DNA of 64,000 bases from an uncultured Rhodospirillaceae bacterium (lineage in GTDB: Bacteria > Pseudomonadota > Alphaproteobacteria > GCA-2731375). The position numbers and the translations under genes were made by a program. Numbering within the stretch: position 1 is the first letter of the stretch; each line of letters starts with the position of its first letter. The stretch covers positions 19,209-83,208 of the forward strand of contig CAZVYX010000003.1 of NCBI GenBank assembly GCA_964631725.1, written 5' to 3'. Below are positions 1 to 64,000 of the stretch, in pieces. The notes beneath the pieces were generated by a model. That model did not search any database, had not been told where the DNA came from, and saw only the letters and a program-made list of their open reading frames with translations.

Positions 1-766
1 GCGCCGTGGCCCAGTCGATGGTTTCGGCGATGCCGGGCAGCTTGAACAGGTCATGCTCCCTGAGACGCTGGATAAAGGCCACGACCTGGCGGCTGAGGGT
101 TTCCTCGCAGCCGGGCACCTTGGTGCGCAGGATCGCCAGCTCGCGTTCGGCATCGGGATAGTCGACCCAGTAATACAGACAGCGCCGTTTCAGGGCGTCA
201 TGGATCTCCCGCGTCCGGTTCGAGGTGACGATGACGATCGGCGGTTCGGTCGCGGCGATGGTGCCGATTTCCGGTATGGTGATCTGAAAATCCGAAAGTA
301 CTTCCAGCAGATAAGCCTCGAACGCCTCGTCTGTGCGGTCCAGCTCATCGATCAACAGCACCGGTGCGGCGCCGTCCGTGCCCACCTCCAATGCCTGCAA
401 CAAGGGCCGCTTGATCAGGAATTCGTTGCGGAAAATATCCTGGCCCAGGCGCTCCCGGTCGATCGTGCCGCTGGCCTCGGCCAGGCGGATCTCTATCATC
501 TGGCGGGCGTAGTTCCATTCATAGACGGCGGAGGCGACATCCAGGCCCTCGTAACATTGCAGGCGCACCAGGGGCCGGGACAGGGTTTCCGACAGCACCT
601 TGGCAATCTCCGTCTTGCCGACGCCGGCCTCGCCCTCCAGAAACAGCGGCCGGCCCATCTTCAGGGCCAAAAACAGCGTTGTCGCCAGGCTGCGGTCGGC
701 GATGTAGTTGCCCCGGGTCAAGAGATCCAAGGTCGCGTCAATGTCTTGCGGTATGGCTGTGCTCAT
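1..766 (-). CDS. coxD: MoxR-like AAA+ ATPase, CoxD-type accessory protein of the CO-dehydrogenase-family cluster (3' end runs off the window start)
   Basis: The reverse-strand translation reads MSTAIPQDIDATLDLLTRGNYIADRS... with a Walker A motif LEGEAGVGKT and a Walker B-like LLIDELDR. A complementary ATG lies at 764-766, and the gene sits directly downstream of coxM. The listed + strand ORF 53..898 is its antisense shadow. Confidence 0.7.
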   Translation of the reverse strand, partial: MSTAIPQDIDATLDLLTRGNYIADRSLATTLFLALKMGRPLFLEGEAGVGKTEIAKVLSETLSRPLVRLQCYEGLDVASAVYEWNYARQMIEIRLAEASGTIDRERLGQDIFRNEFLIKRPLLQALEVGTDGAAPVLLIDELDRTDEAFEAYLLEVLSDFQITIPEIGTIAATEPPIVIVTSNRTREIHDALKRRCLYYWVDYPDAERELAILRTKVPGCEETLSRQVVAFIQRLREHDLFKLPGIAETIDWATA

Positions 767-863
767 GATCATCAAACTAGGTTAGTTGGCGGGCAAAGAA
801 AAGGCGGGGAGACATCGTCCCCCCGCCAATTCGCATGCCAGATAATACGATCAACTCGTATGA

Positions 864-1649
864 TCAACCGGCGGCGGCAACCGCGCGCTTGGCCATGACG
901 ACAACCAGATGGGCGCGATATTCGGCGCTGGCGTGGATGTCGCTGTTCAGATGATCGGGTGGAATAGAAACCCCATCCAGGGCATCGGGCGACCAGTTGG
1001 CCGACAGGGCGGCTTCCAGCTTCGGCCCCCGATGGGCGCATTCCGTGGCGCCAGTTACGGCAACACGGACACCGTCAGCGGCCTGGGCCACGAAAACCCC
1101 AACCATGGCATAACGGGATGCCGGGTTCGGGAACTTGGCATAGGCCGCCTTGGCAGCGTTGGGGAAGGTCACGCTCTTGATGATCTCGCCATCATTCAAC
1201 GCCGTCTCGAAAAGGCCGGTGAAGAAATCATCGGCCGCGATATCGCGCTGATTGGTGGTGATCGTGGCGCCCAGGCCCAACAAAGCAGCCGGATAATCCG
1301 CCGCCGGGTCGTTATTGGCGACGGAGCCGCCCAGGGTGCCGCGATTGCGCACCTGGGGATCACCGATGCCTTCGGCCACCGCGCGCAGGGCGGCTGGAAC
1401 GTCGGACGATCCGGCCACTTCGGCATGGGTGGTCATGGCACCGATGGTGACGCCATCGCCACTGGCCGAGATGCCTTTCAGATCGGCGATACCGGACAAA
1501 TCGACCACATCGGAAGGATTGGCCAGGCGTTGCTTGAGAACCGGCAGCAAGGTCTGACCGCCGGCGATAACCGTTCCATCCTCGGCCGCGGCAAGCTTGG
1601 CCGCGGCATCATCGAGGCTGGAGGCGGATTGGAAGTTGAAGTTATACAT
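864..1649 (-). CDS. coxM: CO dehydrogenase / xanthine dehydrogenase family medium subunit (FAD-binding)
   Basis: 261 aa, [21 protein letters not shown]...[28 protein letters not shown], typical of the CoxM/CutM FAD-binding subunit. It lies 18 bp downstream of coxL. Confidence 0.85.
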
Positions 1650-1667
1650 TTGTCTATCCTCCCTGGC

Positions 1668-4022
1668 TCAGCCCGCCGCCTGCGCGGCACGCCAAATCTT
1701 TTCGGGTGTGGCCGGCATGTCCAGATGTTTGATGCCGAGGGCGTTGACGATGGCATTGATCACCGCCGGCGGCGCCGCGATGGCTCCCGCCTCGCCGCAA
1801 CCCTTGACACCCAATGGATTGTGCAACGGCACGGTCGGGGCATAATCCACATCGAACGATGGCAGATTATCGGCCCTGGGCATGCAGTAATCCTGGAACG
1901 AGCCGGAAACGAGCTGGCCGGAATCTTCGTCATAGACGCAGTGTTCCAACAAAGCCTGCCCGATGCCATGAGCCAGGCCGCCATGGACCTGACCTTCGAC
2001 GATCATCGGATTGACCAAGGTACCGAAATCATCGACCGCCGTGTACTTGACGATCTCCAAGGTGCCGGTATCGGGGTCGATCTCCACCTCGCAGACGTGT
2101 GCGCCGGCGGGGAAGGAGAAGTTCAAGGGATCGAAGAAGGCGATCTCGTCCAGGCCGGGCTCTACCCCTTCGGGGTAGTTGTGGGGCACATAGGCCGTGA
2201 ACGCGACCTCGGCGATATTCATCGCCTTGTCGGTGCCCGAGACCGTGAAGTTGCCGTCCGCGAACTCGATATCGTCCTCCGCCGCCTCAAGCGTATGGGC
2301 CGCGATCTTCTTGCCCTTGGCGATGATCTTGTCACAGGCATTGGCGATGGCGACGCCGCCGACGGGCAGCGAGCGCGAGCCATATGTGCCCATGCCGAAC
2401 TGACCCTTGTCGGTATCGCCGTGCACGACTTCGACCTGCTCCACCGGTACGCCAAGGCGTTCGGTAACCAGTTGGGCAAAGGCCGTTTCGTGGCCCTGAC
2501 CATGAGAATGCGTACCGGTAAAGACCGTGACGCCACCCGTCGGGTTAAAGCGGACCTGGGCCGATTCCCACAAACCAACGCCAACGCCCAAGGAGCCAAC
2601 AGCCGCCGAAGGCGCGACGCCGCAGGCCTCGATATAGGACGACAGACCGATGCCGCGCAGCCTGCCCCGGCCCTTGGCTTCCGCCTGGCGGGCGCCAAAG
2701 CCGTCGTAGTCGGCATTGGCCAGCGCCTTGTCGAGAGAGGCGTGATAGTCACCGGAGTCGTAGCACTGCACGACCGGCGTCTGGTACGGCATCTGATCGG
2801 CATTGATGAAGTTGCGTCGGCGGATTTCCGCCGGGTCCATGCCCATCTCAGCCGCCGAAACATCAACCAGGCGTTCCAGCAGATATGTCGCCTCCGGCCG
2901 GCCCGCACCGCGCGCCGCATCAACCGGCGCCGTGTTGGTCATGACACAACGCATATCGAGATAGATCGCCGGGGTGGTGTACTGTCCCGCCAGCAGGAAG
3001 CCGTGGAACAACGTCGGGATGGAGACCGAGAAGAGCTGCAGATAGGCCCCCATGTTGCCCTTGGACGTCACCCGCAAAGCAGTGAACTTGCCGTCCGCGT
3101 CCATGGCCATTTCCGCCTTGGTCACATGATCGCGGCCATGGGCATCGGACATGAAACCTTCCGAGCGGTCGGACGTCCATTTGACGGGACGGTTGACCTT
3201 TCTCGCGGCCCAGGCACAGATCGCCTCTTCATTATAGGTGAAGATTTTCGAACCGAAGCCGCCGCCAACATCGGGTGCCACGACGCGGAACTTATGCTCC
3301 GGCGCGATATTCATGAAGGCGGACATCACCAGGCGATGGACGTGCGGGTTTTGCGAAGTCAGATACAGGGTTGTCTCTTCGGTACCTGAATTGTATTCGC
3401 CCACAGCCGCGCGCGGCTCCATGGCGTTGGTGACCATGCGGTTGTTGACCAGTTCAACTTCCGCCGTCTTGTGCGCGGCGGCAAAGGCCGCGTCCACTGC
3501 CGCCTGATCGCCCAGTTCCCAATCCAGAGCCACATTGTTGGGGCATTCCTCGTGCAACTGCGGCGCGCCGTCAGCGTCCGCATTCGCGGTCGAAACGGTC
3601 GACGGCAGTTCGCTGTAGTCAATCGCCACCAGCTCCGCGCCGTCCTTGGCCTGAGCCAGGGTCTCGGCGATCACAACGGCGATGGGATCACCGACAAAGC
3701 GCGCCTTGTCCATGGTCAGGACGTTGCGCGGCGGGGTCTTGTTCACCTCGCCGCCCTTGCCGGTCACGGAGGCGCCGCAGACCAGGCCGCCAACTTCATC
3801 CGCCTGCAAATCCTGGCCGACGAATACGCCAACCACGCCAGGCGCGGATTTCGCCGCCGCCGTATCCACGGAATTGATCGTCGCATGGGCATGGGGCGAG
3901 CGTACGATGTACGCATGGGTCTGCCCCGGCCGGTTGATGTCGTCGGTATAGTTGCCCTTGCCGGTCAGAAACCGGTTGTCTTCCTTGCGCTTTAGCGAAG
4001 CGCCAATGCCATTCTCAGCCAT
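1668..4022 (-). CDS. coxL: CO dehydrogenase family large (molybdopterin) subunit, form II-like
   Basis: 784 aa from ATG 4020-4022 ([23 protein letters not shown]...). The active-site loop reads [12 protein letters not shown], which resembles the form II AYRGAGR signature rather than the form I AYRCSFR. Its start lies 1 nt after the coxS stop. Confidence 0.85.
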
Positions 4023-4023
4023 G

Positions 4024-4530
4024 TCATCCCCCCGCGGTCTTGGCGGCCTGTTGCACCGCCTTGACGATATTGTGATAGCCGGTGCAGCGGCAGATATTGC
4101 CCTCCAGCTCGGACCTGATGGTGGCCTCGTCCGGATTCGGGTTCTTCGCCACCAGATCAACGGCGCTCATCACCATGCCCGGCGTGCAGAAGCCGCATTG
4201 CAGGCCGTGGTTATCCTGGAAGGCCTGCTGCATGGGATGCATTTCACCGTTCTGGGCCAGCCCCTCGATAGTGGTGACCTCGGCGCCATTGGCCTGCATC
4301 GCCAACATGGTGCATGACTTTACGGAATCGCCGTTCACATGCACGACGCAGGAACCGCATTGGCTGGTGTCACAGCCCACATGCGTACCCGTCAGATTTA
4401 GGTTTTCACGAATAAATTGAACAAGCAGCGTGCGGTCTTCGACCTCGCCACTCACAGCCTGACCGTTCACGGTCATCGAAACCGTTGGCATGTGGAACCT
4501 CCCTGTCGTTCGTTGCCGACTATATTGCAA
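4024..4530 (-). CDS. coxS: CO dehydrogenase family small subunit, [2Fe-2S] binding
   Basis: 168 aa with [13 protein letters not shown] and CGFCTPG cysteine motifs typical of the CoxS/XdhC iron-sulfur subunit. Confidence 0.9.
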
Positions 4531-4647
4531 GGGTATAGAGCCAGCCTCACGGCCGGCCTTCCCCCAGTAATGGAAGTGTTTCGCCTCCGTGCGCTCAGGT
4601 CAAGCCCGGAAATTGCCGGAGGACGCTAAAGTCGCGATTTTGTGAGG

Positions 4648-5358
4648 CTAATCACCCCTTAGCAGCGCGATAATCACAATCATGATGACGATCAGGCCGC
4701 CCAGCCAGACCCAGCGGGGCAGGCCGCCCTGCTCCGGCGCGGCACCGGCCCGATCTGCATCGGCTTCGCCCGGCGCCATGTCGCGGCTACGGACGTGCAG
4801 CATCTCGGGCGCCGCCTCGCCCGCCGCGCCGGCGGCATCGACCAGGGCGGGCGGCACCTCGGTCGCGGCACCTGGCCGGCCGGCCTCGGGCGTTGGTGCG
4901 GCCTCAGCTTCTGGCGCGGGCGCGGCAGCCAGCTGGGCGAAGACCGAGAAAAACTCCCCGGCCAGTTTCTTGGCCGTGCCGTCGATCAAACGGGAGCCGA
5001 TCTGCGCCAGCTTGCCTCCGACATTGGCGTTGACCTCGTATTGCAGCAAGGTGCCGTCACCATCTTCCACCAGGGTGACCTTGGCGCCGCCCTTGGCGAA
5101 ACCCGCGGCACCGCCCTTGCCTTCCCCTTGAATGGTATAGCCGTTGGGCGGATCCATGTCGGACAACGTCACCTGGCCCTGAAACTTGGCCTTCACCGGC
5201 CCCACCTTGGCGGTGACGGTCGCGGTGAAACTGTCATCACCAACCGCGTCCAGGTCACTGCAGCCGGGAATACTCGCCTTCAGAATTTCCGGATCATTCA
5301 ATGCCGCCCACACCCGCTCCCGCGATGCGGCAATGCGATATTCGCCTGATAAATCCAA
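4648..5358 (-). CDS. coxG: CoxG-like SRPBCC protein with C-terminal transmembrane anchor
   Basis: (M)DLSGEYRIAASRERVWAALNDPEILKASIPGC matches the CoxG N-terminal pattern. I infer a TTG start at 5356-5358, preceded by GAGGGGG. The C-terminus WVWLGGLIVIMIVIIALL is hydrophobic. The long ORF to 5850 has an implausible N-terminus. Confidence 0.65.
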   Translation of the reverse strand: MDLSGEYRIAASRERVWAALNDPEILKASIPGCSDLDAVGDDSFTATVTAKVGPVKAKFQGQVTLSDMDPPNGYTIQGEGKGGAAGFAKGGAKVTLVEDGDGTLLQYEVNANVGGKLAQIGSRLIDGTAKKLAGEFFSVFAQLAAAPAPEAEAAPTPEAGRPGAATEVPPALVDAAGAAGEAAPEMLHVRSRDMAPGEADADRAGAAPEQGGLPRWVWLGGLIVIMIVIIALLRGD

Positions 5359-5436
5359 CTTTCCGCCCCCTCTATTTTCTTTGTGCCAATAATATAGCAC
5401 CATTGGTCGGGATTTCAGGGAAAACAGGAGGCGGGG

Positions 5437-6318
5437 GTGCGGACGGGCCGATTGATCGCCTTGACGGGCATGCTGTTGCTTTTCTTCGCCGGCCCGGTAT
5501 CGGCGCAGGAAAGCGTAAAATTCCGTGCCGCCGGCACCCCGCCGACAGCGCTGCAGATGCGCATGGCCAAGATGCGCGGCGAAGAGGCCAAGGCGACGCC
5601 TGGTCTGCAATTGCACGGTCAACTGCATCAGCCGGCACAGGGCGACGCCCCCTATCCGGCCCTGGTCCTCCTCCATGACTGCCGCGGCATTACCGGCGCC
5701 ATCGAAGATTGGGCCCTGCAATTGGCGGATTGGGGCTACCTGGCCCTGGTAGTGGACAGCTATGGCCCCCGCCATCACAAGCCTGATTGCAGCAGCTATG
5801 ACGGCATGGAATCCGTGGATCAGACCTTCGATGCCCTGGGCGCGCTGCAATTCCTAAGCCGGCGCGATGACGTGATCAGGCATCGAATTGGCCTGATCGG
5901 CTGGTCGATCGGCGGCAGCAAGGTGCTCGCCGCAATGAACAAGATCGGCGTGCACAATCTATATCAGGAGAAATTCAGCCATGGCGTCGCCTTTTATCCC
6001 CAATGTTTGACAGCTTCCGGTCCGTTCATCGGGCCCATATTGATGCTGGTCGGGGGCGCCGACGATTGGACCAAGGCCCAGCGCTGCCAAACCCTGCGCG
6101 ATGCCAATGCCATCAGCACCCACCCGCCACGCCTGCGGATCTACCCAGCGGCCTACCATTTCTTCGATGATCCTGGCGTGGGGCCGGTAGGCTACCGGGC
6201 CGAAATCGAAAACCGCGAGAACTCACCAACCCGTGGCGCCACCTGGGGCCATGATCCGTCCGCGCAAAAGGCCGCCCTGGGCCATGTCCGGAAATTTCTG
6301 GCCCGGCAACGACCCTAG
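5437..6318 (+). CDS. dienelactone hydrolase family protein, secreted
   Basis: GTG start at 5437 with AGGAGG 5 nt upstream. It has a signal-peptide-like N-terminus LLLFFAGPVSAQE, plus LLHDCRGI and a GWSIGG nucleophile elbow. Confidence 0.65.
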   Translation: MRTGRLIALTGMLLLFFAGPVSAQESVKFRAAGTPPTALQMRMAKMRGEEAKATPGLQLHGQLHQPAQGDAPYPALVLLHDCRGITGAIEDWALQLADWGYLALVVDSYGPRHHKPDCSSYDGMESVDQTFDALGALQFLSRRDDVIRHRIGLIGWSIGGSKVLAAMNKIGVHNLYQEKFSHGVAFYPQCLTASGPFIGPILMLVGGADDWTKAQRCQTLRDANAISTHPPRLRIYPAAYHFFDDPGVGPVGYRAEIENRENSPTRGATWGHDPSAQKAALGHVRKFLARQRP

Positions 6319-6349
6319 GGCGGTTTCTGCAGTCCTAGCCCCCGATGTC

Positions 6350-6787
6350 CTAACCGTGGCGGCCATATCGGGGAAGCCAGCGTACTTTTGACGGATAGAC
6401 GTGGCGGTGCCCATGACGCCGCGCATGGCGGCGTTCCTGCCGGATCTGGCGGCGATGGGCCTTGCGGTCCTGCCGGCGATGCCAAGCCTCATGCTGGCGG
6501 CAACGACGGTGGGCCTCATGACCCGAGCGATGCTTCTTGCGCTTCAGGTAATTGTGCTGCCCGTGGCGAACCTGGTCCCGCGCCGCCATATGCCGGCCGT
6601 ACACCAGGCGGCAGGCGCCACCATCGCACTTCAGGCTGACGACCGGCGCGATATACGGGTTTGTTTGCTGATGGCGGACCGGCCAGGGGTGATGATTGCG
6701 CCCTTGGCGCCAGTCCTGCGCCTGGCCGGGGCCGGCGGTGCAGATCACGATCATTGCCGCCAGGAATGAGACGATTTGCGTTTTCAT
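6350..6787 (-). CDS. hypothetical small secreted His/Arg-rich protein
   Basis: MKTQIVSFLAAMIVICTAGPGQAQ signal peptide with GAGAGGGA upstream of the ATG. The rest is low-complexity and basic, so this could be spurious in a high-GC genome. Confidence 0.3.
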   Translation of the reverse strand: MKTQIVSFLAAMIVICTAGPGQAQDWRQGRNHHPWPVRHQQTNPYIAPVVSLKCDGGACRLVYGRHMAARDQVRHGQHNYLKRKKHRSGHEAHRRCRQHEAWHRRQDRKAHRRQIRQERRHARRHGHRHVYPSKVRWLPRYGRHG

Positions 6788-6981
6788 GATGTATCCCTCT
6801 CGGTTACTTAGTGAAAAGCCGTTAAACGATGACGGCATTTTGACCGAGGCAGCCTGAACCAAAGCTGAGGTCCGGGTTCATCTAGTGTTCAGCATTGGTC
6901 TCTTGGGAAATTGTCCGAATATTAACCATTAATTTGTACTGATACCCTGGCAAATATTGGCGCTTGAGGGATTAGTACGTC

Positions 6982-8397
6982 ATGGCGAAATACGATTACG
7001 ATATGATCTGCATCGGCAGCGGGCCGGCCGGTCAACGGGCCGCCGTGCAAGGCGCCAAGCTGGGCAAGCGTGTCGCCATCATCGAACAGGAACAGGTGGT
7101 CGGCGGCGTCAGCCTGCACACCGGCACCATCCCCTCGAAAACCTTTCGCGAGGCGGTGCTGACATTTGGCCGTGGCGGACGGCGGGCCTCCGACATGCGG
7201 CGGCGGGCCAGCGACGGCAACGGCGTCTACCAAAAGGCGGTGACGGCGTCACAACTGTTTGAACGGGTCGGCAACATCGTGCAGCGGGAGGAACAGGTTC
7301 AGGATGCCCAGTTGGGTCGCAATGATGTCGACGTCATCGTCGGCACGGCGCAATTCAAGGGCCCGCACGAACTGTGCATCAAATCATCCATGGGCGAGCG
7401 CACTGCCACCGCCAAGAACGTCATGATCGCCGTCGGCACCAGGCCAGCGACACCCGCCAATACCAAGCTTGACGGCGAGCGGATCATTACCTCCGACGAA
7501 ATCTTCCATTTGGACGAATTGCCCCATTCCATGGTGGTCATCGGCTGCGGCGTTGTTGGTATCGAATACGCCTCGATGTTCGCCCTGCTGGGTGTCGAGG
7601 TGACGGTCGTCGATGGCCGTGGCACGCCGTTGGAGTTTCTTGACCGCGAGATTGTGGACGAACTGGTACATCAATTGCGGGCCATCAATGTGGTCTTCCG
7701 CTTGGGCGAAACCGTCGAACGGGTGGAGACGCGGGATGCGGCGCGCGGCCAGGTCGTCGTCTCGCTGGAATCCGGCAAGCGCCTGGTCGCGGATGTGGCC
7801 CTGGTCTGCGCCGGGCGGGCCGGCAATACACCCACCCTCAATCTAAAGGCGGCAAAACTGGCCACCGACGAGCGTGGGCGCTTGAGCGTCGACGATACCT
7901 TCCGCACCAAACAGAAGCATATTTTCGCCGGCGGCGATGTCATCGGCTACCCGGCCCTGGCGGCCACATCGTCGGAGCAAGGGCGCCTGGCGGCCTGCAA
8001 CGCCTTTGGCGTCAAGGTCGGGCCGATGCCGACGAACTTCCCCGTGGGCATTTATTCCATTCCCGAGATATCCATGGTCGGCGAGACCGAGCACGAGTTG
8101 ACGGCACGGAAAGTCCCCTACGAGGTCGGCATCGCGCGCTTCCGCGAAATCGCCCGTGGCCAGATTCTGGGCGATGACACCGGCTTGTTGAAACTGATTT
8201 TCCACCGCGACGATCGCAGCTTGCTCGGCGTGCACACGATCGGCACCGGCGCCACCGAACTGATCCACATCGGCCAATGCGTCATGGGATTGAACGGCGG
8301 TCTGAATTACTTCCTGGAAACCGTCTTCAACTATCCGACCCTGGCGGAATGCTACAAGGTCGCCGCCCTGGACGCCTACAATAAGCTAAACCTGTGA
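6982..8397 (+). CDS. sthA: soluble pyridine nucleotide transhydrogenase (Si-specific NAD(P)+ transhydrogenase)
   Basis: MAKYDYDMICIGSGPAGQRAAVQGAKLGKRVAIIE...GGVSLHTGTIPSKTFREAV closely parallels E. coli SthA, with the FAD GxGxxG motif and the pyridine-nucleotide-disulfide oxidoreductase fold. It contains an unusual Gly/Arg-rich insert. Confidence 0.8.
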   Translation: MAKYDYDMICIGSGPAGQRAAVQGAKLGKRVAIIEQEQVVGGVSLHTGTIPSKTFREAVLTFGRGGRRASDMRRRASDGNGVYQKAVTASQLFERVGNIVQREEQVQDAQLGRNDVDVIVGTAQFKGPHELCIKSSMGERTATAKNVMIAVGTRPATPANTKLDGERIITSDEIFHLDELPHSMVVIGCGVVGIEYASMFALLGVEVTVVDGRGTPLEFLDREIVDELVHQLRAINVVFRLGETVERVETRDAARGQVVVSLESGKRLVADVALVCAGRAGNTPTLNLKAAKLATDERGRLSVDDTFRTKQKHIFAGGDVIGYPALAATSSEQGRLAACNAFGVKVGPMPTNFPVGIYSIPEISMVGETEHELTARKVPYEVGIARFREIARGQILGDDTGLLKLIFHRDDRSLLGVHTIGTGATELIHIGQCVMGLNGGLNYFLETVFNYPTLAECYKVAALDAYNKLNL

Positions 8398-8808
8398 CCT
8401 AAGCATGAAGGCATCCGGTTCCGGCAGTGACTCGAAACCATACTGACGATAAAGGCCGTGAGCATCGGCGGTGGCCAATAGGAAACGGGTCACATCCGCC
8501 AAATCGGGATGCGCGACGATCCGCGCCATCAGCCACTTGCCCAGGCCCTTTCCGCGCAATTCATCCAGGACAAAGACATCCGACAGCCAGGCGAAGCGGC
8601 ACTGGTCGGTCACCACCCGGGCGAAACCGACCTGCCGCCCGCCGTCTTCGTATATGCCGAAGACGATGGCATTCTCGATGGACCGGCGGATATTCTCTTT
8701 GGCCGTGCCCTGGCCCCAATAGGTCTGGGCGATATAGTCCACGGTAAAGTCCCAATCCAGACGGCCGGGTTCGGTCGAGATGGTGTACCCGTCCCGTTGC
8801 CATTCCAT
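8386..8808 (-). CDS. GNAT family N-acetyltransferase
   Basis: 140 aa containing the VLDELRGKGLGKWLM acetyl-CoA binding motif. Confidence 0.7.
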   Translation of the reverse strand: MEWQRDGYTISTEPGRLDWDFTVDYIAQTYWGQGTAKENIRRSIENAIVFGIYEDGGRQVGFARVVTDQCRFAWLSDVFVLDELRGKGLGKWLMARIVAHPDLADVTRFLLATADAHGLYRQYGFESLPEPDAFMLRSQV

Positions 8809-8821
8809 CGGAAGCGCCCGC

Positions 8822-9598
8822 CTAGGCGGTCTGCTTGTTCTTCGCAGCAGCGATGTCCGCGGACATGTCGCGGGGATCCGTTGCGGTGAGGGAGACCTCC
8901 GACACCATGGCGCGGCGCGGCAGACCGACCGCCATCATCACGGCGGCCGAGATATCCTCGGGCATCATCATACGGGCACGGGTCGCCTCATCAGGGGGCA
9001 GGGCCCGGTTGTCCAGGATCGGCGTATCCACCTCGCCCGGGTTGACGGTGATGGCCCGGATACCGAAGGGCCGCATTTCCTGGGCCAGGACATTCATGTA
9101 GACCCGCGCCGCCGTTTTCGCCGCGCTGTAAGCCGCACCCGCCATGACCGAGGGGTTGACCCCCGCCATGGAGGCGATCATCACCACATCGCCCTGGCCC
9201 TTTTCGACCATGGCCGGCATCAGGCAACGGGTTAGCACCATCGGCCCCATGGTGTTGACGTCCATGACATCGCGCCATTCCTCCGCCCCGATATAGCGGG
9301 CACTTCTGATCTTGGAACTGAAACCGGCGTTGTTAATCAGAATATCGATTACGCCGTGTTCCTCCAGCAGGGCGGCGGCGAATGCCTCGATGGCATCCGG
9401 GTCCGTCATGTCACAAATTACCTGACTGGCCGTGCCGCCCGCGTCCGTGATCAGCTTGACCGTTTCCTCCAACGGCGCCGCCCGGCGGCCCGAAACAATG
9501 ACCTTGACCCCGGCATCGGCCAAATCCTGGGCGATGGCCCGGCCAATGCCGGTGCCCCCGCCGGTGACCAATGCCGTTTGACCCTGCAATGAACTCAT
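8822..9598 (-). CDS. SDR family oxidoreductase
   Basis: TALVTGGGTGIGRAIA Rossmann motif and a YSAAK catalytic motif. Confidence 0.8.
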   Translation of the reverse strand: MSSLQGQTALVTGGGTGIGRAIAQDLADAGVKVIVSGRRAAPLEETVKLITDAGGTASQVICDMTDPDAIEAFAAALLEEHGVIDILINNAGFSSKIRSARYIGAEEWRDVMDVNTMGPMVLTRCLMPAMVEKGQGDVVMIASMAGVNPSVMAGAAYSAAKTAARVYMNVLAQEMRPFGIRAITVNPGEVDTPILDNRALPPDEATRARMMMPEDISAAVMMAVGLPRRAMVSEVSLTATDPRDMSADIAAAKNKQTA

Positions 9599-9679
9599 GA
9601 CGTTGTTTCTCCCAAATATTCAATCAATCGGTTTCGCACCTGTGGCACACTGTATACCAAGGTGGGCCAATAGGAACGG

Positions 9680-11260
9680 ATGAAAGCAAAAGAGATGCCC
9701 GAGAAGACGCCAAACATACTCTTCATCATGGTTGACGAACTGGCGCCGCAGGTATTGCCGTGCCACGGCCATCCGGTGGTACAGACGCCGAATATTGACC
9801 GCCTGGCTGCCGAGGGCGTGGTATTCGAAAACGCCTATACCAACTCCCCCATCTGTGCGCCGGCCCGGGCCGCGATGATGACGGGCCGCTATACCCCGGC
9901 GATCGGCGCCTTTGACAACGGCACCGAAATCCCAACCTCGATGCCGACCATGGCGCATTATCTGCGCGCCGCCGATTACGAGGCGACGCTGTCGGGCAAA
10001 ATGCATTTCATCGGGCCCGATCAGTTGCACGGCTTTCAACGGCGCCTGACGACCGATATCTATCCCGCCAATTTCGCCTGGACCGCCAATTGGGAGCGCC
10101 CGCCGACGGCGCCGAACCCGGCCGGTGTCACGGTCAGCCCGGTTCTGGAAGCGGGCCCCTGCGTCCGCAGCATGCAGATCGACTATGACGACGACGTCGA
10201 GCATATGGCGCTGCAGGAGCTATATGATCTGGCGCGCCGGCCCGACGATGCGCCGCCGTTCTTCCTGACGGTTTCGTTCACCCACCCGCATCCACCGTTT
10301 ACCTGCGGCCAGGAACATTGGGATCTATACGACCATGATGCCATCGACATGCCCAAGGTCGGCCCCATTGCCGAAGCTGACATGGATGAAGCCAGCCGCT
10401 ACCTCTATTTCGGGCACCGCCGGGACCGCTTTACGGTCACGGACGAAGCGGTGCGCAACGCCCGGCATGCCTATTACGGCATGATCAGCTACATCGACGA
10501 CAAGGTCGGCCGCCTGATGGACGCCCTGGAGCAACTGGGGATGGGGTCGGATACCATCGTCGTCTTCACCTCCGACCATGGCGAGATGCTGGGCGAGCGC
10601 GGCATGTGGTTCAAGATGAACATGTTTGAATGGTCGGTCCGGGTGCCGATGATCTTCTGGGCCCCGGGCAGGTTCTCAGCCAAACGGATCAAGCAAAACG
10701 TCTCCCTGGTCGATCTGCTGCCGACCTTCACGGAACTGGGCGGTGGCCCGGCCCGGGAGGATTTTCCAGATGAGCTGGACGGCAACTCCATGCTCGGGCT
10801 GCTGACCACCGGGGCGGACGAGGCCTGGCCCGATACGGCTATTTCCGATTACACCGCCAACGCCACGCCGGGGCCGGTGCGCATGGTTCGTCGGGGGGAT
10901 TTCAAGCTGATCCATATTCCCGACAACCTGTCCCTGCTGTTCAACCTGGCCGACGACCCGGACGAATTGCATAACCTGGCCGGCGAGGCGGAACATCAGT
11001 CCTTGATCGAGGAGTTGAAGGCCATCGCTTTTCGCGACTACGACCCGGAACAGGTCAGCCGCGAAGTCCGCACTTCCCAACGCCGGCGCCTGTTCATCCG
11101 CGACGCCGCCGATCCCGACAGCACGGATGCCAACTGGGCCTATGTCGCCCGCCCCGGCGACGAAAACCGCTACGTCCGCGGCGGCGGCATCGCCAAGGGC
11201 GAAAACGCCACCAAGGCCCTGGCCCGCTTTCCCTACGTGGAGCCGCCGCCTGAAGGCTAG
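9680..11260 (+). CDS. Cys-type sulfatase (choline-sulfatase-like)
   Basis: 526 aa with sulfatase signature SPICAPARAAMMTGR (C-x-P-x-R) and an N-terminal ILFIMVDE. There is no signal peptide. Confidence 0.75.
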   Translation: MKAKEMPEKTPNILFIMVDELAPQVLPCHGHPVVQTPNIDRLAAEGVVFENAYTNSPICAPARAAMMTGRYTPAIGAFDNGTEIPTSMPTMAHYLRAADYEATLSGKMHFIGPDQLHGFQRRLTTDIYPANFAWTANWERPPTAPNPAGVTVSPVLEAGPCVRSMQIDYDDDVEHMALQELYDLARRPDDAPPFFLTVSFTHPHPPFTCGQEHWDLYDHDAIDMPKVGPIAEADMDEASRYLYFGHRRDRFTVTDEAVRNARHAYYGMISYIDDKVGRLMDALEQLGMGSDTIVVFTSDHGEMLGERGMWFKMNMFEWSVRVPMIFWAPGRFSAKRIKQNVSLVDLLPTFTELGGGPAREDFPDELDGNSMLGLLTTGADEAWPDTAISDYTANATPGPVRMVRRGDFKLIHIPDNLSLLFNLADDPDELHNLAGEAEHQSLIEELKAIAFRDYDPEQVSREVRTSQRRRLFIRDAADPDSTDANWAYVARPGDENRYVRGGGIAKGENATKALARFPYVEPPPEG

Positions 11261-11290
11261 CGGGGCGGAGTGACTGCGGCGGTCACACGA

Positions 11291-11761
11291 TTACAACGGC
11301 CGTTCGCCCAGATCCTGGTTGAGCATCAGCAGATAGCCGTCCGGGTCCTGGACGAAAATCTCCAACTGGCCGTCCTGGCGGTCGCCGGCCTGGCGCCAGA
11401 CCTCGCGCAGGGGCGTGTGGACGGGCCAGTTCCGATCCGTCAGCGCGGCCATGACGGCTGAAAGGTCATCGACCTCCAATTGAAACATCACCCCCTGGCC
11501 GAGAGGATGTTGCATGGGCCCGGTTTCCCAACGACCGTTGCGTTGGCACAGCATAATCTGTGCACCGCGCCCATCCGCCAGCCGCCGCTCGAGATAGGCA
11601 AAGCGCTCCGCCGGACGGTCGTAGGCAACGGCAAAGCCAATGATCCCGCACCAGAAAGCCAGGCTGGCGGCGATGTCTTCCACATGCAGTTCACACACCA
11701 TTGGCTGCCATCCGCTTGATGGCGGCGCGCCGGTGCCAATCGGGCTGTCGTTGTTGCTCAT
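11291..11761 (-). CDS. VOC (glyoxalase/bleomycin-resistance) family protein
   Basis: 156 aa with a bleomycin-resistance-like fold pattern (MVCELHVEDIAASLAFW...). Confidence 0.6.
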   Translation of the reverse strand: MSNNDSPIGTGAPPSSGWQPMVCELHVEDIAASLAFWCGIIGFAVAYDRPAERFAYLERRLADGRGAQIMLCQRNGRWETGPMQHPLGQGVMFQLEVDDLSAVMAALTDRNWPVHTPLREVWRQAGDRQDGQLEIFVQDPDGYLLMLNQDLGERPL

Positions 11762-11847
11762 ATCAATGTCCGGGTCCCTGGGTTGGAGGCTGAAATTTTC
11801 GGCCGCTGATGCTATTGTAGCCGCCGGCGTGAAGTTTGGGGGGAAAC

Positions 11848-13206
11848 ATGGCGGTCAGCGAAAGCATCAAGACAGGCGGGGCACCGGGCACGGCGCCGGG
11901 GGCGCTGGATCATATTCCAGGCGATCTCGGTCTGCCTATATTCGGCAATACCTTTGAATTTCTGAGAGACCCCTTTGCCTTTCACCACCGCCGGCGGCAG
12001 GCATACGGCCCGGTCTACAAGTTCGGCGTTTTCGGCGGCCGGACCGTGATGCTGCATGGGGCGGATGCCCTGGAATATGTGCTGATGGACCGGGAGAAGA
12101 ATTTCGGCTCCCGCCTGGGCTGGCGGTTGTTGCAGCAATTGTTCCCCAACGGCCTGATGCTGCGGGATTTTGACGATCACCGCGCTCACCGCCGGATCAT
12201 GCAGGCCGCCTTCAAGCCGAAGCCCATGCAGGATTATATGCTGCGCCTGAATGATGGCATCGCCCACAGCATGCAGGCATGGCAGCCCTCGCCCCGGTTC
12301 GAGTTCTACCCCGCGATCAAGGATCTGACCCTGGAGCTTGGCGCCTCGGTCTTTCTCGGCCTGGAAATGGGCGCGGAAGCGGCGAAGCTGAACCAGGCCT
12401 TCGTCGATGAAGTTGCCGCCTCGGTCGCGGTGATCCGCACGCCCTGGCCGGGGACGGCCATGCGCCGGGGCGTGAAGGCGCGGGCCTTTCTGCTGGAATA
12501 CTTCCGCGATCTGATCCCGGCCCGGCGCCAGGGCGGCGGTGACGATATGTTCAGCGAGTTTTGCCGCGCGGAGTCCGAGGACGGCGCCTTTTTCAGCGAT
12601 GACGAAATCGTCGACCATCTGAATTTCCTGCTGATGGCGGCCCATGACACCACCACCTCGGCCTTGACGACGATGATCTGGGCCCTGGCGCAATATCCCG
12701 AGTGGCAGGACGCGGTGCGGGCCGAGATCATGGGCCTGGGCACGGCGCGGATCAGCTATGACGCCCTGGAGCAATTGGAGCTGACCGAGCGGGTCTTCAA
12801 GGAAGCGCTGCGTTTTCGGCCGCCGGTGCCGTTTCTGCCGCGCTTCGCCTACCGCCCGTTCGAATTCGGCGGCTATGAAATCCCCGGCGAGACCCCGGTT
12901 TCCGTCAGCCCCGGCCTGGTCGCCATGTCGCCGTAGCTATGGAGCAAGCCGGAACTGTTCGACCCGGATCGGTTCTCCGACAACCGGGCCGAGGACCGCC
13001 GCCACCGCTTCGCCTGGTCGCCGTTCGGGGGCGGGGCGCATAAATGCATCGGCATGCACTTTGCGATCATGCAGGTACGCGCCTTCCTGCATCAGTTCCT
13101 GCAGCACTACCGCGTCGCCCTGCCGGAAGACTATCAACCAAGCTGGCAGGCGATCCCGATCCCCAAACCCAGGGACGGCCTGCCGATCGTTCTCAGCCGC
13201 CTATAG
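11848..13206 (+). pseudogene. cytochrome P450 interrupted by an in-frame TAG at 12934-12936
   Basis: The same frame reads through from ATG 11848 to the TAG at 13204-13206 apart from a single amber codon: SPGLVAMSP*LWSKPELFDPDRF... The downstream segment carries the heme loop FGGGAHKCIGMHFA. Confidence 0.7.
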
Positions 13207-13213
13207 GTGAGCC

Positions 13214-13714
13214 ATGCCCATCGCGCCGCACGCCGCAGCCAGTGTTCTGATTTTCCTGCTATTACTGGCAGTCGGCGCGGCAAACACCACGGCCTGGGCG
13301 GCCTCCCCCTGCGCGCGTCCCGGCACGCCGCTGGAGGCCAAGGCCCTGGCGGAAAAGGCCGCGGCCCATCTGGCCACGGTCGGGCCGGGCAAGGCCTTCA
13401 ATGATTTCATGACCCACGGCGATGACTACATGCCGTTCGATCTGTACGTCTTTGTCTTCGACCAGAAGGGTCAGATGTGGGTCAACGGCCGCTTTCCCGG
13501 CATGATCGGCAGCAATATCGCCGATGCCGCCGACAGCAACGGCCGCCGCTTTCTATTGGATGCCATGCGCCGGGCCGCCAACGAAGGATCGGCCTGGGTC
13601 GAATACCAGTGGTACAACCCCTGCACCGGAACGGCGATGCCAAAATCCACCCATATCGTGCGCGCGGGACAATTTTTCGTTGGTGTCGGCGCCTATGGCA
13701 GGCTGAGTGTGTGA
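13214..13714 (+). CDS. stand-alone periplasmic single-Cache-like sensor domain protein
   Basis: AGGTGA RBS, a signal peptide VLIFLLLLAVGAANTTAWA, and DLYVFVFDQKGQMWVNGRFPGMIGSNIADAAD...EGSAWVEYQWYNP, which resembles sCache_2 ligand-binding domains. Confidence 0.55.
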   Translation: MPIAPHAAASVLIFLLLLAVGAANTTAWAASPCARPGTPLEAKALAEKAAAHLATVGPGKAFNDFMTHGDDYMPFDLYVFVFDQKGQMWVNGRFPGMIGSNIADAADSNGRRFLLDAMRRAANEGSAWVEYQWYNPCTGTAMPKSTHIVRAGQFFVGVGAYGRLSV

Positions 13715-13741
13715 ACTAACAAGACGGGAGGTACGAACATC

Positions 13742-14500
13742 GTGAACAATATCAGGCATCAGGACAGGCTGGGTTGGCGGGCCAAGATCGGCGTCGTCAC
13801 GCCGGCCACCAACACCATTGTCGAGCCGGAATTCCATCAAATGGCGCCCCTGGGCGTGACAAATCATACGGCCCGTTTTCTGATCCCGAACATGGATCTG
13901 AACAGCAACGAGGATTTCGAACAGCTGGTGGTGGAGATCAAGGCCAACCTGGATGATGCCATCGACGGATTGACGCCGGCGGCGGTGGATCATGTAATCA
14001 TCGGCATTTCGGCCGAGTCGTTTTGGGACGGGGCCGAAGGTGCCGACATTTTGCAAAAGCGGCTGGAGGCCAAGGCCGGCTGCAGCATGACCCTGGGCTC
14101 CGCCGCCGCCCGTTCAGCGCTGGAGGCGGTCGGTGCCAGGCGCCTGGGCGTGGTCACGCCGTACTGGCCCGTGGCGGACGAGCGCGTGCATCATTATTTC
14201 GGGCAATGCGGTTTCGAGGTTGTTGCCCTGAAGGGCCTGAAGGCCAACAGCCCGGTCAATATCGCCGAACAGAGCGAGGAAACCCTGCGCCAGGCGATGA
14301 TCGAGGTGAATACGCCGGATGTGGACGCCATTATCCAGGTCGGCACCAATCTGGGCATGGCGCAACTGGCGGGAGAGGCGGAACGCTGGCTGGGCAAGCC
14401 GGTCATCGCCATCAATACGGCGCTGTACTGGCACGCCCTGCGGCAGATGGGCATTGACGACAAGATCCCCGGCTGGGGCCGCTTGCTTACAGATTTCTAA
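13742..14500 (+). CDS. Asp/Glu/hydantoin racemase family protein, maleate cis-trans isomerase-like
   Basis: 252 aa, KIGVVTPATNTIVEPEF...GVVTPYWP...AIIQVGTNLGM, the pattern of maleate isomerase / arylmalonate decarboxylase. Confidence 0.65.
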   Translation: MNNIRHQDRLGWRAKIGVVTPATNTIVEPEFHQMAPLGVTNHTARFLIPNMDLNSNEDFEQLVVEIKANLDDAIDGLTPAAVDHVIIGISAESFWDGAEGADILQKRLEAKAGCSMTLGSAAARSALEAVGARRLGVVTPYWPVADERVHHYFGQCGFEVVALKGLKANSPVNIAEQSEETLRQAMIEVNTPDVDAIIQVGTNLGMAQLAGEAERWLGKPVIAINTALYWHALRQMGIDDKIPGWGRLLTDF

Positions 14501-14504
14501 GCCT

Positions 14505-15161
14505 TCACCACTGCTCCCAATGGGTGATCTCGGAGACCGGCGGGCGCTTGGCGGTCTTGAACTCGGTGCCGACGGTATAGGCCACGGGCAGCAACGCCAC
14601 CTGCTGCACCCCTTCGGGAATACCCAATAGTTCGATCGCATCCTCTTCGGCGCGCAAATGCAGGGTCGTCAGCACCGTGCCCAGGCCACGGGCCCGCAGG
14701 GCGAGCTGGAAACTCCATACGGCGGGAAAGATCGAGCCCATGACACCGGCCCAGGCCGCGGGTGGCGGATCCTGCACCATATGTTCCACATTGATGCACG
14801 GGATCACGTGCACCGGCACATCCTGCAAACACTCCGCCAGATACTGGGCCGAGGAAATAACCCGGGTGGTCTGGCCGCTGTCATTCATGCCGGCGGCATC
14901 CACTTCGGCTTCCTGCAAATAGGTCCCCGCGCCCTTGCGGTAGATATCCGCCAGGGCCGCCCGCTTGGCCGGGTCCGTTACCACGATCCAGGACCAGCCC
15001 TGCTTATTGGAGCCGGTCGGCGCCTGTTGCGAGAGTTCCAGGCATTCGTTGATCACCTCGCGCGGCACCTCGCGCTCCAGATCCAGGCGCTTGCGCACGG
15101 CGCGGGTCGTCGAAAGAAGGGCATCGGTCACGGCGAGATCAAATACGGTCATGGCTTCCAT
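14505..15161 (-). CDS. nitroreductase family protein
   Basis: 218 aa; SQQAPTGSNKQGWSWIVV is typical of the nitroreductase fold. Confidence 0.7.
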   Translation of the reverse strand: MEAMTVFDLAVTDALLSTTRAVRKRLDLEREVPREVINECLELSQQAPTGSNKQGWSWIVVTDPAKRAALADIYRKGAGTYLQEAEVDAAGMNDSGQTTRVISSAQYLAECLQDVPVHVIPCINVEHMVQDPPPAAWAGVMGSIFPAVWSFQLALRARGLGTVLTTLHLRAEEDAIELLGIPEGVQQVALLPVAYTVGTEFKTAKRPPVSEITHWEQW

Positions 15162-15248
15162 CTTTGTTGGCTTCTGTTTGGACGGCGCAATTTATCACGG
15201 GGCCGGGTCCGAGTCGCGCGCCACGAACCCAGGCAACAACAATCGCTC

Positions 15249-15701
15249 CTAAAGTCTGTTTGCGGTTGCCTTGCCCCAGATTTCCTCCCAATCCTGATTG
15301 AGCATATCCCTGACGCCGCCGTCGGCGTCGAAGAACTTGTTCGGCAACTGGAACATCGCCAGCATCAGGGCGCCGTTCGGGGTGCCCGCCTGGTGACGGC
15401 TGCCGGCCGGGCGCCAGACGAAATTGCCGGCGCTGCACGTGCCCTCGGCGCAGACCAAGGCGCCCTCGATCACGAAGGTCTGTTCGATCTGCACATGCTC
15501 GTGATCGGGCAAAACCGCGCCCGGCGCCATTTTCAACAGCGCCGTCAAAAGCCCAGTGCGGCGGTCAACCAACAGGGTTTTCGCCTCGACGCCGGGGTAG
15601 CGGGTTGCTTCCCACGGCATGGAATGGGTCTCGACAAAGCGCGAGTCCAGAGGCCCCAGCCCCTCGTGGTTTGGAGCGTTGGGGGTAATTGCCGTCGTCA
15701 T
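15249..15701 (-). CDS. cupin domain protein (ChrR-like cupin)
   Basis: 150 aa with LPDHEHVQIEQTFVIEG cupin motifs. Confidence 0.6.
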   Translation of the reverse strand: MTTAITPNAPNHEGLGPLDSRFVETHSMPWEATRYPGVEAKTLLVDRRTGLLTALLKMAPGAVLPDHEHVQIEQTFVIEGALVCAEGTCSAGNFVWRPAGSRHQAGTPNGALMLAMFQLPNKFFDADGGVRDMLNQDWEEIWGKATANRL

Positions 15702-15741
15702 GCTCTCTCCGTTATTGCGGTTATCTGGTTCTTAATATCGC

Positions 15742-20278
<4,537 letters not shown>

Positions 20279-20328
20279 ACGCCGATATTAGTATCGCGCC
20301 GCGGCATAGGATAGGGGCCAGAGCGTTT

Positions 20329-21120
20329 TCAGAATACCGAATTCCACATCCGGCTATACCAGGCTTCGCTATCCTGGTTGGTTCGCTGGTCTTCGCCGGT
20401 CAAAAGTGCATAGCTGTCGAGATACCATTCGCTGCCCGGATAGTTATGGCCCAATATGGCGGCGGTATTCTTTGCCTCGTCATTGATGCCCAGGGACAGA
20501 TAGGCTTCCGTCAGACGGTGCAGGGCCTCGGGCACATGCGATGTGGTCTGGTAGCGCTCGACGACATGGCGAAAGCGGTTGATCGCGGCGCCGTGGTGGC
20601 CGCGGTCAAGATAGTAGCGGCCGATTTCCATTTCCTTGCCGGCCAGATGATCGCGGGCCAAATCGATCTTCAGCCGGGCGTCGCGGGCATATTCGCTGTT
20701 TGGATAACGATCAACAACCTCGGCCAGGGCATCAAGCGCCAGTTTCGTAATCTTCTGTTCGCGCCCGATATCAGCGATCTGTTCATAATAAGAAATGGCG
20801 ATCAGATAATAGGCGTATGGCGCGTCCCGATTGCCGGGATGCAGTTGCAGGAAGCGTTGCGCGGTGAAAATCGCCTCGTCATAGTCATTCGTCTGGTAGT
20901 GCGCATAGGCAGCCATCAATTGTGATTTTCTGGCCCAGACTGAATAGGGATGCTGGCGCTCCACCTCGTCGAAATCAATCGCCGCCAGTTCGGCGTCTCC
21001 CGACAGCAGCTTGTCCATGGCCTGATTGTAGATATCCTCCACCGGCCGCTCGACATAGGCCGCGTCATCGCTTTCACAGGCGGGCAATGAGAGTAGCAAG
21101 CCGGCGCAGATTGCAAGCAT
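20329..21120 (-). CDS. bamD: outer membrane protein assembly factor BamD (lipoprotein, TPR)
   Basis: LLLSLPAC lipobox, TPR-like repeats, and conserved synteny bamD-recN-ligA. The start is uncertain: ATG at 21118-21120, or an upstream GTG giving an RR-containing n-region. Confidence 0.75.
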   Translation of the reverse strand: MLAICAGLLLSLPACESDDAAYVERPVEDIYNQAMDKLLSGDAELAAIDFDEVERQHPYSVWARKSQLMAAYAHYQTNDYDEAIFTAQRFLQLHPGNRDAPYAYYLIAISYYEQIADIGREQKITKLALDALAEVVDRYPNSEYARDARLKIDLARDHLAGKEMEIGRYYLDRGHHGAAINRFRHVVERYQTTSHVPEALHRLTEAYLSLGINDEAKNTAAILGHNYPGSEWYLDSYALLTGEDQRTNQDSEAWYSRMWNSVF

Positions 21121-21567
21121 GGCCCCAGCGCGCCAAGGTCTCCTGATTCTTCTGACGCGCTTAAATGGTTTCGGATTATGCAAAATCGACCTCAAGATTT
21201 CCCACTCACATAAACTTGATCCAGTATAGCATGTTCCGAAAACCAGACGGACCGCCAAATTTCGAAAAAATGCATAAAAAGCTCTACCAGCGGTGTCAAC
21301 CTGAACATTTTACCCTATCTTTCTCATACGCCATAAGGCATCATTGAAATACAACTGCTGATCTCTGAAAAGCAGCCGCACGTTGTATTAGCACTTTGCA
21401 TTCTAAGTGCAAAAAATCGAGGGCGAATTTGTCATAGCGCATAAAATTTTCATCGCGGCATTGACTAGTCGCCTCAGCGGTCAAGATTAGAAACTATGAG
21501 ATTGGCGAATTGAAATATATGCGGTTGGGGTTCGCCATAAGCCCCGCCGCCAAACATTGAGGGAATT

Positions 21568-21954
21568 ATGGGTATACTTGCGAAACGTGTCGATGCCCAT
21601 GTTGGTGGTCGCATCCGCGATCGGCGAACAGGTCTGGGCTTGACCCAAGAGCATTTGGCGAACGCCTTGAATATTTCTTACCAGCAGGTACAGAAATATG
21701 AAACAGGCGCAAATAGGGTCAGCGCTGGCCGGCTGTACGAAGTGTCGAAAATACTTCAGTCGGACGTCAGCTTCTTCTTCGAAGGGCTAGACGAAACAGT
21801 AGAGGCCGAACCTTTGGGCCATGGTGGCAAGAACCGCTCCACCATCGAATTGGTGCGCAATTTCGGTGCGATCGAGAATCCCTCGATACGTTCCGCGGTT
21901 TCAGGCCTGGTAAAGAGCATCGCCAAGCCGGATAAGGAAGAAACTGCATACTGA
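21568..21954 (+). CDS. XRE-family HTH transcriptional regulator (PraR/PhrR-like, conserved in alphaproteobacteria)
   Basis: 128 aa, VDAHVGGRIRDRRTGLGLTQEHLANALNISYQQVQKYETGANRVSAGRLYEVSKILQSDVSFFFEG, preceded by a ~450-bp AT-rich leader. Confidence 0.7.
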   Translation: MGILAKRVDAHVGGRIRDRRTGLGLTQEHLANALNISYQQVQKYETGANRVSAGRLYEVSKILQSDVSFFFEGLDETVEAEPLGHGGKNRSTIELVRNFGAIENPSIRSAVSGLVKSIAKPDKEETAY

Positions 21955-21989
21955 GCCTTTTGGCACCACTCGTTTAGTCACCAAATAAA

Positions 21990-22027
21990 ATGGCCCGATG
22001 GTTCGTTCCGTCGGGCCATTTTTGTTG
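21990..22027 (+). terminator. rho-independent terminator of the XRE regulator gene
   Basis: Stem atGGCCCGAtgg / ccgTCGGGCCat with a 7-nt loop, followed by ATTTTTGTT. Confidence 0.7.
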
Positions 22028-22134
22028 CCGCAAACAGGCGGTGACATGATCATGGCAAAAATGTTCCAATGGGTTGAATTTCACCGATCCTGTTACCGAA
22101 CGAATTGGCAAGAACAAGAATATTGGAGGTGGCG

Positions 22135-23175
22135 ATGAAACTGTCCCTGATGCTGGGTTATTCGGGCGCCCAGTTGGATATTCCGGTGGCGCGGGTGCAA
22201 CGGGCCGAGGAATTGGGCTTTCATTCGGTCTGGACGGCGGAAGCCTATGGCTCCGATGCGATCACGCCGCTAGCCTATCTGGCCGCCGTGACCTCGAAAA
22301 TCAAGCTCGGAACCGCGATCATGCAGCTGTCCGCCCGGACGCCGGCGAATTGCGCGATGACAGCGGCGACCCTGGACAGTCTTGCCGGCGGCGACCGTTT
22401 CATGGCCGGCATCGGCGTCTCCGGCCCGCAAATCGTCGAAGGCTGGTATGGCCAGCCCTGGGGACGGCCGTACTACAGAATTAAGGACTATGTCGCCATC
22501 ATGCGCGCCATCTGGGCCCGCGAGGCGCCGGTGAGCCATGAAGGCAAGGAAATCTCATTGCCCTTCACCGGCGAAGGCTCCGCTGGCTTGGGCAAGCCGC
22601 TGAAGTCGATCCTGCATTGCAATCCGAATATTCCGATTTATCTGGGCACCGGCAACGAAGCCACCGTGCGCCTGACGGCCGAGATCGCCGATGGCTGGCT
22701 GCCCCACGGCTTCATTCCCGGATCCATGCCGGAGTATCTACCCTGGCTGGAACAGGGATTTGCCCGCGCCGGCGGCGGAAAATCCCTCGCTGATTTCGAA
22801 ATCATGGCCCTGACCCATGTGGAAGTGGACCAGGATGTTCAGGCCGCCCTCGACCGCCAGAAGCCCGATGTGGCGTTGTACGTGGGCGGCATGGGCCACA
22901 AGGACAAGAATTTTCACAAGGACCTGATGATTCGCCGCGGCTTCGGCGACGCGGCCGAGCGCATACAGGAACTGTTTCTCGACGGGCACAAAGCGGAAGC
23001 CGCGGCCGCGGTGCCCGACGAATGGATCGATCAAAAATCCCTGGTCGGACCGCCCGCCCGGATCAAGCAGCGCTATCGCGCCTGGGAGGATTCCGGGGCG
23101 ACCGGGCTGGTGGTGTGGGCCCATCAGGACGAAGCGGTCGAGGTGATGGCCCAGGCGGCGCGATTGAACGCCTAG
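22135..23175 (+). CDS. LLM-class (luciferase-like) flavin/F420-dependent oxidoreductase
   Basis: MKLSLMLGYSG...ELGFHSVWTAEAYGSD, the bacterial luciferase-like TIM-barrel pattern. Confidence 0.7.
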   Translation: MKLSLMLGYSGAQLDIPVARVQRAEELGFHSVWTAEAYGSDAITPLAYLAAVTSKIKLGTAIMQLSARTPANCAMTAATLDSLAGGDRFMAGIGVSGPQIVEGWYGQPWGRPYYRIKDYVAIMRAIWAREAPVSHEGKEISLPFTGEGSAGLGKPLKSILHCNPNIPIYLGTGNEATVRLTAEIADGWLPHGFIPGSMPEYLPWLEQGFARAGGGKSLADFEIMALTHVEVDQDVQAALDRQKPDVALYVGGMGHKDKNFHKDLMIRRGFGDAAERIQELFLDGHKAEAAAAVPDEWIDQKSLVGPPARIKQRYRAWEDSGATGLVVWAHQDEAVEVMAQAARLNA

Positions 23176-23222
23176 TGCCCCTGCCCCTTGCCGCCCCTGC
23201 CATGTCGTGATAGCGAACGGTC

Positions 23223-24062
23223 ATGGGAACTGAACAAAAAGATGCCGCCAACCGCAACGCGCCCGCATCCGGGGATCAACAGGCGACGGGAATCGTCATC
23301 ATCATCAGTAATTTCAATGATGATGACAATCATGCCAGCCACCGGGTCGGCGACCGCTACATCGTCGTCGTGCGCGAGATCTGCGGCGCCCTGCCGTTGA
23401 TGCTGCCGGCGTTGGGCGCCGGCGCCGATATGGATACCCTGTTGGACAGAGTGGACGGGGTGATCCTGACGGGCGGCGCTTCGAACGTGAACCCGGATCA
23501 TTACGGCGGCGGCGAGGCGCGGGATAAGTCCCTGCTTGATGCCCGGCGCGATGGCGTGGCCCTGGATTTGGTGCGCGCCTGCGTCGAACGCAATGTGCCG
23601 CTGTTTGGCATTTGCCGGGGTATTCAGGAGATGAATGTCGCCCTGGGTGGCAGCCTGCATCAATACATGCACGAAGTGCCGGCGCATTTTGATCACCGCC
23701 GGCCACGGGAAAAACCAATGTCCGTGCAACTGGCGCCGCGTCAGCGCATTACACTGACGCCCGGCGGCATTCTGCAGGAACTGGCTGGCGGTGCGCGGCA
23801 GGTCATGGTCAACACGCTGCATGCTCAAGGCATTGACCGGCTGGCGGAAAGCCTGGTTGTCGAAGCGGTTGCCGACGACGGCACAATCGAGGCGGTACGC
23901 GTTGCAGCGTCACCGACCTTTACCGTTGGCGTGCAATGGCACGCCGAATACCGCACCTCGGAGCATGCCCTCTACCGCGCCCTCTTCGAGGCTTTTGGCG
24001 AGGCCGTCGCGGCCCATGCCAGCGCGCGCGCCAAGGGAGCCAACATGGGCAGGGTCGCTTGA
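23223..24062 (+). CDS. gamma-glutamyl-GABA hydrolase-like class I glutamine amidotransferase (PuuD family)
   Basis: GICRGIQ nucleophile elbow with catalytic Cys, and a WHAE/HPE-type motif (VQWHAEYR). Confidence 0.65.
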   Translation: MGTEQKDAANRNAPASGDQQATGIVIIISNFNDDDNHASHRVGDRYIVVVREICGALPLMLPALGAGADMDTLLDRVDGVILTGGASNVNPDHYGGGEARDKSLLDARRDGVALDLVRACVERNVPLFGICRGIQEMNVALGGSLHQYMHEVPAHFDHRRPREKPMSVQLAPRQRITLTPGGILQELAGGARQVMVNTLHAQGIDRLAESLVVEAVADDGTIEAVRVAASPTFTVGVQWHAEYRTSEHALYRALFEAFGEAVAAHASARAKGANMGRVA

Positions 24063-24076
24063 CGGCAAAAGCCGAG

Positions 24077-24601
24077 ATGGAAATTCGCCCGGTGGCGGAT
24101 CATGACATGGCCGCCATACAGGCGATTTACGCCCATCATGTCCTGAACGGCCTGGCTTCGTGGGAGTTGGAACCGCCCGATGTCGCGGAATTGACCGCCC
24201 GGCGCGATGGCTTGTTGCGCGCCGGCTATCCTTACGTGGTTGCTATTTTGGCGGAAGAGTTGGTGGGATACGCCTCCGCCAGCCCCTACCGGACCCGGCC
24301 GGCCTATCGATTTACCGTGGAAAACACCATCTATCTGCATCCCGACCGCCCGGGCCAGGGCATCGCGCAACCACTTTTGCAGCGGGTGATTGAAGATTGC
24401 ACGGCGCTGGGGTTTCGTCAGATGATCGCCGTGGTTGGCGACAGCGGCAATCATGCCTCAATCCGATTCCACGAAAAGATGGGTTTTTGCCGCGTTGGAC
24501 TGATCGAAAACATCGGCTGGAAAGCGGGCCGTTGGCTCGATTCCGTGATCCTGCAGCGGGGCCTGGGCCCGGGCGGCGGCGTTCCACCACGGGAAAGCTG
24601 A
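24077..24601 (+). CDS. GNAT N-acetyltransferase (phosphinothricin-acetyltransferase-like)
   Basis: MEIRPVADHDMAAIQAIYAHHVLNGLASWELEPP...HEKMGF. Confidence 0.65.
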   Translation: MEIRPVADHDMAAIQAIYAHHVLNGLASWELEPPDVAELTARRDGLLRAGYPYVVAILAEELVGYASASPYRTRPAYRFTVENTIYLHPDRPGQGIAQPLLQRVIEDCTALGFRQMIAVVGDSGNHASIRFHEKMGFCRVGLIENIGWKAGRWLDSVILQRGLGPGGGVPPRES

Positions 24602-24862
24602 AACTGACTAGGCGCGGCTACGAAAATTGACAGCCCATATGCGCCTTTGCCGAAATAAAACGCCGACAATTTTTCAATTCTGTGCTTGCAACGTCAGGCT
24701 GGCAGTGCCATGAAGGGTCACTCGTTGCACCTCGCCTCGACGTATCTTGTTTGCAGTGACTGCAAATAGACAGGATACGTCTGTGACTCGTGCATCTTTT
24801 AGAGGTGCGGCTCGGCTAAAACCGATGGCCGCTGCTGTAAATACATGTTGAAGGGAGTAGCT

Positions 24863-25072
24863 ATGGCTACCGGAACAGTGAAGTGGTTTAACCCGACGAA
24901 GGGTTTTGGTTTTATCGAGCCGTCGGACGGCGCCAAGGATGTCTTCGTGCACATCTCGGCCGTGGAGCGGGCTGGCATGCAGAGCCTGCGTGAGGGTCAA
25001 AAGGTTGAGTTCGAGCTGGTTGCAGGCCGTGACGGCCGGTCGGCCGCCGAAAATCTAGTCGCGCTCGACTAG
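24863..25072 (+). CDS. cspA: cold-shock protein CspA family
   Basis: [20 protein letters not shown]...DVFVHISAV with RNP1/RNP2 motifs, GAAGGGAG RBS, and a ~260-nt leader upstream. Confidence 0.9.
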
Positions 25073-25154
25073 CACAAGCGCCAGAGTTAAGACCCGCGTT
25101 CCTAGGCGCGGCGGCATATAGCGACCGCGTCTGGACTCGGACCGAGGAATCGGC

Positions 25155-25198
25155 GGACCGGAAAGTATTCAAACTTTCCGGCCGTGTCTTCTTTTTTG
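25155..25198 (+). terminator. rho-independent terminator downstream of csp
   Basis: ggaCCGGAAAGT attcaa ACTTTCCGGcc hairpin followed by gtgtcttcTTTTTTg. Confidence 0.7.
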
Positions 25199-25292
25199 AT
25201 GCCATGATTTAGGCATCGTGTTTATCCTGGAACCAGGATGGCCAGGGGACGTGTGCGCGTCCATTCAAGGCCTCCCAACGCGGATAGTATTC

Positions 25293-25466
25293 ATGGCGCG
25301 AAAACCAAATTACAATTTCGAACGCCAGGAACGGGACCGCCGCAAGGCCGAGAAAAAGGCCGCCAAGGCGGCCGCCAAGGCGGAAAAGGCGGAGCGGGCA
25401 AAGGCCGAGCGCGAGGGCGTGCCCTATGAGGGGCCATCTCTCGAAGATAACGCCGACCCGGAATAG
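25293..25466 (+). CDS. hypothetical small Lys/Ala/Glu-rich protein (57 aa)
   Basis: MARKPNYNFERQERDRRKAEKKAAKAAAKAEKAERAKAEREGVPYEGPSLEDNADPE. It has a weak RBS and may be spurious. Confidence 0.25.
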   Translation: MARKPNYNFERQERDRRKAEKKAAKAAAKAEKAERAKAEREGVPYEGPSLEDNADPE

Positions 25467-25519
25467 CATCGCCGCCCAGTACTGCCAGCTTCAGTGAATT
25501 CCCCAGCGGCTCGGACAGC

Positions 25520-26410
25520 TCAATTGCCAAGTCCCAGAGTTTCTCGCGCCTCCGCCGAACTTTGCACCTTGCCGCCCAGGCTTTCGACGATGGTCACGGC
25601 GCGCGCCACCAGTTCGGCGTTGGAGGCGAAGACGCCCCGGTCGAGATAGAGGTTGTCCTCCAACCCCACGCGGACATGGCCGCCCAGCAACATCGCTTGC
25701 GCCACCATGGGCATCTGCATCGGGCCAAGACCGAACCCGGCCCAAATGGCGCCGTCGGGCAGGTTATCGACCATGGCCTTCATGGTCTGGGTATTGGCCT
25801 CGGCCCCATAAGGAACGCCAAGGCATAGCTGGTATAGCGGCGGCGGGTCGAGCAGGCCTTCGCTGAGCATCTGCTTGACGAACCACAGATGGCCAAAGTC
25901 GAAGATCTCCACCTCCGGCTTGACGCCGGCGTCCTGGATGCCCTTGGCCATGACGCGGAGCATATCGACCGTATTGGTCATGACGTAGTTGCCTTCGCCG
26001 AAATTCATGCTGCCGCAATCCAGGGTGCAAATCTCCGGCTTCAGTTCGACCACGTGTTCCAATCGGGTTTCCGCGCTGGCCATGTCGGTGGCGTTGCCCA
26101 ACTGCATGGGATCGTCCGGCCCGCCGAAATACACATCGCCCCCCATGCCCGTGGTCAAATTCAGAACGACATCGCAATCGCTGTCGCGCATCCGTTCGAC
26201 CAGTTCCCGGTACAATGCGGGATCGCGGCTGCCCTCGCCGGTTTCGGGATCACGGACATGCAGATGCACCACCGCCGCGCCCGCCTGGGCCGCCTCGATT
26301 GCGGACGCCGCGATTTGTTCCGGGGTAACCGGGATGGCCGGGTGCTTGCCCACCGTATCCGCCGACCCAGTGACGGCGCAGGTGATTATAACGTTTCGGT
26401 TCATGGTCAT
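25520..26410 (-). CDS. 3-keto-5-aminohexanoate cleavage enzyme family (BKACE/DUF849)
   Basis: 296 aa, [14 protein letters not shown]...[11 protein letters not shown], typical of the BKACE fold. Confidence 0.75.
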
Positions 26411-26420
26411 CCTCTATATC

Positions 26421-27209
26421 TCAATATGGCCCGCCCAAGGTTTCCGTATGGCCATCCAATGATATCACCTGGCCGCTGATCCTGGCGCCCGCGTCCGAAG
26501 CCAGGAACAAGGCCATGGCCGCCACTTCGTCGGCGGAAACAAAGGTTCGCAACGACGTCGTGCGGTAATAGTCCTGGCGGATCTCTGCCGCGCCGACGCC
26601 CCTGGCCTTGGCCTCCGCCGCAATGACCCGGTCCATGCGCTCGCCCTCGACGGAGCCGGGCGCGATGGCATTAACCCGGATGCCGAACGGTCCCGCCTCC
26701 ATTGCCAGGCTCTTGGTCAGGCCAACCACGGCCCATTTCGCGGCGGCGTAGGGCGACCGCATGGGAAAGCCCATAATGCCGGCGTTCGAGGCCATGTTGA
26801 TGATGCAGCCCGAACCTTGGGCCTTCATCATGGGCAGGGCCTGGCGGGCGCACAGGAAGCCACCGTCCAGATTGACGCTTAGGCAACGGCGCCATTCTTC
26901 AGGTGACAGGGTCTCCAGAAAACCGGCCGGGCCGGCGATACCGGCGTTGTTGATCAATACATCAAGGCCGCCCAGCCCGCCCTGGACCGTTTCAAACAGC
27001 GCCGCCACATCAGCCTCTTCCGCCACATCCGCGGCGGCCGCGATGATATCCGGCTCCGCCACAGACAAGGCGTCAAGCGCCTGTTGATCGATGTCGCAAA
27101 CAGCAACCTGGGCGCCTTGCCGCCTAAAGGCCTGGGCCATGGCGCGGCCAATGCCGCTGCCTCCGGCGGTCACCAGGACGCGCTTATCCGTCATCTCCGC
27201 CGCCATCAA
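26421..27209 (-). CDS. SDR family oxidoreductase
   Basis: RVLVTAGGSGIGRAMA, NNAG and YAAAK motifs. Confidence 0.8.
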   Translation of the reverse strand: MMAAEMTDKRVLVTAGGSGIGRAMAQAFRRQGAQVAVCDIDQQALDALSVAEPDIIAAAADVAEEADVAALFETVQGGLGGLDVLINNAGIAGPAGFLETLSPEEWRRCLSVNLDGGFLCARQALPMMKAQGSGCIINMASNAGIMGFPMRSPYAAAKWAVVGLTKSLAMEAGPFGIRVNAIAPGSVEGERMDRVIAAEAKARGVGAAEIRQDYYRTTSLRTFVSADEVAAMALFLASDAGARISGQVISLDGHTETLGGPY

Positions 27210-27673
27210 TCCGAGCCGCCAAGCCGCGACAAAAGTTTGATCAACTGCGCCTGTTCCTTACTGTTCAGGCCCTTGGCGATGCGCGCCTCGTGCGCCACCA
27301 CCAAGCCGCGGGCCCGGTGCAACAACGTCCGCCCCGGCTCGGTAAGGCGCAGGGCATATGACCTGCGGTCGCTTGGCGCCGGCTCGCGCGCGACCAGACC
27401 GCGCCCCTCCAGGCGGTCGATCACGGCGACGACCGTCGAGCGGTCAATCCCCAGAGCATTGCCCAGGCGGGTCTGGTTCAAGCCCGAATTCGCCTCGATC
27501 AGGACCAGCACACCGAATTGTCCCGGCGTGATATCGCATCCCTTCAGGCTTTCGGAAAAATCCTGAAACGCCGCCGCCTGGGCCTTGCGCAGGTTGTAAC
27601 CGATCAAGCCCGGCAGCAGGTCGTAGTCAAAATCTTCGTTGCCCTGATCAGGGCTGTTCTTGGCAATACGCAT
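27206..27673 (-). CDS. MarR family transcriptional regulator
   Basis: Winged-helix region GQFGVLVLIEANSGLNQTRLGNALGIDRSTVVAVIDRLEGRGLVAR. Confidence 0.8.
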   Translation of the reverse strand: MRIAKNSPDQGNEDFDYDLLPGLIGYNLRKAQAAAFQDFSESLKGCDITPGQFGVLVLIEANSGLNQTRLGNALGIDRSTVVAVIDRLEGRGLVAREPAPSDRRSYALRLTEPGRTLLHRARGLVVAHEARIAKGLNSKEQAQLIKLLSRLGGSD

Positions 27674-27749
27674 GACAATGCGAAGCTAAGCCACTTCGCC
27701 GATTGGAGAAAGGAGATTTCTGCTTTAGATTGACAGTTAATGGACCTAA

Positions 27750-28052
27750 ATGGGGATTACTAGGGCAGTGAGCTATCAAGTCAAAATACGGAGTGCCGGC
27801 AAAGTCATCACGGTCGGCAAGGACGAAACCATTCTGGAAGCGGCACTGGCGGCTGACATCGACTACCCATGTAGTTGTCAGTCGGGCACGTGCAGTACAT
27901 GCAAATCAGAACTGCTGGCCGGTGAAGTCGAGATGACGGACTATTCAGACTTGGCCCTGACCGATGCAGAGCGTGGACAGGGGCAGATCCTGGCTTGCAG
28001 CGCCATTCCCCTGACCGATTGCGAAGTGGCCTGGCTGGACGAGGATCCCTAA
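27750..28052 (+). CDS. plant-type [2Fe-2S] ferredoxin
   Basis: C-x4-C-x2-C...C pattern (CSCQSGTCSTC ... LACS). An alternative GTG start lies at 27768. Confidence 0.75.
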   Translation: MGITRAVSYQVKIRSAGKVITVGKDETILEAALAADIDYPCSCQSGTCSTCKSELLAGEVEMTDYSDLALTDAERGQGQILACSAIPLTDCEVAWLDEDP

Positions 28053-28074
28053 GAAGGGACAAAACAGGAAAGCC

Positions 28075-29115
28075 ATGAGCGAAAGCCAGCAAAACGAGTC
28101 TCGGCAGGCCTATTATGACCGCATCGCGCCGTCGAACCTGACGCCGCTGTGGGAGGTCTTTGCCGATCTGGTCACGCCGGAGCCGAAGGTCCAGGCCGGC
28201 GTCGCGATCTGGCACTATGACGATATCCGCGGCTTCATTTTGGAATCGGGCGGCCTTATTACCGCCAAGGAAGCCGTGCGACGTGTATTGATTCTGGAAA
28301 ACCCGAGCCTCCCGGGGCAATCGAAAATCACCAACACGCTGTACGCGGGCCTGCAGCTAATCCTGCCCGGCGAGGTCGCGCCGGCTCATCGCCACAGCCA
28401 GTCCGCCCTGCGTTTTATTGTCGAGGGCCGGGGCGCCTACACCGCCGTCGAAGGCGAGAAAACCATCATGCAGCCCGGCGATTTCGTGACCACGCCGTCC
28501 TGGGCCTGGCACGATCACGGCAACGACAGCGACGAGCCCATGGTCTGGCTTGATGGCCTGGATATCCCCATCGTCAATTTCTTCGATACCTCGTTCGCCG
28601 AGGACCTGGATCAGGACAGCCAGCCGCTTTCCCGCCCCCCCGGCGACAGTCAGGCGCGCTACGGCGCCGGCTTGCTGCCCGTGGGCTATGAAAGCGTCTC
28701 CCCGGCCTCGCCGGTCTTCAACTATCCCTACGAGCGTACCCGAGAGGCATTGGAACAGATGCGCAAGGCCGAGGAATGGGACCCCTGCCACGGCCTGAAA
28801 ATGCGCTATGTCAACCCGGTCAGTGGCGACTACGCCATGCCGACCATGGCCACGTTCATGCAGTTGATCCCGACCGGCCTGACTACCGCGCCCTACCGCG
28901 CCACCGACGGCATGGTCTATAGCGTGGTCGAAGGGACGGGCCGGACCTTCGCCAATGGCCAGCAATTAACCTGGGGCCCGCGCGACACCTTTGTCATTCC
29001 AAGCTGGTGCAGGCATCACCATGAAGTCGACGGCGATGCGGTCTTGTTCAGTTTTTCCGATCGGCCGGTCCAGGAAAAACTGGGCCTGTGGCGGCAAGAT
29101 CGCGGCAACCATTAA
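28075..29115 (+). CDS. gentisate 1,2-dioxygenase-like bicupin ring-cleavage dioxygenase
   Basis: 346 aa; APAHRHSQSALRFIVEGRGAYTAVEGEK...TPSWAWHDHGN cupin His motif, with a second cupin at the C-terminus. Confidence 0.7.
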   Translation: MSESQQNESRQAYYDRIAPSNLTPLWEVFADLVTPEPKVQAGVAIWHYDDIRGFILESGGLITAKEAVRRVLILENPSLPGQSKITNTLYAGLQLILPGEVAPAHRHSQSALRFIVEGRGAYTAVEGEKTIMQPGDFVTTPSWAWHDHGNDSDEPMVWLDGLDIPIVNFFDTSFAEDLDQDSQPLSRPPGDSQARYGAGLLPVGYESVSPASPVFNYPYERTREALEQMRKAEEWDPCHGLKMRYVNPVSGDYAMPTMATFMQLIPTGLTTAPYRATDGMVYSVVEGTGRTFANGQQLTWGPRDTFVIPSWCRHHHEVDGDAVLFSFSDRPVQEKLGLWRQDRGNH

Positions 29116-29126
29116 AGTACAGACAG

Positions 29127-29726
29127 ATGGCGACAAACGAGTACGAATTCCTCGACGAGGCGGAGTTAAGCGACTTTCCCGGCCTCATGGCAGTCAGCCA
29201 GTTCGTCCGCATGCTGGGGGAAGTGCCCTGGTTCGGCGGCCTGGGCGCCGAACTGGACGGGCGGGAAGAACTGCTGGCGGAGGATTATCTGCTGGCCCTG
29301 GGCTTTCCCGACGCGCGTATCGCGCCTGTCCTGGATTGGGAAGAAGCAGCCGATGCCGCCGCCAATCCTGACTGGAATACGGAATGGTGGGAAGCCGAGG
29401 AACAGGTCCGCGTCGCCCTGGTTACCGAAGCCTGCCAGCGGGCCGATGAAGAGACCGTCATGGTTGCCCTGACACATCTGCAAAACCAGGCTATCGAAGC
29501 AGTACTGGAGCCGGCCGAATTGGCGGCCGAGGCGGGTGGTGTGGCGGACGAGGAACTGATCCGTGCCGCTGCCGGTGCCGGTGCCCAGGCGATCTACCAG
29601 GCCGGGCTGCTGCTGGCGGCGGAGCATGAGGATGACGAGCACCATGTTTTTGCCCTGAAATACCGCCTGTTTGAATCCGGCCGCTGGCCCATCGGCGTCG
29701 TCGGCAACAGCTTTCACATATTCTAG
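29127..29726 (+). CDS. hypothetical highly acidic protein inside the gentisate cluster
   Basis: 199 aa from MATNEYEFLDEAEL...; very Glu/Asp/Ala-rich with no recognisable motif. It lies between the dioxygenase and the hydrolase. Confidence 0.5.
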   Translation: MATNEYEFLDEAELSDFPGLMAVSQFVRMLGEVPWFGGLGAELDGREELLAEDYLLALGFPDARIAPVLDWEEAADAAANPDWNTEWWEAEEQVRVALVTEACQRADEETVMVALTHLQNQAIEAVLEPAELAAEAGGVADEELIRAAAGAGAQAIYQAGLLLAAEHEDDEHHVFALKYRLFESGRWPIGVVGNSFHIF

Positions 29727-29759
29727 CCTCAATCACTTAGCCACGAATTGGAGCCCGCC

Positions 29760-30452
29760 ATGGCATTCGCCATTACCCCGCCGCCACAGTCCGCCGTTCC
29801 CGTTGAAGGCGGCGATCCCTTTCCGGTGCGCCGGATCTATTGCGTTGGCCGCAATTACGCCGCCCACGCCCGCGAAATGGGCCACGACCCGGACCGGGAG
29901 CCGCCGTTCTTCTTCATGAAGCCGGCGGACGCCGTGACCATGGATGGCGGTGCCATCGACTACCCGCCGGCAACATCCGATCTGCATCACGAGATCGAAC
30001 TGGTGGTGGCCCTGTCCAAGGGCGGCGCGGATATTCCGGAAGATCAAGCCCTTGGCCATGTCTTTGGCTATACCGTCGGCTTGGACATGACCCGGCGCGA
30101 TCTTCAGGGCGAGGCCAAGGAAAAGGGCCGGCCCTGGGATACCGGCAAGGGCTTTGACAACGGCGCGCCCATGGGCGCCCTGCACACGGTTGCCGATGTC
30201 GGCCATCCCACCGACGCCCGCATCTGGCTCAAGGTAAATGGCCAGAGCCGTCAGGAAGGCAATATCAACCAGATGATCTGGAACGTGCCCGAGACCATCG
30301 CCTATCTGTCCGGCCTGTTTGAACTGCGCCCGGGCGATATGATCATGACCGGCACACCGGAAGGCGTGGCCGCCGTCGGCCCCGGCGACCGGCTGGAAGG
30401 CGGGGTCGAAGGCATCGCAACCCTGTCGATCTCCTACAATCCTAAATCCTGA
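29760..30452 (+). CDS. FAH-family hydrolase (fumarylpyruvate/maleylpyruvate hydrolase-like)
   Basis: IYCVGRNYAAHAREMG...HHEIELVVAL...DMIMTGTPEGV, the fumarylacetoacetate-hydrolase fold, ~230 aa class. Confidence 0.7.
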   Translation: MAFAITPPPQSAVPVEGGDPFPVRRIYCVGRNYAAHAREMGHDPDREPPFFFMKPADAVTMDGGAIDYPPATSDLHHEIELVVALSKGGADIPEDQALGHVFGYTVGLDMTRRDLQGEAKEKGRPWDTGKGFDNGAPMGALHTVADVGHPTDARIWLKVNGQSRQEGNINQMIWNVPETIAYLSGLFELRPGDMIMTGTPEGVAAVGPGDRLEGGVEGIATLSISYNPKS

Positions 30453-30464
30453 GGCGGCGCGCCC

Positions 30465-31271
30465 GTGAAAATCTCCATTGCCACCTGGAACGTCAATTCC
30501 GTCCGGGCCCATTTATCCACCATCGAACAATTCCTTGCCGACCGGCAGCCGGATGTTCTTTGCTTGCAGGAAATCAAGGTGACGAACGAGCTGTTCCCCC
30601 TGGAACTGTTCCAGGCGCACGGCTATGTGCATCATGCCCTGCATGGGCAAAAGGCCTATCACGGCGTCGCCATCTTTTCCAAGGCGGCACTGCCGTTGGC
30701 GAAGGTCACGCGCAAGCATTGGTGCGATATCGAGCAGGCCCGGCACGTCTATTGCACCCTGCCGGGCGGTTTGGAATTGCACAATTTCTACGTCCCGGCG
30801 GGCGGTGACAAACCCGATGTGGAAGCCAATGAAAAATTCCGCCACAAACTCGATTTCATGACCGAGGTCGCGGCCTGGTTCAAGCGGCGCAAACGCAAGA
30901 AAAACCGCTTTGTTCTGCTCGGCGATCTGAACGTGGCGCCATTGGAAACCGATGTCTGGAATCACAAGCAGCTGCTGCGCGTGGTCAGCCACACCCCGAT
31001 CGAGGTCGAGCACATGGATGCCTGGTACGCCTCGCATGACTGGGTCGATGCGGTGCGCCATTTCATTCCCGAGGAAGAAAAGCTCTACTCGTGGTGGAGC
31101 TATCGCGCGCGCGATTGGGAGCAGGCCGACAAGGGCCGCCGCCTTGATCACATCTGGGTCACGCCGGCGCTGGCGCCAAAGCTGCGCGGCGCCGAGGTTT
31201 TCAGGCCGGCCAGGGGTTATGAACCAGCCTCCGACCATGCCCCGATAATCGTTGAGTTGGAAACGGAATAG
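30465..31271 (+). CDS. xthA: exodeoxyribonuclease III
   Basis: MKISIATWNVNSVRAHLSTIEQFLADRQPDVLCLQEIK, AP-endonuclease family 1. Confidence 0.9.
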   Translation: MKISIATWNVNSVRAHLSTIEQFLADRQPDVLCLQEIKVTNELFPLELFQAHGYVHHALHGQKAYHGVAIFSKAALPLAKVTRKHWCDIEQARHVYCTLPGGLELHNFYVPAGGDKPDVEANEKFRHKLDFMTEVAAWFKRRKRKKNRFVLLGDLNVAPLETDVWNHKQLLRVVSHTPIEVEHMDAWYASHDWVDAVRHFIPEEEKLYSWWSYRARDWEQADKGRRLDHIWVTPALAPKLRGAEVFRPARGYEPASDHAPIIVELETE

Positions 31272-31389
31272 GTCCATCAGCGGCGGGCCTAATTTAGGAC
31301 CAAATTTGCGGCAGGAAAAAACACGTGATTATTGATACATAGGCTATTCTTGTATTAGTCATTCTCGGAACGGTGTTGTGAACTGACCA

Positions 31390-34300
31390 ATGGGCAACGT
31401 GGAGAGCGGGAAGGCACACGACAGCGGCATATTGCGGCGGCAGATCGAATGCGTGGGCCAGTTGGCGGCCAGCACGGTCTTGGTGGAGCAAGGCCTTGGC
31501 GCCGCCCTGCAGGAAATCACGGAAGCCGCGGCGCGGGCTTTAAATGTCGACCGCATCAGTCTTTGGCAACATGACGCATTGGATGGGGAGGCGACCTGTC
31601 TGGAGGCCTTTGACCGGCGCGCGCGCCGCCACGAAGAGGGCGCGGTCCTGCAACTGGCGCAACACCAGGCCCATCTTGCCGAACTGAAACGCCGACACGT
31701 TCTAGCGGTAGACGATACAAGCCTGGACAAGCAGGCCGCCGCCATTCACCGGGATGTCTTGGATCCGATGAGCATCAAGGCAATATTGCTCGTCTCGATC
31801 CGGCGCGAAGGCCGTTTTATCGGTTCCTTGGCCTGTTCGAAATTGTCCGGACCGCATCACTGGACAGCCGAGGAGCAGGCCTTCGCCGGCGTTTTCGCGG
31901 AGTTCGTCTCGCGCAGCCTGGAAACCCATGAACGGCGGAATGCCGAAACCGCGTTCAAGGATTTCGCCGATGCCGCCAGCGACTGGTTCTGGGAAACCGA
32001 TACCGAGCACCGGTTCACATATGTCTCGGATAAATTCTTCAAATTGACCGGCGAGACCCCTGACGACGTTATTGGCAAGACCCGGTCCGAAAGCCAACGC
32101 GAAATCGACGACCCGGTCCTGGCCAATGAATTCTTACGGGTTCTGGCCGCACACGAAACGTTTCGCGATGTCATCAATGCGCGTACTTTTCCAGATGGAA
32201 AGCGTCAATGGTACCGGATTAGCGGCGTGCCGGTGTTCGATGAAAACGACAAATTCAAGGGTTACCGGGGCGTCGGCACCGATGTCACCGAGCACATTCG
32301 CATGGAACGGGCCTTGCAAGAGCGGGAAGCCAATTTCAGCGCCCTGGTCGATGCGGCCCCGCTGCCCATCACGGTTACGGTCGACGGAATGCACGTCTAT
32401 GGCAATGCACTGGCGTACGGGCTTCTGGGCGTCAGTCAGGAAGAATTTGACGGCATGGGCGCGCATCAAATCTATGTGAATCGGGAAGACCAAAAATCCA
32501 TCGTGGCCGAGCTGGAGGCACGGGGACGAATTCGCAACCGCGAGGTTCTCTTGCAACGCAAGGATGGCGTCACTTTCTGGACCTCACTCAACGCCAACAT
32601 CGCCGATTTCCAGGGCAAAAAGGCCTATATCACGGGTTTTACGGATATTACGGAACGTAGGACAGCACAGGAAGAATTGGCGAAAACCGCGTCTCTTCTG
32701 GAAGCGATCCTTGATGCCGTACCGGGCGGCCTGACATATCGCGACCTGGATGGCCGCATTCAATTCATGAACAAGCAAGGGGCGGCTATTCTTGACAGGC
32801 CGGCCAATGAATTCATCGGCAAGACCCTGACCGAAATATTTGGCGATGTTGATGGCATTACGACGGAGACATTGGTTTCGCGGGTTATCGAGACCGGAAA
32901 ACCCATCCTGAATCATGAGAACGCGCCCCCGCGCGTCTCCGGCCGCACCTTCAATTTTAGCGTGGTACCGGTACAGGACCAGAATGACACAATGGTCGGC
33001 GTCGTAACGTCGACAGATGAGATCACGGCACGAAAACAGGCGGACGACCAGCTACGCCGCAGTGAAGCTAGATTTCGCAACGTTGTTGAGAATTCCATCC
33101 AAGGTGTCTGTATTGAGCGGGAAGACCGCATACTCTTCGCCAATCAGGCGCTGGCGAATATATTTGGTTATGAAACGCCCGAAGATATCATTGCCCTTGT
33201 ATCGACCGAGAAGCTGTTGCCGCCAGAAGAGGCGAAACGCATACGTAAGTTCAACGAACTGCGTTCAAGGGGTGATTTCGCGCCCGAGCATTATCGCGCC
33301 CAAGGCCAGCGCCGGGATGGCACGGTAATCTGGCTCGACATCATGATCAATACGGTGGATTGGGATGGTGAGGCTGCCGTCCAGGCCACGGTCGTGGATG
33401 TCACGGCGGAGGTAGAGGCCGCCACCGGTCGGGAACAGTTGGCCGACGCGTTGGAACATTTCCCCGAATCCGTCGTGCTTTTCGACCAGGACGACCGCCT
33501 GATCTTTCAGAATGCCGCCTATCGGCAATCCTACTGGCAGGTCAGGAATTTCAATCCCTACGGCTGCACCTTCGAGGAGATTTTGCGCAAATCCGCCGAA
33601 TCCGGTTACGTGCCGGAGGCGGAGGGGCGGGTTGAGGAATGGCTGCAGGAACGATTGGCGGCACACAGAGAAAAAATCAGTCCCGTTCGGGTCAGGCGCA
33701 TGGGAAAAGAGGAGATTTGGCAGGATATCTATGACGTCACCACCCAGGGCGGCGGCTCGCTGATGCTGCTGGTCGACGCGACCAAATTGCACCAGCAAGA
33801 GGATCTATTGCGCGAGGCGCAGAAGATGGAGACCGTTGGCCAGCTTACCGGTGGCGTGGCACATGACTTCAACAATATTCTGGCCGTCATCCAGGGCAAC
33901 CACGAACTTATCGACAACGCCATTGATCCCGATAGCCGCCTGCACAGATTTCTCGCGCCCGCCGCCCGCGCCACAACACGCGGCGCCGATTTGACCCACC
34001 GCCTCCTGGCCTTTGTGCGGCGGCAGCCGCTCAAAATGCGCGCGGCCGACCTGGCGGATTTGATCCGCAACATGGATGGCATGCTGAAAAGCAGCCTTGG
34101 CGAAACGATTTCCACATCGCTGATCTGCGAGCCCGGCCTTTGGCATTGCAACGTGGATCCGACGCAGTTGGAGCAGGCTATCCTGAACCTTGCCGTTAAC
34201 GCGCGCGATGCCATGCCGGACGGTGGAAAGCTGACTTTTCAGGTCTGCAATAGCACCATCGAAGCGCAAATGACGGCCCGGCAGCTGGGCATCACGCCGG

Positions 34301-34947
34301 GCGAATACGTTCTGTTGACGGTAAGCGACGATGGTTCCGGCATGCCGCAAGAGGTGTCGGAGAAGATTTTCGAGCCGTTCTTTACCACCAAGGACGTGGG
34401 CCAGGGCACGGGCCTGGGTCTGAGCATGGTTTTCGGTCTGGTCAAACAATCCTTTGGCCACATCAGCGTCGCAAGCGAGGTCGGCGTCGGCACCACCTTC
34501 AAGATCTTTCTGCCGCGGGCCAGGGAGGAAGCAGACCCCGATGAACCCGACAAGGCGACGGAGGCCCCGGAGGCACGGCCGGGCGAGGTCATCCTGGTCG
34601 TCGAGGATGACGAAGCCGTCAGGACCCTTGTCGTCACCTTGCTGGAGGACCTGGGCTACGATGTTGTTCAGGCCCGCGATGGGGCATCGGCGCAAACGCA
34701 GTGGCAGGGCGAAGGGCGAATTGATTTGATTCTCAGCGATGTTGTCCTACCGGGCGGGATGTCGGGACCCGATATCGCCTTCGCCGCCCGCCAACATCGC
34801 GCCGATCTGAAAGTATTGTACATGTCGGGTTATACCGACGATGCCGTCGTCCACCATGGCCAGTTGGATGCGGAAGTGGAACTCCTGCAAAAACCGTTTG
34901 CCAAGGCGGAACTGGCGCAAAGGCTACGGCTAATCCTGGATAGATAG
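31390..34947 (+). CDS. hybrid sensor histidine kinase / response regulator (GAF + multiple PAS + HisKA + HATPase + REC)
   Basis: 1185 aa; H-box VAHDFNNILAVIQGNHELI, G-box GTGLGLSMV, and a C-terminal receiver ILVVEDDEAVR...LILSDVVLPGGMSG. Confidence 0.85.
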   Translation: MGNVESGKAHDSGILRRQIECVGQLAASTVLVEQGLGAALQEITEAAARALNVDRISLWQHDALDGEATCLEAFDRRARRHEEGAVLQLAQHQAHLAELKRRHVLAVDDTSLDKQAAAIHRDVLDPMSIKAILLVSIRREGRFIGSLACSKLSGPHHWTAEEQAFAGVFAEFVSRSLETHERRNAETAFKDFADAASDWFWETDTEHRFTYVSDKFFKLTGETPDDVIGKTRSESQREIDDPVLANEFLRVLAAHETFRDVINARTFPDGKRQWYRISGVPVFDENDKFKGYRGVGTDVTEHIRMERALQEREANFSALVDAAPLPITVTVDGMHVYGNALAYGLLGVSQEEFDGMGAHQIYVNREDQKSIVAELEARGRIRNREVLLQRKDGVTFWTSLNANIADFQGKKAYITGFTDITERRTAQEELAKTASLLEAILDAVPGGLTYRDLDGRIQFMNKQGAAILDRPANEFIGKTLTEIFGDVDGITTETLVSRVIETGKPILNHENAPPRVSGRTFNFSVVPVQDQNDTMVGVVTSTDEITARKQADDQLRRSEARFRNVVENSIQGVCIEREDRILFANQALANIFGYETPEDIIALVSTEKLLPPEEAKRIRKFNELRSRGDFAPEHYRAQGQRRDGTVIWLDIMINTVDWDGEAAVQATVVDVTAEVEAATGREQLADALEHFPESVVLFDQDDRLIFQNAAYRQSYWQVRNFNPYGCTFEEILRKSAESGYVPEAEGRVEEWLQERLAAHREKISPVRVRRMGKEEIWQDIYDVTTQGGGSLMLLVDATKLHQQEDLLREAQKMETVGQLTGGVAHDFNNILAVIQGNHELIDNAIDPDSRLHRFLAPAARATTRGADLTHRLLAFVRRQPLKMRAADLADLIRNMDGMLKSSLGETISTSLICEPGLWHCNVDPTQLEQAILNLAVNARDAMPDGGKLTFQVCNSTIEAQMTARQLGITPGEYVLLTVSDDGSGMPQEVSEKIFEPFFTTKDVGQGTGLGLSMVFGLVKQSFGHISVASEVGVGTTFKIFLPRAREEADPDEPDKATEAPEARPGEVILVVEDDEAVRTLVVTLLEDLGYDVVQARDGASAQTQWQGEGRIDLILSDVVLPGGMSGPDIAFAARQHRADLKVLYMSGYTDDAVVHHGQLDAEVELLQKPFAKAELAQRLRLILDR

Positions 34948-34951
34948 GCGT

Positions 34952-36175
34952 CTACAGCGCCTCGCCCCGGATCAGTTTCGGCAAATCGCCCGTCATGGCG
35001 GCGGCGTGGCGTTCGAAAAACCGCTTGGCCGGACCGATCCTGTTGACCAAGCCCAGGCCCAGAACGCGGGCCAGCCGCACCGGTGTGATGTCATTCGAGA
35101 ACAGGCGCACCAGACCGTCAGTCATCATCAACATCGTCAGGGCGTCGAAGCGGCGCCATTGCTGATAGCGGCGCAAGGCTTCGCCGCCACCCAGATCAAG
35201 ACCCAGGCGCGCGCTGTCGACCAGCACCTCGGCCAGGGCGGCGACATCGCGCAAGCCCAGGTTCAGGCCCTGGCCCGCCACCGGGTGCATGCCATGGGCG
35301 GCATCGCCGATCAGGGCCAGCCGGGTATCGATGTAGCGTTCGGCGTTTTGCAGGCCCAGGGGGTAGCTCCAACGCGGCGCATCGCATTCGATGCGGCCCC
35401 AATGATTGCCGGCCCGCGCCATGATCTCGGCATTGAAGGCGTCATCATCCAAGGCCAGCAGGGCCGGCACATCCGCGCCTTTTTCGGTCCAGATCAGGGC
35501 CGAGCGGTTGCCCCGCATGGGCAGCAGCGCGAAAGGCCCGGCGGGCAGAAATAGCTCCGCCGCTATGCCGCCGTGGCCGCCCTCGTGGCGCACCGTGGTG
35601 ACGATGGCCGTCTGGTCATATTGCCACGACAGACAGCGGATACCGGCCGCGTCCCGCAGGGGCGACTGCCGCCCCTCGGCCCCGACCGCCAGGGCCGCCC
35701 GAATAGTCCGGCCATCGGCCAGTTCGGCCCGCACGCCGCCCTGGTTCCGCGCCAGGTCAAGCAGTTCGCCGGGCGCAATCAGGTCCATGCCCTTGGCCTC
35801 GGCCAGCGCTTCATGCAGGGCCAGACGAATATGGCGGTTTTCCACCGTGAAGCCGAAAGGACGGTCGCCGACCTCCCGATGATCAAAATGCAGAAACAGC
35901 GGCGCGCCGTTGTCGGCCACGCGGATCTCCGCGATCGGTTCGGCATGATCGGCCATATGTTGCCAGGCACCGATCTGCCCGAACAGGGCCGCCGAACCAT
36001 AGGACAGGGTGGAAACCCGGCCATCGTGTTCCGATGCCGTCAAAGCCGCCGCCGTCCGCCGCTCCACCACCACCGTGCGCAACCCGGCGCCCGCCAGCGC
36101 CAAAGCCTGGCTTAGCCCGATCATGCCGCCGCCAATGATCAGCACATCCGTTCGAATTTCTTTCTTCCCTGCCAT
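34952..36175 (-). CDS. FAD-dependent monooxygenase, UbiH/UbiF/VisC family
   Basis: DVLIIGGGMIGLSQALALAGAGLRTVVVE dinucleotide fold plus a GDAAH motif. Confidence 0.8.
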   Translation of the reverse strand: MAGKKEIRTDVLIIGGGMIGLSQALALAGAGLRTVVVERRTAAALTASEHDGRVSTLSYGSAALFGQIGAWQHMADHAEPIAEIRVADNGAPLFLHFDHREVGDRPFGFTVENRHIRLALHEALAEAKGMDLIAPGELLDLARNQGGVRAELADGRTIRAALAVGAEGRQSPLRDAAGIRCLSWQYDQTAIVTTVRHEGGHGGIAAELFLPAGPFALLPMRGNRSALIWTEKGADVPALLALDDDAFNAEIMARAGNHWGRIECDAPRWSYPLGLQNAERYIDTRLALIGDAAHGMHPVAGQGLNLGLRDVAALAEVLVDSARLGLDLGGGEALRRYQQWRRFDALTMLMMTDGLVRLFSNDITPVRLARVLGLGLVNRIGPAKRFFERHAAAMTGDLPKLIRGEAL

Positions 36176-36239
36176 GGCACAACATATCGCCCTAGTTCAG
36201 GCCGTTGTCCAGCGCCCATTCCCGGGATAATCTTGGATT

Positions 36240-37596
36240 ATGAATGATACAGCATGGCACGAGATGACGGCCCTGGCACTAGGTACCGCCATCGAAAACG
36301 GTCAGATCGATCCCGTCGATCTGACGGAGCATTTCCTCGCCCGCATTGAGGGTGAGGACCCCGATCATCGGATTTATATCCGGGCCACGGCATCACGGGC
36401 GCGCGGAAGCCGCCGCCGCCGCGCAACGGGCCAAGGCCGGCCTGCGGCAGGGCGCCCTGGACGGGGTGCCCATGTCCTGGAAGGACTTGACCGACACAGC
36501 CGGCACCGAAACCACGTTTGGCTCGGCCCTGCTGCGCGACCGGATACCCACGCGCGATGCCTTGCTGCTGCGCCGCGCCACCCTGGCCGGCATGGTCTGC
36601 CTGGGCAAAACCACCCTGTCGGAATTCGCCTATTCAGGCCTGGGCATCAATCCGGTCTTTGGCACCCCGGCCAATGGCGCCGATGGAGAGGTTGAGCGGG
36701 TGCCGGGCGGTTCCTCCTCCGGCGCCGCCGTCTCGGTTACCAACGGCCTGGCACCGGCCGGCATCGGCAGCGATACCGGTGGCTCGGTCCGCATCCCCGC
36801 CGCCCTGAACGGCATCGTCGGGCTGAAGACGACCATCGGCGTCCTTCCCCTGGACGGGATTCTGGCGCTGTCGCCGACCTTCGACACGATCGGGCCATTG
36901 ACCCGCGATGTGGCCGACGCCAACGCGATTTTCGCCATGCTGAACCAATCCCGCCCCTACGACCTCGGCGGCGTATCGCTGCGCGGCGTCAGGCTATTGA
37001 AGCCAACGGACATCATGTTCGACGAACTGGACGACACGGTGGCCGGCGCCATGACTGCCGCCCTGGACAGCCTTGCCAACGCCGGCGCCGAGATTGTCGA
37101 GGCGGAGGTGCCGGAGTTCGCCGAGGCGTTTGAATTGGTCGCCAAACACGGCAATATCATCTCGGCGGAAGTTAATGCCCTATGGCACGATGAAGTGGAA
37201 AGCCGGGGGGATGAGATGTATTGGGGCGTCCGCTCCCGCTTTGAACAGGCCGAGAAACTAACAGCCATCGATGCGGAATCGGCCCATATCGGCCTCAAGG
37301 CGATTGCCGCGCGGTTCCGGGCCCGCGTGGCCGGCTTCGCGGCGGTTGTGCATCCGACCTGCCCGCGCATTGCCCCGCCCATCGCCGAGCTGGAGCATGA
37401 CCCGGAAGCCTATGACGAAGCCAATATGGCCATGACCCGAAACACCCGCCTGGGCAATATCATGGAGACCTGTGGCGTCACCCTGCCCTGCCAACGCCCT
37501 GGCGAATTGCCGGTTGGGTTGTCCCTGATGGCGGCCGGCCACAATGAAGGCCGGGTCCTGCGCCTGGCCAAGGCGGCGGAGGCGGCCCTTGCCTGA
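36240..37596 (+). pseudogene. amidase-signature family enzyme with a frameshift near 36390-36410
   Basis: The N-terminus MNDTAWHEMTALALGTAIENGQIDPVDLTEHFLARIEGEDPDHRIYIRATA sits in one frame. The rest (RAEAAAAAQRAKAGLRQGALDGVPMSWKDL ... GGSSSGAAV signature) sits in the +1 frame. The switch lies within the GC-repeat acggcatcacgggcgcgcggaagccgccgccgcc. Confidence 0.65.
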
Positions 37597-38752
37597 ACCA
37601 TCCGACCCACTGCTGTTCACGCCGCTAAGCTTGCGCGATGTCACGCTGAAGAACCGCATCGTCATCTCGCCCATGCAGCAGTACGCCGCCGGCGCCGACG
37701 GCATGCCGGCCGACCATCATTTCGTGCATTATGGCCGCCTGGCCATGGGCGGCGCCGGTCTGGTGTTTACCGAGGCGCTGTGCATCGCACCCGAAGCCCG
37801 CCTGACCTATAGCGACCTGGGCGTCTGGCGCGATGATTTCGTCACGCCGTTGAAGCGCCTGGCCGACAATATGCGCGACTTGGGCGCCGTGCCGGGGGCG
37901 CAAATCCTGCATGCCGGCCGCAAGGCATCGGTGCAGCGTCCATGGCAGGGCTATATGCCCCTGAGCGAGGAAGACCGAGATGCCAGGGGCGAGGCGCCCT
38001 GGCAAACGGTCGGCCCTTCGCCCCTGCCGGCGAACCCAGGCTGGCCGGCGCCGCATGCCTTGACAGAGGCCGAAATCGCCGATGTCGTGGCGGCCCATGG
38101 CGCGGCGGCCAGGCGCTGCCATGAGGCCGGTTTCGAGGTTCTGGATATCCATGCCGCCCACGGCTATCTGATCCATACCTTCCTCTCGCCCATCAGCAAT
38201 CAACGCAATGACGCCTATGGCGGTGACTTGGCCGGGCGCATGCGCCTGGCGCTGGAGGTAGCGGCGGCGGTCCGTGCGGAATGGCCCGAGGGAAAACCGC
38301 TGTTTTGCCGCCTGTCCTGCATTGATGACGAGCCGGACGGCTGGACGTTGGAAGATTCCGTAGTTTTGGCCCGGGAGCTAGGCCGCCTGGGCGTCGACGT
38401 CATCGATTGTTCCTCCCGCGGCCTGGGCCAGCGCGGCACCCCCGTGGTGGCGCCACGGGAGCAGGGCTTTCAGGTGCCGTTCGCGGCGCAGATCCGCCGG
38501 GATACGGCGCTGAAAACCATGACCGTCGGCATGATCATGGAGCCGGAATTCGCCGAAAGTGTGTTGCAGGAGCGGCGCGCCGACCTGATCGCCATCGGGC
38601 GCGAGGCCCTGTTCAATCCGCAATGGCCACTACAGGCCAGCGTCGCGCTGATGGGCGATGCCGCCTACGAACGTTTCTGGCAGCCGCGCGATGCCTGGTG
38701 GCTGGAAAAACGCGCCCGCTCTCTCGCCGCGGCGGCCACGGCACCCGATTAG
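37589..38752 (+). CDS. NADH:flavin oxidoreductase, Old Yellow Enzyme family
   Basis: (M)PEPSDPLLFTPLSLRDVTLKNRIVISPMQQY ... HAAHGYLIHTFLSP. A probable TTG start at 37589 overlaps the amidase TGA by 8 nt. Confidence 0.7.
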   Translation: MPEPSDPLLFTPLSLRDVTLKNRIVISPMQQYAAGADGMPADHHFVHYGRLAMGGAGLVFTEALCIAPEARLTYSDLGVWRDDFVTPLKRLADNMRDLGAVPGAQILHAGRKASVQRPWQGYMPLSEEDRDARGEAPWQTVGPSPLPANPGWPAPHALTEAEIADVVAAHGAAARRCHEAGFEVLDIHAAHGYLIHTFLSPISNQRNDAYGGDLAGRMRLALEVAAAVRAEWPEGKPLFCRLSCIDDEPDGWTLEDSVVLARELGRLGVDVIDCSSRGLGQRGTPVVAPREQGFQVPFAAQIRRDTALKTMTVGMIMEPEFAESVLQERRADLIAIGREALFNPQWPLQASVALMGDAAYERFWQPRDAWWLEKRARSLAAAATAPD

Positions 38753-39036
38753 AGATGACGCGATGCGTCTTGACGGGAATGCAGCACGCGGACGATCAGA
38801 ATGCCCCGATCCCGCAAGACATAATAGATCGAATGGCTTTTATGGCCGAAGCAGCGCAGGCCGGGACGGATGTGGTCATAAGCACGGCCCATGCCCGGAC
38901 TATCGCCGATCGCTAGAAGGTAATCTTCGATGCCCTTACCATAGGATTTAGCCTGCCGAGCCCCAAAGGTCCGTACTGTGTATCGCGCAATGGCCCGTAA
39001 GTCCGCTGATACCGCTTTCGACAGAGAATAGGGCAA
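38749..39036 (-). CDS. parE: type II toxin, ParE/RelE family
   Basis: (M)PYSLSKAVSADLRAIARYTVRTFGARQA...ILIVRVLHSRQD fits the ParE pattern. A TTG start at 39034-39036 lies 10 nt after the antitoxin stop. Confidence 0.6.
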   Translation of the reverse strand: MPYSLSKAVSADLRAIARYTVRTFGARQAKSYGKGIEDYLLAIGDSPGMGRAYDHIRPGLRCFGHKSHSIYYVLRDRGILIVRVLHSRQDASRHL

Positions 39037-39046
39037 AGCGTCAGGC

Positions 39047-39280
39047 CTAACCTTCGGCAATTGCCTCCGCCCAAATGCCTTCAACAGTGTCGTCGCTCAC
39101 CCCACTTCTCAGGCCTTCATCGATCAGCGCGCGCAATTCCTTGTCAGCCTTTTGCCGGGCATAGTCCTGGCGCACAAGATGGCGAAAATATTCACTGACC
39201 GTATCAAATTTTCGCTCGTTCATGGCCCCTTGAACATAGGAGCCGAGATCGTCGGACATCGTGATCGAAAATTTCGTCAT
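39047..39280 (-). CDS. parD: type II antitoxin, ParD/RHH-like
   Basis: 77 aa, MTKFSITMSDDLGSYVQGAMNERKFDTVSEYFRHLVRQDYARQ, immediately upstream of parE. Confidence 0.65.
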   Translation of the reverse strand: MTKFSITMSDDLGSYVQGAMNERKFDTVSEYFRHLVRQDYARQKADKELRALIDEGLRSGVSDDTVEGIWAEAIAEG

Positions 39281-39396
39281 TGCTTGGTAACTCCGTTATC
39301 GCGAGTCATTCTAGCATATAATCGGATAATATCGCACAAAATCGGATCCAATATGAACCATTCTTGAATTGCCTTGGTAACGCCGGGTAATCGTTC

Positions 39397-40536
39397 CTAT
39401 GCTGGCGCGAAGATGTCATCCTCCTGCGGGCCTTTCAAATCAGGCAGTTCGACGGGCCCCTTGAAGGCGGCGTCGTGCTGCAGGGTCGGCATGACCTCCG
39501 TTGCGAACAGGCGCATATTCAACTCGCCCATCTCGTGCGGCATGCCGCCGTAGGAGAAATCGCAGACGATGTGATCGGTGCCGGTCAGGCGCTGCAATTC
39601 GGCGATTTTCTGGATGCAGTCATCCGGCGTACCGACGATCTGGATGCCCACATAGAATTCGGTCATCTTCCTGCGGGATTCCTCCTCCTTCAGTTTGGAG
39701 TAGGTCTTGGCCATCTTGCCGTAGGATTCGTAACCCTTCTGCGTCGCCAGATGGCCGTCCGAGAACTTGTAGTGGGCATCGATGGAATCCCACTTGGCGC
39801 CCAGATATTGCATGGCGCGCTCGTTCGCTTCCTCCCGGCTTTCCGCGACTGAAACGTTGGTCAGGATCAACGGCGGCTTCGGCGTGTGGCCGACGGACAT
39901 GGCGATCTCGCGGAAGCTCTGAATATCCGTTGCCGCCTTGACCCATTCGTTCTGCATGATGACCATCATGCCGAAGCCCAATTTGGCCATGATTTCGGCT
40001 GATTCCGGACTAACGGAAGAGGCATAGAAACGCCGTTCGGGATGCGACATGGGCCTGGGTCGGATCGACATTTCCGGGATCTGGAAAAATTCGCCATCCC
40101 AATCAAAAACCTCATCGCGCAGGGCCTTGGTGATCAGTTGCGCCGATTCAGCGAAGCGCGGCCGCGCTTCCTCCATGGGAATGCGGAAGCCGGCATATTC
40201 CACCGACGCCGCGCCCCGGCCAAAACCAAACATGCAACGTCCGCCGCAGAGCAGATCCAGATAGGCAATCTGTTCCGCCACCCGGATCGGGTCCTGCCAG
40301 GGCAGCACGATGACACAGGTGCCGAGCGTAATGCGCTTGGTCCGGCCCGCGAAATAGGTCAGCAATTGCAGCGGTGCCGGCGACATGGAATAGCCCGTGA
40401 AGTGATGCTCCAGGCCGAACAGGCTGTCGAAACCCAAAGGCTCCGCCAGATCACCCAACGCCAGATGTTCCGCCAATACAGCCGCATCAGAACGCCCGGC
40501 CTCCGCCAAAACGCTCAGATCTGTACCGATTTTCAT
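39397..40536 (-). CDS. LLM-class flavin-dependent oxidoreductase
   Basis: MKIGTDLSVLAEAG...GFDSLFGLEHHFTGYSMS, the luciferase-like monooxygenase pattern. Confidence 0.7.
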   Translation of the reverse strand: MKIGTDLSVLAEAGRSDAAVLAEHLALGDLAEPLGFDSLFGLEHHFTGYSMSPAPLQLLTYFAGRTKRITLGTCVIVLPWQDPIRVAEQIAYLDLLCGGRCMFGFGRGAASVEYAGFRIPMEEARPRFAESAQLITKALRDEVFDWDGEFFQIPEMSIRPRPMSHPERRFYASSVSPESAEIMAKLGFGMMVIMQNEWVKAATDIQSFREIAMSVGHTPKPPLILTNVSVAESREEANERAMQYLGAKWDSIDAHYKFSDGHLATQKGYESYGKMAKTYSKLKEEESRRKMTEFYVGIQIVGTPDDCIQKIAELQRLTGTDHIVCDFSYGGMPHEMGELNMRLFATEVMPTLQHDAAFKGPVELPDLKGPQEDDIFAPA

Positions 40537-40575
40537 GGTTTTCCCCCACGCCAAAAAATAATACAGAGGCGCCGT

Positions 40576-40992
40576 CTAATCGATCGCGGCGCCTTTCAAT
40601 TCGACAACGTTACCATCAGGATCGGAAACGTAAAGGGACGGCCCCTCCCCCTCGGCGCCAAAGCGTTGCGCGATTTCGCTTGGCGCCAGGCCATGGCCGC
40701 GCAAATACGCCACCAGTGCGGCGCCATCAAAGGGCTCGATACGCAGGCAGAAATGATCCATGTTCGGGCCCTCGGAACGCGGCGCGCCGTGTTTTTGCCC
40801 CAACTGGCCATCAAGCGTAACCAGATCGATTTGACAACTGCCCGCCCGCAAATGATACAGCCCCAAATCATCCCGCCGCCGATCCATATGGCAGCCCAAA
40901 ACATCGCAATAGAACGCCAGGGAACGCTCCAAGTCGGCGATCCGCAGGACCACATGATCCAAACCCAAAGGCGAAATCCGCATTTCCATCTC
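40576..40992 (-). CDS. VOC/glyoxalase family protein
   Basis: MEMRISPLGLDHVVLRIADLERSLAFYCDVLG. The exact start is uncertain (40992 or 40986). Confidence 0.6.
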   Translation of the reverse strand, partial: EMEMRISPLGLDHVVLRIADLERSLAFYCDVLGCHMDRRRDDLGLYHLRAGSCQIDLVTLDGQLGQKHGAPRSEGPNMDHFCLRIEPFDGAALVAYLRGHGLAPSEIAQRFGAEGEGPSLYVSDPDGNVVELKGAAID

Positions 40993-41096
40993 CCATCCGA
41001 ACCAAAACGACCTTCCGGCCAGTACACGCAATCACTGATTATTAACGTCTGCACGGTATAAGCAAACCATATAAGGCTGCGAGGGGGTTTGGGGGC

Positions 41097-41690
41097 ATGC
41101 AATTACTTGATGATATTCAAACCAAGGAATGCCTGATTTTCGCCAATACTTGGCAGATTTGGCGGGGTACAAAGCTGGTCCCGCACCGCGCCGATGTGCG
41201 GATCGAGGATATCAGCAACCTGTTGCATCTGATTTCGGTCATCGAAATAAAGGGGCCGGAAACGGCCAAGTTCCGCCTCGCGGGCACGGCCCTGTGCGAA
41301 GCCATGGGCATTGAGCTAACCGGCCTCAACTTCTATGACTTCACGACGCCGGAAGAACGTGGCCCCCGCATTGCGCGCACCCAAAAGGTCGTCGAGCAGC
41401 CTTGCGGTTCGCATTTTGTTTTTCCCATCGCCTATAGATCCGGGCGAACGGTGCAATCAGAGGTCTTGTCCTTTCCCGTGTGGCCAGACGACCCGGCCGC
41501 GCCACCGCAAATCTTTGCCATGTCCATGGCGCTGGAAGAAACAGGCATGGAAGGGCCCATGGCGGAGCCAAACCGGCTGCCCCTGGTGGATGGCTTTCAG
41601 TTCGTTGATATCGGCGCCGGGGTCCCCGATCCAGGCCTGGACCTGGCGGGGCGGCCGTCAGCATCCTTTGTCTTGCAAAAAGCCAGTTAA
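41097..41690 (+). CDS. small conserved PAS-like protein (PAS_5/DUF1457-like), paralog A
   Basis: 197 aa, MQLLDDIQTKECLIFANTWQIWRG...FRLAGTALCEAMGIELTGLNFYDF, with GAGGGGG RBS. Confidence 0.6.
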   Translation: MQLLDDIQTKECLIFANTWQIWRGTKLVPHRADVRIEDISNLLHLISVIEIKGPETAKFRLAGTALCEAMGIELTGLNFYDFTTPEERGPRIARTQKVVEQPCGSHFVFPIAYRSGRTVQSEVLSFPVWPDDPAAPPQIFAMSMALEETGMEGPMAEPNRLPLVDGFQFVDIGAGVPDPGLDLAGRPSASFVLQKAS

Positions 41691-41836
41691 ATTGCCCCAA
41701 ATTGCGCCCGGCGCCGGATAGGCCGGACGGACTCAATCATTTTCCCGCGGCGTATTATGACAATTGAAACCATTGGGCAGCTAAGATCGCGGAGCATTGG
41801 GGAAAATCTAACCACATGGCACAAGGACGGTAATTC

Positions 41837-42418
41837 GTGCAGTTGTTGGACGACATTCAAACAAGGGAATGCCGGGCCTTCGCCAAGGCCTGGCAAAACT
41901 GGCGCGGCGGCGAAACAGTGCCGCGCCGCGCCGACGTGCGCCTTGAGGACATCGGCAGACTGCTCCAACTGGTATCCGTAATCGAAGTCGTATCACAGGA
42001 ATTGGCCAGATTTCGCATCGCGGGCACCGCCCTATGCGAGGCTTTGGGTTTTGAGCTGACCGGCCTCAATTTCTTTGACTTCGCCACGCCGGAGGCGCGC
42101 GCGCCAGGTATTGCCCGCACACACCAAGTGGCCGGGCAGCCCTGTGGCTCGCATTATCTTCTTTCCATCACTTACAGTTCCGGACGCACCGTACCGACGG
42201 AGATTGTATCCTTTCCCGTCTGGCCTGATGATCCCTCGGCGCCGCCCCAGATCTTCGGTCTTTCCATGGCATTGGAGGAAATGCGTCTGGAGGGGCCGGC
42301 ATCGGAGAGTAATCAGCTATTCCGGGGCGAAGGATTCCGGTTCATCGACATCGGCGCCGGCGTGCCGGACCCCGCCCTGAAGCTGGCGGAACGGCCGCCG
42401 GCATCTCTCTTGCCGTAA
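41837..42418 (+). CDS. small conserved PAS-like protein (PAS_5/DUF1457-like), paralog B
   Basis: 193 aa with a GTG start, MQLLDDIQTRECRAFAKAWQNWRGG...FRIAGTALCEALGFELTGLNFFDF. It is collinear with paralog A, and roughly two-thirds of residues are identical by eye. Confidence 0.6.
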   Translation: MQLLDDIQTRECRAFAKAWQNWRGGETVPRRADVRLEDIGRLLQLVSVIEVVSQELARFRIAGTALCEALGFELTGLNFFDFATPEARAPGIARTHQVAGQPCGSHYLLSITYSSGRTVPTEIVSFPVWPDDPSAPPQIFGLSMALEEMRLEGPASESNQLFRGEGFRFIDIGAGVPDPALKLAERPPASLLP

Positions 42419-42440
42419 AGCTTTAGCGAACGCACCGGCC

Positions 42441-44771
42441 TCAACCACGCCGGCGGCGGAATTTGGTAGCCCGGGTACCGGCCCGGCCGCCGCTGGAACG
42501 GCCCTTGGGGCCGCGCGCGGCATCCAACATTTCCGGCGTAATCTCGGTCGCGATCTCCTTCGGCTTGTAGTCTTCGCCGCGCTTGCGCCGGGCCGCCGCA
42601 ATACCGGGTGCCGCGCCGTCGCTGGAACGACCGGCGGGACCGTCGAACTTCTTGCCGCCTTCGCCGGTTAGGCCTTCCAACTCCATTTCCTCCAGCCGGC
42701 GCAGTTCGTCCCGCAAACGCGCGGCTTCCTCGAACTCCAAATCAGCGGCGGCGGCGCGCATGCGCTTTTCCAGATCCTCCATGTAGCTTTTCAGATTATG
42801 GCCGATCAGATGGTTGCGTTCCTCATCGCCGGTGTCGACAGTGACGTGATCGCCCTCGTAAACCGAGGCCAGAATATCGGCGATATTCTTCTTCACGGAT
42901 TCCGGGGTGATGCCGTTGGCTTCGTTGTAGGCCATCTGCTTCTGACGCCGCCTCTCGGTCTCTTCCAAGGCCTGGTTGAGACTTTGCGTGCGCTTGTCCG
43001 CATACAGGATCACCCGGCCATCCACATTGCGCGCCGCCCGTCCGATGGTCTGCACCAATGAAGTGGTGGAGCGCAAAAAGCCTTCCTTGTCCGCATCCAG
43101 GATCGCCACCAGGGCGCATTCGGGAATATCCAGCCCCTCGCGCAACAGGTTGATGCCGACAAGAATATCGAACACGCCCAGACGCAGATCGCGGATAATT
43201 TCGATCCGCTCCAGCGTATCGATGTCGGAATGCATATAGCGCACCTTCAGGCCCGCCTCGTGCATATACTCGGTCAGATCCTCGGCCATGCGCTTGGTCA
43301 GGGTGGTGACCAGAACCCGGCCCCCGGCGCCGGTCACATCCCGGCATTCGGCGATCAGGTCGTCGACCTGATGCTCCACGGGGCGGATAATGCAGGTTGG
43401 ATCGATCAAGCCCGTGGGGCGGATCACCTGCTCGGTAAAGACGCCGTCCGTGCGCTCCAACTCCCACTTGCCCGGCGTGGCGGAGATGAACATGCTTTGC
43501 GGCCGCATCACCTCCCATTCGGAAAACTTCAGCGGCCGGTTATCAACGCAGGACGGCAGCCGGAAACCGAACTCCGACAGGGTCCATTTGCGCCGGTAGT
43601 CGCCCCGGAACATACCGCCCAGTTGCGGCACCGTGACGTGGCTTTCATCAAGGACGATCAGGGCATCTTCGGGCAGGTATTCAAACAGCGTCGGCGGCGG
43701 CTCGCCGGGATTGCGCCCGGTCAGATAGCGGGAATAGTTCTCGATACCGGGGCAGAATCCAGCGGCATCCATCATCTCCAGATCCAGCATGATGCGCTGT
43801 TCCAGACGCTCGGCCTCCAACAACATGCCGTTCTTGCGCAGCAGTTCCAGTTGTTCCACCAACTCCGCCTTGATGCCCTTCATGGCCTGCTGCAAGGTCG
43901 GGCGGGGCGTCACGTAATGGCTGTTGGCGTAGACGCGAACCTTTTTGAAAGTATCGGCGCGCTGTCCGGTCAGGGGATCGAACTCAACAATCTCCTCCAA
44001 CTCATCACCGAACAGAACAAAGCGCCAGGCCTGATCCTCCAAATGCGCCGGCCACAACTCAACCACATCGCCCCGCACCCGGAAGGTGCCCCGGCCGAAG
44101 AAATTGTCGTTGCGGCGGTACTGCAAATCGACGAAGCCCTTTAAAAGCGCATTGCGGTCAACCGTCGCGCCCACTTTGAGATCCATGGTCATCTTGGAAT
44201 AAGTCTCGACCGAGCCGATACCGTAGATGCAGGAGACCGAGGCCACGATGATCACATCATCCCGTTCCAGCAGGGAACGGGTGGCGGCATGGCGCATGCG
44301 GTCGATCTGTTGGTTGATATGCGCCTCCTTCTCGATATAGGTATCGGTGCGCGGCACATAGGCCTCGGGCTGATAGTAGTCATAGTAGGAAACGAAATAC
44401 TCCACCGCGTTGTTGGGAAAAAAGCCCTTCATCTCGCCATAAAGCTGCGCCGCCAGGGTTTTGTTGGGCGCCAACACCAGGGTCGGCCGCTGGGTTCGTT
44501 GAATAACCTGCGCCACGGTATAGGTCTTGCCCGACCCCGTTACCCCCAATAGTACCTGATTCTGTTCCCCCGCCTCCACGCCGGCAACCAGTTCGGTGAT
44601 GGCCTGGGGCTGATCGCCAGCGGGTTCGTATTCCGACACCAGCTCGAACGCCCGCCCGCCCTCGCCCTTCTCGGGCCGGGCAATGGGCGCCGGCACCCAG
44701 GTCGCCTGTTCCGCCTCGGCCAGGGACTGTTCGAAGCTGCCCCGGATCTGTTTCATGGATGTGTGTGCCAT
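42441..44771 (-). CDS. uvrB: excinuclease ABC subunit B
   Basis: [11 protein letters not shown]...[12 protein letters not shown]...[18 protein letters not shown] closely parallels E. coli UvrB. The start is taken at [11 protein letters not shown] (cat at 44769-44771). It has an Arg/Gly-rich C-terminal tail. Confidence 0.9.
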
Positions 44772-44847
44772 GGGATCAGTATAACCGATTTTGCCCGGTA
44801 TCCAGCGGCCCTTTCGCAAACGTGATGCAGGCTTTAGGCTAGATGTC

Positions 44848-45816
44848 ATGAACGCGATGCTGGACCATGATATTGACGCGCCCCAGGCCTGGACCGGGGC
44901 GGACCTGCCCGATGACGCCGGCCTGGTTCCGCTGGATGACGACTGCCTGAATGAGTTGCTGCAACTGGCGGCGCTGTTGGCGGCGAATCCCTTGCCTGTG
45001 CTCTCCCTGCACCCCGATGATTTCGAACTGCCGGCCTGCCGGGCAATGATGTCGGCTGTCAGCCATCAACTGGACCATGGCTACGGCTTCGTCATTGTCG
45101 ACGGTCTGCCCCTGGACCGGCTCGAGGCGGACATCGCCGACAAGCTGTATTGGCTGTTGGCCGCCATGGTGGCGCGCCCGGTGGCGCAAAGCTGGGACGG
45201 CAAGATGCTCTACGATGTGCGCGATAGCGGTAAGCCGGTGGGCAACGGCGTTCGTCCGGACATCACCAACATCGGGCAGAACCTGCACACCGACAACAGC
45301 TACAACCTCTGCCCGCCGGACTATGTGGCCCTGTTCTGCCGCCAGACCGCCATGCAGGGCGGGGTCAGCCAGGTGGTCAGTTTTCACGCCGCCCACAACC
45401 GCATGCGGGCCGAGGCGCCGGAGCTGCTGGCGCGGCTGTATCGGGATTTCACCTTTGACAGGCAACGCGAGCACGCCCCCGGTGACCCGATGACCCTGGA
45501 CCATCCCATGTTCGCCTGGAATGGGCAGCGTCTATTGGGCCGGTTGTCAAAGCGCCAGGTGGAATGCGGCTATGCCCTGGCCGGGGCGGAGATGGACAAC
45601 ATTACCGCCGCCGCGCTGGAAACGTTCGAGGCCATCATGATGGCGCCGGGCATGCGCAAGGAGTTCCACTTTCAACCGGGCCAAATCCAGATCGTCAACA
45701 ACCTGACCTGCGGTCACGCCCGCACGGCCTTCACCGACTGGCCCGAGCCCGAGCGCCGCCGTCATTTGATCCGCCTGTGGCTGCGCCACCGGGGCCGGGC
45801 TTTCTACAACGGTTAG
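44848..45816 (+). CDS. TauD/TfdA-family Fe(II)/2-oxoglutarate dioxygenase
   Basis: NLHTDNSY (HxD facial-triad region) plus a C-terminal His/Arg region. It is divergent from uvrB. Confidence 0.65.
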
Positions 45817-46604
45817 ATTTTTCGCCGGCTGGAATGCAGGTGCCAAACCGCAAGGCAGCCTGAATAGCTGAGCGAAGCCGCCAGACCCAGGGACAGGCCC
45901 ACGGGCGAACCTAGGCGCGCGGTCGCCAAATGCGCCACCAACAGGGCCAGGCCGAAGCCGCCGATGGGCACCACCGCGCGGGATAAGGTCGCCGCCGTGG
46001 CGGGGCCGCCAAGACGTTTCAACAGAACGATCGTGGTGGAGATAAAAACGATTGGCGTAATCGCCAGAATGCCGGAATATTTCGGCCCCAGCGCCTCGCT
46101 GGTCATGGCGACAATGACGGTCAGGGACCCGACCAACAGCGCGCGCAGGGGCAAATCAAACCAACGCCGGGGCGCCGGGGCGGCTGTCCCCGTCCGGACC
46201 CAAAAGCGCAGGATGGCAAGCGCGATGACGAGCGCTGCCACGTTGAGCAGACTCGCATATAGCGCCGACCAGGCGATTTGGTGGATCAACGCCGTCGCGG
46301 CCATCCAGGTCAGTATGGCCAGCATGACCGTCCCCGCCAATCCCACGCGCGTCGCGGCAAGCGCGGCGGCAACCAGAAAACAGATAGTCGAAACATTCGT
46401 CGCCAGACTGCTGAGCAGGCCATGTGAGATGAATTGGGCCGGCGCGTCGATCGCCATGACCACATAGATCGGCCCGATCGAGACAGGCAGCGAGGTGATC
46501 AGGGCGCCCCAAAAGGGCCCCGACCGTTCCGCCGCCATGGTTGCCGCAACAACGACGGAGGCCGCCAGGCCGGCTTTCAACAGCAGAAGAAGGAGATCGA
46601 GCAT
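45813..46604 (-). CDS. hypothetical polytopic inner-membrane protein
   Basis: 263 aa, about 7-8 hydrophobic helices, no assignable family. Confidence 0.5.
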   Translation of the reverse strand: MLDLLLLLLKAGLAASVVVAATMAAERSGPFWGALITSLPVSIGPIYVVMAIDAPAQFISHGLLSSLATNVSTICFLVAAALAATRVGLAGTVMLAILTWMAATALIHQIAWSALYASLLNVAALVIALAILRFWVRTGTAAPAPRRWFDLPLRALLVGSLTVIVAMTSEALGPKYSGILAITPIVFISTTIVLLKRLGGPATAATLSRAVVPIGGFGLALLVAHLATARLGSPVGLSLGLAASLSYSGCLAVWHLHSSRRKI

Positions 46605-46657
46605 GCCTGCCAGTCTTTAGTCAACGCACACCGTCGCCACCACCTGGAATAAGTCGA

Positions 46658-47647
46658 TCATCCTGGCAGCATGAATTCGGCGACGATGGGCGCGTGGTAG
46701 GAGGAAGGGGAGTGCGCGACGTTGGCGTAACCCTCCATTTCATCGCCCAGGGTCTCGTTGTGGCTTTCGAAGCTGCGGAAATAGCCGGCCAGGCGGCGCG
46801 AGGCCAGGACATGGTCCAACATCTGTCGCTTGCCATGATGGATCACCGAATAGCGGCGGTCTTCGGACAGGGAACGCTCCAAAGGCACCAGGCTGTGCCC
46901 GGCCAGATCACCGCTGCCGGTATCTTCCTCGGCGCCGATCAGAATACGCAGCGGCATTTCGTCCAGGCCGGCATTGAAATCGCCGGTGACGCAAACCAGG
47001 GCCTCGTCGTCACGCTCGAAACAGTTCTCGATCGCCAGGCGCGTCTCCAGTGCCTGGCCGCTGCGTTTCATGGCCGCGAGATAGTAGCCCTCGGCCCAGC
47101 CCGATACGGTTTTCCAGACAAACGGCTCGGATTTCTGGCCCGGAATAAATGCCGCCAACGGCGCCCGGTAGTGCACATTGAAAAGCTCCAGCACCCGGCC
47201 ATCGCCGGCATCCAGGCGGGCCTGCAGGATAGGCCGGTCCCAACCGACGGGCTGCGCCTGGCTGGGCGGCGGCACGGCCGTCGCGGCGCGAAAACGCGGC
47301 GCCTCCACAAGGTCATTGCGGTACTGCGCGGTGTCCAGCACGCCGAGGCGGGAGAGGATAACGAGATTATGGACGTCCATGGGGCCAGGGTGGACACCCT
47401 CGGTGACGACGCGATCGAATTGTTGATAGGGCGTGCCCTCCAGCAGGGCATCCAGGGCGCTCAGCCGGCGCGGCGCATGTCCGGCGGTATCCTGGCCATT
47501 GACTTCCTGCAGGCACAGCACATCGGCGCGCAGCCGTTCGATCTGCGGCCGTAGAATGGCGATCCGCGCCGCCAGCTCGGGAACCTGCCCCGGTTTGTCA
47601 TCCAGGTTTTCCAGGTTGAAACTGGCGATGCGCAGACATTCGGTCAT
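46658..47647 (-). CDS. endonuclease/exonuclease/phosphatase (EEP) family protein
   Basis: LRIASFNLENL...DVLCLQEV...CVTGDFN...SYHAPIVAEF (EEP motifs). The start overlaps the stop of the B12-binding subunit gene. Confidence 0.7.
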   Translation of the reverse strand: MTECLRIASFNLENLDDKPGQVPELAARIAILRPQIERLRADVLCLQEVNGQDTAGHAPRRLSALDALLEGTPYQQFDRVVTEGVHPGPMDVHNLVILSRLGVLDTAQYRNDLVEAPRFRAATAVPPPSQAQPVGWDRPILQARLDAGDGRVLELFNVHYRAPLAAFIPGQKSEPFVWKTVSGWAEGYYLAAMKRSGQALETRLAIENCFERDDEALVCVTGDFNAGLDEMPLRILIGAEEDTGSGDLAGHSLVPLERSLSEDRRYSVIHHGKRQMLDHVLASRRLAGYFRSFESHNETLGDEMEGYANVAHSPSSYHAPIVAEFMLPG

Positions 47648-48039
47648 GAGGATAACTGCTGCCGGATGAATTCAACGGAATCTTCCGAGGCCGAGCCGGG
47701 ACCGAACACCCGGGCCACACCCCATTCCTTCAAGATCGCCTGGTCCTTGCCGCTGATCACGCCGCCGCCAATCACCAGGATATCCCCCAGGCCATGCTGT
47801 TTCAGGCTTTTGAACAAGTCCTCGAAGACCGCCATATGGCCGTGGGAAGACGAGGATATGCCGATCACATCGACGTCTTCCTCAATCGCCATGGCGGCCA
47901 CTTCATCGGCCAGCAGAAAGGTCGTGAAAATCACTTCAAACCCGGCATCGCGGAATTTGCGCGCGATATAGCGGACGCCACGGTCATGGCCGTCATGGGT
48001 GGGTTTGGCGAGCAATACGCGAACAACGTCGGTCATCAC
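47644..48039 (-). CDS. cobalamin-binding small subunit of a split acyl-CoA mutase
   Basis: 131 aa, B12-binding DxHxxG as LAKPTHDGHDRG, plus GGG (VIGGGVI). Confidence 0.8.
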   Translation of the reverse strand: MMTDVVRVLLAKPTHDGHDRGVRYIARKFRDAGFEVIFTTFLLADEVAAMAIEEDVDVIGISSSSHGHMAVFEDLFKSLKQHGLGDILVIGGGVISGKDQAILKEWGVARVFGPGSASEDSVEFIRQQLSS

Positions 48040-48045
48040 AAATTC

Positions 48046-49779
48046 CTATGGGCCGTAATTATAGGGCGCATCCCAGCCGAGCCCGTTCTTCATCACGGCC
48101 ATCATTTCGCCCGTGGTGGCATCCGCCTGGGCCGCTTCGATGGCGGTGGTCATCAGCCGGCCGGGGTTGATGTCGGCCATGCTGGCGGCGGCGAAATCCG
48201 TCACCGCCTGGGAGAATGCGGCCATCGCGGCATCATATCGGGCACCGTCGCGCGCCGACCGCAAAGCCTTGACCCGCTCAATGGCGGTCCGTTCCACATC
48301 CTCGTCGACGGTGAACAGCTCCGGCTCCTCCGCGTCATCGGTCTTGTAGCAGTTGACGCCGACCACGCCGCGCCGTCCGGCGGTGACATCATCACGCCAG
48401 CGTTCGGCATTCTCCTCGATCTCGGCGCGGATCCAGCCCTGGCGCTGGGCCGCGATGTAGCCACCCATGTCCTCGATTTGATCCACCAGTTCCAATGCCG
48501 CCTTGGCCATTTGGTCAGTTAGATTTTCCACGAAATACGACCCCGCCAGGGGATCGGCCACGGCGGTGATATTGGTTTCCTCCTGAATGACCTGCTGGAT
48601 GCGCAGGGTCAGGGTAGCAGATTCCTCCGTCGGGATGGCCAGGGCCTCGTCATAGGCCGCGACCTCCATGGCCTGCACGCCGGAAAGCGCGGCGCCGAAG
48701 GCATGCAGTGTGGTGCGCACCAGGTTCACCAGGGGCTGTTCCGCCGTCAGCATGGCGCCGGAAGTATGGGTGTGGATGCGTACATGCATGGCGCGGGGAT
48801 CGGTAACGCCAAAGCGTTCCTTCATGGTGGTGGCCCAGATCTGGCGCAGGGCGCGTATCTTTACGACCTCCTCGAAGAAATCATTGCCCTGGGCGATCTG
48901 GAAGCCGAAGCGCGACAGCGCCGCCGTCGGGTCCACGCCCGCCTCGACGCAGGAGCGCACCAACTCGATGCCATAGGCCAACAACATGCCGGCCTCCTGC
49001 ACTGCATTACCGCCGGACTCCTCGAGGTCATAGCCGACGAAATTGGTGGTGTTCCAACTGGGCATATGTTCGGCACAATAGCCGATCAGCGCCACCGCCA
49101 GCTTGTGCCCCTGTTCAGGGGGAAAGGCGGACATGCCGCAAAAAGCGCTCTGGTGATAGTAGTTCATGGTGTTGCCGCGCAGATCCCTGGCCGCGACACC
49201 GCGGCGCTGGCCATAGGCGATGTACTGCGCCAGGGCGGGGATCACCTGATAGTCGGTGATATGGACCACGTTCATTTTGGCCAGATCCATGCCGTCGAAC
49301 AGGCGCGCCATATCGGCCACGGAATAGACCGCCATGCCGCATTGGCCGATGCGGCCACGGGCGGCGGGATCATCGGGGTCGAGGCCCTCGTGGGAGACCA
49401 GATCGTAGAGCAGATTGTAGAATGATTGGCCGAAATAGCCGGTCATGCCTTGTCCGCTCAAGGCATCCATGCGGGCGCGGGTATCCTCGGGCAGACCATA
49501 GCCGATGACCGGTTGATTGGCCCAATGCATCAATTGGTATTGCGCCGCCAGATTGCCACGGGTGTAGGGATATTCCCCCGGCGCGCCAATCTTGCCGAAT
49601 TCAATATCCTGCACATCGGACGGGAAATAGGCGTTTTTCAACGGCAGGCCGGACATTGTTTTCGGCCCCCGGGCCCGGCCGGGCGCCGCGTCGCCGAACC
49701 GATCGACGATCTTGCCGTATTTCGCCTTCCACTGTTGCTCAAGCTGCGCCGCCTCGGCCAGCGTCTTGCTGTCAAACAT
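48046..49779 (-). CDS. methylmalonyl-CoA mutase family large (substrate-binding) subunit, IcmA/HcmA-like
   Basis: 577 aa; TIM-barrel mutase pattern (YPYTRGN, IRIHTHTSG), no fused B12 domain. Confidence 0.8.
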   Translation of the reverse strand: MFDSKTLAEAAQLEQQWKAKYGKIVDRFGDAAPGRARGPKTMSGLPLKNAYFPSDVQDIEFGKIGAPGEYPYTRGNLAAQYQLMHWANQPVIGYGLPEDTRARMDALSGQGMTGYFGQSFYNLLYDLVSHEGLDPDDPAARGRIGQCGMAVYSVADMARLFDGMDLAKMNVVHITDYQVIPALAQYIAYGQRRGVAARDLRGNTMNYYHQSAFCGMSAFPPEQGHKLAVALIGYCAEHMPSWNTTNFVGYDLEESGGNAVQEAGMLLAYGIELVRSCVEAGVDPTAALSRFGFQIAQGNDFFEEVVKIRALRQIWATTMKERFGVTDPRAMHVRIHTHTSGAMLTAEQPLVNLVRTTLHAFGAALSGVQAMEVAAYDEALAIPTEESATLTLRIQQVIQEETNITAVADPLAGSYFVENLTDQMAKAALELVDQIEDMGGYIAAQRQGWIRAEIEENAERWRDDVTAGRRGVVGVNCYKTDDAEEPELFTVDEDVERTAIERVKALRSARDGARYDAAMAAFSQAVTDFAAASMADINPGRLMTTAIEAAQADATTGEMMAVMKNGLGWDAPYNYGP

Positions 49780-49887
49780 GCTGAAATGTCCTCAACTGCC
49801 TGCACCCGGCACGGACCGGTTGCCTATCCTTGGCGTCATTTTTCCATGAATGGCGGCAGTGCGGAAGAAGAATGATCCAGCGCGGCG

Positions 49888-50337
49888 CTACGGCCCGCAG
49901 GCGGCCACATACGCCTCCAGCCGGCGGCGCAGGTCATCATCGATGGGCAGCGGCCGGCCGTCTTCCAGGTTGGTCACGACCAGGGCGGAGCGGGCGACCA
50001 GACGCTGTTCGCCATTCACACGGCCAACAAAGCGGGCGCGTATGGACGAAGTGCCGATATGCTCCAGGTAAAGGGTAATCTCCAACGGTTCGCCCAGGCG
50101 GCAGGGTGCCTCGAATGTGCATTCGGTATGGGCCGTGGGCAGCCCCAACCGGCGCTCCAGGATAAAATCAGCGTATTTCAAATCCAACGCCTGGGTGAAC
50201 CATTCCTCCACCACGGCCTGCAGCATCTCGAAATAGCGGGGAAAAAAGACATAGCCCGCCGGGTCCGTATGAGTGAAGCGCACGGGCAGTCCCAGGGTAA
50301 AAGGCGCCAGTCCCACCGCCGTTGTGTCATTGCCCAT
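49888..50337 (-). CDS. hotdog-fold acyl-CoA thioesterase (4HBT/YbgC-like)
   Basis: FTHTDPAGYVFFPRYFEMLQAVVEEW. Confidence 0.65.
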   Translation of the reverse strand: MGNDTTAVGLAPFTLGLPVRFTHTDPAGYVFFPRYFEMLQAVVEEWFTQALDLKYADFILERRLGLPTAHTECTFEAPCRLGEPLEITLYLEHIGTSSIRARFVGRVNGEQRLVARSALVVTNLEDGRPLPIDDDLRRRLEAYVAACGP

Positions 50338-50414
50338 GGCTTCCTCCATTCCTATCCGTTGCCGCCGGCCGGCAACATGGTGGGTTAATACCCTTCATAT
50401 GATAGGCTGATCCA

Positions 50415-51077
50415 ATGACGCAACGGCGCGCACGCAGAAGATGGCTGGGCCGGCTGCCCGCATTTCTGGCGCTGGTGGGGATGCTGTCGTCCAGCGCCGC
50501 CGCTATAGAGCAAGCTGCACTGGACAAGGCACCCGGCCCGGCGGTATCCGGCAATTTGACGGGCTGGCTGCTGGTCGCGACGCCGCGCCTGCGCGACCCA
50601 AGGTTCGCCAGATCGGTGATCTTCCTGGCCCAGCACGACGACAAGGGCGCCATGGGCCTGATCGTGAACCGGCAGATCACGGTCGAACCGGCATCGGATT
50701 TATTACAGCGCATAGTGGGCGAAAAGGGGCCCGACGACGGCGGCCGCGATGTGCGTATCCACTACGGCGGCCCGGTCGAGCCGAGATTTTGGCATATCCT
50801 CCACTCCTCCGACTACCGGGGCAAAGGCACCATGGTGGTGTCAAAGCAGGTGTCGATGACCCGTAACGAAGATATCCTGCGCGCTCTGGCCCGGGGCAAG
50901 GGGCCGGCCAAGGGTTTCCTGGCGGTCGGCTATGCCGGCTGGGGGCCGGGCCAGTTGGTGGGCGAAATCCGGCGCAAGTCCTGGATTACGGTGCCGCCCG
51001 ACGACGGCATCGTGTTTGACGGCGAGATGCAGACCAAATGGCAGCGCGCCACGGACAAGCGCGGCGTCGATCTTTGA
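50415..51077 (+). CDS. YqgE/AlgH family protein (UPF0301) with an N-terminal signal-like extension
   Basis: Core LTGWLLVATPRLRDPRFARSVIFLAQHDDKGAMGLIVNRQ matches YqgE. It is preceded by RRARRRWLGRLPAFLALVGMLSSSAAA. Confidence 0.7.
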   Translation: MTQRRARRRWLGRLPAFLALVGMLSSSAAAIEQAALDKAPGPAVSGNLTGWLLVATPRLRDPRFARSVIFLAQHDDKGAMGLIVNRQITVEPASDLLQRIVGEKGPDDGGRDVRIHYGGPVEPRFWHILHSSDYRGKGTMVVSKQVSMTRNEDILRALARGKGPAKGFLAVGYAGWGPGQLVGEIRRKSWITVPPDDGIVFDGEMQTKWQRATDKRGVDL

Positions 51078-51089
51078 CAGCCTGGCCGG

Positions 51090-52787
51090 TCAATATCTTG
51101 CCGTGGCCCGCTCTATCTGCTCGATCATGATTTTGGCGAAGTCCGGGTCGTCAAAATATTCGTCATAGGCCTCTTGAATAAAGGCCAGGGTCACCGGATC
51201 GGGCAGGCCGTAATTGTTGAACGCGTTAGGCGGCTGGTCATCCCAGATCCCATCATGGCGGTAGCCCATCGCCTCCAGTAATTCGATGCCCTGCTTAGGT
51301 ATGGTCAGATCGACGACCAGGGCATCATCCGCCTCGCAGGCATCGTTTAGGGGCGGCGTATCGCCGGGGTAGTAGACGCTGGCCTGTTCGCCGCAGTAGG
51401 TCGCGCTCGATGGCGCCGCCGCGCCCCGCCCGACTGTTGAAAGCGCCAGGTTGGCGAGCACATCCTGGGTCGCGCCAAGCGCAATGCGGTCGCTTTTCTC
51501 GGCCCCGCCAAAGGCGCCAAGCGCCGTGGCGATCTGCATGTAGTGGCGCGCGGCGGAGACGTTCCGCGTCCGCGCAATGATCGCCGCCTCCTTCTTGATG
51601 CGGTCGAGAATGGCACCCTTGTTCTTGCGGATCGCCTGCATTTTGTAGCGAAGGCGCGAGACGGTGCCCGCTTCGAAGCGGGCCAGGGCATAGCGCTGTT
51701 GACGCGCCTTCCGCTTTTTCACTCCAGCATTGGACGCGGGCGCCCGCGCGGCGGTTTTGATGCCCGGCGGCTCGGCCCAGGGCGTACTTATAATTCCGCT
51801 GGGATCGTGTTTTTGCTGTCCGCCTGACGATTTTCGCCCACCGCCCGCCCGGCCGCGCCGCTTGCGTTCCCGGTATTTGGCGAAGCGCTGCAACATGGCC
51901 TGCTGGTTGCGCGCGCCGCCCGTGGCGGCCAGTTGTTTCAACTCCTCCACCGACAGCACACCCGACATATAGTCGGGTGCGTTGGGCTTCTTGATGTGGA
52001 TCGCCGCCATGTTCTTGAGCGATTTCAGGGTCTTGCGAAAATCGTCCGGAATGCACTTTTCGCCGGCCAGAACGACTTCCCGACACAGGCGCTGGGCGAC
52101 GCTGTCCCACAAATGCGCATCCTCGCAGGCAACGCCCTTTTTCTTCAGCTCGGCGCAACGGCGATGTTGCCGAAAGGAATCTTCCGGCGTTTTCGCCTTG
52201 AACGGGCCGTCGCCCCTGTTCTTGCAGGCCGAGTTGAAGGCCATCTGTGCCGGGTCGGAGGTGTCACAGGCGGTGAACGCGGCGTTGCGCCGGCCGGCAT
52301 CAATGCGGGCCTGTTCGGCGCGGCGGGCTTCTTCCGCCGCCTTGCGCCGGTTGATTTCGGCCTGACGCGCAACTTCTTCCTGCCACTTGCGTGCCGCCTC
52401 GGCCTGCAGGCGCGCCTGTTCCCGGGCCTGCTTCTGCTCGTAAGCCTGAATGCGCTGGCGATGCGCCGCGGCCTTTTGCTCAGCCTCCGCCGCCCAGGAG
52501 CTCATCAGGCCGACAATGCCTATGACGCCGGTTAGGGCCGACGCCGCCCTGTTTCCACCACTACCACCGCCGCTGTAAGAGCCGCCGCCGCGCCGGCCCG
52601 TGCAATAGGCCTGAATGGCATTGCGGTATTGCTGCGCCGCGGCATATTGCGCCGCCGGATTGTGGCCCCGCCGGGCATAATTCAGCGCCTGGTTCATACG
52701 GTTCCGCAATTGCGCGCAGCCCTGTTGTGCCGCTGCCGGCTCCGGCGCCAAGAGCATAGCCGCGAGCACCGCGATAGCGGCAGCCAT
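51090..52787 (-). CDS. hypothetical large secreted protein with a Gly-rich segment and a long Arg/Glu/Ala coiled coil
   Basis: Start taken at MAAAIAVLAAMLLAPEPAAAQQ. It contains GGGSYSGGGSGGN, the coiled-coil QAREQARLQAEAARKWQEEVARQAEINRRKAAEEARRAEQAR, several Cys pairs, and an acidic C-terminus. Confidence 0.5.
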   Translation of the reverse strand: MAAAIAVLAAMLLAPEPAAAQQGCAQLRNRMNQALNYARRGHNPAAQYAAAQQYRNAIQAYCTGRRGGGSYSGGGSGGNRAASALTGVIGIVGLMSSWAAEAEQKAAAHRQRIQAYEQKQAREQARLQAEAARKWQEEVARQAEINRRKAAEEARRAEQARIDAGRRNAAFTACDTSDPAQMAFNSACKNRGDGPFKAKTPEDSFRQHRRCAELKKKGVACEDAHLWDSVAQRLCREVVLAGEKCIPDDFRKTLKSLKNMAAIHIKKPNAPDYMSGVLSVEELKQLAATGGARNQQAMLQRFAKYRERKRRGRAGGGRKSSGGQQKHDPSGIISTPWAEPPGIKTAARAPASNAGVKKRKARQQRYALARFEAGTVSRLRYKMQAIRKNKGAILDRIKKEAAIIARTRNVSAARHYMQIATALGAFGGAEKSDRIALGATQDVLANLALSTVGRGAAAPSSATYCGEQASVYYPGDTPPLNDACEADDALVVDLTIPKQGIELLEAMGYRHDGIWDDQPPNAFNNYGLPDPVTLAFIQEAYDEYFDDPDFAKIMIEQIERATARY

Positions 52788-52976
52788 GGCCAACCGCCGC
52801 GCGGTTATCCCATATATTCCCCATCCGGTGATTGGCCCCTGTCCGATGCAGCGGTTCGTCATGACCAGATCCCAAGCTGCGGCATGCCACAAACAGTGAT
52901 GGATCTTACCATAATATGTTTCGCCAATGGGATTTTGCTGTGTATTTTATTACCTGCACTTGCGGAGGTCCTTGTA

Positions 52977-54248
52977 ATGTTTGGTTCCGTTGCTTACCCG
53001 CGCAAGGCCATGTTGGCTTCGGCCGCCGGGATTTACTGCCTGCTGGCGGCGTCATTTGCGTGCAGTGTTCCGGTCAAGGCGGCCGGGAATACGCCTGTGC
53101 CATCAACTACTTGGCTGCAGCTTGCCGATGCCCGCAAGGGCGCCGCCGACCGGCTGTTCCTCACGGCCATCAAGCTCTACCGCGCCGGCGATCTGGAGGG
53201 CGCGGCGGAGAATTTCGAGATGGGCCTGAGCATCGACCCCGAAAACCCCGTGGCGCATTTCTACTTTGCCGAAACCCTCAGCGACATGAAGCGGGACAAG
53301 GCCGCGCTGGCCCACTACCGAAAGGCGTCGGAACTGGCCCCCGGTTCCGAGGAAGGCATCATCGCCAACCTGAAGCTGAAGAAACTGGCGCAAAAGTTTG
53401 CGCCCGGAAAAGTGTTCAAAGACTGCGATAGCTGCCCCGAAATGGTCGTCATTCCGGCGGGATCGTTCATCATGGGTTCGAGGGAGCAAGAACGAATTTG
53501 GGCGGCCAAAAGCGCTTGGCCAGATGCCAAATACAGCTCGGAAAGGGCCTCCCATAAGCGCATGTATGACGGTATGGAATCTCCAAACCGGCGGGTCACG
53601 CTGCGCTACGCCTTCGCTATTGGTCGCTATGAAGTGACCGTCGGTCAATGGAAGGCATGCGTGGCGGCGGCTAAATGCAAGGAACTGCCGAAAGATTTCG
53701 ACTATAGGGGCAAACCGGTCCAAAGACCCGACGATGTCGCGGTTCATAAAGTGAGTTGGAACGGCGTCAAATCATACCTGCAATGGCTCAGCCTGAAGAC
53801 CGGCCTACGTTATCGATTACCAAGCGAATCCGAGTGGGAATATATGGCGCGCGCCGGCACCACGACAGCCTTCAATTTCGGGCAGAACATCGATGTCAGC
53901 CAAGCGCATTTCTCGGATGTCTATGGCGGAATAAGCCATTACGCACCGATTTCGGTCGGGCGGTACCAAGCCAACGCATTTGGTGTTTACGACGTACATG
54001 GAAACGTTGCCGAAATAACCGAGGATTGTCAGGGCGCGTATGGCAGCGTGCCGTCAGACGGCAGCGCACATACGCCGTCGGGATCCTATAGCAATTGCCA
54101 TGCCAGAATGACGCGCGGTGGTTCCTTTTCCGACGGCCGGCACGCAGTCCGATCGGCGGCACGCGGCGTTACGATGGTCCTGGGCCTTGACGGCAAAGAC
54201 TTCCATGCAATTGGTTTGGGCTTCCGCGTGACGCGAGATTTGGATTGA
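52977..54248 (+). CDS. secreted TPR-repeat protein fused to an FGE-sulfatase (SUMF1/formylglycine-generating-enzyme-like) domain
   Basis: GGAGG RBS, signal peptide MFGSVAYPRKAMLASAAGIYCLLAASFA, and a TPR-like module LQLADARKGAADRLFLTAIKLYRAGDLEGAAENFEMGLSIDPENPVAHFYFAETL. Then VVIPAGSFIMGS...YRLPSESEWEYMARAG...RGGSF, the FGE-sulfatase fold. Confidence 0.7.
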   Translation: MFGSVAYPRKAMLASAAGIYCLLAASFACSVPVKAAGNTPVPSTTWLQLADARKGAADRLFLTAIKLYRAGDLEGAAENFEMGLSIDPENPVAHFYFAETLSDMKRDKAALAHYRKASELAPGSEEGIIANLKLKKLAQKFAPGKVFKDCDSCPEMVVIPAGSFIMGSREQERIWAAKSAWPDAKYSSERASHKRMYDGMESPNRRVTLRYAFAIGRYEVTVGQWKACVAAAKCKELPKDFDYRGKPVQRPDDVAVHKVSWNGVKSYLQWLSLKTGLRYRLPSESEWEYMARAGTTTAFNFGQNIDVSQAHFSDVYGGISHYAPISVGRYQANAFGVYDVHGNVAEITEDCQGAYGSVPSDGSAHTPSGSYSNCHARMTRGGSFSDGRHAVRSAARGVTMVLGLDGKDFHAIGLGFRVTRDLD

Positions 54249-54256
54249 GGTTCGAA

Positions 54257-55291
54257 ATGAAACGAACCAGACCATACAGATGTATTTCAGCAGCGCTCTC
54301 GGTTTTGCTTGCCATAACGGTTCTTGGCTCCGCCCAGGCCCGTGATCCAAAGACGTCCCGATTCCTGCAACTGGCCGATGCGAAGTCAGAGGCGGCAGAT
54401 CAGGTCTTTCTGGAGGCCGTGAAGCTCTACCGCGCCGGTGATCTGGCCGGCGCGGTGGAACAGTTCGAACTGGGCCTGTCGATCGACCCCAATAATGCCG
54501 CCGGGCATTTCTACCTGGCCAAGACTTATGATGGCCTGAAGCGCCGCAACGATGCGTTGATCCACTATCGGAAGGCGGCTGAACTTGGCCCCGGCACCAA
54601 GGAAGGCATTATTGCGGCGGCAACTGTAAAGAGCCTCGAGAAGAAGCTTCGGGATAAGGCCGCCGCCGAACAGAAACGCGTCGAGGAAGAGCGGAAACGG
54701 AAGGAGGTCTCGGCGCTGCTCAGCACGGAAAATATCGACCGCTGTTACAAGAACAAGCAACCGAAAACCATGCTGCAAGGCTGCAATGCCTTGATTCGCT
54801 ATTACTCGGCCAAGAACGAGATGACGCCTGATCCTATGCACATGTTCAGTTTGGCCGGAGCCATTCTACAGCGGGCCATCGCCCATGGACACAACCGCGA
54901 CTGGAGCGCCGCCATTGACGATTTCGAACAGGTCATCGCGATACGCAAGCCTGTCATCATGGATAGCGAGTTCAAGACAAACAATGCCAATTCGCTTGTC
55001 AGCGCAACCAATGGACTGGCCTGGCTGCGCGCCACCTGTCCGGATGGTCGTTATCGCTCAGGCGCCGAGGCGGTTCGTCTTGCGGCCGAGGCGGTACGCA
55101 TGCGGCCCTGGCCGGAATATCGCGACACCCTGGCCGCCGCCTATGCCGAGGCCGGTCGGTTCGAGGATGCCGCCAGTGAGCAGGAAGCCGCGATTGCCAT
55201 GCTCAACGACAGAGGCAAACAATTGTATCTGAAGAAATTCCGGGCCCGATTGGCCCTCTATCGTCAGGGGAAACCGTATCGAGCTCCATAA
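54257..55291 (+). CDS. secreted TPR-repeat protein, paralog 2 of the tandem array
   Basis: Signal peptide ISAALSVLLAITVLGSAQA, then the same N-terminal TPR module (FLQLADAKSEAADQVFLEAVKLYRAGDLAGA). The C-terminus ends in ARLALYRQGKPYRAP. Confidence 0.6.
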   Translation: MKRTRPYRCISAALSVLLAITVLGSAQARDPKTSRFLQLADAKSEAADQVFLEAVKLYRAGDLAGAVEQFELGLSIDPNNAAGHFYLAKTYDGLKRRNDALIHYRKAAELGPGTKEGIIAAATVKSLEKKLRDKAAAEQKRVEEERKRKEVSALLSTENIDRCYKNKQPKTMLQGCNALIRYYSAKNEMTPDPMHMFSLAGAILQRAIAHGHNRDWSAAIDDFEQVIAIRKPVIMDSEFKTNNANSLVSATNGLAWLRATCPDGRYRSGAEAVRLAAEAVRMRPWPEYRDTLAAAYAEAGRFEDAASEQEAAIAMLNDRGKQLYLKKFRARLALYRQGKPYRAP

Positions 55292-55717
55292 TGGCCAAGG
55301 TAAGCTGATCCAGCCTGGGCGAACGATGATGCATTGAGATCTGATATGACACGCGCATTGACATACCGATTGCCGTTGACACTGCTTGGTGTTTTTCTTG
55401 TTCTCGCCCTCCATGCTCCCGCCAATGCCGGCGATCCGCAGGCGCCCGTGGTCCTGCAAGTCGCGGACGCGCGGTCGGAGGCGGCGGACCGCTTCTTCCT
55501 CAAGGCGGTGAAGCTGTATCGCTCCGGCGATCTGACGGGTGCGGCGGAGCAGTTCAAGCTTGGTCTGAGCATCAATCCGGAGAACCCGGTGGCGCACTAC
55601 TATTACGCCGAAACCCTGAAGGCCATGCAGCGCGAGGCGGAGGCCCTGGCGCATTACGAAAAAGCGGCGAAATTCGGCCCTGACACCACCGAAGGCATCA
55701 TGGCGGCGGCGGTCATG
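55260..55717 (+). repeat. direct repeat copy 1 (~458 bp), spanning gene end, intergenic spacer and 5' end of the next TPR gene
   Basis: tcgtcaggggaaaccgtatcgagctccataatggccaaggtaagctgatccagcctgggcgaacgatgatgcattgagatctgatatgacacgcgcattgacataccg... recurs at 56337. The first ~220 bp match exactly and the rest shows scattered mismatches. The repeat period is 1077 bp. Confidence 0.85.
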
Positions 55718-56368
55718 CCAGGGCTCAGGCGTAAGGTCGAGGCGACCGAAAAGAAGAAAACGGAAAGGAAAGCGGAAAAAAAGGCCGCCGCCGAGAAGGT
55801 TCATTGCTCGCCTTTCGCTACCGGCACGACAGATGTGATCAAGGTGTGCAGTGAAAAAATTCGAGCCTTTGCGGAGCAACAAGTGAATCCGTCGAAGTTC
55901 ATGTTCAAGGATCCGGCCTACATGGGTGCCGACTATCACACTATCCGCGCAAATGCATACTTCCGGAACGGCAATTTTTCTGCTGCTGTTCGTGACTTCG
56001 AGAGATCCATGGATTTGGAGAAACAGGTCGTTTGGGAAAACTACCCAGGATTAGCGACTCCAGATATGACGCGTTGGGAAGCGCTCAGGGGATTCGCCTG
56101 GCTGCGGGCGACCTGTCGGGACAAACGTTACCGCTCGGGCGCTGACGCGGTTCGCCTCGCCCTTGAAGCCGTTCGTATGCACCGCTGGCCGCAAGCGCAA
56201 GATACCCTGGCCGCCGCCTACGCCGAAGCCGGTCGGTTCGGGGATGCCGTCAGGGAGCAGCAAGCGGCGATTGCAAACCTTTCCGATTCCGGCAAACAAC
56301 AATTCTTGAAACAATTCCAGGCTCGATTGGCCCTCTATCGTCAGGGGAAACCGTATCGAGCTCCATAA
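55346..56368 (+). CDS. secreted TPR-repeat protein, paralog 3
   Basis: MTRALTYRLPLTLLGVFLVLALHAPANA signal, a TPR module, and the same ...ARLALYRQGKPYRAP end. The 5' part lies within direct repeat copy 1. Confidence 0.6.
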   Translation: MTRALTYRLPLTLLGVFLVLALHAPANAGDPQAPVVLQVADARSEAADRFFLKAVKLYRSGDLTGAAEQFKLGLSINPENPVAHYYYAETLKAMQREAEALAHYEKAAKFGPDTTEGIMAAAVMPGLRRKVEATEKKKTERKAEKKAAAEKVHCSPFATGTTDVIKVCSEKIRAFAEQQVNPSKFMFKDPAYMGADYHTIRANAYFRNGNFSAAVRDFERSMDLEKQVVWENYPGLATPDMTRWEALRGFAWLRATCRDKRYRSGADAVRLALEAVRMHRWPQAQDTLAAAYAEAGRFGDAVREQQAAIANLSDSGKQQFLKQFQARLALYRQGKPYRAP

Positions 56369-56794
56369 TGGCCAAGGTAAGCTGATCCAGCCTGGGCGAA
56401 CGATGATGCATTGAGATCTGATATGACACGCGCATTGACATACCGATTGCCGTTGACACTGCTTGGTGTTTTTCTTGTTCTCGCCCTCCATGCTCCCGCC
56501 AATGCCGGCGATCCGCAGGCGCCCGTGGTCCTGCAACTGGCCGACGCGCGATCCGAAGCGGCGGACCGCTTCTTCCTCAAGGCGGTGCAGCTGTACCGGG
56601 CCGGCGATCTGACGGGCGCGGCGGAGCAGTTCGAGTTTGGCCTGAGCATCAATCCGGAGAACCCGGTGGCGCACTACTATTACGCCGAGACCCTGAAGGC
56701 CATGCAACGCGAGGCGGAGGCCCTGGCCCATTACGAAAAAGCGGCGAAATTCGGCCCCGACACCACCGAAGGCATCATGGCGGCGGCGGTCATA
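56337..56794 (+). repeat. direct repeat copy 2
   Basis: Same as copy 1. The identical 103-aa minus-strand ORFs 55264..55575 and 56341..56652 in the ORF track are by-products of this repeat. Confidence 0.85.
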
Positions 56795-57499
56795 ACAAAG
56801 CTCAAGCGCAAGGTAGACGCGGCCAAGGCGGCGCAAGACGCCAAAACGCGGGCGCAAGCCGATATCGCCGATGAAAAGGCGTGCGAGGATTGGGAATCGA
56901 CGCCAAGCCGGCGGAACCAAGGCTGTACGGCGGTCATCGTGAAACTTTCAGCCCCGCCGATTACTGCTTTGAAAGACTTGGCGGTGGCATTGTGGCGACG
57001 GGCCTCCAACCAAGCTCTACTCGGCAAATGCGCGGCGGCTGTCAAAGATCTAGTGCGGGCGCGTAATCTATTGCTTGAGCTGACAAAGGGAAAACCCCGC
57101 CAAGACAACTTTGACTACCTTACTCTCGAAGATGTCACTATTGGCCTCACAAATGTCCTAACGACGTCACCGCGCCGCCAATGCAGGTCGGGAAAGGAAG
57201 CTTTGCGATTGGCCGCGGAGTTCCCAATTTTCCGCGATGACAAGACGGAGCGACATCATAGGGCCCTGGCGCCCATCTATGCGGAAGTCGGACAATTCGA
57301 CCGCGCCATACAAGAGCAGGAAGCAGCCATAGAATCGCGGAAGCAATTCTTCAAGGAAGTGTCCTGGTCCAAGGCCGATATGAAAACAGTTCTTGATAGC
57401 ATGCAGCAAGTTTTGGAAGTCCTGCGAAAACATAAGCCAATCCGATATTGCAAGATGGCGGAAAAGCAATTTACAGAACTCTGCGACGGGATCGATTAG
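56423..57499 (+). CDS. secreted TPR-repeat protein, paralog 4 (divergent C-terminal half)
   Basis: The first ~150 codons are near-identical to paralog 3 at the DNA level. The C-terminal half is different (…KPIRYCKMAEKQFTELCDGID). Confidence 0.6.
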   Translation: MTRALTYRLPLTLLGVFLVLALHAPANAGDPQAPVVLQLADARSEAADRFFLKAVQLYRAGDLTGAAEQFEFGLSINPENPVAHYYYAETLKAMQREAEALAHYEKAAKFGPDTTEGIMAAAVITKLKRKVDAAKAAQDAKTRAQADIADEKACEDWESTPSRRNQGCTAVIVKLSAPPITALKDLAVALWRRASNQALLGKCAAAVKDLVRARNLLLELTKGKPRQDNFDYLTLEDVTIGLTNVLTTSPRRQCRSGKEALRLAAEFPIFRDDKTERHHRALAPIYAEVGQFDRAIQEQEAAIESRKQFFKEVSWSKADMKTVLDSMQQVLEVLRKHKPIRYCKMAEKQFTELCDGID

Positions 57500-57512
57500 C
57501 TGCCATACGCCA

Positions 57513-58478
57513 TCAGGCGGTCTTGGCGTTGCGTTCAGTGAAATGGCACAGGCCCAGCAGGGCGCGGGCCTCGTCCTCGACGGCTGCGGGCCGGTGGATG
57601 AAGCTGGCCGGGCGCGGCGCTGCCAACAGGATGCCGTCACCGTCCACGTGACAACGGATACTGTCGCAATTCATTGCCCACGCTAGTTCATCCAGCGCCT
57701 CGACAAGTCCGCTATCAGCGGCTTGGGCCGCGTCTTCCGGGTTGTCGGCGCGAACCTGGAAGTTACCAGTCAGCCCTCCACCGACTTCCGACGGCAGGTT
57801 GGCCGCCGCGATCCAGCAGGATTTGACGCCAGCGCCCAGCAAGGCCAGCCGGCCTTGTAGCGGCATTGGTGATGGCAACGCGGCCAGGAAACCCTCGAAC
57901 ACGGTCTCATCGTCGCCGTCGGGCCAGATCATGCTCAGTTCGACGTCGGCAATCTCGCAGGCGCTACCGTTCGAACCCCGGCGGAACAGTGCGCGGCACC
58001 GGGGCTGGGCAAATTCCGCCACCAGCCCGGCCCTGAAAAAAGATGTTGCGTCAAAATCCTTCCCACTGCCGATTTCGTACCGCCAGCCGGGCCGGAACGC
58101 GGCAATGGTGCGAAACAGCAGGGCGCGGATGTCCAGGTTCTGCCGCCGCGCCACATCCATGGCGCCCAGGCCGCCCAGGATAAGGCCGATGATGATCAGG
58201 CCGCCGCCAAGCCAAGCCAGATCGATCCGCGCGGCCAGGCCCGTATCCCCGGCCAGCATCAGCTGCCAAAACCGACCATCGAAGCGATAGACGATCCAGG
58301 CCATGGCGGCGGCAAGCCCCGCCAGCCCGCCCAGAACGATGCGCCGGATCATCGCCCCACGCCGGCGGCGGGCGGTCGGTTGCAACCGGCGCAGCTCGGG
58401 TGCGGCGATGCGCGCGAAGACCGCCGCGTAGCCCGCCTCGTGCGGCGCCCGTTCGCGAAAGCCATAGTCCTCGCTCAT
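57513..58478 (-). CDS. hypothetical membrane protein: cytoplasmic N-terminus, two TM helices, ~200-aa C-terminal domain
   Basis: Start at MSEDYGFRERAPHEAGYAAVF with AAGAGGAAG RBS. TM segments IVLGGLAGLAAAMAWIVY and LGGGLIIIGLILGGLGAM. No recognisable catalytic motif. Confidence 0.5.
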   Translation of the reverse strand: MSEDYGFRERAPHEAGYAAVFARIAAPELRRLQPTARRRRGAMIRRIVLGGLAGLAAAMAWIVYRFDGRFWQLMLAGDTGLAARIDLAWLGGGLIIIGLILGGLGAMDVARRQNLDIRALLFRTIAAFRPGWRYEIGSGKDFDATSFFRAGLVAEFAQPRCRALFRRGSNGSACEIADVELSMIWPDGDDETVFEGFLAALPSPMPLQGRLALLGAGVKSCWIAAANLPSEVGGGLTGNFQVRADNPEDAAQAADSGLVEALDELAWAMNCDSIRCHVDGDGILLAAPRPASFIHRPAAVEDEARALLGLCHFTERNAKTA

Positions 58479-58581
58479 GGCATCTTCCTCTTTCCGCCCG
58501 ACGGGTGGGACCGATTGTCCTCGCATCGAAACAGCGAAAGCAGGCGCGGCCATTGTCCCACCCGCGCGCGTCGCGACGCAA

Positions 58582-59079
58582 CTAGCCCGGGTCGATTTCC
58601 TGGAACACCCCCAAATTCCTCGCAACCTGGAAATAACCCTCGATATCGAACCTTGCTGACAGGTTCACAGAGGCGATCCGTTCCAGGGCGTCGAAATCGT
58701 CGGAACCGAACGTCAAGTCGGACCCCGGCAGTTCCGCCTTGGCGCGCATCTCGATCGGTCCGGTTCGTGTCGTCCCGCCGCCCTCAAGAAACCTGGTCGG
58801 AAAGCTCAATTGCAGCACCGGCAGTTCGTCCCCCTTACTGTCGATTGGCGCGGCATATTGGCTGCCCAGGATCAGGAGAGCCGGATCCCTGAACGCGATT
58901 CTCGGTTGCGACAGCCCCGGCATGCCAGTGTTGTCCTGCTCCGGCGCGGTGTTGTGAAGGATATAATCGATCGTGAAGGTCTCGCCGACATTGATCGAGC
59001 GGTCGAACCCGACCGCGCTGGTCTCGGCGGTCAGGTCGAGATAGCTTCTGGCCTCCGCCCATAATGAATACATCTGCAT
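58582..59079 (-). CDS. hypothetical soluble protein (~165 aa), upstream partner of the membrane protein
   Basis: MQMYSLWAEARSYLDLTAETSAVGFDRSINVGETFTIDYILHNTAP... with GGGAGAAA RBS; no known motif. Confidence 0.45.
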   Translation of the reverse strand: MQMYSLWAEARSYLDLTAETSAVGFDRSINVGETFTIDYILHNTAPEQDNTGMPGLSQPRIAFRDPALLILGSQYAAPIDSKGDELPVLQLSFPTRFLEGGGTTRTGPIEMRAKAELPGSDLTFGSDDFDALERIASVNLSARFDIEGYFQVARNLGVFQEIDPG

Positions 59080-59134
59080 ATCATAATTTCTCCCAGAATC
59101 TGTGGATCGACGCCATTGCCGGTTTTGCAACGGG

Positions 59135-59311
59135 CTAGCGGCGTCGCTCCAGAATGGTCGCAACCAACCAGGCGCCGCAAATGGCGACAGTCGCACCGCC
59201 GATGACCATGAAGGCCTCGTCCCAGCCCACATAACGTTCAAGGATATGACCGAGGAGCAACGCCGCAATGATGGCTCCGGCAACGGTGTATTTTCTTGCG
59301 CGCGGTGTCAT
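59135..59311 (-). CDS. possible small two-helix membrane protein (58 aa)
   Basis: MTPRARKYTVAGAIIAALLLGHILERYVGWDEAFMVIGGATVAICGAWLVATILERRR. There is no clear SD sequence. Confidence 0.2.
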   Translation of the reverse strand: MTPRARKYTVAGAIIAALLLGHILERYVGWDEAFMVIGGATVAICGAWLVATILERRR

Positions 59312-59486
59312 CGGGCAATCGTAGACCAATGGGACTTGCGCCGTCCCGAATTATCACACCGAATCCCGCTTCCTGAGAGCCCAAAGCGGAAGGGCCCAGC
59401 CGGCTTCAAATGTGGGACTATGGGTGGGGCTAATCACAGACGTAGACGCGGCATTTGATGTATTTCAATAAGTTAGCTGCCAAAAA

Positions 59487-59576
59487 TGGCGGATGGGGTG
59501 GGATTCGAACCCACGAGACGCTTTCACGCCTGCTGGTTTTCAAGACCAGTGCCTTCAACCACTCGGCCACCCATCC
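59487..59576 (-). tRNA. tRNA-Ser (anticodon UGA)
   Basis: The reverse complement GGATGGGTGGCCGAGTGGTTGAAGGCACTGGTCTTGAAAACCAGCAGGCGTGAAAGCGTCTCGTGGGTTCGAATCCCACCCCATCCGCCA folds as a class II tRNA. It has a 7-bp acceptor stem, anticodon loop CTTGAAA, a long variable arm, T-loop GGTTCGAATCC, and an encoded CCA. Confidence 0.9.
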
Positions 59577-59654
59577 ATCGGCTCGGTTGCACGCGTGTAG
59601 CAAATCAGCCGCGCCCTGGGAAGCGCAATTGCGCCGCCGCCAGATGCCGTCGCG

Positions 59655-61343
59655 CTAATTGCGGCTTTCCAACAAGCGCCGGGCGATGACCTGGGCCTGA
59701 ATTTCGCCCGCACCCTCGAATATATTCAGAATACGGGCATCGCAGAGCACCCGGGAGATCGGGAACTCCAACGAAAAACCATTGCCACCGTGGATCTGCA
59801 CCGCGTTGTCGGCCGATGACCAGGCGACCCGCGCCGCCAGCAGCTTGGCCATGCCCGCCTCCAGATCGCAGCGCCGGCCCTGATCCTTTTGCCGGGCGGC
59901 ATAATAGGTTAATTGCCGCGACAGCATGATCTCCACCGCCATCCAGGCCAGCTTGCCCGCGACCCGTGGGAAGCGCACGATGGCGCCGCCGAACTGCTGG
60001 CGCTCGATACCGTAGTTCAGGCCAAGCTCGAAGGCATTCTGGGCCACGCCGACGGCCCGGGCGGCGGTCTGGATGCGGGCGGACTCAAACGTCGCCATGA
60101 GCTGTTTGAAGCCGTTGCCTTCCTCGCCGCCCAATAGATTGTCGGCCCCGACCTCAAAACCATCGAAGGCGATCTCATATTCCTTCATGCCGCGATAGCC
60201 CAGCACCTCGATCTCGCCGCCCGACATGCCCTCCGCCGGGAACGGATCATCGACCGTGCCGCGCGGTTTTTCGGCCAGAAGCATGGACAAGCCCCTGTAA
60301 CCGCGTTGATCGGGGTCGGTGCGCGCCAGCAGGGTCATCATATCGGCCCGGGCGGCATGGGTGATCCAGGTCTTGTTACCCTGGACCTTGTAGGCATCGC
60401 CGTCACGGATGGCGCGGGTGCCGACACTGCCCAGGTCCGAGCCCACATTCGGCTCGGTAAAGACGGCGGTGGGCAGGATTTCGCCCGAGGCGATCTTGGG
60501 TAGCCAATGTTCACGCTGTTGCTCGGTACCGCCGTGCAGGATCAATTCGGCGGCGATCTCGGATCGCGTGCCAAGGGAGCCGACACCGATATAGCCCCGG
60601 CAAAGCTCCTCCGACACCACGCACATGGCGGTCTTGCCCATGCCGTGGCCGCCGTATTGCTCGGGGATAGTCAGGCCGAAGACGCCCATCTCGCTCATGC
60701 CGGAGACCACGTCCATGGGGATCAACTCGTCACGCATATGCCAGCCATGGGCATCGGGGGTGACATTTTCCTCGGTGAAGCGGCGGAATTGGTCGCGCAC
60801 CATGGACAGGGTCTCATCCAGGCCCAGTTCGCCGAATTCGGCACTGCTGGCCGCCTCGACCAACAGCAGGGCCAGTTGGTCGCGGCCGGCCTGGGTATTG
60901 CCCTGGGCGATCAGACGCTGCACCGCGTCGGTGCGAAAGGCCGCCAGATCATCACCGTCCAGGCCCAGATCGATGGGCCGCACCACCTCGATCTGGCTCA
61001 TGGCGATGCCATTGGCCATTTCCGTCAGATAGCCGCCAAAACCCAATTGCAGCAGCAACTGCTCCAATCGGCTGAACCGGCCATCGGCCGACAATTTCTC
61101 CGCCCAAGCCAGGCTTTGCCGCAGGGCCTCGTTATAGGTCGCCAGCCAGGCCAGGCCATGCACGGCGAACTGCTGCGCCTCTATCAGGCCGGCATTGACG
61201 GCGCCGTCCCTTGATACCATGGCGCGGACGCCGTTCCGGGCCCGGGCCAGCAAATCGTCAGCCGATGCCAGCGCGCTGCCGCATAACTGCAATAAATCCT
61301 CAACGGCGATTCCGTCCTCGGGGCTGTCGGCAGCTTGCATCAT
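59655..61343 (-). CDS. long-form acyl-CoA dehydrogenase family protein
   Basis: 562 aa; an N-terminal ~180-aa extension, then ACAD core motifs (TEPNVGSD, GGNGF...) in the C-terminal half. Confidence 0.8.
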   Translation of the reverse strand: MMQAADSPEDGIAVEDLLQLCGSALASADDLLARARNGVRAMVSRDGAVNAGLIEAQQFAVHGLAWLATYNEALRQSLAWAEKLSADGRFSRLEQLLLQLGFGGYLTEMANGIAMSQIEVVRPIDLGLDGDDLAAFRTDAVQRLIAQGNTQAGRDQLALLLVEAASSAEFGELGLDETLSMVRDQFRRFTEENVTPDAHGWHMRDELIPMDVVSGMSEMGVFGLTIPEQYGGHGMGKTAMCVVSEELCRGYIGVGSLGTRSEIAAELILHGGTEQQREHWLPKIASGEILPTAVFTEPNVGSDLGSVGTRAIRDGDAYKVQGNKTWITHAARADMMTLLARTDPDQRGYRGLSMLLAEKPRGTVDDPFPAEGMSGGEIEVLGYRGMKEYEIAFDGFEVGADNLLGGEEGNGFKQLMATFESARIQTAARAVGVAQNAFELGLNYGIERQQFGGAIVRFPRVAGKLAWMAVEIMLSRQLTYYAARQKDQGRRCDLEAGMAKLLAARVAWSSADNAVQIHGGNGFSLEFPISRVLCDARILNIFEGAGEIQAQVIARRLLESRN

Positions 61344-61541
61344 GTTCCTCTTTCAATCTGTCTCCGGACCCGGCCACGAATTTCAGCGATAGGTGATGGT
61401 GGTCACTCGCGAAATCCGCCGGCGGGCCCATCTGTTAATGGCACACCACGATCTTCCTCGTGATTAGCGACTCAGAGGCCCGATGTCGAGTACCCCTCCC
61501 CCCTGGCATCGGCGGTTCGAATACCGTTCTGTCTCTGCACC

Positions 61542-61579
61542 TGACGGCGGCCGGCGAAATGCCGGTCGCCGTTTCTTTT
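61542..61579 (+). terminator. orphan rho-independent terminator in a 500-bp non-coding region
   Basis: GACGGCGGCCGGC gaaat GCCGGTCGCCGTT followed by tcTTTTTgg. There is no + strand CDS upstream; acd is on the minus strand. Confidence 0.55.
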
Positions 61580-61851
61580 TGGTTAATCAATTCTAACCAT
61601 GGTGGCAAAAATCGACCAAAGTGTGATGGCCGTCAATGTTTCGCTAAGTCTTTGGGTGCTAGGTTCTTGTTCAAGGCGCGGATCGGTGCCTGAGGCCTCT
61701 GGTGAGAGTGGCCACCCCCGTTACCCTTCCTCCGGCGCAGATGGCGGTGGTCTAGAGGTTGCAGGTTCGATCCGCGCCCCCAATCACACCTTTGCCGCAC
61801 GCTATTTCAGTAAATGCCAACGATTTCGCCCGAATGGGCGCAATTCGGCCG

Positions 61852-62247
61852 CTAAAGCAGATCAACACCGGCGCGCGCGCAATCTTCGTCTTCCTGCCCG
61901 GTACCGCCGCCGACACCGCAGGCGCCTTCGACAATGCCATTTCGAATGATCGGTACCGCCCCCTGCCCCATGATCATGTGGCCTCCTTCGGCGGCAACGA
62001 TTCCACGGAATGTGGGATGGTCGGCCCGTTCGGTAAGCTCGCCGCTGGGACGGCCAAACGAGGCCGAGGCGACCGCCTTGCCCTGGCTGCCATAGGCGCC
62101 GGCCCACATGGCGTTATCCATGCGCTGGAATGCCATCAATCGGCCGCCGGTATCGCATACGGCAACGTTGATCCTGATGTTGAGTTCTTCCGCCTTGGCC
62201 AAGGCGCCTTGCGCGATGCGATTGGCCTCTTCCAGGGTCAGCGCCAT
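61852..62247 (-). CDS. GlcG/HbpS-like heme-binding protein (DUF336)
   Basis: 131 aa, MALTLEEANRIAQGALAKAEELNIRINVAVCDTGGRLMAFQRMD... Confidence 0.65.
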   Translation of the reverse strand: MALTLEEANRIAQGALAKAEELNIRINVAVCDTGGRLMAFQRMDNAMWAGAYGSQGKAVASASFGRPSGELTERADHPTFRGIVAAEGGHMIMGQGAVPIIRNGIVEGACGVGGGTGQEDEDCARAGVDLL

Positions 62248-62368
62248 GGTCTGTCTCCTTCTTCCTCTGGATTTGTCGAAGCATTACAGATTGATCACGA
62301 CAACAGGTAGCAAGACTACTGGATGATGGTCATTGTCACTAGCGCCAAGGCAAGCGCCTACCGCCGGA

Positions 62369-63223
62369 TCATAGATCGGCGAACCCCAGGGACCGGCGCA
62401 GTTCCGCCGGGTCCCAGCCCTCCGCGCGCAATTGCGACAGACTGATAGCGCCCTGACGCTTGGCCAGACGGACGCCCTCATCGTCGCGCAGCAAACGGTG
62501 ATGGTCATATTCGGGGGTCGGCAGGTCCAACAAGGCCTGCAACAGCCGGTGCACATGACTGGCGGCGAATAAATCGGCGCCGCGCGTGACGTGGGTTACG
62601 CCCTGCAGGGCATCATCCACGGACACCGCGAGATGATAGGACGTGGGGGTGTCCTTGCGGGCCAGGACCACATCGCCGTGCAGGGCTGCTTGCAATGATT
62701 GTTGGCCTTTTTGCCGGTCGTGCCAGGATAGGCCGGGACCGACACGCGCCGCCGCCAGGCCGCTGTCCAGGCGGATGGCATAAGGCGCGCCGCCGGCCAT
62801 CCGCTCAGTGCAGGCCGCCTCGGACAGCCGCCGGCAGGTACCGGGGTAAAGCGCGCCGTCGGGGCCATGGGGCGCGGAAGGCGCGGCGGCAATTTCCGCC
62901 GCGATCTCCTTGCGGGTACAAAAACAGGGATAGGTCAGCTCCGCCGCCGCCAGGGTTTCCAACGCGGCGGCATAGTCATCCATATGTTCCGATTGCCGGC
63001 GTACCGGCTGTTCCCATTCCAGGCCCAGCCAGGCCAGATCCGCCAGCATGGCGGTCTCGTGCTCCGGCCGGCAGCGGCCTTGGTCAATATCCTCCACCCG
63101 CAACAAGAACCGCCCGCCCAAGACCCGGGCGGCGGCAAAGCTGTACAGGGCCGAAAAACCATTGCCCAAATGCAGGGGGCCGGTGGGACTGGGGGCAAAT
63201 CTTACGACGGCAGTCGGTGACAA
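62369..63223 (-). CDS. gluQ: glutamyl-Q tRNA(Asp) synthetase (truncated GluRS paralog)
   Basis: 284 aa, VVRFAPSPTGPLHLGN (HIGH-type motif). It has a class I catalytic core but no anticodon-binding domain. Confidence 0.75.
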   Translation of the reverse strand: MSPTAVVRFAPSPTGPLHLGNGFSALYSFAAARVLGGRFLLRVEDIDQGRCRPEHETAMLADLAWLGLEWEQPVRRQSEHMDDYAAALETLAAAELTYPCFCTRKEIAAEIAAAPSAPHGPDGALYPGTCRRLSEAACTERMAGGAPYAIRLDSGLAAARVGPGLSWHDRQKGQQSLQAALHGDVVLARKDTPTSYHLAVSVDDALQGVTHVTRGADLFAASHVHRLLQALLDLPTPEYDHHRLLRDDEGVRLAKRQGAISLSQLRAEGWDPAELRRSLGFADL

Positions 63224-63277
63224 GGGCGGGCCTATTGGGTTATCAGGGTGGCAACAAAATCTTGCAGGGAGAATAGC

Positions 63278-64000
63278 ATGTCGGATGGTACGATCACGGT
63301 CCTGGTTGCAGGTTCCGGTGTCATGGGGAAAGGCATTGCCAAATCATTCGCCGGGGCCGGTCTGAAAACGGCAATCTTGAGCCGCAACCCAGGCGCGGTC
63401 GGCGCTGTACAAGCGGGCGTGGAGGTCCTGGGCGATTTGCCCGCCGCAGCGCCGGAGTTGATCGTCGAGACCATTCCGGAGGTGATGGAGCTGAAGCAGG
63501 AGCTGAATGCCCGGATCGAGGCGGCCTACCAGGGCGAAAGCATCATCGCCTCCAACACCTCGTCCCTGCCCCTGCAAGCCTTGGCCGATGTCCTGCGCTA
63601 TCCGGCGAAATTCTGCGGCATGCACTATTTCCAACCGGCCGATGTCACGCCCATCGTCGAGGTGGCGGCAGTGGCGCAAAGCGATGGCGCCACCATCGAA
63701 CGGGCCGTGGCCGTGCTGCGCCAGGCCGGCAAGCAGCCTATCACCTTGTCCGAGCCGGTCGATGGCTTGCTGATCAACCGCCTGCAACAGGCCATCTATC
63801 ACGAGGCCTATAGCCTGATCGACCGGGGCATATGCAGCGCCGCGGACATTGACCTGGCCGCCAAGCAGTTGCTGGGCCCGCGCATGGCCGTCACCGGCAT
63901 GATCGAACAAAAGGATATTTCCGGCCTGGACACGCATGCCCTGGCACAGCGCGAATTGATCCCCACCCTGCATCTCAGCCGGGAGCCCAGCCCGGTTGTG
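63278..64000 (+). CDS. 3-hydroxyacyl-CoA dehydrogenase family protein (N-terminal part; continues beyond the window)
   Basis: AGGGAGAA RBS; MSDGTITVLVAGSGVMGKGIAKSFAGAG NAD-binding fold; ...NTSSLP...DGLLINRL. Confidence 0.7.
   Translation, partial: MSDGTITVLVAGSGVMGKGIAKSFAGAGLKTAILSRNPGAVGAVQAGVEVLGDLPAAAPELIVETIPEVMELKQELNARIEAAYQGESIIASNTSSLPLQALADVLRYPAKFCGMHYFQPADVTPIVEVAAVAQSDGATIERAVAVLRQAGKQPITLSEPVDGLLINRLQQAIYHEAYSLIDRGICSAADIDLAAKQLLGPRMAVTGMIEQKDISGLDTHALAQRELIPTLHLSREPSPVV

Follow-up and report, generated by a model that had tools for sequence, protein, structure and literature searches.

To our knowledge, non-catalytic domains of the FGE/C-type-lectin (CLec) fold are abundant in bacteria, and a partner or role is known for very few of them, PvdO, TagR and PorK being exceptions. 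In the T9SS, the FGE-fold proteins PorK/GldK and GldJ are structural partners in an envelope complex. TagR (PA0071 of P. aeruginosa TagQRST-PpkA), a periplasmic FGE-sulfatase-domain protein, contacts envelope partners (the lipoprotein TagQ and the PpkA pathway) and is not a formylglycine generator (PMC10482370, PMC13411936). More generally, FGE/CLec folds have been described as ligand-binding sensor or 'neutralising' domains in which extreme variation is tolerated (PMC7159879, PMC10907252, PMC13581612). An initial sequence-only reading of the locus described here had called an exported FGE-fold protein atypical, which does not hold, since PvdO, the PorK/GldK lipoproteins and TagR (for its periplasmic location, PMC10482370, PMC13411936) are all exported.

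The window, a 64,000-nucleotide stretch of DNA from an uncultured Rhodospirillaceae bacterium, contains four same-strand tandem genes (T1–T4, 52977–57499) and a divergent gene, BIG, all present where they had been described. Together they probably make up a genuine, so far uncharacterised cassette of the cell envelope, because a pair of their proteins recurs in three distant bacterial lineages. T1 (52977–54248, plus strand, 423 aa) consists of a signal peptide, a TPR module (residues 44–140, 53106–53396, delimited by direct repeat family D1 and by alignments) and a PvdO-like domain of the FGE-sulfatase/C-type-lectin fold (53397–54245, Pfam PF03781). T2 (54257–55291, plus strand, 344 aa) combines a signal peptide and TPR module with a Lys/Glu-rich linker and a TPR-like C-terminal domain, T3 (55346–56368, plus strand, 340 aa) is a mosaic paralog and T4 (56423–57499, plus strand, 358 aa) joins a signal peptide and TPR module to a divergent TPR-like C-terminal domain; the equivalents of the T1 module in T2, T3 and T4 lie at about 54359–54646, 55448–55735 and 56525–56812. 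BIG (51090–52862, minus strand) encodes an exported, Cys-rich coiled-coil protein, and signal peptides are present in all five products.

The most likely starts of T2, T3 and T4 are the ATG codons at 54257, 55346 and 56423, and the T1 start is kept in the relative L012 and in L002. For BIG, the start is most likely the MTNR at 52862, judging from its conservation in L012, and this yields 590 aa; a start at 52787 would give 565 aa. The divergent intergenic region (52863–52976, unstranded) is accordingly 114 nt with the upstream start and not the 189 bp first proposed. It holds a 31-nt AT-rich block (52902–52932) that is 100% conserved in L012, and a consensus scan of 50300–59500 for promoters and terminators, this region included, returned nothing above shuffled expectation. 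The four-gene array is real and backed by independent assemblies: one contig (L097) is 100% identical to window positions 53772–62368, and T3 was found on 11 independent contigs. T2 is joined directly to T4 on a 156-kb JGI contig (L001), and four contigs end at window position 55365, within an identical junction. An origin of T3 as a chimera of the assembly was rejected, given these 11 contigs and a C-terminal part only 66–85% identical to T2.

The cassette is probably accessory, on the basis of its low GC content (57–60% versus 62–65% in the flanks), a tRNA-Ser that bounds the block, and the integrase or IS elements that adjoin the loci L101, L096 and L011. The sequence-only reading had also pointed to a YqgE/AlgH homolog with a leader next to BIG; the gene is there (DUF179, 2.6e-40) and a relative shares its N-terminal leader, but its linkage does not extend beyond local synteny. 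PADLOC defence-system models matched none of BIG, T1, T2, T4 or the two downstream ORFs (0 families).

T1–T4 are true paralogs, as had been claimed, with pairwise BLASTP E values of 1e-34 to 1e-99 and 55 alignment columns invariant across the four, including the LQxADA...LYRxGDL...GLSIxPxN motif. Their common module of ~96 aa comprises three TPR repeats and appears in the DNA as a four-copy direct repeat of 251 nt (70–73% identity, spacing 1250/1089/1077 nt). Pfam places TPR matches at residues 58–124 of T1 and, in T2–T4, both in the N-terminal module and in the C-terminal part. Membership among generic TPR proteins is clear, with repeats above Pfam gathering scores for TPR_2 (30.7–54.2 bits in T1–T3, cutoff 27) and TPR_19 (25.8–31.6 bits in T1, T3 and T4, cutoff 25; T2 falls below at 20.6), whereas matches to the NCBIfam models of Tgl, PilW, LcrH/SycD, MamA and PrsT all remain at 18–28 bits against cutoffs of 105–312. 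The original statement that no function can be assigned is borne out, in that HMM searches link none of T1–T4 to a characterised family with a score that passes the curated threshold; T2 has one weak PHROG match, to a family without assigned function.

Paralogs of the T2–T4 type occur only in the window's clade and in L007, and T2 has only one close family outside that clade (P0002, 65% identity). The 5' end of T3 is 88–100% identical to T4 and its 3' end 66–100% identical to T2. The amplification of T2–T4 is specific to the lineage and has a mosaic pattern suggestive of gene conversion. Among the window, L012 and L007, identity is 84–90% in the module versus 49–62% in the FGE domain, while the flanking housekeeping genes of the window and L012 are 96% identical; this fast divergence of the FGE domain could come from relaxed constraint or allelic replacement, and not from selection for new ligands.

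The FGE-sulfatase domain of T1 had been described as complete, and as a fold it is: the Pfam match (PF03781, 6.2e-36) spans residues 153–419 and profile positions 2–254 of 255. As an enzyme it is not, because both catalytic, copper-binding cysteines of FGE (human Cys336 and Cys341) are missing, an outcome that the sequence-only reading had listed among those that would refute it. In the alignment to human FGE (2aft/2afy), T1 carries an Asp where FGE has Cys336 and has lost Cys341 through a 3-residue deletion; the catalytic motif lacks Cys in 6/6 T1-family members aligned, and the family has conserved cysteines elsewhere. By these alignments, the domain is PvdO-like and not a formylglycine generator. 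Its closest solved relative is periplasmic PvdO (PDB 5hha, E 1.5e-35 and 7e-36), compared with E values of 1e-09 for catalytic FGE, 8e-08 for T. denticola TvpA and 3e-08 for PDB 9ots among the PorK/GldK and GldJ proteins. The curated NCBIfam models are not reached: T1 scores 176.4 bits against the 500-bit cutoff of PvdO (NF051459, 'dihydropyoverdine dehydrogenase') and, in a partial match (4.4e-15), 55.9 bits against the 350-bit cutoff of PorK/GldK (TIGR03525). PHROG gives T1 one match, by way of the FGE fold, to a family labelled 'kinase'. No sulfatase was found among the Pfam-annotated genes of L001 and of the window at 39.4–64 kb, and no T9SS genes were found near T1. We also considered T1 as the target of a diversity-generating retroelement (DGR) and rejected this, as a whole-window repeat search recovered no copy of its 3' region; reverse transcriptases are absent from the annotated neighbours in the window.

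BIG runs from a signal peptide through a Cys-bracketed helical hairpin, a Gly/Ser linker and a Gly-rich hydrophobic helix to an Arg/Glu/Ala helix of ~95 residues, a Cys-pair region with a C[IVL][PA]DxxR motif and a separable C-terminal half. The Gly-rich linker and long coiled coil had been recognised at the outset, and AlphaFold confidently predicts the latter as one ~95-residue helix. BIG matched nothing in Pfam, NCBIfam, PADLOC or PHROG. Its N-terminal half (BIG-N, residues 1–335, 51858–52862, minus strand) is, by profile search, an undescribed family without a Pfam model, one that is paired with TPR-FGE proteins elsewhere and is sparse (18 hits among 1.84 billion representatives in an exhaustive HMMER search). 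Seven residues are invariant in the family alignment (C49, C199, C213, C260, C270, D273 and R276), and the three conserved cysteine pairs include no CxxC.

Structural searches with BIG-N were negative against the PDB, both with the predicted model (Foldseek, no match at E < 1) and with the sequence profile (coiled-coil noise only, best E 0.011); the BIG helix matches TolA weakly (E 0.007). Mean pLDDT was 51.5 for full-length BIG predicted without an alignment and 67.3 (pTM 0.28) for the N-terminal half predicted with a 9-sequence alignment. The C-terminal half (about residues 314–590, 51090–51920, minus strand), which AlphaFold predicts with low confidence, falls outside the conserved pair and occurs elsewhere as a stand-alone 277-aa gene with no signal peptide (P0243, 78% identity; P0244, 44%), in one case beside an ABC-F-like gene (L094). 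A tblastn search of 72,556 plasmids with BIG-N and P0245 gave no match.

The proposed link between TPR-FGE and large coiled-coil proteins was supported by the neighbourhood comparison that the sequence-only reading had itself called for, in which BIG-N adjoins a TPR-module + FGE protein, both with export signals, in the window and L012, in L101/L102 and in L104, that is, in three distant lineages. BIG and T1 are adjacent and divergent in the window and in its close, syntenic relative L012. In the Rhodospirillales MAGs L101/L102 and in L104, BIG-N lies upstream of the partner on the same strand, with gaps of 270 and 106 nt, respectively, and the partner is a lipoprotein with module HMM and Pfam FGE matches of 6e-32 and 1.3e-56 in the former and 1.3e-25 and 1.1e-15 in the latter (lipoboxes in L101 and L104). 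A further BIG-N homolog (L096) is divergently paired with a frameshifted signal-peptide + module gene that abuts a transposase fragment and is, from its gene remnants, an IS-truncated, degraded version of the pair. Pairwise identities between lineages are 25–36% for both partners, which fits long co-inheritance, and the linked lineages differ in gene orientation and flanking genes.

The module + FGE architecture is itself rare (about 5 clusters in 5.8e9 proteins). As controls we used 80 genome loci from a genome-contig scan with the T1-family alignment, all of them generic PvdO-like FGE proteins (≤42% identity) and drawn from GTDB species representatives among which the window's source lineage does not figure for the T1-family gene; 0/80 carried the module or BIG-N. 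Conservation of the whole gene set was not found: T2–T4 are limited to the clade and L007, the BIG C-terminal half is separable, and single partners exist, with T1-like and T2-like genes but no BIG within 4.9 kb upstream in L007, a T1-like gene whose divergent 618-aa neighbour has a weak, compositionally biased match to BIG-N in L013, and BIG-N without any TPR or FGE neighbour in L103. In metagenome contigs, alignments A4 and A5, the latter of the module, gave 600 pattern matches each and 0 confirmed relatives. The genomic contexts come from 12 exact-protein look-ups, and the sample amounts to three linked lineages and one degraded locus.

We give about even credence to the reading that this is an accessory envelope cassette whose core is two exported proteins working together, the TPR module docking variable heads to a coiled-coil partner. 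The module would be a putative protein–protein docking element with BIG as the common partner, and candidate contact sites for it are short NPF/xPF motifs or the C-terminal tail of BIG. The FGE-fold domain and the C-terminal domains of T2–T4 would then be exchangeable, putative ligand-binding heads in the periplasm or on the envelope, PvdO-type redox heads being the less likely alternative. In this lineage, tandem duplication and gene conversion have carried the module onto three more proteins that differ in their C-terminal domain. Candidate roles are envelope sensing, adhesion or conflict. Against this reading stand the single-partner loci L007, L013 and L103 and two features of BIG: the hydrophobic, Gly-rich helix of BIG-N may span the membrane, in which case most of BIG would be cytoplasmic, apart from a periplasmic TPR partner, and the stand-alone homolog of the C-terminal half lacks a signal peptide. 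A more specific and considerably more speculative form is a periplasmic 'dock-and-display' system, in which an oligomeric, disulfide-stabilised BIG-N scaffold recruits interchangeable, rapidly diversifying heads (FGE/CLec fold and TPR-like C-terminal domains) through the module. The head repertoire would arise by tandem duplication, gene conversion and allelic replacement at the module boundary, making the system an envelope-level analogue of the adaptor-plus-variable-sensor logic of cytoplasmic conflict systems.

One rival is that there is no system at all and that T1–T4 arose by an ordinary expansion, specific to this lineage, of periplasmic TPR proteins of generic type, one of which happened to capture an FGE fold, with BIG as an unrelated neighbour that local synteny keeps in place. 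Beyond generic TPR proteins at ~30% identity, the T2–T4-type proteins have next to no relatives, all NCBIfam TPR matches are far below cutoff and the three single-partner loci fit this view; we nevertheless think it unlikely, as a pair of very rare families lies side by side in three lineages at such low identity, in differing orientation and flanks, and the pairing is absent from every control locus. A role in envelope conflict or sensing, in which the variable FGE/CLec head recognises a phage, competitor, host surface or environmental ligand and the TPR paralogs broaden the repertoire, draws on the involvement of TagR in T6SS activation and on DGR-diversified CLec receptors as comparators, on the very fast divergence of the FGE domain between near-identical genomes, on the fusion of close FGE homologs of T1 to caspase, TIR, trypsin, kinase and PG-binding domains, on the mobile or accessory contexts of the cassette and on the treatment of FGE/CLec domains as sensors in the literature (PMC7159879, PMC13581612). 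As a specific explanation it is unlikely: effector or signalling domains are absent in and next to the cassette, PADLOC and PHROG return nothing except the generic FGE fold, the window has no DGR template or matching repeat, and known STAND-type FGE sensors are cytoplasmic, unlike the exported T1–T4 and BIG.

Two enzymatic explanations also have to be weighed. The FGE-fold protein might modify BIG, for example at the conserved Cys of its C[IVL][PA]DxxR motif, much as FGE acts on the CxPxR of sulfatases; members of the superfamily (FGE, EgtB, OvoA and PvdO, from NCBIfam matches) act on cysteine or peptide substrates, the Cys-x-(Pro/Ala)-Asp-x-x-Arg motif is invariant in BIG-N and the genes are adjacent in three lineages. 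This is nonetheless improbable, given that T1 and all family members lack both catalytic cysteines, the C-terminal RGGS...RSAxR motif is degenerate in L104, the spacing of the BIG-N motif departs by two residues from CxPxR and no part of T1 is less conserved than its FGE domain, something seldom seen in an enzyme whose substrate is fixed. T1 might also be a periplasmic enzyme of the PvdO type that matures a pyoverdine-like siderophore or chromophore. This is suggested by PvdO being its top match in both PDB and NCBIfam, and we regard it as very improbable indeed, in view of the large shortfall from the PvdO cutoff, the absence of NRPS/pvd-type genes among the Pfam-annotated neighbours (window 39.4–64 kb and L001) and in L101 and L104, and the lack of a TPR module in PvdO itself.

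Returning to the two-protein envelope cassette, the locus is a rare and testable handle on one exported FGE-fold subfamily, with a conserved genomic partner that has no match in Pfam, NCBIfam, PDB, PADLOC or PHROG, a clearly delimited putative TPR docking module and a set of naturally occurring paralogs and alleles whose heads vary while the module stays constant. Should BIG-N and the TPR-FGE protein interact, they would form an envelope complex not described before, from uncultivated marine Alphaproteobacteria, and offer a model of the way in which exported FGE-fold domains are put to use; should they not, the locus would be merely a lineage-specific TPR expansion of limited interest.

Set against known systems, T1 shares PF03781 and the overall fold with SUMF1 and bacterial FGE but lacks the equivalents of Cys336/Cys341. 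PvdO of Pseudomonas is also exported, carries the same N-terminal 'VFKDCxxCPEMVxxPAGxFxMG' motif and reportedly lacks the FGE catalytic cysteines, as T1 does by alignment; unlike T1, it lacks a TPR module and its gene belongs to pyoverdine clusters, and no pyoverdine genes lie near T1. TagR, likened by description, likewise has no TPR module, and its T6SS, kinase and TagQST genes are absent at the T1 locus. PorK/GldK and GldJ resemble T1 as exported or lipoprotein FGE-fold proteins but are Bacteroidota T9SS components, far below whose cutoffs T1 scores (56 versus 350 bits). TolA-CpoB (YbgF), NlpI and PilF/PilW/Tgl offer a functional analogy only, that of a long helical envelope protein with a periplasmic TPR scaffold; tol-pal, pilus and secretin genes are not adjacent to the cassette, and the matches are generic TPR or compositional. 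In DGR variable proteins, variation is restricted to a C-terminal variable region whereas in the T1 family it covers the whole domain, and STAND/VMAP 'FGS' sensors differ from T1, which is exported and has no NTPase or effector domain; what these proteins (TvpA, Mtd-like CLec) have in common with T1 is a variable FGE/CLec head placed C-terminal to other domains.

The open reading frames called in an earlier, sequence-only reading of the window are present where it had placed them. T1–T4, four tandem genes on one strand, each encode a signal peptide followed by a shared TPR module of ~96 aa, which at the DNA level is a direct repeat in four copies. T1 (52977–54248; 423 aa) has TPR matches at residues 58–124 and a full-length Pfam FGE-sulfatase match (6.2e-36). 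T2 (likely ATG 54257, end 55291), T3 (likely ATG 55346, end 56368) and T4 (likely ATG 56423, end 57499) carry further TPR-like matches in their C-terminal halves, and their signal peptides terminate in AQA or ANA. The paralogy previously proposed for the four genes is far beyond chance (BLASTP E values of 1e-34 to 1e-99), with 55 invariant columns in the protein alignment, and their domains are of already known kinds.

The divergent gene, BIG (51090–52862), encodes a signal peptide, a Gly-rich linker, a helix of ~95 residues predicted confidently by AlphaFold and several cysteine pairs, and has no match in Pfam, NCBIfam, PADLOC, PHROG or PDB sequences. A word-indexed search recovered nothing but BIG and one partial relative; exhaustive HMMER yielded 18 matches among 1.84 billion representatives, from which BIG emerges as a fusion of two modules. 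Its C-half has a stand-alone homolog on another contig (L094 125–958 (+), 277 aa), where the signal peptide is absent and the gene is convergent with one for an ABC-F-type ATPase, a context unlike that of the window; occurrence as a separate gene likewise marks the window's BIG as a gene fusion of separable modules. The N-half (residues ~25–335) defines a sparse family, BIG-N, of proteins of 260–370 aa. Members begin with a signal peptide, a Cys-bracketed helical hairpin (…AAQNYxNxYxxxC), a Gly/Ser linker and a Gly-rich hydrophobic helix, and continue with an Arg/Glu coiled coil, C…NPF…C…NPF, WDSxxKRxC…C[IVL][PA]DxxR and a C-terminal VLSxEQYRRLAxGE helix. Members differ in the Gly-rich helix, a candidate membrane anchor: some have a strongly hydrophobic version, others one with Gln, Asn or Glu in it. 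The conserved, non-CxxC cysteine pairs argue for BIG-N being an extracytoplasmic, disulfide-bonded protein.

The suspected link between the TPR-FGE protein and the coiled-coil protein was tested by neighbourhood comparison, and the pairing recurs in L012, L101/L102 and L104. L012, a close relative, is syntenic with the window (both run thioesterase, DUF179, BIG, T1), with amino acid identities of 96% for the housekeeping flanks, 72% for DUF179, 81% for BIG and 56% for T1. In L101/L102, two Rhodospirillales MAGs, a BIG-N homolog (351 aa; 26% identity to BIG) has, 270 nt downstream of it, a lipoprotein of 458 aa containing the TPR module (6e-32 with the HMM built here) and an FGE domain (Pfam, 1.3e-56); in L104, where the homolog has 286 aa, the lipoprotein lies 106 nt downstream, has 525 aa and again combines the module (1.3e-25) with an FGE domain (1.1e-15). 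L096 has a BIG-N homolog and, 208 nt away in divergent orientation, a signal-peptide and module gene that is frameshifted and adjoins a transposase fragment. Eighty genome loci encoding generic PvdO-like FGE proteins served as controls, and neither the module nor BIG-N occurred in any of them. Some loci run counter to this: in L007 a T1-like and a T2-like gene are present with no BIG within 4.9 kb upstream, the 618-aa neighbour divergent from the T1-like gene in L013 matches BIG-N weakly and with compositional bias, and L103 has BIG-N alone; L011, rich in IS elements, also belongs here. Taken together, and small as this sample of loci is, the BIG-N/TPR-FGE pair is probably a genuine, repeatedly co-inherited cassette. 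The full gene set is not conserved: T2–T4 and the BIG C-half were added in particular lineages, and DUF179 is linked by synteny only.

The L101 pair is preceded by a GerE/LuxR-type regulator (6166–7308 (+)) and a Pfam-less, Cys-rich exported protein of 199 aa (7399–7998 (+)), with a phage-type integrase just upstream, and the L104 pair by a MORN-repeat protein (450–1760 (+)). In the window, the DUF179/AlgH homolog (50415–51077 (+)), of a family normally cytoplasmic, has ~45 extra aa at its N-terminus, which include an Arg-rich n-region and a hydrophobic stretch (MTQRRARRRWLGRLPAFLALVGMLSSSAAA|IEQ). L012 keeps this extension, with the in-frame upstream MKQRRAPRR, which suggests a real export signal; the protein is 72% identical between genomes whose adjoining genes reach 96%. 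Just downstream of uvrB, on the opposite strand to it, two small PAS_5 (PF07310) paralogs lie side by side (41097–41690 and 41837–42418 (+); DNA 73% identical).

The block holding BIG and T1–T4 has a GC content of 57–60% versus 62–65% in the flanks, and is bounded ~2 kb beyond T4 by a tRNA-Ser(tga) (59487–59576 (−)). Elsewhere the cassette is associated with integrase or IS elements, and the L011 locus is rich in IS; low GC, the tRNA border and these associations indicate an accessory character. Between T4 and the tRNA, two or three minus-strand ORFs (57513–59311; 346–370 aa with hydrophobic segments, 165–233 aa and 58 aa) are without any Pfam, NCBIfam, PADLOC or PHROG match and complete a lineage-specific block of ~8.4 kb, deviating in GC and adjacent to the tRNA. 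In the BIG/T1 divergent intergenic region, a 31-nt AT-rich stretch (52902–52932, GATCTTACCATAATATGTTTCGCCAATGGGA) is 100% kept in L012 amid surroundings of ~80% identity and is a candidate shared regulatory site, either promoter or operator.

The four-gene array is no assembly artefact, since window 53772–62368 is matched at 100% identity by L097, an ENA contig, and T3 was called on 11 contigs. The T2/T3 and T3/T4 junctions (55230–55460 and 56307–56537) are identical over ~270 nt. On a 156-kb JGI contig (L001) T3 is absent entirely and T2 runs straight into T4, the sequence on either side showing 0 mismatches, and four further contigs end at window 55365, inside the identical junction; these represent either population copy-number polymorphism or assembly collapse. 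T3 is a mosaic with a T4-like 5′ end and a T2-like 3′ end, which indicates that unequal crossing-over or gene conversion has probably acted within the array.

Between the window, L012 and L007, identity is 84–90% for the TPR module versus 49–62% for the FGE domain, set against 96% for genes flanking the locus in the window and L012; in distant comparisons the two diverge about equally. The module also heads three more paralogs in the window and, in L013, ends a different, 529-aa exported protein (8014–9603 (+)) directly upstream of the T1-like gene, a placement showing it to be mobile between architectures. This combination is the signature expected of a conserved docking module with exchangeable heads. 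The module would bind a common partner. Co-inheritance makes BIG-N the leading candidate, and both its recurring NPF/xPF motifs and the NPFE/NPFQ tails at its C-terminus could plausibly be bound by TPRs; the FGE-fold and TPR-C domains would serve as ligand-binding heads. Domains of the C-type-lectin-type fold are regarded as variable ligand-binding or sensor domains (PMC7159879, PMC10907252, PMC13581612, PMC3501461), and among close homologs of the T1 FGE domain are fusions with caspase, TIR, PG-binding, kinase and trypsin domains.

Chance synteny of BIG and T1 is contradicted by the independent pairing, three times, of very rare families. An enzyme–substrate relationship, with T1 acting on BIG-N, might be read from the resemblance of C[IVL][PA]DxxR to the sulfatase CxPxR motif, but is unlikely given the missing catalytic cysteines and the degenerate FGE domain of L104. 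Aligned with human FGE, T1 has Asp at the Cys336 position and lacks Cys341 by deletion, and no member of its family has cysteines at the catalytic positions, which rules it out as a formylglycine generator. A conflict or sensing module at the envelope would be consistent with the variability and mobility seen here; with effector, PADLOC match and DGR all absent, it too is improbable, if slightly less so. The closest solved structure to the T1 FGE domain is periplasmic PvdO (5hha, 7e-36), followed by ToxD. T1 nevertheless falls short of a PvdO equivalog (176 bits versus a 500-bit cutoff), pyoverdine genes were not found nearby, and a role in PvdO-type siderophore maturation, lacking supporting gene context, is very improbable. 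Docking with exchangeable heads is the reading we prefer, and the locus is, in this small sample, a well-delimited, testable candidate for an envelope cassette.

No description of the BIG-N/TPR-FGE pairing was found in the literature searched; what is new is the BIG-N family, its repeated occurrence beside a TPR-module/FGE-fold protein, and the multiplication of the docking module in tandem. True FGEs match T1 at only about 1e-09, and PorK/GldK lipoproteins and T. denticola TvpA are also among its FGE-domain matches. The export of T1, previously thought atypical for an FGE fold, is not so: PvdO, TagR (PMC10482370, PMC13411936) and PorK/GldK are all precedents for exported, non-catalytic FGE folds.

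Follow-up and report, generated by a model that had tools for sequence, protein, structure and literature searches.

How did two stretches of nearly identical DNA come to lie exactly 1077 bp apart in an array of genes that are otherwise very diverged? The original prediction read them as evidence of a very recent tandem gene duplication or gene conversion. We examined this question in a window of 64 kb, meaning the whole stretch of DNA that was analysed, from an uncultured marine alphaproteobacterium; all positions are counted from its first letter. The repeat is probably a short and very recent tract of ectopic gene conversion or crossover, nested in an older exchange of N-terminal modules between old paralogues.

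A four-gene array and its layered repeat

Four old paralogues, g1 to g4, form a co-oriented array at this locus and encode secreted TPR proteins of an uncharacterised family. The genes and the copies of their shared N-terminal module are located as follows:

52977..54248, + strand: g1, secreted TPR N-module plus FGE-sulfatase (PvdO-like) domain, with the start taken from the public gene call
54257..55291, + strand: g2, secreted TPR protein of 344 aa, an open reading frame whose 3' end and following spacer form repeat copy 1
55346..56368, + strand: g3, secreted TPR protein of 340 aa, mosaic
56423..57499, + strand: g4, secreted TPR protein of 358 aa
53115..53365, + strand: N-terminal TPR module of g1, the reference copy of a four-member family (family D1 of the repeat search)
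54365-54615, 55454-55704 and 56531-56781: the other copies of the N-module, 70-73% identical to the g1 copy

The Pfam model TPR_2 (cutoff 27 bits) matched g2 with 47.6, g3 with 54.3 and g1 with 30.8 bits, and g4 passed Pfam cutoffs through TPR_19 (30.9 against 25 bits) and TPR_14 (27.4 against 23.5 bits). The FGE-sulfatase domain of g1 scored 124.9 bits with PF03781, for which the cutoff is 23.3, and the nearest solved structure to g1 is PvdO (5hha, E = 1.5e-35). The assignment of g1 as an equivalog of PvdO, a dihydropyoverdine dehydrogenase, was rejected at 176.5 bits with NCBIfam NF051459, below the cutoff of 500, and g1 belongs to the broader FGE-sulfatase fold only. The public call of this gene is P0125 (423 aa); an alternative ATG is present at 53010. 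The g2 protein occurs in public collections as the exact entries P0124 and P0003, the g3 protein has exact matches on 10 public contigs, and g4 is identical to P0002 and occurs on 11 contigs. The 90% protein cluster to which g3 belongs is represented by a 144-aa fragment, which explains why g3 at first seemed to be missing among database proteins.

The two repeats of about 458 bp with a period of 1077 bp that had been described for this locus were recovered. Positions 55260-55717 and 56337-56794 align without gaps at 95.9% identity, with 19 differences in 458 bp. Their first part is indeed perfectly identical, but the perfect stretch had been put at about 220 bp, and from 55260 it extends over only 200 bp (to 55459). 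The full perfect run, here called R, is 213 bp long and occupies 55247-55459 and again 56324-56536, at an offset of 1077 bp. Its content agrees with the earlier description: the end of one gene (...ARLALYRQGKPYRAP and stop), the 54-bp spacer, and the codons for the signal peptide of the gene that follows. The spacer between g1 and g2 is 8 bp, unlike the 54-bp spacer that follows g2 and g3. Within the 64-kb window, no second repeat of this size was found. The core and the layers of lower identity on its two sides are arranged as follows:

55247..55459, + strand: R copy 1, comprising the last 14 codons and stop of g2, the 54-bp spacer and codons 1-38 of g3 (signal peptide)
56324..56536, + strand: R copy 2, comprising the last 14 codons and stop of g3, the spacer and codons 1-38 of g4
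55460..55744, + strand: intermediate layer copy 1, codons 39-133 of g3 (TPR N-module), 90.9% identical to 56537-56821
56537..56821, + strand: intermediate layer copy 2, codons 39-133 of g4
55013..55246, + strand: old layer copy 1, conserved C-terminal domain of g2, 74% identical to 56090-56323
56090..56323, + strand: old layer copy 2, conserved C-terminal domain of g3
55247..56323, + strand: the 1077-bp unit (R plus g3-specific sequence), which is missing from the three-gene contigs L001/L013, L005 and L016

The 5' layer (55013-55246 against 56090-56323) carries 60 differences in 234 bp without gaps, and the 3' layer (55460-55744 against 56537-56821) carries 26 in 285 bp. Outside the layers, identity falls to 26-32%, matching that at 399 other offsets (mean 0.263, maximum 0.332). 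The body of g3 (345 bp, 55745-56089) has 32% and 26% identity to the bodies of g2 and g4, which is the random level. The proteins show the same mosaic structure. The signal peptide of g3 is 100% and its N-module 92% identical to those of g4, while its C-terminus and tail are 74% and 94% identical to those of g2, and its body shares only 18-25% amino-acid identity with either neighbour.

Age of the layers and origin of the repeat

In the 3' layer between g3 and g4, 15 synonymous and 11 non-synonymous differences give a dS of 0.257 and a dN of 0.053, and in the 5' layer between the C-termini of g2 and g3, dS is 0.92 and dN 0.19. The remaining N-module pairs, which are old paralogues, have dS values of 0.9-1.8, a range that takes in the 5' layer. 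Within R, none of about 44 synonymous sites and none of the 54 non-coding bases differ, for which the chance at the rate of the 3' flank is 1.4e-9; this comparison of ages between the core and the 3' layer is based on 26 substitutions. All 26 differences of the 498-bp layer shared by g3 and g4 lie in its last 285 bp (P = 5e-7). When the 86 differences were permuted over 732 sites, an identical run of at least 213 bases arose in 0 of 200,000 permutations, and the analytic estimate is ~1e-11.

R thus has the sharp boundaries expected of a conversion tract, with 213 bp at 100% between flanks of 74% and 91%, and it is homogenised at synonymous and non-coding sites alike. These results bear out the earlier suggestion that the gene junctions were homogenised by gene conversion or unequal crossing-over: a 213-bp tract free of silent and non-coding differences lies between flanks with dS of 0.26 and 0.92. 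The 74% stretch on the 5' side of R reflects ordinary paralogy of old date, in a C-terminal domain under constraint.

The most plausible process is RecA-type, homology-dependent ectopic recombination between neighbouring members of the array. Such recombination would have copied a junction segment, consisting of the C-terminal tail, the spacer, the signal peptide and the N-terminal TPR module, from one array position to the next. In bacteria, the conversion of paralogues by RecA is established and needs about 50 bp of identity (PMC8022953). At least two events appear to be recorded in the array. In the older one, the 5' 133 codons of g3 and g4 would have been made alike, and their dS is now about 0.26. 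The very recent event would have left the 213-bp difference-free tract, either as a gene-conversion tract or as the resolution point of a crossover, both of which fit. The data would be fitted equally by a non-reciprocal conversion and by a single crossover from which the array arose, or arose anew, and because the R copies are identical, the donor and recipient of the transfer cannot be distinguished.

Several other origins of the repeat were considered. A recent tandem duplication of the whole 1077-bp unit, creating g3 or g4 and followed by scattered substitutions, would account for the period of exactly 1077 bp and for copies that run gapless and in register over 55247-55744. It would also leave one level of divergence along the unit, whereas the 345 bp at 55745-56089 are random relative to both neighbours (32% and 26%), the alignable parts stand at dS 0, 0.26 and 0.92, and the bodies share 18-25% amino-acid identity. 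Layers of such unequal divergence speak against any recent whole-gene duplication, so that this origin is very unlikely, and the part of the original prediction that invoked a very recent tandem gene duplication is not supported: the unit is not uniform, the g3 body is at random identity to its neighbours, and the C-termini of g2 and g3 are at dS 0.92. We consider it just as improbable that the repeat, or its perfect identity, is an artefact of the window assembly, either as a duplicated contig end or because two slightly different copies collapsed into one consensus. Assemblies of this locus are error-prone, as shown by contigs that end 119 bases into R, a loop of 1077+119 bp and the chimeric contigs L004, L016, L029 and L030. 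The repeat nevertheless lies inside long contigs between diverged and unique flanks, and g3 is set apart by a 345-bp body of its own and by 26 diagnostic sites. At least 10 samples, assembled with different pipelines, separately yielded the g2-R-g3 and g3-R-g4 junctions, and R was exactly the same each time. Slightly variant g3 fragments also occur in other samples (P0122 and P0123). Differences between the R copies are unlikely to have been smoothed out by assemblers, because the same R is seen in the contigs of no fewer than 12 samples and three pipelines.

The remaining two origins are less probable still. In principle, 213 bp could stay identical without recombination if purifying selection acted on a functional element within them, for example a promoter, a regulatory RNA or the signal peptide, and the tract does include a spacer and the translation start for two probably co-expressed genes. 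Selection would not, however, freeze about 44 synonymous sites and an entire spacer beside codons at dS 0.26. The Rfam scan of R returned no family, the promoter and terminator scan gave no match in the spacer, and R folds worse than shuffled sequence (z = +1.95) and forms no stable hairpin. The spacer that follows the orthologue of g2 in the related organism L019 is unrelated to the R spacer and not alignable with it, and the g1-g2 spacer is different at 8 bp. Because the spacer is not conserved in L019, carries no Rfam, promoter or terminator signal and folds weakly, the identity of R reflects recency rather than constraint, and the selective explanation is highly improbable. The least probable explanation of all is that R belongs to a mobile or site-specific system for the insertion of TPR cassettes, for example an integron-like attachment site or a miniature transposable element. 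R and the g3 unit do behave as a presence/absence cassette in the assemblies. Nevertheless, no inverted repeats were found in or around R, a structured site is missing in that R has no stable hairpin, and no recombinase gene or domain was called among the array neighbours. Moreover, the copies sit at homologous in-frame positions of paralogues and grade into diverged homology on both sides.

Copy number of the unit in public assemblies

We compared the array with public contigs. The 213-bp R is unchanged in every public contig that spans the core. The g2-R-g3 junction occurs in five ENA assemblies, and the g3-R-g4 junction in four ENA, one JGI and one Logan assembly, with R identical throughout in both cases. 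The four-gene form is real, having been assembled independently in many samples, among them ENA ERZ23499085 and ERZ23498677 and Logan SRR8062331. A haplotype preceding the conversion was found in none of the public contigs. Exact matching of 100-nt and 40-nt pieces of R against the metagenome_contigs collection, which evidently does not contain these samples, gave no hits.

Other contigs deviate from this form at R. L001/L013 (a 156-kb contig), L005 and L016 correspond to the window with exactly one 1077-bp unit (g3) removed; L001, L005 and L016 stem from JGI 3300007755, 3300008954 and 3300009106. Outside that unit, L001 and L005 agree with the window at 100%. The position of the junction can be anywhere inside R, and the flanks of L001 show 0 mismatches in 9,901 bp upstream and 11,176 bp downstream. 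L003 begins at R, and L014, L015, L017 and L018 stop at R[1..119]. L012 forms a loop of 1077+119 bp, and in L029 one g3 is joined to another through R (g3-R-g3). Chimeric ends were observed in L004, L016, L029 and L030. All four possible paths through R are present among the public contigs. The assembly trouble foreseen for this repeat has thus materialised, since contigs from the same population stop in R, loop on R or skip one 1077-bp unit. R is longer than the k-mers and reads of short-read assemblies, and assemblers therefore cannot route through it.

Unequal crossing-over between direct repeats leads to deletion or duplication of the sequence between them. The perfect 213-bp repeats, with 864 bp between them, would be a good substrate for this process, by which g3 could be deleted or duplicated. 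This raises the question of whether the copy-number differences are real, in line with the copy-number instability that the original prediction expected, with three-gene (g3-deleted) and perhaps five-gene (g3-duplicated) variants coexisting in the population. We regard this as possible but somewhat doubtful, and assembly errors are the more likely source of the differences among contigs. Real variants would explain why L001/L013, L005 and L016 are short of exactly one unit with the junction within R, and the g3-R-g3 junction of L029 would be the reciprocal product. The 213 bp of perfect identity far exceed the requirement of RecA of about 50 bp (PMC8022953), and a unitig assembler would probably pass R only where g3 edges are rare in the sample. 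On the other hand, all three g2-R-g4 contigs come from a single set of assemblies (JGI) and none from ENA re-assemblies, and in 21 kb of flank not one SNP separates L001 from the four-gene contigs. The presence of all four R paths together with half-resolved graphs is what random edge loss at k = 119 would be expected to produce, and L016 and L029 are themselves chimeric.

Whichever source applies, the locus carries a warning: a perfect repeat of 213 bp suffices for short-read assemblies of one clonal population to disagree on gene content, giving three, four or apparently five genes with all other bases identical. Presence/absence calls at such loci should not be read as strain variation without read support. 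If the variants are real, the array would show, as a natural case on a small scale, unequal crossing-over still under way in a wild population.

Known systems and related loci

The phenomenon itself is ordinary: textbook recombination among tandem paralogues, here of secreted TPR proteins whose family is uncharacterised. Duplicated bacterial genes that undergo ectopic gene conversion include tufA/tufB in Salmonella and the rRNA operons of E. coli (PMC8022953). The array resembles these systems in its probable homology-dependent, RecA-type copying and in bounded identity tracts of tens to hundreds of bp that include silent sites (PMC8022953). The tuf and rRNA pairs, however, are dispersed, nearly identical over their full length and essential, whereas the partners in the array are adjacent, co-oriented and otherwise very diverged. 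The tract in the array also spans a gene junction (3' end, spacer and 5' end), while those of the tuf and rRNA genes lie in the gene interior.

A related phenomenon is concerted evolution of prokaryotic paralogues (PMC6053082), in which segments of paralogues from one genome resemble each other more than the nearest orthologue. For the N-module this applies to the array, where those of g3 and g4 are 92% identical, compared with 80% to that of o2, the orthologue of g2. Its genes are homogenised only in part, and the family is carried by only one or two related genomes, which falls short of a lasting, recurrent pattern across many species. Repeat-rich families of Mycobacterium tuberculosis, as these are presented in two further sources, likewise combine conversion with copy-number change at homologous repeats, which short-read assembly hides or distorts (PMC12046097, PMC13061034). 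The cases given there come from complete long-read isolate genomes, whereas the array is known from short-read metagenome contigs, in which true variants and artefacts look alike. Perfect 213-bp repeats 1077 bp apart, and contigs lacking the unit that are joined inside the repeat, are the pattern of unequal crossing-over between direct repeats; the three-gene contigs of the array may be assembly paths.

The orthologue o2 points to an older history of exchange. The N-module of o2 is 80% identical to those of g3 and g4 and just 66% identical to that of g2. This difference between o2 and g2 probably represents an older layer of module exchange. The comparison of 92% between g3 and g4 with 80% to o2 concerns the N-module; for R, L019 has no orthologous spacer that can be aligned. 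No orthologues of g3 or g4 were found in the protein database or in the contigs of species-representative genomes.

A bolder, and very improbable, reading is that the junction module is a maintained recombination substrate through which the population adds, drops and reshuffles the "bodies" of secreted TPR proteins as cassettes, each placed after one shared module for export and docking. If so, the locus would be a homology-driven array with rapid variation in copy number and domain combination, the three-gene and g3-g3 contigs would be real, and the module swap between o2 and g2 would have arisen earlier in the same way.

Among the other related loci, L028 is without synteny to the array, and L027, which has a 4HBT - DUF179 - 589-aa neighbourhood, ends about 55 codons into a g2-like gene, so that neither informs on array size. 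An orthologue of g1, P0126, is labelled "Alphaproteobacteria bacterium".

Array genes and the shared junction

The repeat lies in an array of four co-oriented tandem paralogues encoding secreted TPR proteins.

Genes of the TPR array (window coordinates)
52977/53010-54248: g1, same orientation as g2-g4
54257-55291: g2, same orientation as g1, g3 and g4
55346-56368: g3, same orientation as g1, g2 and g4
56423-57499: g4, same orientation as g1-g3

All four N-termini consist of a signal-peptide-like segment and a two-repeat TPR module; the modules form a four-copy repeat family (D1), with Pfam TPR matches exceeding the cutoffs. In g1, the module is followed by an FGE-sulfatase domain (PF03781, 124.9 bits), and PvdO 5hha is the closest solved structure (E = 1.5e-35). 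Assignment of g1 as a PvdO equivalog was rejected, its score of 176 being far too low against a cutoff of 500. In g2-g4, a charged linker comes after the module, and then a second region of helical repeats. A C-terminal motif is shared by g2 and g3 (55013-55291 and 56090-56368; AWLRAT..RSG..AVRLA..DTLAAAYAEAGRF..LALYRQGKPYRAP), which no dedicated Pfam or NCBIfam model matches. The motif also closes two TPR proteins of other metagenomes that are unrelated and far longer (P0004 and P0006; 53-54% identity, 27% of the query covered). The array is flanked by two minus-strand genes without Pfam matches: one encodes 600 aa with a long charged coiled-coil-like stretch (51090-52892) and is a conserved neighbour in L027, a contig from a related organism (589 aa there), and the other encodes 321 aa (57513-58478). 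G+C content is ~54-62% in the array (53200-57400) versus ~63-70% in the flanking genes (51200-52800, 57600-58600).

Self-comparison of the window at a 1077-bp offset located the exact limits of a perfect 213-bp match, 55247-55459 = 56324-56536 (hereafter R). In each copy, the final 14 codons of one gene and its stop are followed by a 54-bp spacer and then by codons 1-38 of the next gene. On its 5' side, 55013-55246 and 56090-56323 align ungapped at 74% identity (5' layer); on its 3' side, 55460-55744 and 56537-56821 show 26 differences (90.9% identity; 3' layer). Beyond 55013-55744, identity at this offset falls to 26-32%, no different from 399 other offsets, which gave a mean of 0.263 and a maximum of 0.332. 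The original prediction of ~458-bp direct repeats was thus confirmed as to their existence, with 95.9% identity between 55260-55717 and 56337-56794 (19 differences in 458 bp); the similarity reaches farther than proposed (55013-55744), and the initial identical run of those segments is 200 bp, not ~220 bp. A 213-base identical run was reached in none of 200,000 permutations of the 86 differences, and for the 498-bp g3/g4 layer, the probability that its last 285 bp contain all 26 differences was 5e-7. No second repeat as large as R was found within the 64-kb window. A weak 42-nt inverted repeat (13948-13989/19434-19475, 79% complementary, arms 5.4 kb apart) is possibly due to chance. Two near-identical 103-aa antisense ORFs (55264-55575 and 56341-56652, minus strand) show no sign of being genes and are listed as ORFs solely through the duplication of their sequence in the repeat.

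Three layers of divergence

Synonymous and nonsynonymous divergence was estimated by the Nei-Gojobori method.

Divergence by segment
Core R (~44 synonymous sites plus 54 non-coding bases): dS 0, dN 0
g3/g4 codons 39-133: dS 0.257, dN 0.053
g2/g3 C-terminal domain: dS 0.92, dN 0.19
All remaining N-module pairs: dS 0.9-1.8

The g3 protein shares 100% of its signal peptide and 92% of its N-module with g4, its body has only 18-25% identity to g2 or g4, and its C-terminal domain and tail are 74% and 94% identical to those of g2. Judged from these comparisons, g3 is a mosaic of a g4-like start, its own body and a g2-like end. We conclude that R most probably records a very recent exchange and that the 3' layer appears to be the trace of one of intermediate age; the 5' layer, an old domain under constraint, calls for no special explanation.

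Older exchange is suggested by the related organisms. In L019, the array contains only g1-like and g2-like genes followed by a Sel1-like repeat gene, and the g1+g2 pair is the part conserved in both L019 and L027. The g2 orthologue of L019 (o2, 6077-7114) matches g2 at 71% of nucleotides in the body and 81% at the C-terminus, and its N-module is 80% identical to those of g3/g4 (55454-55717, 56531-56794) versus only 66% to that of g2 (54365-54628). The start of the N-module in the syntenic fragment L027 is of the g2 type. From these two patterns, N-modules appear to have moved earlier between family members; our confidence in this older swap is moderate, since the o2 pattern could also reflect a g2 module that has evolved faster. 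The g2-like gene of L027 (5082-5321) keeps the signal peptide and ~55 N-module codons and then, close to where the contig stops, continues into sequence of another kind, so that either the gene is truncated or the contig is chimeric.

Recombination, selection and assembly

The original prediction had offered very recent tandem duplication or gene conversion/unequal crossing-over. Very recent duplication is contradicted by the 1077-bp unit (55247-56323), which is not uniformly similar (dS 0, 0.257 and 0.92 by layer); recent duplication of the entire unit is excluded because one-third of it is unalignable and the remainder is not of a single age. Gene conversion or unequal exchange at the array junctions is supported by the silent-site identity of R against its diverged flanks. 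RecA-type ectopic recombination between neighbouring paralogues is the most probable origin of R, either as gene conversion or as a crossover resolved inside R, in line with established bacterial gene conversion (PMC8022953). Selection is very unlikely to have maintained the identity of R: it would not be expected to hold all silent sites fixed beside codons at dS 0.26, the spacer after the g2 orthologue in L019 is not conserved, R has no Rfam match, the spacer has no promoter or terminator match, and the 213-nt sequence folds worse than its shuffles (z = +1.95). An assembly artefact in the window is likewise argued against by independent assemblies: five ENA assemblies contain the g2-R-g3 junction, and four ENA, one JGI and one Logan assemblies contain the g3-R-g4 junction, all with exactly the same 213 bp, and other samples hold slightly differing g3 fragments. 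With R on either side of the g3-specific sequence, that sequence can be placed in no linear arrangement other than the four-gene order.

R is a new instance of a known phenomenon, ectopic conversion among bacterial paralogues and their concerted evolution, as in tufA/tufB and rRNA operons (PMC8022953). Concerted evolution is covered by prokaryote-wide surveys (PMC6053082), and PMC12046097 and PMC13061034 concern M. tuberculosis multigene families, in which short reads reportedly hide such events. Unlike in the known systems, the partners here are neighbours that are strongly diverged elsewhere, and the tract runs across a gene junction, giving a common predicted export signal and N-module to genes with different bodies; these differences are only of detail. 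It is highly improbable that the array is a maintained cassette-shuffling system for secreted TPR proteins.

Paths through the repeat in public contigs

Public contigs with g2, g3 or g4 were compared against the window and against the window minus 55247-56323. All four paths through R are present, the non-canonical ones being few. The three-gene version, with the junction inside R, is matched by L001/L013 (a 156-kb JGI contig), L005 and L016; L001 is free of mismatches over 9,901 bp on the upstream side and 11,176 bp on the downstream side. As anticipated, the repeat troubles assembly, and contigs break at base 119 of R, loop, or lack one 1077-bp unit: L014, L015, L017 and L018 end exactly at that base, L003 begins at the first base of R, and L012 (1196 bp = 1077 + 119) starts in R, passes through g3 and re-enters R, a pattern that we infer to reflect a de Bruijn assembler with k = 119. 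L029 (ENA ERZ23498945) joins the g3 3' end, R and the g3 5' end in its first 717 bp, with a single mismatch against the expected sequence; such a junction would result from g3 duplication (a five-gene form), from an excised circle or from mis-traversal of a loop.

Real variation in copy number is possible because the 213-bp identity gives ample recombination substrate, and we regard it as a somewhat doubtful source of these differences. Assembly path errors are their probable cause: the three g2-R-g4 contigs are all from a single set of assemblies (JGI), and chimerism is plain to see in two of the four contigs with non-canonical paths. L029 continues past an A-rich run into unrelated AT-rich sequence (718-905), and unrelated ends also occur in L004 (1-253, where a DUF721-like ORF is fused into the g2 N-module), L016 (1-115) and L030 (1-75); these four contigs are probably inter-genome chimeras.

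What the first reader, a model, noticed from the sequence alone, without database searches (positions are those of the whole stretch)
57513..59576. tRNA-Ser-adjacent two-gene cassette of unknown function (soluble 165-aa protein plus two-TM membrane protein with a 200-aa C-terminal domain)
Two co-directional genes with good RBSs sit immediately beside the 3' end of tRNA-Ser(UGA), a classic insertion hot-spot. Neither protein shows a recognisable motif. The architecture, a small soluble partner plus a membrane protein with a cytoplasmic N-terminus and a large C-terminal domain, resembles many recently described two-component defence or abortive-infection cassettes. A possible 58-aa hydrophobic peptide gene lies between them and the tRNA. 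No integrase is present, so this is either an old island remnant or a core locus.
Basis: inference. Interest (0 to 1): 0.5.

Follow-up and report, generated by a model that had tools for sequence, protein, structure and literature searches.

The report
Two unlinked orphan genes beside tRNA-Ser
The genes next to tRNA-Ser are real, but they are two independent genes of unknown function (a divergent DUF3137 membrane protein and a rare small soluble protein) that happen to be neighbours in a variable region, not a recognisable two-gene defence system.

Summary
On the minus strand, tRNA-Ser(UGA) is followed by a 58-aa two-TM ORF, a 165-aa acidic soluble protein (A) and a 321-aa membrane protein (B) with two TM helices and a ~190-aa C-terminal domain.

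The "two-component defence cassette" reading is not supported.
- B is not motif-less. It is a very divergent full-length homolog of alphaproteobacterial DUF3137 (PF11335) proteins (hhalign 99.5%, E 4e-23).
- A belongs to a tiny orphan family: six 90% clusters plus one paralog, all from marine metagenomes or MAGs. It is under purifying selection (dN/dS about 0.25).
- A's relatives lie in five other contexts, none with a DUF3137 neighbour. None of nine DUF3137 relatives' loci encodes an A-like sequence.
- PADLOC, phage and plasmid searches found nothing.

The hot-spot idea is partly right. The two closest relatives carry different DNA after this tRNA-Ser, and one has an integrase-like gene there. 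A and B nevertheless have native-like codon composition, and the window shows no att repeat or integrase.

Verdict: ordinary hypothetical genes in a variable locus, low interest.

The parts
59487..59576 (-). tRNA-Ser(UGA), 90 nt, with encoded CCA end
   Evidence: ARAGORN; Rfam RF00005 at 63.1 bits. No second copy of its 3' 25 nt in the window with up to 3 mismatches.
59401..59486 (-). About 85 nt of flank after the tRNA that is still homologous in the closest relative (L025). Synteny with L025 breaks just beyond it.
   Evidence: tblastx of L025 against the window ends at window 59401-59412; DNA alignment A5.
59135..59311 (-). 58-aa ORF with two predicted TM helices. Its coding status is unresolved.
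   Evidence: ORF list; hydropathy. Gene callers call it in all same-population contigs. There are no homologs outside identical contigs, only chance-level family hits, and GC3 is 0.68.
59091..59106 (-). Small hairpin UCCA-N-UGGGA overlapping the Shine-Dalgarno of gene A. It is part of about 35 nt of upstream sequence that travels with gene A in other genomes.
   Evidence: Upstream alignment A4. The same small stem is predicted in the four A-homolog leaders folded (window, L007, L009, L013). The L010 paralog leader folds into a different, much stronger structure (z -2.57). None of the four is more stable than shuffles (z about 0).
58582..59079 (-). Gene A: 165-aa acidic soluble protein of a small orphan family found only in marine metagenomes and Alphaproteobacteria MAGs
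   Evidence: Six clusters at 60-100% identity plus a 39% paralog in L010. dN/dS is 0.23-0.29. No hit in Pfam, NCBIfam, PHROGs, PADLOC or PDB sequences. The AlphaFold model is unusable at pLDDT 38.
57513..58478 (-). Gene B: 321-aa inner-membrane protein, a divergent member of the DUF3137 (PF11335) architecture
   Evidence: Exhaustive phmmer found 10 hits. The best full-length hit has E 8e-11. Eight of the nine hits scanned (all but a 226-aa truncated one; the 63-aa fragment P0008 was not scanned) pass the PF11335 threshold. hhalign against 11 such proteins gives 99.5%, E 4.4e-23, over residues 1-312. The AlphaFold model has pLDDT 79.4 and pTM 0.76.
58389..58460 (-). B residues 7-30: the conserved N-terminal cytoplasmic motif F-x-ERAPHEAG(F/Y)AAVF...(I/A)AP, the best-conserved part of this DUF3137 subfamily
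   Evidence: Alignments A2 and A6. The same motif was the pattern that retrieved genome loci.
58143..58349 (-). B residues 44-112: a TM hairpin (TM1 about 44-66, TM2 about 87-112). Arg-rich flanks on the N- and C-terminal sides imply that both termini are cytoplasmic.
   Evidence: Hydropathy; long helices 17-66 and 87-128 in the model; the positive-inside rule applied to the sequence (inference).
57516..58091 (-). B residues 130-321: a C-terminal alpha/beta domain (DUF3137 region) with a TtfA/CCDC47-like fold. It lacks the subfamily's invariant ED..G.HR motif.

Best explanation
A and B are two functionally independent genes that are neighbours only in this organism. They lie in a variable stretch downstream of tRNA-Ser(UGA).

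B is a fast-evolving member of the DUF3137 family. It has a conserved cytoplasmic N-terminal motif, a TM hairpin, and a cytoplasmic C-terminal alpha/beta domain with the fold of mycobacterial TtfA and eukaryotic CCDC47. Both of those are membrane-tethered, non-enzymatic accessory factors that dock onto membrane transport or insertion machines. By inference, B most likely acts as a membrane-anchored adaptor or scaffold for another membrane protein, not as an enzyme or a pore-forming effector.

A is a small, acidic, probably beta-rich cytoplasmic protein of a rare marine alphaproteobacterial family. It carries its own short upstream region from place to place and works without a dedicated partner.

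Shown: gene reality, family assignment of B, fold similarity, lack of co-occurrence, and variability of the locus. Inferred: topology and the adaptor role. The biochemical role of A is unknown.
For: B is DUF3137-like:
- full-length homology, E 4e-23, to proteins that pass PF11335.
- the model has pLDDT 79.4.

What is known of TtfA:
[quoted passage not shown] It binds MmpL3 and is needed for trehalose monomycolate transport (PMC6593404).
- Its crystal structure shows no lipid pocket (PMC7458404).

No A-B linkage:
- A homologs lie in five contexts: ADH|A|MlrC; DUF2852|A|TauE; A followed by convergent ArgB and a GTPase; A followed by a Zn-ADH; and a paralog between YjbR and a dehydroquinase.
- Nucleotide homology to the window is confined to gene A plus about 35 nt upstream.
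- tblastn finds no A-like sequence in eight DUF3137 loci, and one of them has LemA instead. A ninth short locus (L107) shows no second co-directional gene.

Both genes are under purifying selection and have native-like GC3. There are no PADLOC, phage or plasmid hits.

Locus variability.
Against: - A and B are co-directional, 103 nt apart, with no predicted terminator between them. They may be co-transcribed here.
- The pair, with the 58-aa ORF, is absent from the same site in the two closest relatives. That is what an accessory module would look like.
- The fold of A is unknown because the model failed, so a cryptic functional link cannot be excluded.
- B lacks the subfamily's invariant ED..G.HR motif, so it may not share the family's function at all.
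- Few A and B relatives exist and many contigs are short, so absence of co-occurrence rests on about 14 loci.
Confidence: 0.6

Rival explanations
1. The 58-aa ORF, A and B form a lineage-specific accessory module, such as a new abortive-infection, toxin-antitoxin or membrane-stress system, acquired at the tRNA-Ser hot-spot. A would be a soluble sensor or regulator and B the membrane effector.
For: - The genes are co-directional and closely spaced, with good ribosome-binding sites and no predicted terminator between them.
- The trio is absent at the same site in relatives with 91-92% acyl-CoA dehydrogenase identity.
- One of those relatives has an integrase-like gene at this tRNA.
- Both proteins are rare and fast-evolving.
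Against: - There is no co-occurrence of the two families in any other locus examined.
- PADLOC finds nothing for them, their neighbours or B's relatives.
- They are not on phages or plasmids.
- Their GC3 is native-like, unlike the adjacent TPR cluster.
- Gene A moves alone with its own leader.
Confidence: 0.1
2. The whole stretch from the tRNA to about 52.6 kb is the decayed remnant of an integrated genomic island that has lost its integrase and att repeat. The stretch comprises the 58-aa ORF, A, B, three TPR paralogs and a TPR/FGE-sulfatase fusion. A and B would be unrelated cargo genes.
For: - Synteny with L025 breaks about 85 nt after the tRNA.
- L026 carries an integrase-like ORF at the same tRNA.
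- The TPR/FGE block has GC3 0.65 against 0.75-0.80 in the surrounding genes.
- A 75%-identical B fragment is again convergent with a TPR paralog in another organism (L105), so B and the TPR genes travel together.
Against: - The window has no integrase, no direct repeat of the tRNA 3' end and no other mobility gene.
- A and B themselves have native-like composition.
- The far boundary could not be located, because the relatives' contigs end soon after the tRNA.
Confidence: 0.3
3. One or more of the ORFs is not a real gene. In particular, the 58-aa hydrophobic ORF is a chance open frame in GC-rich DNA.
For: - The 58-aa ORF has no homolog outside identical contigs.
- It has no substitutions from which to judge selection.
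- It has a weak ribosome-binding site, and its GC3 of 0.68 is below that of native genes.
Against: - A and B are clearly real: they have conserved homologs, dN/dS of 0.2-0.3 and the correct codon-position GC pattern.
- Two independent gene callers call the 58-aa ORF, and it has two clean TM segments.
Confidence: 0.4

Closest known systems
DUF3137 (Pfam PF11335) membrane proteins, alphaproteobacterial subfamily with the N-terminal ERAPHEAGFA motif
   Same: - Same length (321 aa against 326-345 aa).
- Same order of parts: N-terminal motif, TM hairpin, C-terminal domain.
- Full-length profile match: 99.5%, E 4.4e-23.
   Different: - B does not reach the PF11335 model itself (no hit at E <= 1).
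- It is only 21-27% identical to its relatives.
- It lacks the subfamily-invariant ED..G.HR motif.
- It has no LemA neighbour, whereas L023 does.
- The family has no known function. Only two incidental mentions were found in the paper library.
TtfA (MSMEG_0736/Rv0383c), trehalose monomycolate transport factor A of mycobacteria (PDB 6T84)
   Same: - Membrane-anchored, with a cytoplasmic alpha/beta domain.
- Topology and role as an MmpL3 partner come from PMC6593404.
   Different: - 16% identity, with no sequence-level match.
- TtfA has one N-terminal TM helix, whereas B has an N-terminal cytoplasmic motif plus a hairpin.
[quoted passage not shown] No MmpL3 context was looked for here.
CCDC47 (DUF1682), subunit of the ER PAT complex and multipass translocon (PDB 7TUT chain 4, 9I78 chain 4)
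   Different: Eukaryotic; 11-13% identity; it has a long coiled coil that B lacks. This is a fold-level resemblance on a predicted model only.
tRNA-linked genomic islands and two-gene anti-phage defence cassettes
   Same: - Adjacent to the 3' end of a tRNA gene.
- Content differs between close relatives, and an integrase-like gene sits at the same tRNA in L026.
- The architecture is a small soluble protein plus a membrane protein.
   Different: - The window has no integrase and no att repeat.
- A and B have native codon composition.
- There is no PADLOC match.
- The two genes do not co-occur elsewhere.

Membership tests
DUF3137 (PF11335) | Scores above the Pfam gathering threshold (26.1 bits) for PF11335 | tested here: not met
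   B gives no Pfam hit even at E <= 1. Eight of the nine relatives scanned score 27.6-84.7 bits.
DUF3137 (PF11335) | Significant full-length homology to bona fide family members | tested here: met
   phmmer E 8.4e-11 to P0009, with residues 7-309 matching 19-308. hhalign against 11 members gives 99.5%, E 4.4e-23, over 294 aligned columns.
DUF3137 (PF11335) | Architecture: two N-terminal TM helices followed by the soluble C-terminal domain | tested here: met
   Hydropathy segments at 44-66 and 81-112. The model has two long helices followed by a beta-rich domain at 130-320. The alignment is in register with members.
DUF3137 (PF11335) | Subfamily-invariant residues of the C-terminal half (E-D, then G-x-H-R, then F-x-G and P) | tested here: inconclusive
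   F194, G196 and P204 are kept. The ED..G.HR motif is replaced by RA..R.SN.
LemA-DUF3137 gene pair | A LemA (PF04011) gene directly upstream of the DUF3137 gene | tested here: not met
   tblastn finds no LemA-like sequence anywhere in the 64-kb window. Only L023 of eight relatives' loci has one.
TtfA family | Sequence homology to TtfA and an association with MmpL3 and mycolate synthesis | tested here: not met
   The profile search of PDB sequences does not find 6T84. The similarity is structural only, at 16% identity. The MmpL3 context was not looked for.
TtfA/CCDC47-like fold | Structural superposition of the soluble domain with a significant score | tested here: met
Known anti-phage defence systems (PADLOC-DB 2.0) | A match of any component to a defence-system HMM | tested here: not met
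   No hits for A, B, the 58-aa ORF, five neighbouring proteins or ten DUF3137 relatives including B.
Conserved two-gene system (any kind) | Co-occurrence of the two families in other, diverged genomes | tested here: not met
   The five other contexts of A have no DUF3137 neighbour. tblastn finds no A-like sequence in eight DUF3137 loci. A ninth short locus shows none.
tRNA-integrated genomic island | Integrase gene and a direct repeat of the tRNA 3' end bounding the element | tested here: not met
   No integrase ORF and no repeat with up to 3 mismatches in 64 kb.
tRNA-integrated genomic island | Presence/absence polymorphism at the tRNA flank among close relatives | tested here: met
   L025 and L026 carry different DNA after the same acyl-CoA dehydrogenase and tRNA-Ser junction. 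None of 80 relatives' loci encodes A, B or the 58-aa ORF.
tRNA-integrated genomic island | Atypical base composition of the inserted genes | tested here: not met
   GC3 is 0.765 for A and 0.78 for B, against 0.75-0.80 in flanking housekeeping genes. Only the adjacent TPR/FGE block is atypical, at 0.65.

The most novel reading that the evidence does not exclude
The 58-aa ORF, A and B constitute a previously undescribed, lineage-restricted membrane-acting accessory module inserted at a tRNA-Ser hot-spot, for example a new abortive-infection or envelope-stress system. In it, a degenerate DUF3137 protein that has lost the family's ED..HR motif has been recruited as effector, and the orphan beta-rich protein A as its soluble partner.
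Probability: 0.07. Interest if true: 0.6.

Novelty: new member of a known kind. Interest (0 to 1): 0.22.

Why it matters
As a defence candidate it matters little, because the evidence points away from a dedicated two-gene system.

Two modest points of value remain.
- DUF3137 is a widespread bacterial family with no assigned function. The predicted TtfA/CCDC47-like fold of its cytoplasmic domain gives a testable idea: these proteins may be membrane-tethered accessory factors of transport or insertion machines. No paper in the searched library connects these families.
- Protein A represents a very small, conserved, marine alphaproteobacterial family. It has no detectable relatives and relocates as a single gene with its own leader. 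That makes it a clean target for structure prediction with deeper alignments.

Tried and rejected
Searches that gave nothing:
- Direct Pfam, NCBIfam, PHROG and PADLOC scans of A, B and the 58-aa ORF gave only chance hits to the short hydrophobic ORF.
The exhaustive search was needed.
- A profile search for more distant A relatives found no new members.
- Pattern scans of viral and metagenome contigs with the A-family alignment found none.
- tblastn of A against phages and plasmids found no match.
- PDB sequence searches with the A and B profiles gave nothing significant.
- The cluster look-up gave no names or taxonomy.
- The Rfam scan of the region found only the tRNA.
- The promoter and terminator scan found nothing above shuffle expectation.

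Structure work:
- AlphaFold on A with 6 sequences gave pLDDT 38, which is unusable. No fold search was therefore run on A.
- Foldseek of the B model against the PDB found nothing at E < 0.1.
- Foldseek against BFVD gave one marginal uncharacterised viral protein with TM about 0.25.
- The AFDB library was unavailable.

Specific ideas tested and rejected:
- Whether the 174-aa gene downstream of a DUF3137 relative (L017) is a hidden A homolog: no, hhalign probability 0.2%.
- Whether the conserved region upstream of A is coding: rejected, because homologs differ in frame there (reading of the sequences).
- Whether that region is a stable RNA structure: not supported, z about 0.
- Whether the flanks of A homologs share orthologs with the window, to give a divergence baseline: none were found. 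Horizontal transfer of A against rearrangement therefore could not be decided.
Full report
**What is there.** All features of the finding are on the minus strand. tRNA-Ser(UGA) occupies 59487-59576 (Rfam tRNA). Downstream of its 3' end lie three ORFs:
- a 58-aa ORF at 59135-59311 with two hydrophobic segments;
- gene A at 58582-59079, encoding a 165-aa protein with no TM segment and an acidic composition;
- gene B at 57513-58478, encoding a 321-aa protein.

A has a GGGAG Shine-Dalgarno 10 nt before its ATG, and B a GAGGA 7 nt before its ATG. B has two TM segments, at about residues 44-66 and 87-112, and a C-terminal domain of roughly 190 residues.

Some gene callers use a 346-aa start for B. 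That start is less likely. Its extension has GC3 of only 0.59, and homologs begin just before the conserved N-terminal motif.

**Are the genes real?** A and B show the same codon-position GC pattern as the neighbouring acyl-CoA dehydrogenase and methylmalonyl-CoA mutase genes (GC3 0.765 and 0.78, against 0.79-0.80). A compared with four homologs gives dN/dS of 0.23-0.29. The last 63 codons of B compared with a 75%-identical fragment give 0.20. Both genes are under purifying selection.

The 58-aa ORF cannot be judged. It occurs only in contigs identical to the window, with no substitutions. It has a weak ribosome-binding site and lower GC3 (0.68).

**Origin of the window.** The window is essentially identical to marine metagenome contigs of up to 209 kb. 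The only named relatives of either protein are uncultured Alphaproteobacteria MAGs. No source gives A or B a name.

**Protein B.**
- Direct scans against Pfam, NCBIfam, PHROGs and PADLOC found nothing.
- The word-indexed search found only B itself.
- An exhaustive phmmer search of 1.84 billion representatives found just ten proteins. Nine are of similar or shorter length at 27-32% identity.
- Eight of those nine pass the Pfam threshold for DUF3137, PF11335.
- A profile of eleven such proteins, without B, aligns to B over residues 1-312 with 99.5% probability and E 4.4e-23.

The shared architecture has three parts:
- a conserved N-terminal motif, F-x-ERAPHEAGFAAVF...IAP;
- a TM hairpin;
- the DUF3137 domain.

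B is thus a very divergent member of a known family of unknown function. It keeps the N-terminal motif and the F-x-G...P residues. It has lost the subfamily-invariant ED..G.HR motif (EDLFxGxHRxT becomes RALFRRGSNGS).

The sequence used for the searches and the model (P0001) is a population variant. It differs from the window's B by one residue, F156Y.

**Structure of B.** With the ten-sequence alignment, AlphaFold gave pLDDT 79.4 and pTM 0.76.
- Everything else was generic helical matching to the long TM helices.

TtfA is anchored by an N-terminal TM helix with its C-terminus in the cytoplasm. [quoted passage not shown] Its crystal structure has no obvious lipid pocket (PMC7458404).

The Arg-rich sequences before TM1 and after TM2 of B imply that both termini are cytoplasmic (inference). 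The most economical mechanistic guess is therefore a membrane-tethered adaptor for another membrane machine. This is inference only. The library holds only two papers that mention DUF3137, both incidentally, and none that links CCDC47 with TtfA.

**Protein A.**
- It has five other 90% clusters at 60-81% identity, all from marine metagenomes or MAGs.
- A profile search added none.
- A 39%-identical paralog lies 1.3 kb upstream of the homolog in L010.
- No family library, PDB sequence, phage record or plasmid record matches the family.
- The AlphaFold model was unusable at pLDDT 38, so the fold is unknown. Sequence periodicity and the partial model suggest an N-terminal helix followed by beta strands. 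That is inference only.

**Are A and B a pair?** This is the crux, and the answer is no on present evidence. A-family genes were found in these contexts:
- between an alcohol dehydrogenase and MlrC/DUF1485 (L007, L008, L012);
- between DUF2852 and TauE (L009-L011);
- followed by convergent ArgB and a GTPase (L013-L016);
- followed by a Zn-dependent alcohol dehydrogenase (L106);
- as a paralog, between YjbR and a dehydroquinase (L010).

None of these contexts has a DUF3137-like gene or a tRNA-Ser.

DNA similarity between those loci and the window is confined to gene A plus about 35 nt upstream. That stretch contains a small hairpin overlapping the Shine-Dalgarno. The hairpin is conserved but not thermodynamically significant.

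Conversely, tblastn finds no A-like sequence in eight genome loci encoding DUF3137 relatives of B. One of them has LemA directly upstream with overlapping stop and start. A ninth, 1.4-kb contig shows no second co-directional gene. The window has no LemA.

PADLOC finds nothing in A, B, the 58-aa ORF, the five neighbouring proteins or B's relatives.

**Is the locus an island?** Partly. Using the adjacent acyl-CoA dehydrogenase as an anchor, 80 related loci were fetched. None encodes A, B or the 58-aa ORF.
- L025, the closest relative (92% identity), keeps the dehydrogenase, tRNA-Ser and about 85 nt of flank. It then continues with an M19 dipeptidase, a 2-hydroxyacid dehydrogenase and a luciferase-like monooxygenase.
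- In L026 (91%), similarity stops inside the tRNA. AT-rich DNA and a 410-aa integrase-like ORF follow (PF00589, 24.1 bits, just under the threshold).

Against an island in the window itself:
- there is no integrase and no repeat of the tRNA 3' end;
- A and B have native-like composition;
- only the adjacent TPR/FGE-sulfatase block is compositionally atypical, with GC3 0.65.

A 980-nt contig from another organism (L105) carries a 75%-identical B C-terminus, again convergent with a TPR paralog. B's association with the TPR genes is therefore older than its association with A can be shown to be. The far boundary of the variable region could not be located.

**Verdict.** The genes are real and the anatomy is as described. 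The interpretation as a two-component defence cassette is not supported. The best reading is two independent genes of unknown function in a variable, tRNA-adjacent stretch:
- a divergent DUF3137 membrane protein with a TtfA/CCDC47-like cytoplasmic domain;
- a member of a tiny orphan family that relocates alone.

Interest is low, at 0.22. The most novel reading not excluded is a lineage-specific module using a degenerate DUF3137 protein as effector. I give it about 7%.

Noticed in passing
window 52887-57499 (+ strand): Three tandem paralogous TPR proteins carry signal-peptide-like N-termini (54245-55291, 55334-56368, 56411-57499; repeat period 1077 nt). They follow a TPR/FGE-sulfatase fusion protein (about 52887-54248). 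Their GC3 is about 0.65, against 0.75-0.80 in surrounding genes. A same-population contig (L001) has one paralog fewer, and several contigs break inside the repeat. That indicates copy-number polymorphism by unequal recombination.
   Followed up: partly
L026:9684-11125: In a relative with 91% acyl-CoA dehydrogenase identity, similarity to tRNA-Ser stops at about the anticodon arm and ARAGORN finds no tRNA. AT-rich DNA follows, then a 410-aa ORF with a sub-threshold Phage_integrase match (24.1 bits against 27.1). This suggests an element inserted in, and apparently disrupting, this tRNA-Ser.
   Followed up: partly
window 59091-59112 (- strand); L007:386-418, L009:~590-622, L013:~130-165: About 35 nt upstream of every A-family gene is conserved across unrelated genomic contexts (consensus TGATTCCCGCCGATCCA..AATCTGGGAG). 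It can form a 4-5 bp hairpin that occludes the Shine-Dalgarno. The window copy retains only the proximal part. Folding energies are no better than shuffles, so any regulatory role is unproven.
   Followed up: partly
L010:5126-5602: A second, 39%-identical paralog of protein A (158 aa) lies 1.3 kb upstream of the 60%-identical homolog in the same contig. The A family is therefore older and more diverse than the word-indexed searches show.
   Followed up: partly
L105:1-980: A short Logan contig from another organism carries the C-terminal 63 codons of a 75%-identical B homolog, convergent with a TPR paralog as in the window. An in-frame stop just upstream could mean a pseudogene or an assembly error.
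   Followed up: partly
window 57996-58028 (B residues about 151-161): B has replaced the DUF3137-subfamily invariant motif EDLFxGxHRxT with RALFRRGSNGS, while keeping the N-terminal ERAPHE motif. It may be a degenerate, non-canonical member.
   Followed up: partly
window 51090-52892 (- strand): A 565-600-aa ORF next to the TPR/FGE block has no Pfam or PADLOC match at all.
   Followed up: no
L023:569-2148: One DUF3137 relative is translationally coupled to an upstream LemA gene, with a 4-nt overlap. The other seven genome loci lack LemA, so the LemA link is not universal in this subfamily.
   Followed up: yes

Follow-up and report, generated by a model that had tools for sequence, protein, structure and literature searches.

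The alpha-r14/cuckoo RNAs are trans-encoded sRNAs of the Alphaproteobacteria which carry C-rich, anti-Shine-Dalgarno-like motifs in hairpin loops, and they are built of two to four adjacent simple hairpins of 24-50 nt without a multiloop (PMC4615179). RNAIII of S. aureus and the UCCC-loop sRNAs also use conserved C-rich loops of hairpins for pairing with ribosome-binding regions rich in G (PMC4615179). Members of the alpha-r14/cuckoo group are ar14 (RF02344), SmrC14 and NfeR1 of S. meliloti and RSs0680a-d of Rhodobacter. Xanthomonas sX13 is another C-rich-loop sRNA, and the enterobacterial CyaR and FnrS are examples of sRNA genes that CRP or FNR activates at class II promoters.

The window analyzed here, a stretch of 64,000 nt from an uncultured Rhodospirillaceae bacterium, contains an intergenic gap (61344-61851) between two minus-strand genes, an acyl-CoA dehydrogenase gene (59655-61343) and a GlcG/HbpS-like gene (61852-62247). 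Several close homologues of the dehydrogenase are named (2S)-methylsuccinyl-CoA dehydrogenase in one source, hence the designation mcd. The gap holds two separate RNA elements, E1 and E2, and not one. We consider it rather probable, judging from comparative sequence analysis, that these are two small-RNA genes arranged in tandem on the + strand which point away from mcd and probably block translation in trans. The open reading frames in the gap are mechanical; none of them had a Pfam match and their frames are broken by indels in the relatives, and a protein-coding reading was rejected on these grounds, in agreement with the initial annotation, which had seen no plausible ORF.

About ten related contigs of marine alphaproteobacteria share positions 61392-61780 in the form of conserved islands with 80-87% identity, whereas the intervening and following sequences show 21-57%. 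The identity amounts to 85% in the core of E1, 81% in its terminator and 86.5% in E2 (90% overall with the stems included), and falls to 38% after the terminator and to 21% after E2. The gene downstream of the module varies. The window has a glcG-like gene there, in convergent orientation; L005, L006, L084, L088 and L091 have GluQRS, which is also convergent; and L001 has a Sel1/ankyrin gene that is co-directional. Because the E1/E2 module stays beside mcd while the downstream gene changes, it is not the leader of the latter. In L094 a natural deletion has fused the terminator of E1 to the apex of E2 on the same strand, and in the resulting chimera the two C-rich motifs persist together with a GCUUUUCUUUC tail. 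Where the Mcd identity is 73-76%, relatives have kept box 1 and the -10-like hexamer (see below) together with a divergent RNA-like region, in which there are several hairpins with C-rich loops as well as a GGCGGCCGG terminator. Among 98 loci, the models R1 (E1) and R2 (E2) matched the syntenic copy only, with 66-127 bits in nine relatives and no match elsewhere for R1 and with 109-128 bits in seven relatives for R2. Each element is single-copy in the window, and a repeat element of the REP or MITE type was rejected in view of these counts. A blastn search of the plasmid collection gave no match, and matches to GATGTCGAG in the Beijerinckiaceae loci L037, L042 and L078 turned out to be unrelated intergenic terminator hairpins.

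E1 is a predicted sRNA of about 140 nt on the + strand (61441-61582), with the 3' end given by a terminator and a putative 5' end. At its start lies a conserved block GGCACACCAC (61440-61449, +), in which GGCACAC is invariant within the clade of the window; this block may represent the 5' end or a seed region. Helix P1 on the + strand, formed by CAGAGGC (61473-61479) and GUCUCUG (61531-61537), encloses hairpin P2 (61480-61512, +), the arms of which are CCGAUGUC (61480-61487) and GGCAUCGG (61505-61512). One pair of P1 is changed from G-C to C-G in three sequences, and the adjacent pair is A-U, G-U or G-C. The large loop of P2 comprises 17 nt and displays CCCCUCCCC, with CCCCUCCCCCC at 61493-61503 (+). 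Both CCCGAUGUCGAGU and CCUCCCC vary little or not at all across the sequences, and no double change was found in P2 in the set of ten sequences; as CCCGAUGUCGAGU, the 5' strand of P2, is conserved beyond the needs of pairing, some other constraint must act on it. L004 retains the P2 hairpin by a different pairing, as read by eye. The fold of E1 had a z of -2.9, and the alignment of ten sequences contains 33 pairs with 92.7% of the cells paired and four pairs changed on both sides. The intrinsic terminator (61543-61582, +) has the typical composition of a Rho-independent terminator, a GC-rich stem-loop of 14 pairs (61543-61573) followed by the tail TCTTTTTGGT, with TCTTTTT on the + strand. Its stem is conserved with compensatory changes in three pairs and the reverse strand has no U tract; in L005, L006, L084 and L088 the U tracts after E1 are weak.

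E2 is an extended hairpin RNA of 105 nt on the + strand (61674-61780) with four helices (61675-61690/61764-61778, 61694-61699/61755-61760, 61710-61722/61740-61752 and 61725-61726/61734-61735), the base of which forms an 11-bp perfect inverted repeat in the window. Two motifs on the + strand are identical in all eight sequences: the internal loop GUGAGAGU (61702-61709) and the anti-Shine-Dalgarno-like apical CCUUCCUCC (61725-61733), which is kept in the L094 chimera; the terminal loop is UUCCUCC (61727-61733, +). The alignment of these eight sequences contains 35 pairs with 97.5% of the cells paired, and four pairs, spread over three of the four helices, are changed on both sides. When the partners were slid against each other as a control, pairing fell to 31-50%. 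In L001, L082, L088 and L094 the hairpin is succeeded by a GCUUU(U)C tail, which is absent in the window, where E2 has no U tract behind it; the GC-rich base of E2 probably doubles as its own terminator. The conservation of the stems exceeds the needs of a base-pairing RNA that uses a seed only.

The 3' strand of the basal helix contains the string GGTTCGATCC (61764-61773, +), in which the initial annotation had recognized a T-loop. The string is indeed present in the gap, but the proposed local 7-bp hairpin (ggcgcag...ccgcgcc) is not the fold that finds support, since positions 61764-61778 pair with 61675-61690 instead. In relatives, GGTTCGATCC is replaced by GGCCCGATCC, GGCTCGATCC or GAGCCCGATCC, and its likeness to a T-loop is a coincidence. 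ARAGORN found neither a tRNA nor a tmRNA in the gap and Rfam gave none even at E<=10; the models for permuted tmRNA were likewise without a match in either search. Both suggestions made for this region, a tRNA remnant and a two-piece tmRNA, are thus abandoned, whereas the fallback that it is part of a structured ncRNA was correct, as it is an arm of E2. The only tRNA of the window according to ARAGORN and Rfam is tRNA-Ser (59487-59576), 1.8 kb from the gap. A second T-loop-like string, GGTTCGAAT (61514-61522), matches the T arm of this tRNA at 14 of 17 positions and is present only in the window's own copy; a pairing T-stem with a conserved T-loop was found for neither string.

Among 500 shuffles, two reached the covariation score of E1, and none reached the observed value of E2 on four of five measures; these controls overstate independence because the alignments comprise only 8-10 sequences from a narrow clade. 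The elements were assigned to the + strand because many G-U pairs on this strand would be A-C mismatches on the other one. The fold energies agree: RNAalifold gave -53.5 kcal/mol for E2 in forward versus -37.1 in reverse orientation, and the consensus energy of E1 was -49.7 forward versus -40.5 reverse. Taken together, E1 and E2 are single-copy elements with folds supported by compensatory changes and conserved whatever lies downstream, and they show traits of trans-encoded sRNAs: they are free-standing, non-coding and have a conserved structure with a conserved unpaired motif. The view of the initial annotation that the gap is a small-RNA locus on the + strand which ends at an orphan terminator is borne out by conservation independent of synteny, by compensatory changes and by strand asymmetry. 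The terminator, which it had placed at 61542-61579 and called strong, is a real and conserved stem-loop with compensatory changes, the expected transcript of 100-200 nt is consistent with the approximately 140 nt predicted for E1, and the comparison with relatives that it had proposed revealed conserved islands and compensatory changes in both elements.

Each element appears to have its own promoter, consisting of a CRP/FNR-type box and a -10-like hexamer 22-23 nt further on. Box 1 is the palindrome GTGATGGTGGTCAC (61393-61406) between mcd and E1; it reads GTGAY-N4-RTCAC, which is equivalent to GTGA-N6-TCAC and has the spacing of CRP/FNR sites. The hexamer CATCTG (61429-61434, +; consensus YATNTN) follows exactly 22 nt past box 1 and would belong to the promoter of E1. 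Box 2, GTGATGGCCGTCAA (61623-61636, +; GTGAY-N4-RTCAA), lies within a conserved block (61615-61640), and an extended -10-like element TGcTAGGTT (61657-61665, +; TGnTAnnnT), whose hexamer starts 23 nt past box 2, would complete the promoter of E2. In the 64-kb window the box pattern occurs only as boxes 1 and 2, with 0.37 occurrences expected by chance. Box 1 is found at the same position in every member and in the more distant relatives L090, L093, L096 and L098, with a mean pairwise identity of 79.5% versus 44-47% in the flanks; for the block around box 2 the identity is 80% versus 38-51%. The spacing between box 1 and hexamer is 22 nt in 13 of 13 sequences with an unconserved spacer sequence, and that of box 2 is 23 nt in all eight; in the -10-like element of E2 the TA is invariant and TGnTAnnnT is kept in six of eight sequences. 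One trait of class II CRP/FNR-dependent promoters, a constant interval between a TGA-N6-TCA palindrome and the -10 region, is present, and the geometry would put the box near -41.5, as in class II activator-dependent promoters. Both promoters and the 5' ends are predictions derived solely from this spacing. A tblastn search of the window with E. coli CRP and FNR, which is a weak test, found no gene of the CRP/FNR family. The two-element layout, the CRP/FNR-type box in front of each element and the name that one source gives to homologues of the dehydrogenase had been overlooked by the initial annotation.

Several other explanations have to be weighed against two tandem sRNA genes. E1 and E2 could form one transcription unit that starts from box 1 and has a leaky or regulated E1 terminator, so that read-through would yield E2, maybe after processing; E2 would then lack a promoter of its own. 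This arrangement, which we regard as unlikely, would agree with the shared strand of the two elements, their separation by about 90 nt and their unchanging order E1-E2, with the L094 chimera, which shows that both can share one transcript, and with the weak U tracts of E1 in several genomes; moreover, the promoter of E2 is a predicted one. However, the conserved box 2 and TGnTAnnnT lie between the elements with a spacing like that of box 1 and its hexamer, and just past the terminator the identity is only 38%.

We give little credence to the idea that the conservation reflects regulation of mcd at the DNA level, by operators, a promoter and a long leader on the minus strand, instead of + strand RNA genes. 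No other feature is retained as widely as box 1, which is situated 56 nt upstream of the start codon of mcd and persists at Mcd identities as low as 73%, but the conservation reaches 435 nt from mcd and the distal helices keep their pairing by compensatory and G-U changes that fit the + strand only. In L097, GluQRS and mcd are only 21 nt apart without any module sequence, and box 1 and most of E1 were lost in L004 and L092. The distance from box 1 to mcd ranges from 42 to 166 nt, whereas that to the hexamer is fixed.

A similarly improbable explanation concerns a tiny leader peptide, MSSTPP[P/R]..., encoded in E1 (ATG at 61483), whose translation, possibly with stalling at the proline run, would set attenuation at the terminator. 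ATGTCGAG is invariant in all eleven sequences, the first six to seven codons are alike (MSS-x-P-P/L-P/R), L004 differs by synonymous third positions (AGT to AGC and CCT to CCG), and some members have GAGG 5 nt upstream of the ATG. Past codon 7, however, neither frame nor length is kept, as there are 1-nt indels and the lengths are 13, 14, 15, 37 and over 40 codons, and the AUG and the Shine-Dalgarno-like bases are both buried in conserved helices. GAGG is changed to GACG or GGCG in L005, L006 and L082, where a compensating change keeps the pairing of P1 but not the Shine-Dalgarno sequence, and no structural gene follows on the + strand.

Very improbable is a role of E2 as a bidirectional terminator or as terminator or 3'-end stabilizer of the convergent gene, which is GluQRS in relatives and glcG in the window. 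Only 7-30 nt separate the end of E2 from the GluQRS stop codon in L005, L006, L084, L088 and L091, but where a gene was inserted (glcG in the window, Sel1/ankyrin in L001) E2 follows E1 and mcd and not GluQRS; furthermore, its loops are invariant, which a terminator does not need, and the minus-strand fold is much weaker and is not followed by a U tract. Almost certainly, the gap is neither the remains of a decayed tRNA or tmRNA nor a scar of integration duplicating a tRNA 3' end: the two T-loop-like strings (61514-61522 and 61764-61773) and the nearby tRNA-Ser are set against the negative ARAGORN and Rfam searches (E<=10), the lack of conservation of either string, one of which is a strand of the E2 helix, and the failure to find a direct repeat of the tRNA-Ser 3' end beyond the generic match at 14 of 17 positions.

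If the gap indeed contains two tandem sRNA genes, transcription of E1 would begin near the GGCACAC block, driven by box 1 and its hexamer, and stop at the Rho-independent terminator, and box 2 with the extended -10 element would drive E2. The C-rich, anti-Shine-Dalgarno-like loops would pair with the ribosome-binding sites of target mRNAs and repress their translation, and both RNAs would thus act in trans; no convincing complement to either loop was found within the 64-kb window. Co-regulation with mcd via the shared box 1 is possible. A more far-reaching proposal, which is speculative and has a low probability in our view, is that E1 and E2 are an unrecognized pair of riboregulators that a single regulator of the CRP/FNR type would control via boxes 1 and 2. 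They would be coupled to mcd both physically and functionally, and might tune the ethylmalonyl-CoA pathway and carbon assimilation. The hosts in this proposal are uncultivated alphaproteobacteria of oxygen-minimum zones and the deep ocean. Since E2 is 90% identical, stems included, and its internal loop is invariant, it might be a new structured RNA that binds protein rather than an sRNA that simply base-pairs.

If real, the elements represent two sRNA families absent from Rfam 15 in a little-studied group of marine alphaproteobacteria, which is known mainly from metagenome bins of Saanich Inlet, the eastern tropical North Pacific, the deep ocean and Antarctic waters. They would provide a testable handle on post-transcriptional control in unculturable organisms, and a candidate regulatory box would tie them to a gene whose name refers to the ethylmalonyl-CoA pathway.

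Comparison with described families was done with Rfam, at gathering scores for the window, at E<=10 for the gap and at E<=5 for six related loci, and returned only sub-threshold alignments (suhB 16 bits, ar14 14, Xoo2 27 and sX11 30). The alphaproteobacterial sRNA and tmRNA models, which the initial annotation had proposed to run, thus yielded no family at threshold. SRP RNA and 6S RNA, considered for E2 on account of its extended-hairpin shape and the minus-strand apex GGAGGAAGG, were rejected because neither strand had an Rfam match and the G-U pattern fits the + strand only. The best Rfam alignment was that to MmgR/alpha-r8 (RF00519 suhB; 61511-61586, E = 1.3), likewise an sRNA of the Alphaproteobacteria in which a terminator comes after a C-rich stretch, but this alignment covers essentially the terminator of E1 alone and reaches 16.1 bits, with the gathering score at 41. 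For ar14 (RF02344) the score was 14 bits against 58.8 (E = 4.1), with nothing in the relatives; this weak alignment puts the E1 loop on the motif loop of the family. The E1 loop of the window, CCUCCCCCC, is one mismatch away from the cuckoo motif CCUCCUCCC. This motif is not kept, however, as E1 has CCUCCCCGC in the relatives and E2 has CCUUCCUCC, and in contrast to the cuckoo hairpins E1 consists of the enclosing helix P1 around P2 and E2 of a single 105-nt hairpin. In motif, architecture and Rfam score alike, the locus therefore lies outside the cuckoo group. An exact CCTCCTCCC at 19720 is located inside an ORF of 563 amino acids and is not an sRNA. The C-rich-loop sRNAs of other phyla follow the same principle without homology in sequence or structure and are analogues only. 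In CRP/FNR-activated class II sRNA genes a TGA-N6-TCA palindrome likewise takes the place of the -35 element and keeps a constant distance to the -10 region, a resemblance that is confined to spacing. C-rich-loop sRNAs and activator-dependent sRNA promoters are already well known and the general principles are unchanged; E1 and E2 would be sRNAs of a known kind, in an uncatalogued family with a narrow distribution.

The gap at 61344-61851 is flanked on both sides by minus-strand genes, the acyl-CoA dehydrogenase gene mcd (59655-61343; 562 aa with a 175-residue N-terminal extension) and a GlcG/HbpS-like gene (61852-62247; 131 aa), after which the GluQRS gene follows (62369-63223). JGI names several close homologues of the dehydrogenase (2S)-methylsuccinyl-CoA dehydrogenase (Mcd), an enzyme of the ethylmalonyl-CoA pathway. 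A minus-strand tRNA-Ser(TGA), identified by ARAGORN and Rfam, is located just downstream of mcd (59487-59576), and a tRNA is also present downstream of the dehydrogenase in the related contig L088 (4815-4901, + strand), so this linkage is conserved. Directly after the stop codon of the glcG-like gene a 9-bp inverted repeat (CGCCCGAAT/ATTCGGCCG, 61827-61851), which lies outside the conserved RNA module, may form the minus-strand 3'-end hairpin of this gene.

Using the dehydrogenase as anchor, 80 genomic loci were retrieved. The nearest ones, with 85-92% protein identity, were marine metagenome bins that carry the label Rhodospirillaceae or Alphaproteobacteria. Comparison of the gap using blastn revealed that positions 61392-61778 are conserved in the loci L001, L005 and L006; L002 shares the first half of this segment and L004 a single hairpin. 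Two further, divergent members from metagenomes (L082, L084) were identified with a degenerate DNA pattern derived from the best-conserved part, and L088, L091 and L094 were added via contigs with dehydrogenase homologues. Pairwise identity across the gap shows an island pattern. It amounts to 80% in box 1, a palindrome, 47% in the spacer behind it, 85% in the core and 81% in the terminator of the first predicted small-RNA element E1 (~61441-61582, + strand), 38% after this terminator, 80% in the block of a second palindrome (box 2), 86.5% in the second element E2 (61674-61780, + strand) and 21% after E2.

In the consensus fold of E1, helix P1 (61473-61479 paired with 61531-61537) encloses the hairpin P2 (61480-61487 paired with 61505-61512), whose 17-nt loop carries CCCCUCCCCCC. 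The strong + strand terminator of the initial annotation was confirmed 3' of P1 and P2 as a 14-pair stem-loop (61543-61573) followed by TCTTTTTGGT. Among ten E1 sequences 92.7% of the cells are paired and both sides changed in four pairs, of which three belong to the terminator and one to P1; the covariation score was matched by two of 500 shuffles. P2 showed no double change in these sequences. Positions 61480-61492, the P2 5' strand plus the first loop bases (CCCGAUGUCGAGU), are invariant in nine of the ten members while the pairing partner varies. Besides base pairing this segment is under some other constraint, which could be the binding of a protein, a start codon or an additional seed.

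A leader peptide encoded within E1 is a minor alternative to a non-coding RNA. The invariant ATGTCGAG (61482-61490) starts the frame MSSTPP, but past codon 7 frame and length vary by lineage (13, 14, 15, 37 or >40 codons), and the AUG and an SD-like GAGG are buried in P2 and P1. In L005, L006 and L082 the GAGG is changed to GACG or GGCG and the opposite P1 strand compensates; it is thus pairing that is under selection and not a ribosome-binding site. The initial view that the gap contains no plausible ORF also held, since Pfam returned no match for the mechanical ORFs and indels in relatives disrupt their frames.

E2 forms one extended hairpin (61675-61778) of four helices. Its internal loop on the 5' side, GUGAGAGU, is invariant, and its apical loop reads UUCCUCC. 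In eight sequences 97.5% of the cells are paired and both sides changed in four pairs distributed over three of the four helices; one of these four is a switch from G-C to A-U in L088, in the basal helix that is invariant otherwise. None of 500 shuffles matched the observed values, and pairing dropped to 31-50% when the partners were slid. The near-invariance of E2, including its stems, may reflect a further constraint, for example the binding of a protein. Both E1 and E2 folds contain many G-U pairs, and the calculated consensus energies (-49.7 on the + strand vs -40.5 on the other strand for E1, -53.5 vs -37.1 for E2) favour the + strand.

The T-loop consensus previously seen as a tRNA-like fragment, GGTTCGATCC, is present at 61764-61773, but it is the 3' strand of the E2 basal helix (partner 61680-61690). 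Relatives carry GGCCCGATCC, GGCTCGATCC or GAGCCCGATCC at this place, so the consensus is not under selection. A second T-loop-like string, GGTTCGAAT (61514-61522), matches the T arm of the neighbouring tRNA-Ser at 14 of 17 positions and was found in the window copy only, being absent from relatives. ARAGORN and Rfam at gathering scores reported nothing besides the tRNA-Ser(TGA). With no match and neither string conserved, both a tRNA remnant and a tmRNA were rejected. When the gap was scanned against Rfam permissively (E<=10), tRNA, tmRNA, SRP and 6S gave no match. The only alignments, all below threshold, were to the alphaproteobacterial sRNA models suhB/MmgR (16 bits) and ar14 (14 bits); both alignments are on the + strand within 61475-61586.

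The RNA module is not the leader of a downstream gene, as this neighbour varies: the glcG-like gene of the window and the GluQRS gene of L005, L006, L084, L088 and L091 (7-30 nt past E2) are convergent, and the Sel1/ankyrin gene of L001 is co-directional. A repeat element was ruled out, because the covariance models R1 (E1) and R2 (E2) detected a single copy each in the window and only syntenic copies in 98 loci.

Box 1 (61393-61406, GTGAY-N4-RTCAC) is located upstream of E1 and box 2 (61623-61636, GTGAY-N4-RTCAA) upstream of E2. Both show the TGA-N6-TCA spacing typical of CRP/FNR-family sites. Within the 64 kb the pattern occurs at these two sites only, vs 0.37 expected, a partly circular comparison since the pattern was derived from the same sites. 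Exactly 22 non-conserved bases separate box 1 from YATNTN in 13 of 13 sequences, and an invariant GGCACAC stands about 5 bases further on. Behind box 2 the spacing is 23 bases to TAnnnT, which mostly occurs within TGnTAnnnT, and the first base of the E2 hairpin is about 8 bases further on. If transcription started ~7 nt past each hexamer, both boxes would be centred near -41.5, the class II activator geometry, and the RNAs would be about 140 nt (E1) and 105 nt (E2) long, each with its own putative activator-dependent promoter. The distance from box 1 to mcd ranges from 42 to 166 nt across lineages, so that box 1 is linked more closely to the putative RNA promoter than to mcd; divergent control of both through box 1 is possible. 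A tblastn search of the window, a weak test, revealed no CRP/FNR-like gene. GTGAY-N4-RTCAC was also found in three Roseibium genomes (L044 6354, L055 7829, L056 6209), about 0.6-2.2 kb downstream of the dehydrogenase gene; the box may be part of a larger regulon.

The interval between GluQRS and mcd (window 61779-62368; L001 1729-3264; L089, L093, L095, L096; L097) is a hot spot of gene gain and loss. It contains the glcG/HbpS-like gene in the window, TauD on the P0013 contig and Sel1/ankyrin in L001; in the 74-76% clade (L089, L093, L095, L096) it is occupied by a small gene with an ACT_12 domain. In L097 only 21 nt without the RNA module separate GluQRS and mcd, and L004 and L092 retain the P2 hairpin alone. 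A deletion in L002 (about 3560-3700, - strand), L083 and L086 extends from inside box 2 (after GTGTGATGGCC) into a Sel1-repeat gene and takes out E2 and the 5' half of that gene. In L094 (2177-2336, - strand) a deletion fused the 3' arm of the E1 terminator directly to the apical part of E2. This same-strand chimera, a ready-made sRNA variant, retains both C-rich motifs as well as the 3' strand of the E2 basal helix, now orphaned, and a GCUUUUCUUUC tail.

At 73-76% Mcd identity (L093, L096, L098, perhaps L095) box 1 and the hexamer are kept, together with a divergent RNA-like region containing several C-rich hairpin loops (in L093 CCCCCCAACCCC, GACCUCC, AUCCCUCCC and UUCCCCCC among others). 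A (C/U)GAGUACC motif and a GGCGGCCGG terminator are common to these relatives, in which an ACT_12-domain small gene takes the place of E2. R1 did not detect their divergent regions (10 bits), and Rfam gave nothing near threshold for them. In loci at <=72% identity the box upstream of the dehydrogenase is absent. L089, L093, L095, L096 and L098 contain a conserved motif ATCGGGCGAATTA and a hairpin GGCCCGGCCATC-N4-GATGGCCGGG just upstream of a small gene (ACT_12 in the first four, no Pfam match in L098), which may be a separate cis-regulatory element.

Taken together, the locus is a real feature and not a product of chance: the analysis demonstrated two single-copy, conserved, structured, non-coding elements on the + strand, of which E1 ends at an intrinsic terminator. 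The small-RNA locus proposed initially is upheld by their conservation and covariation. Judged from sequence comparison, E1 and E2 are two predicted sRNA genes that belong to a familiar kind, are uncatalogued and occur over a narrow phylogenetic range. A literature search for sRNAs linked to mcd or for C-rich sRNAs of Rhodospirillales found nothing relevant. The C-rich loops CCCCUCCCC and CCUUCCUCC could act as anti-Shine-Dalgarno seeds, blocking the translation of mRNA targets in trans as has been proposed for sRNAs with C-rich loops generally (PMC4615179); no target complement of the loops could be named within the 64-kb window. Among described RNAs, the alpha-r14/'cuckoo' RNAs come closest in kind. 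They consist of two to four adjacent hairpins of 24-50 nt with CCUCCUCCC in each loop and without multiloops (PMC4615179). In contrast, E1 and E2 do not retain CCUCCUCCC, their architecture is different, and the ar14 model of Rfam scored 14 bits here where 58.8 are required. Every testable defining feature fails, and the two elements, which would work like the alpha-r14/'cuckoo' family, are not members of it.
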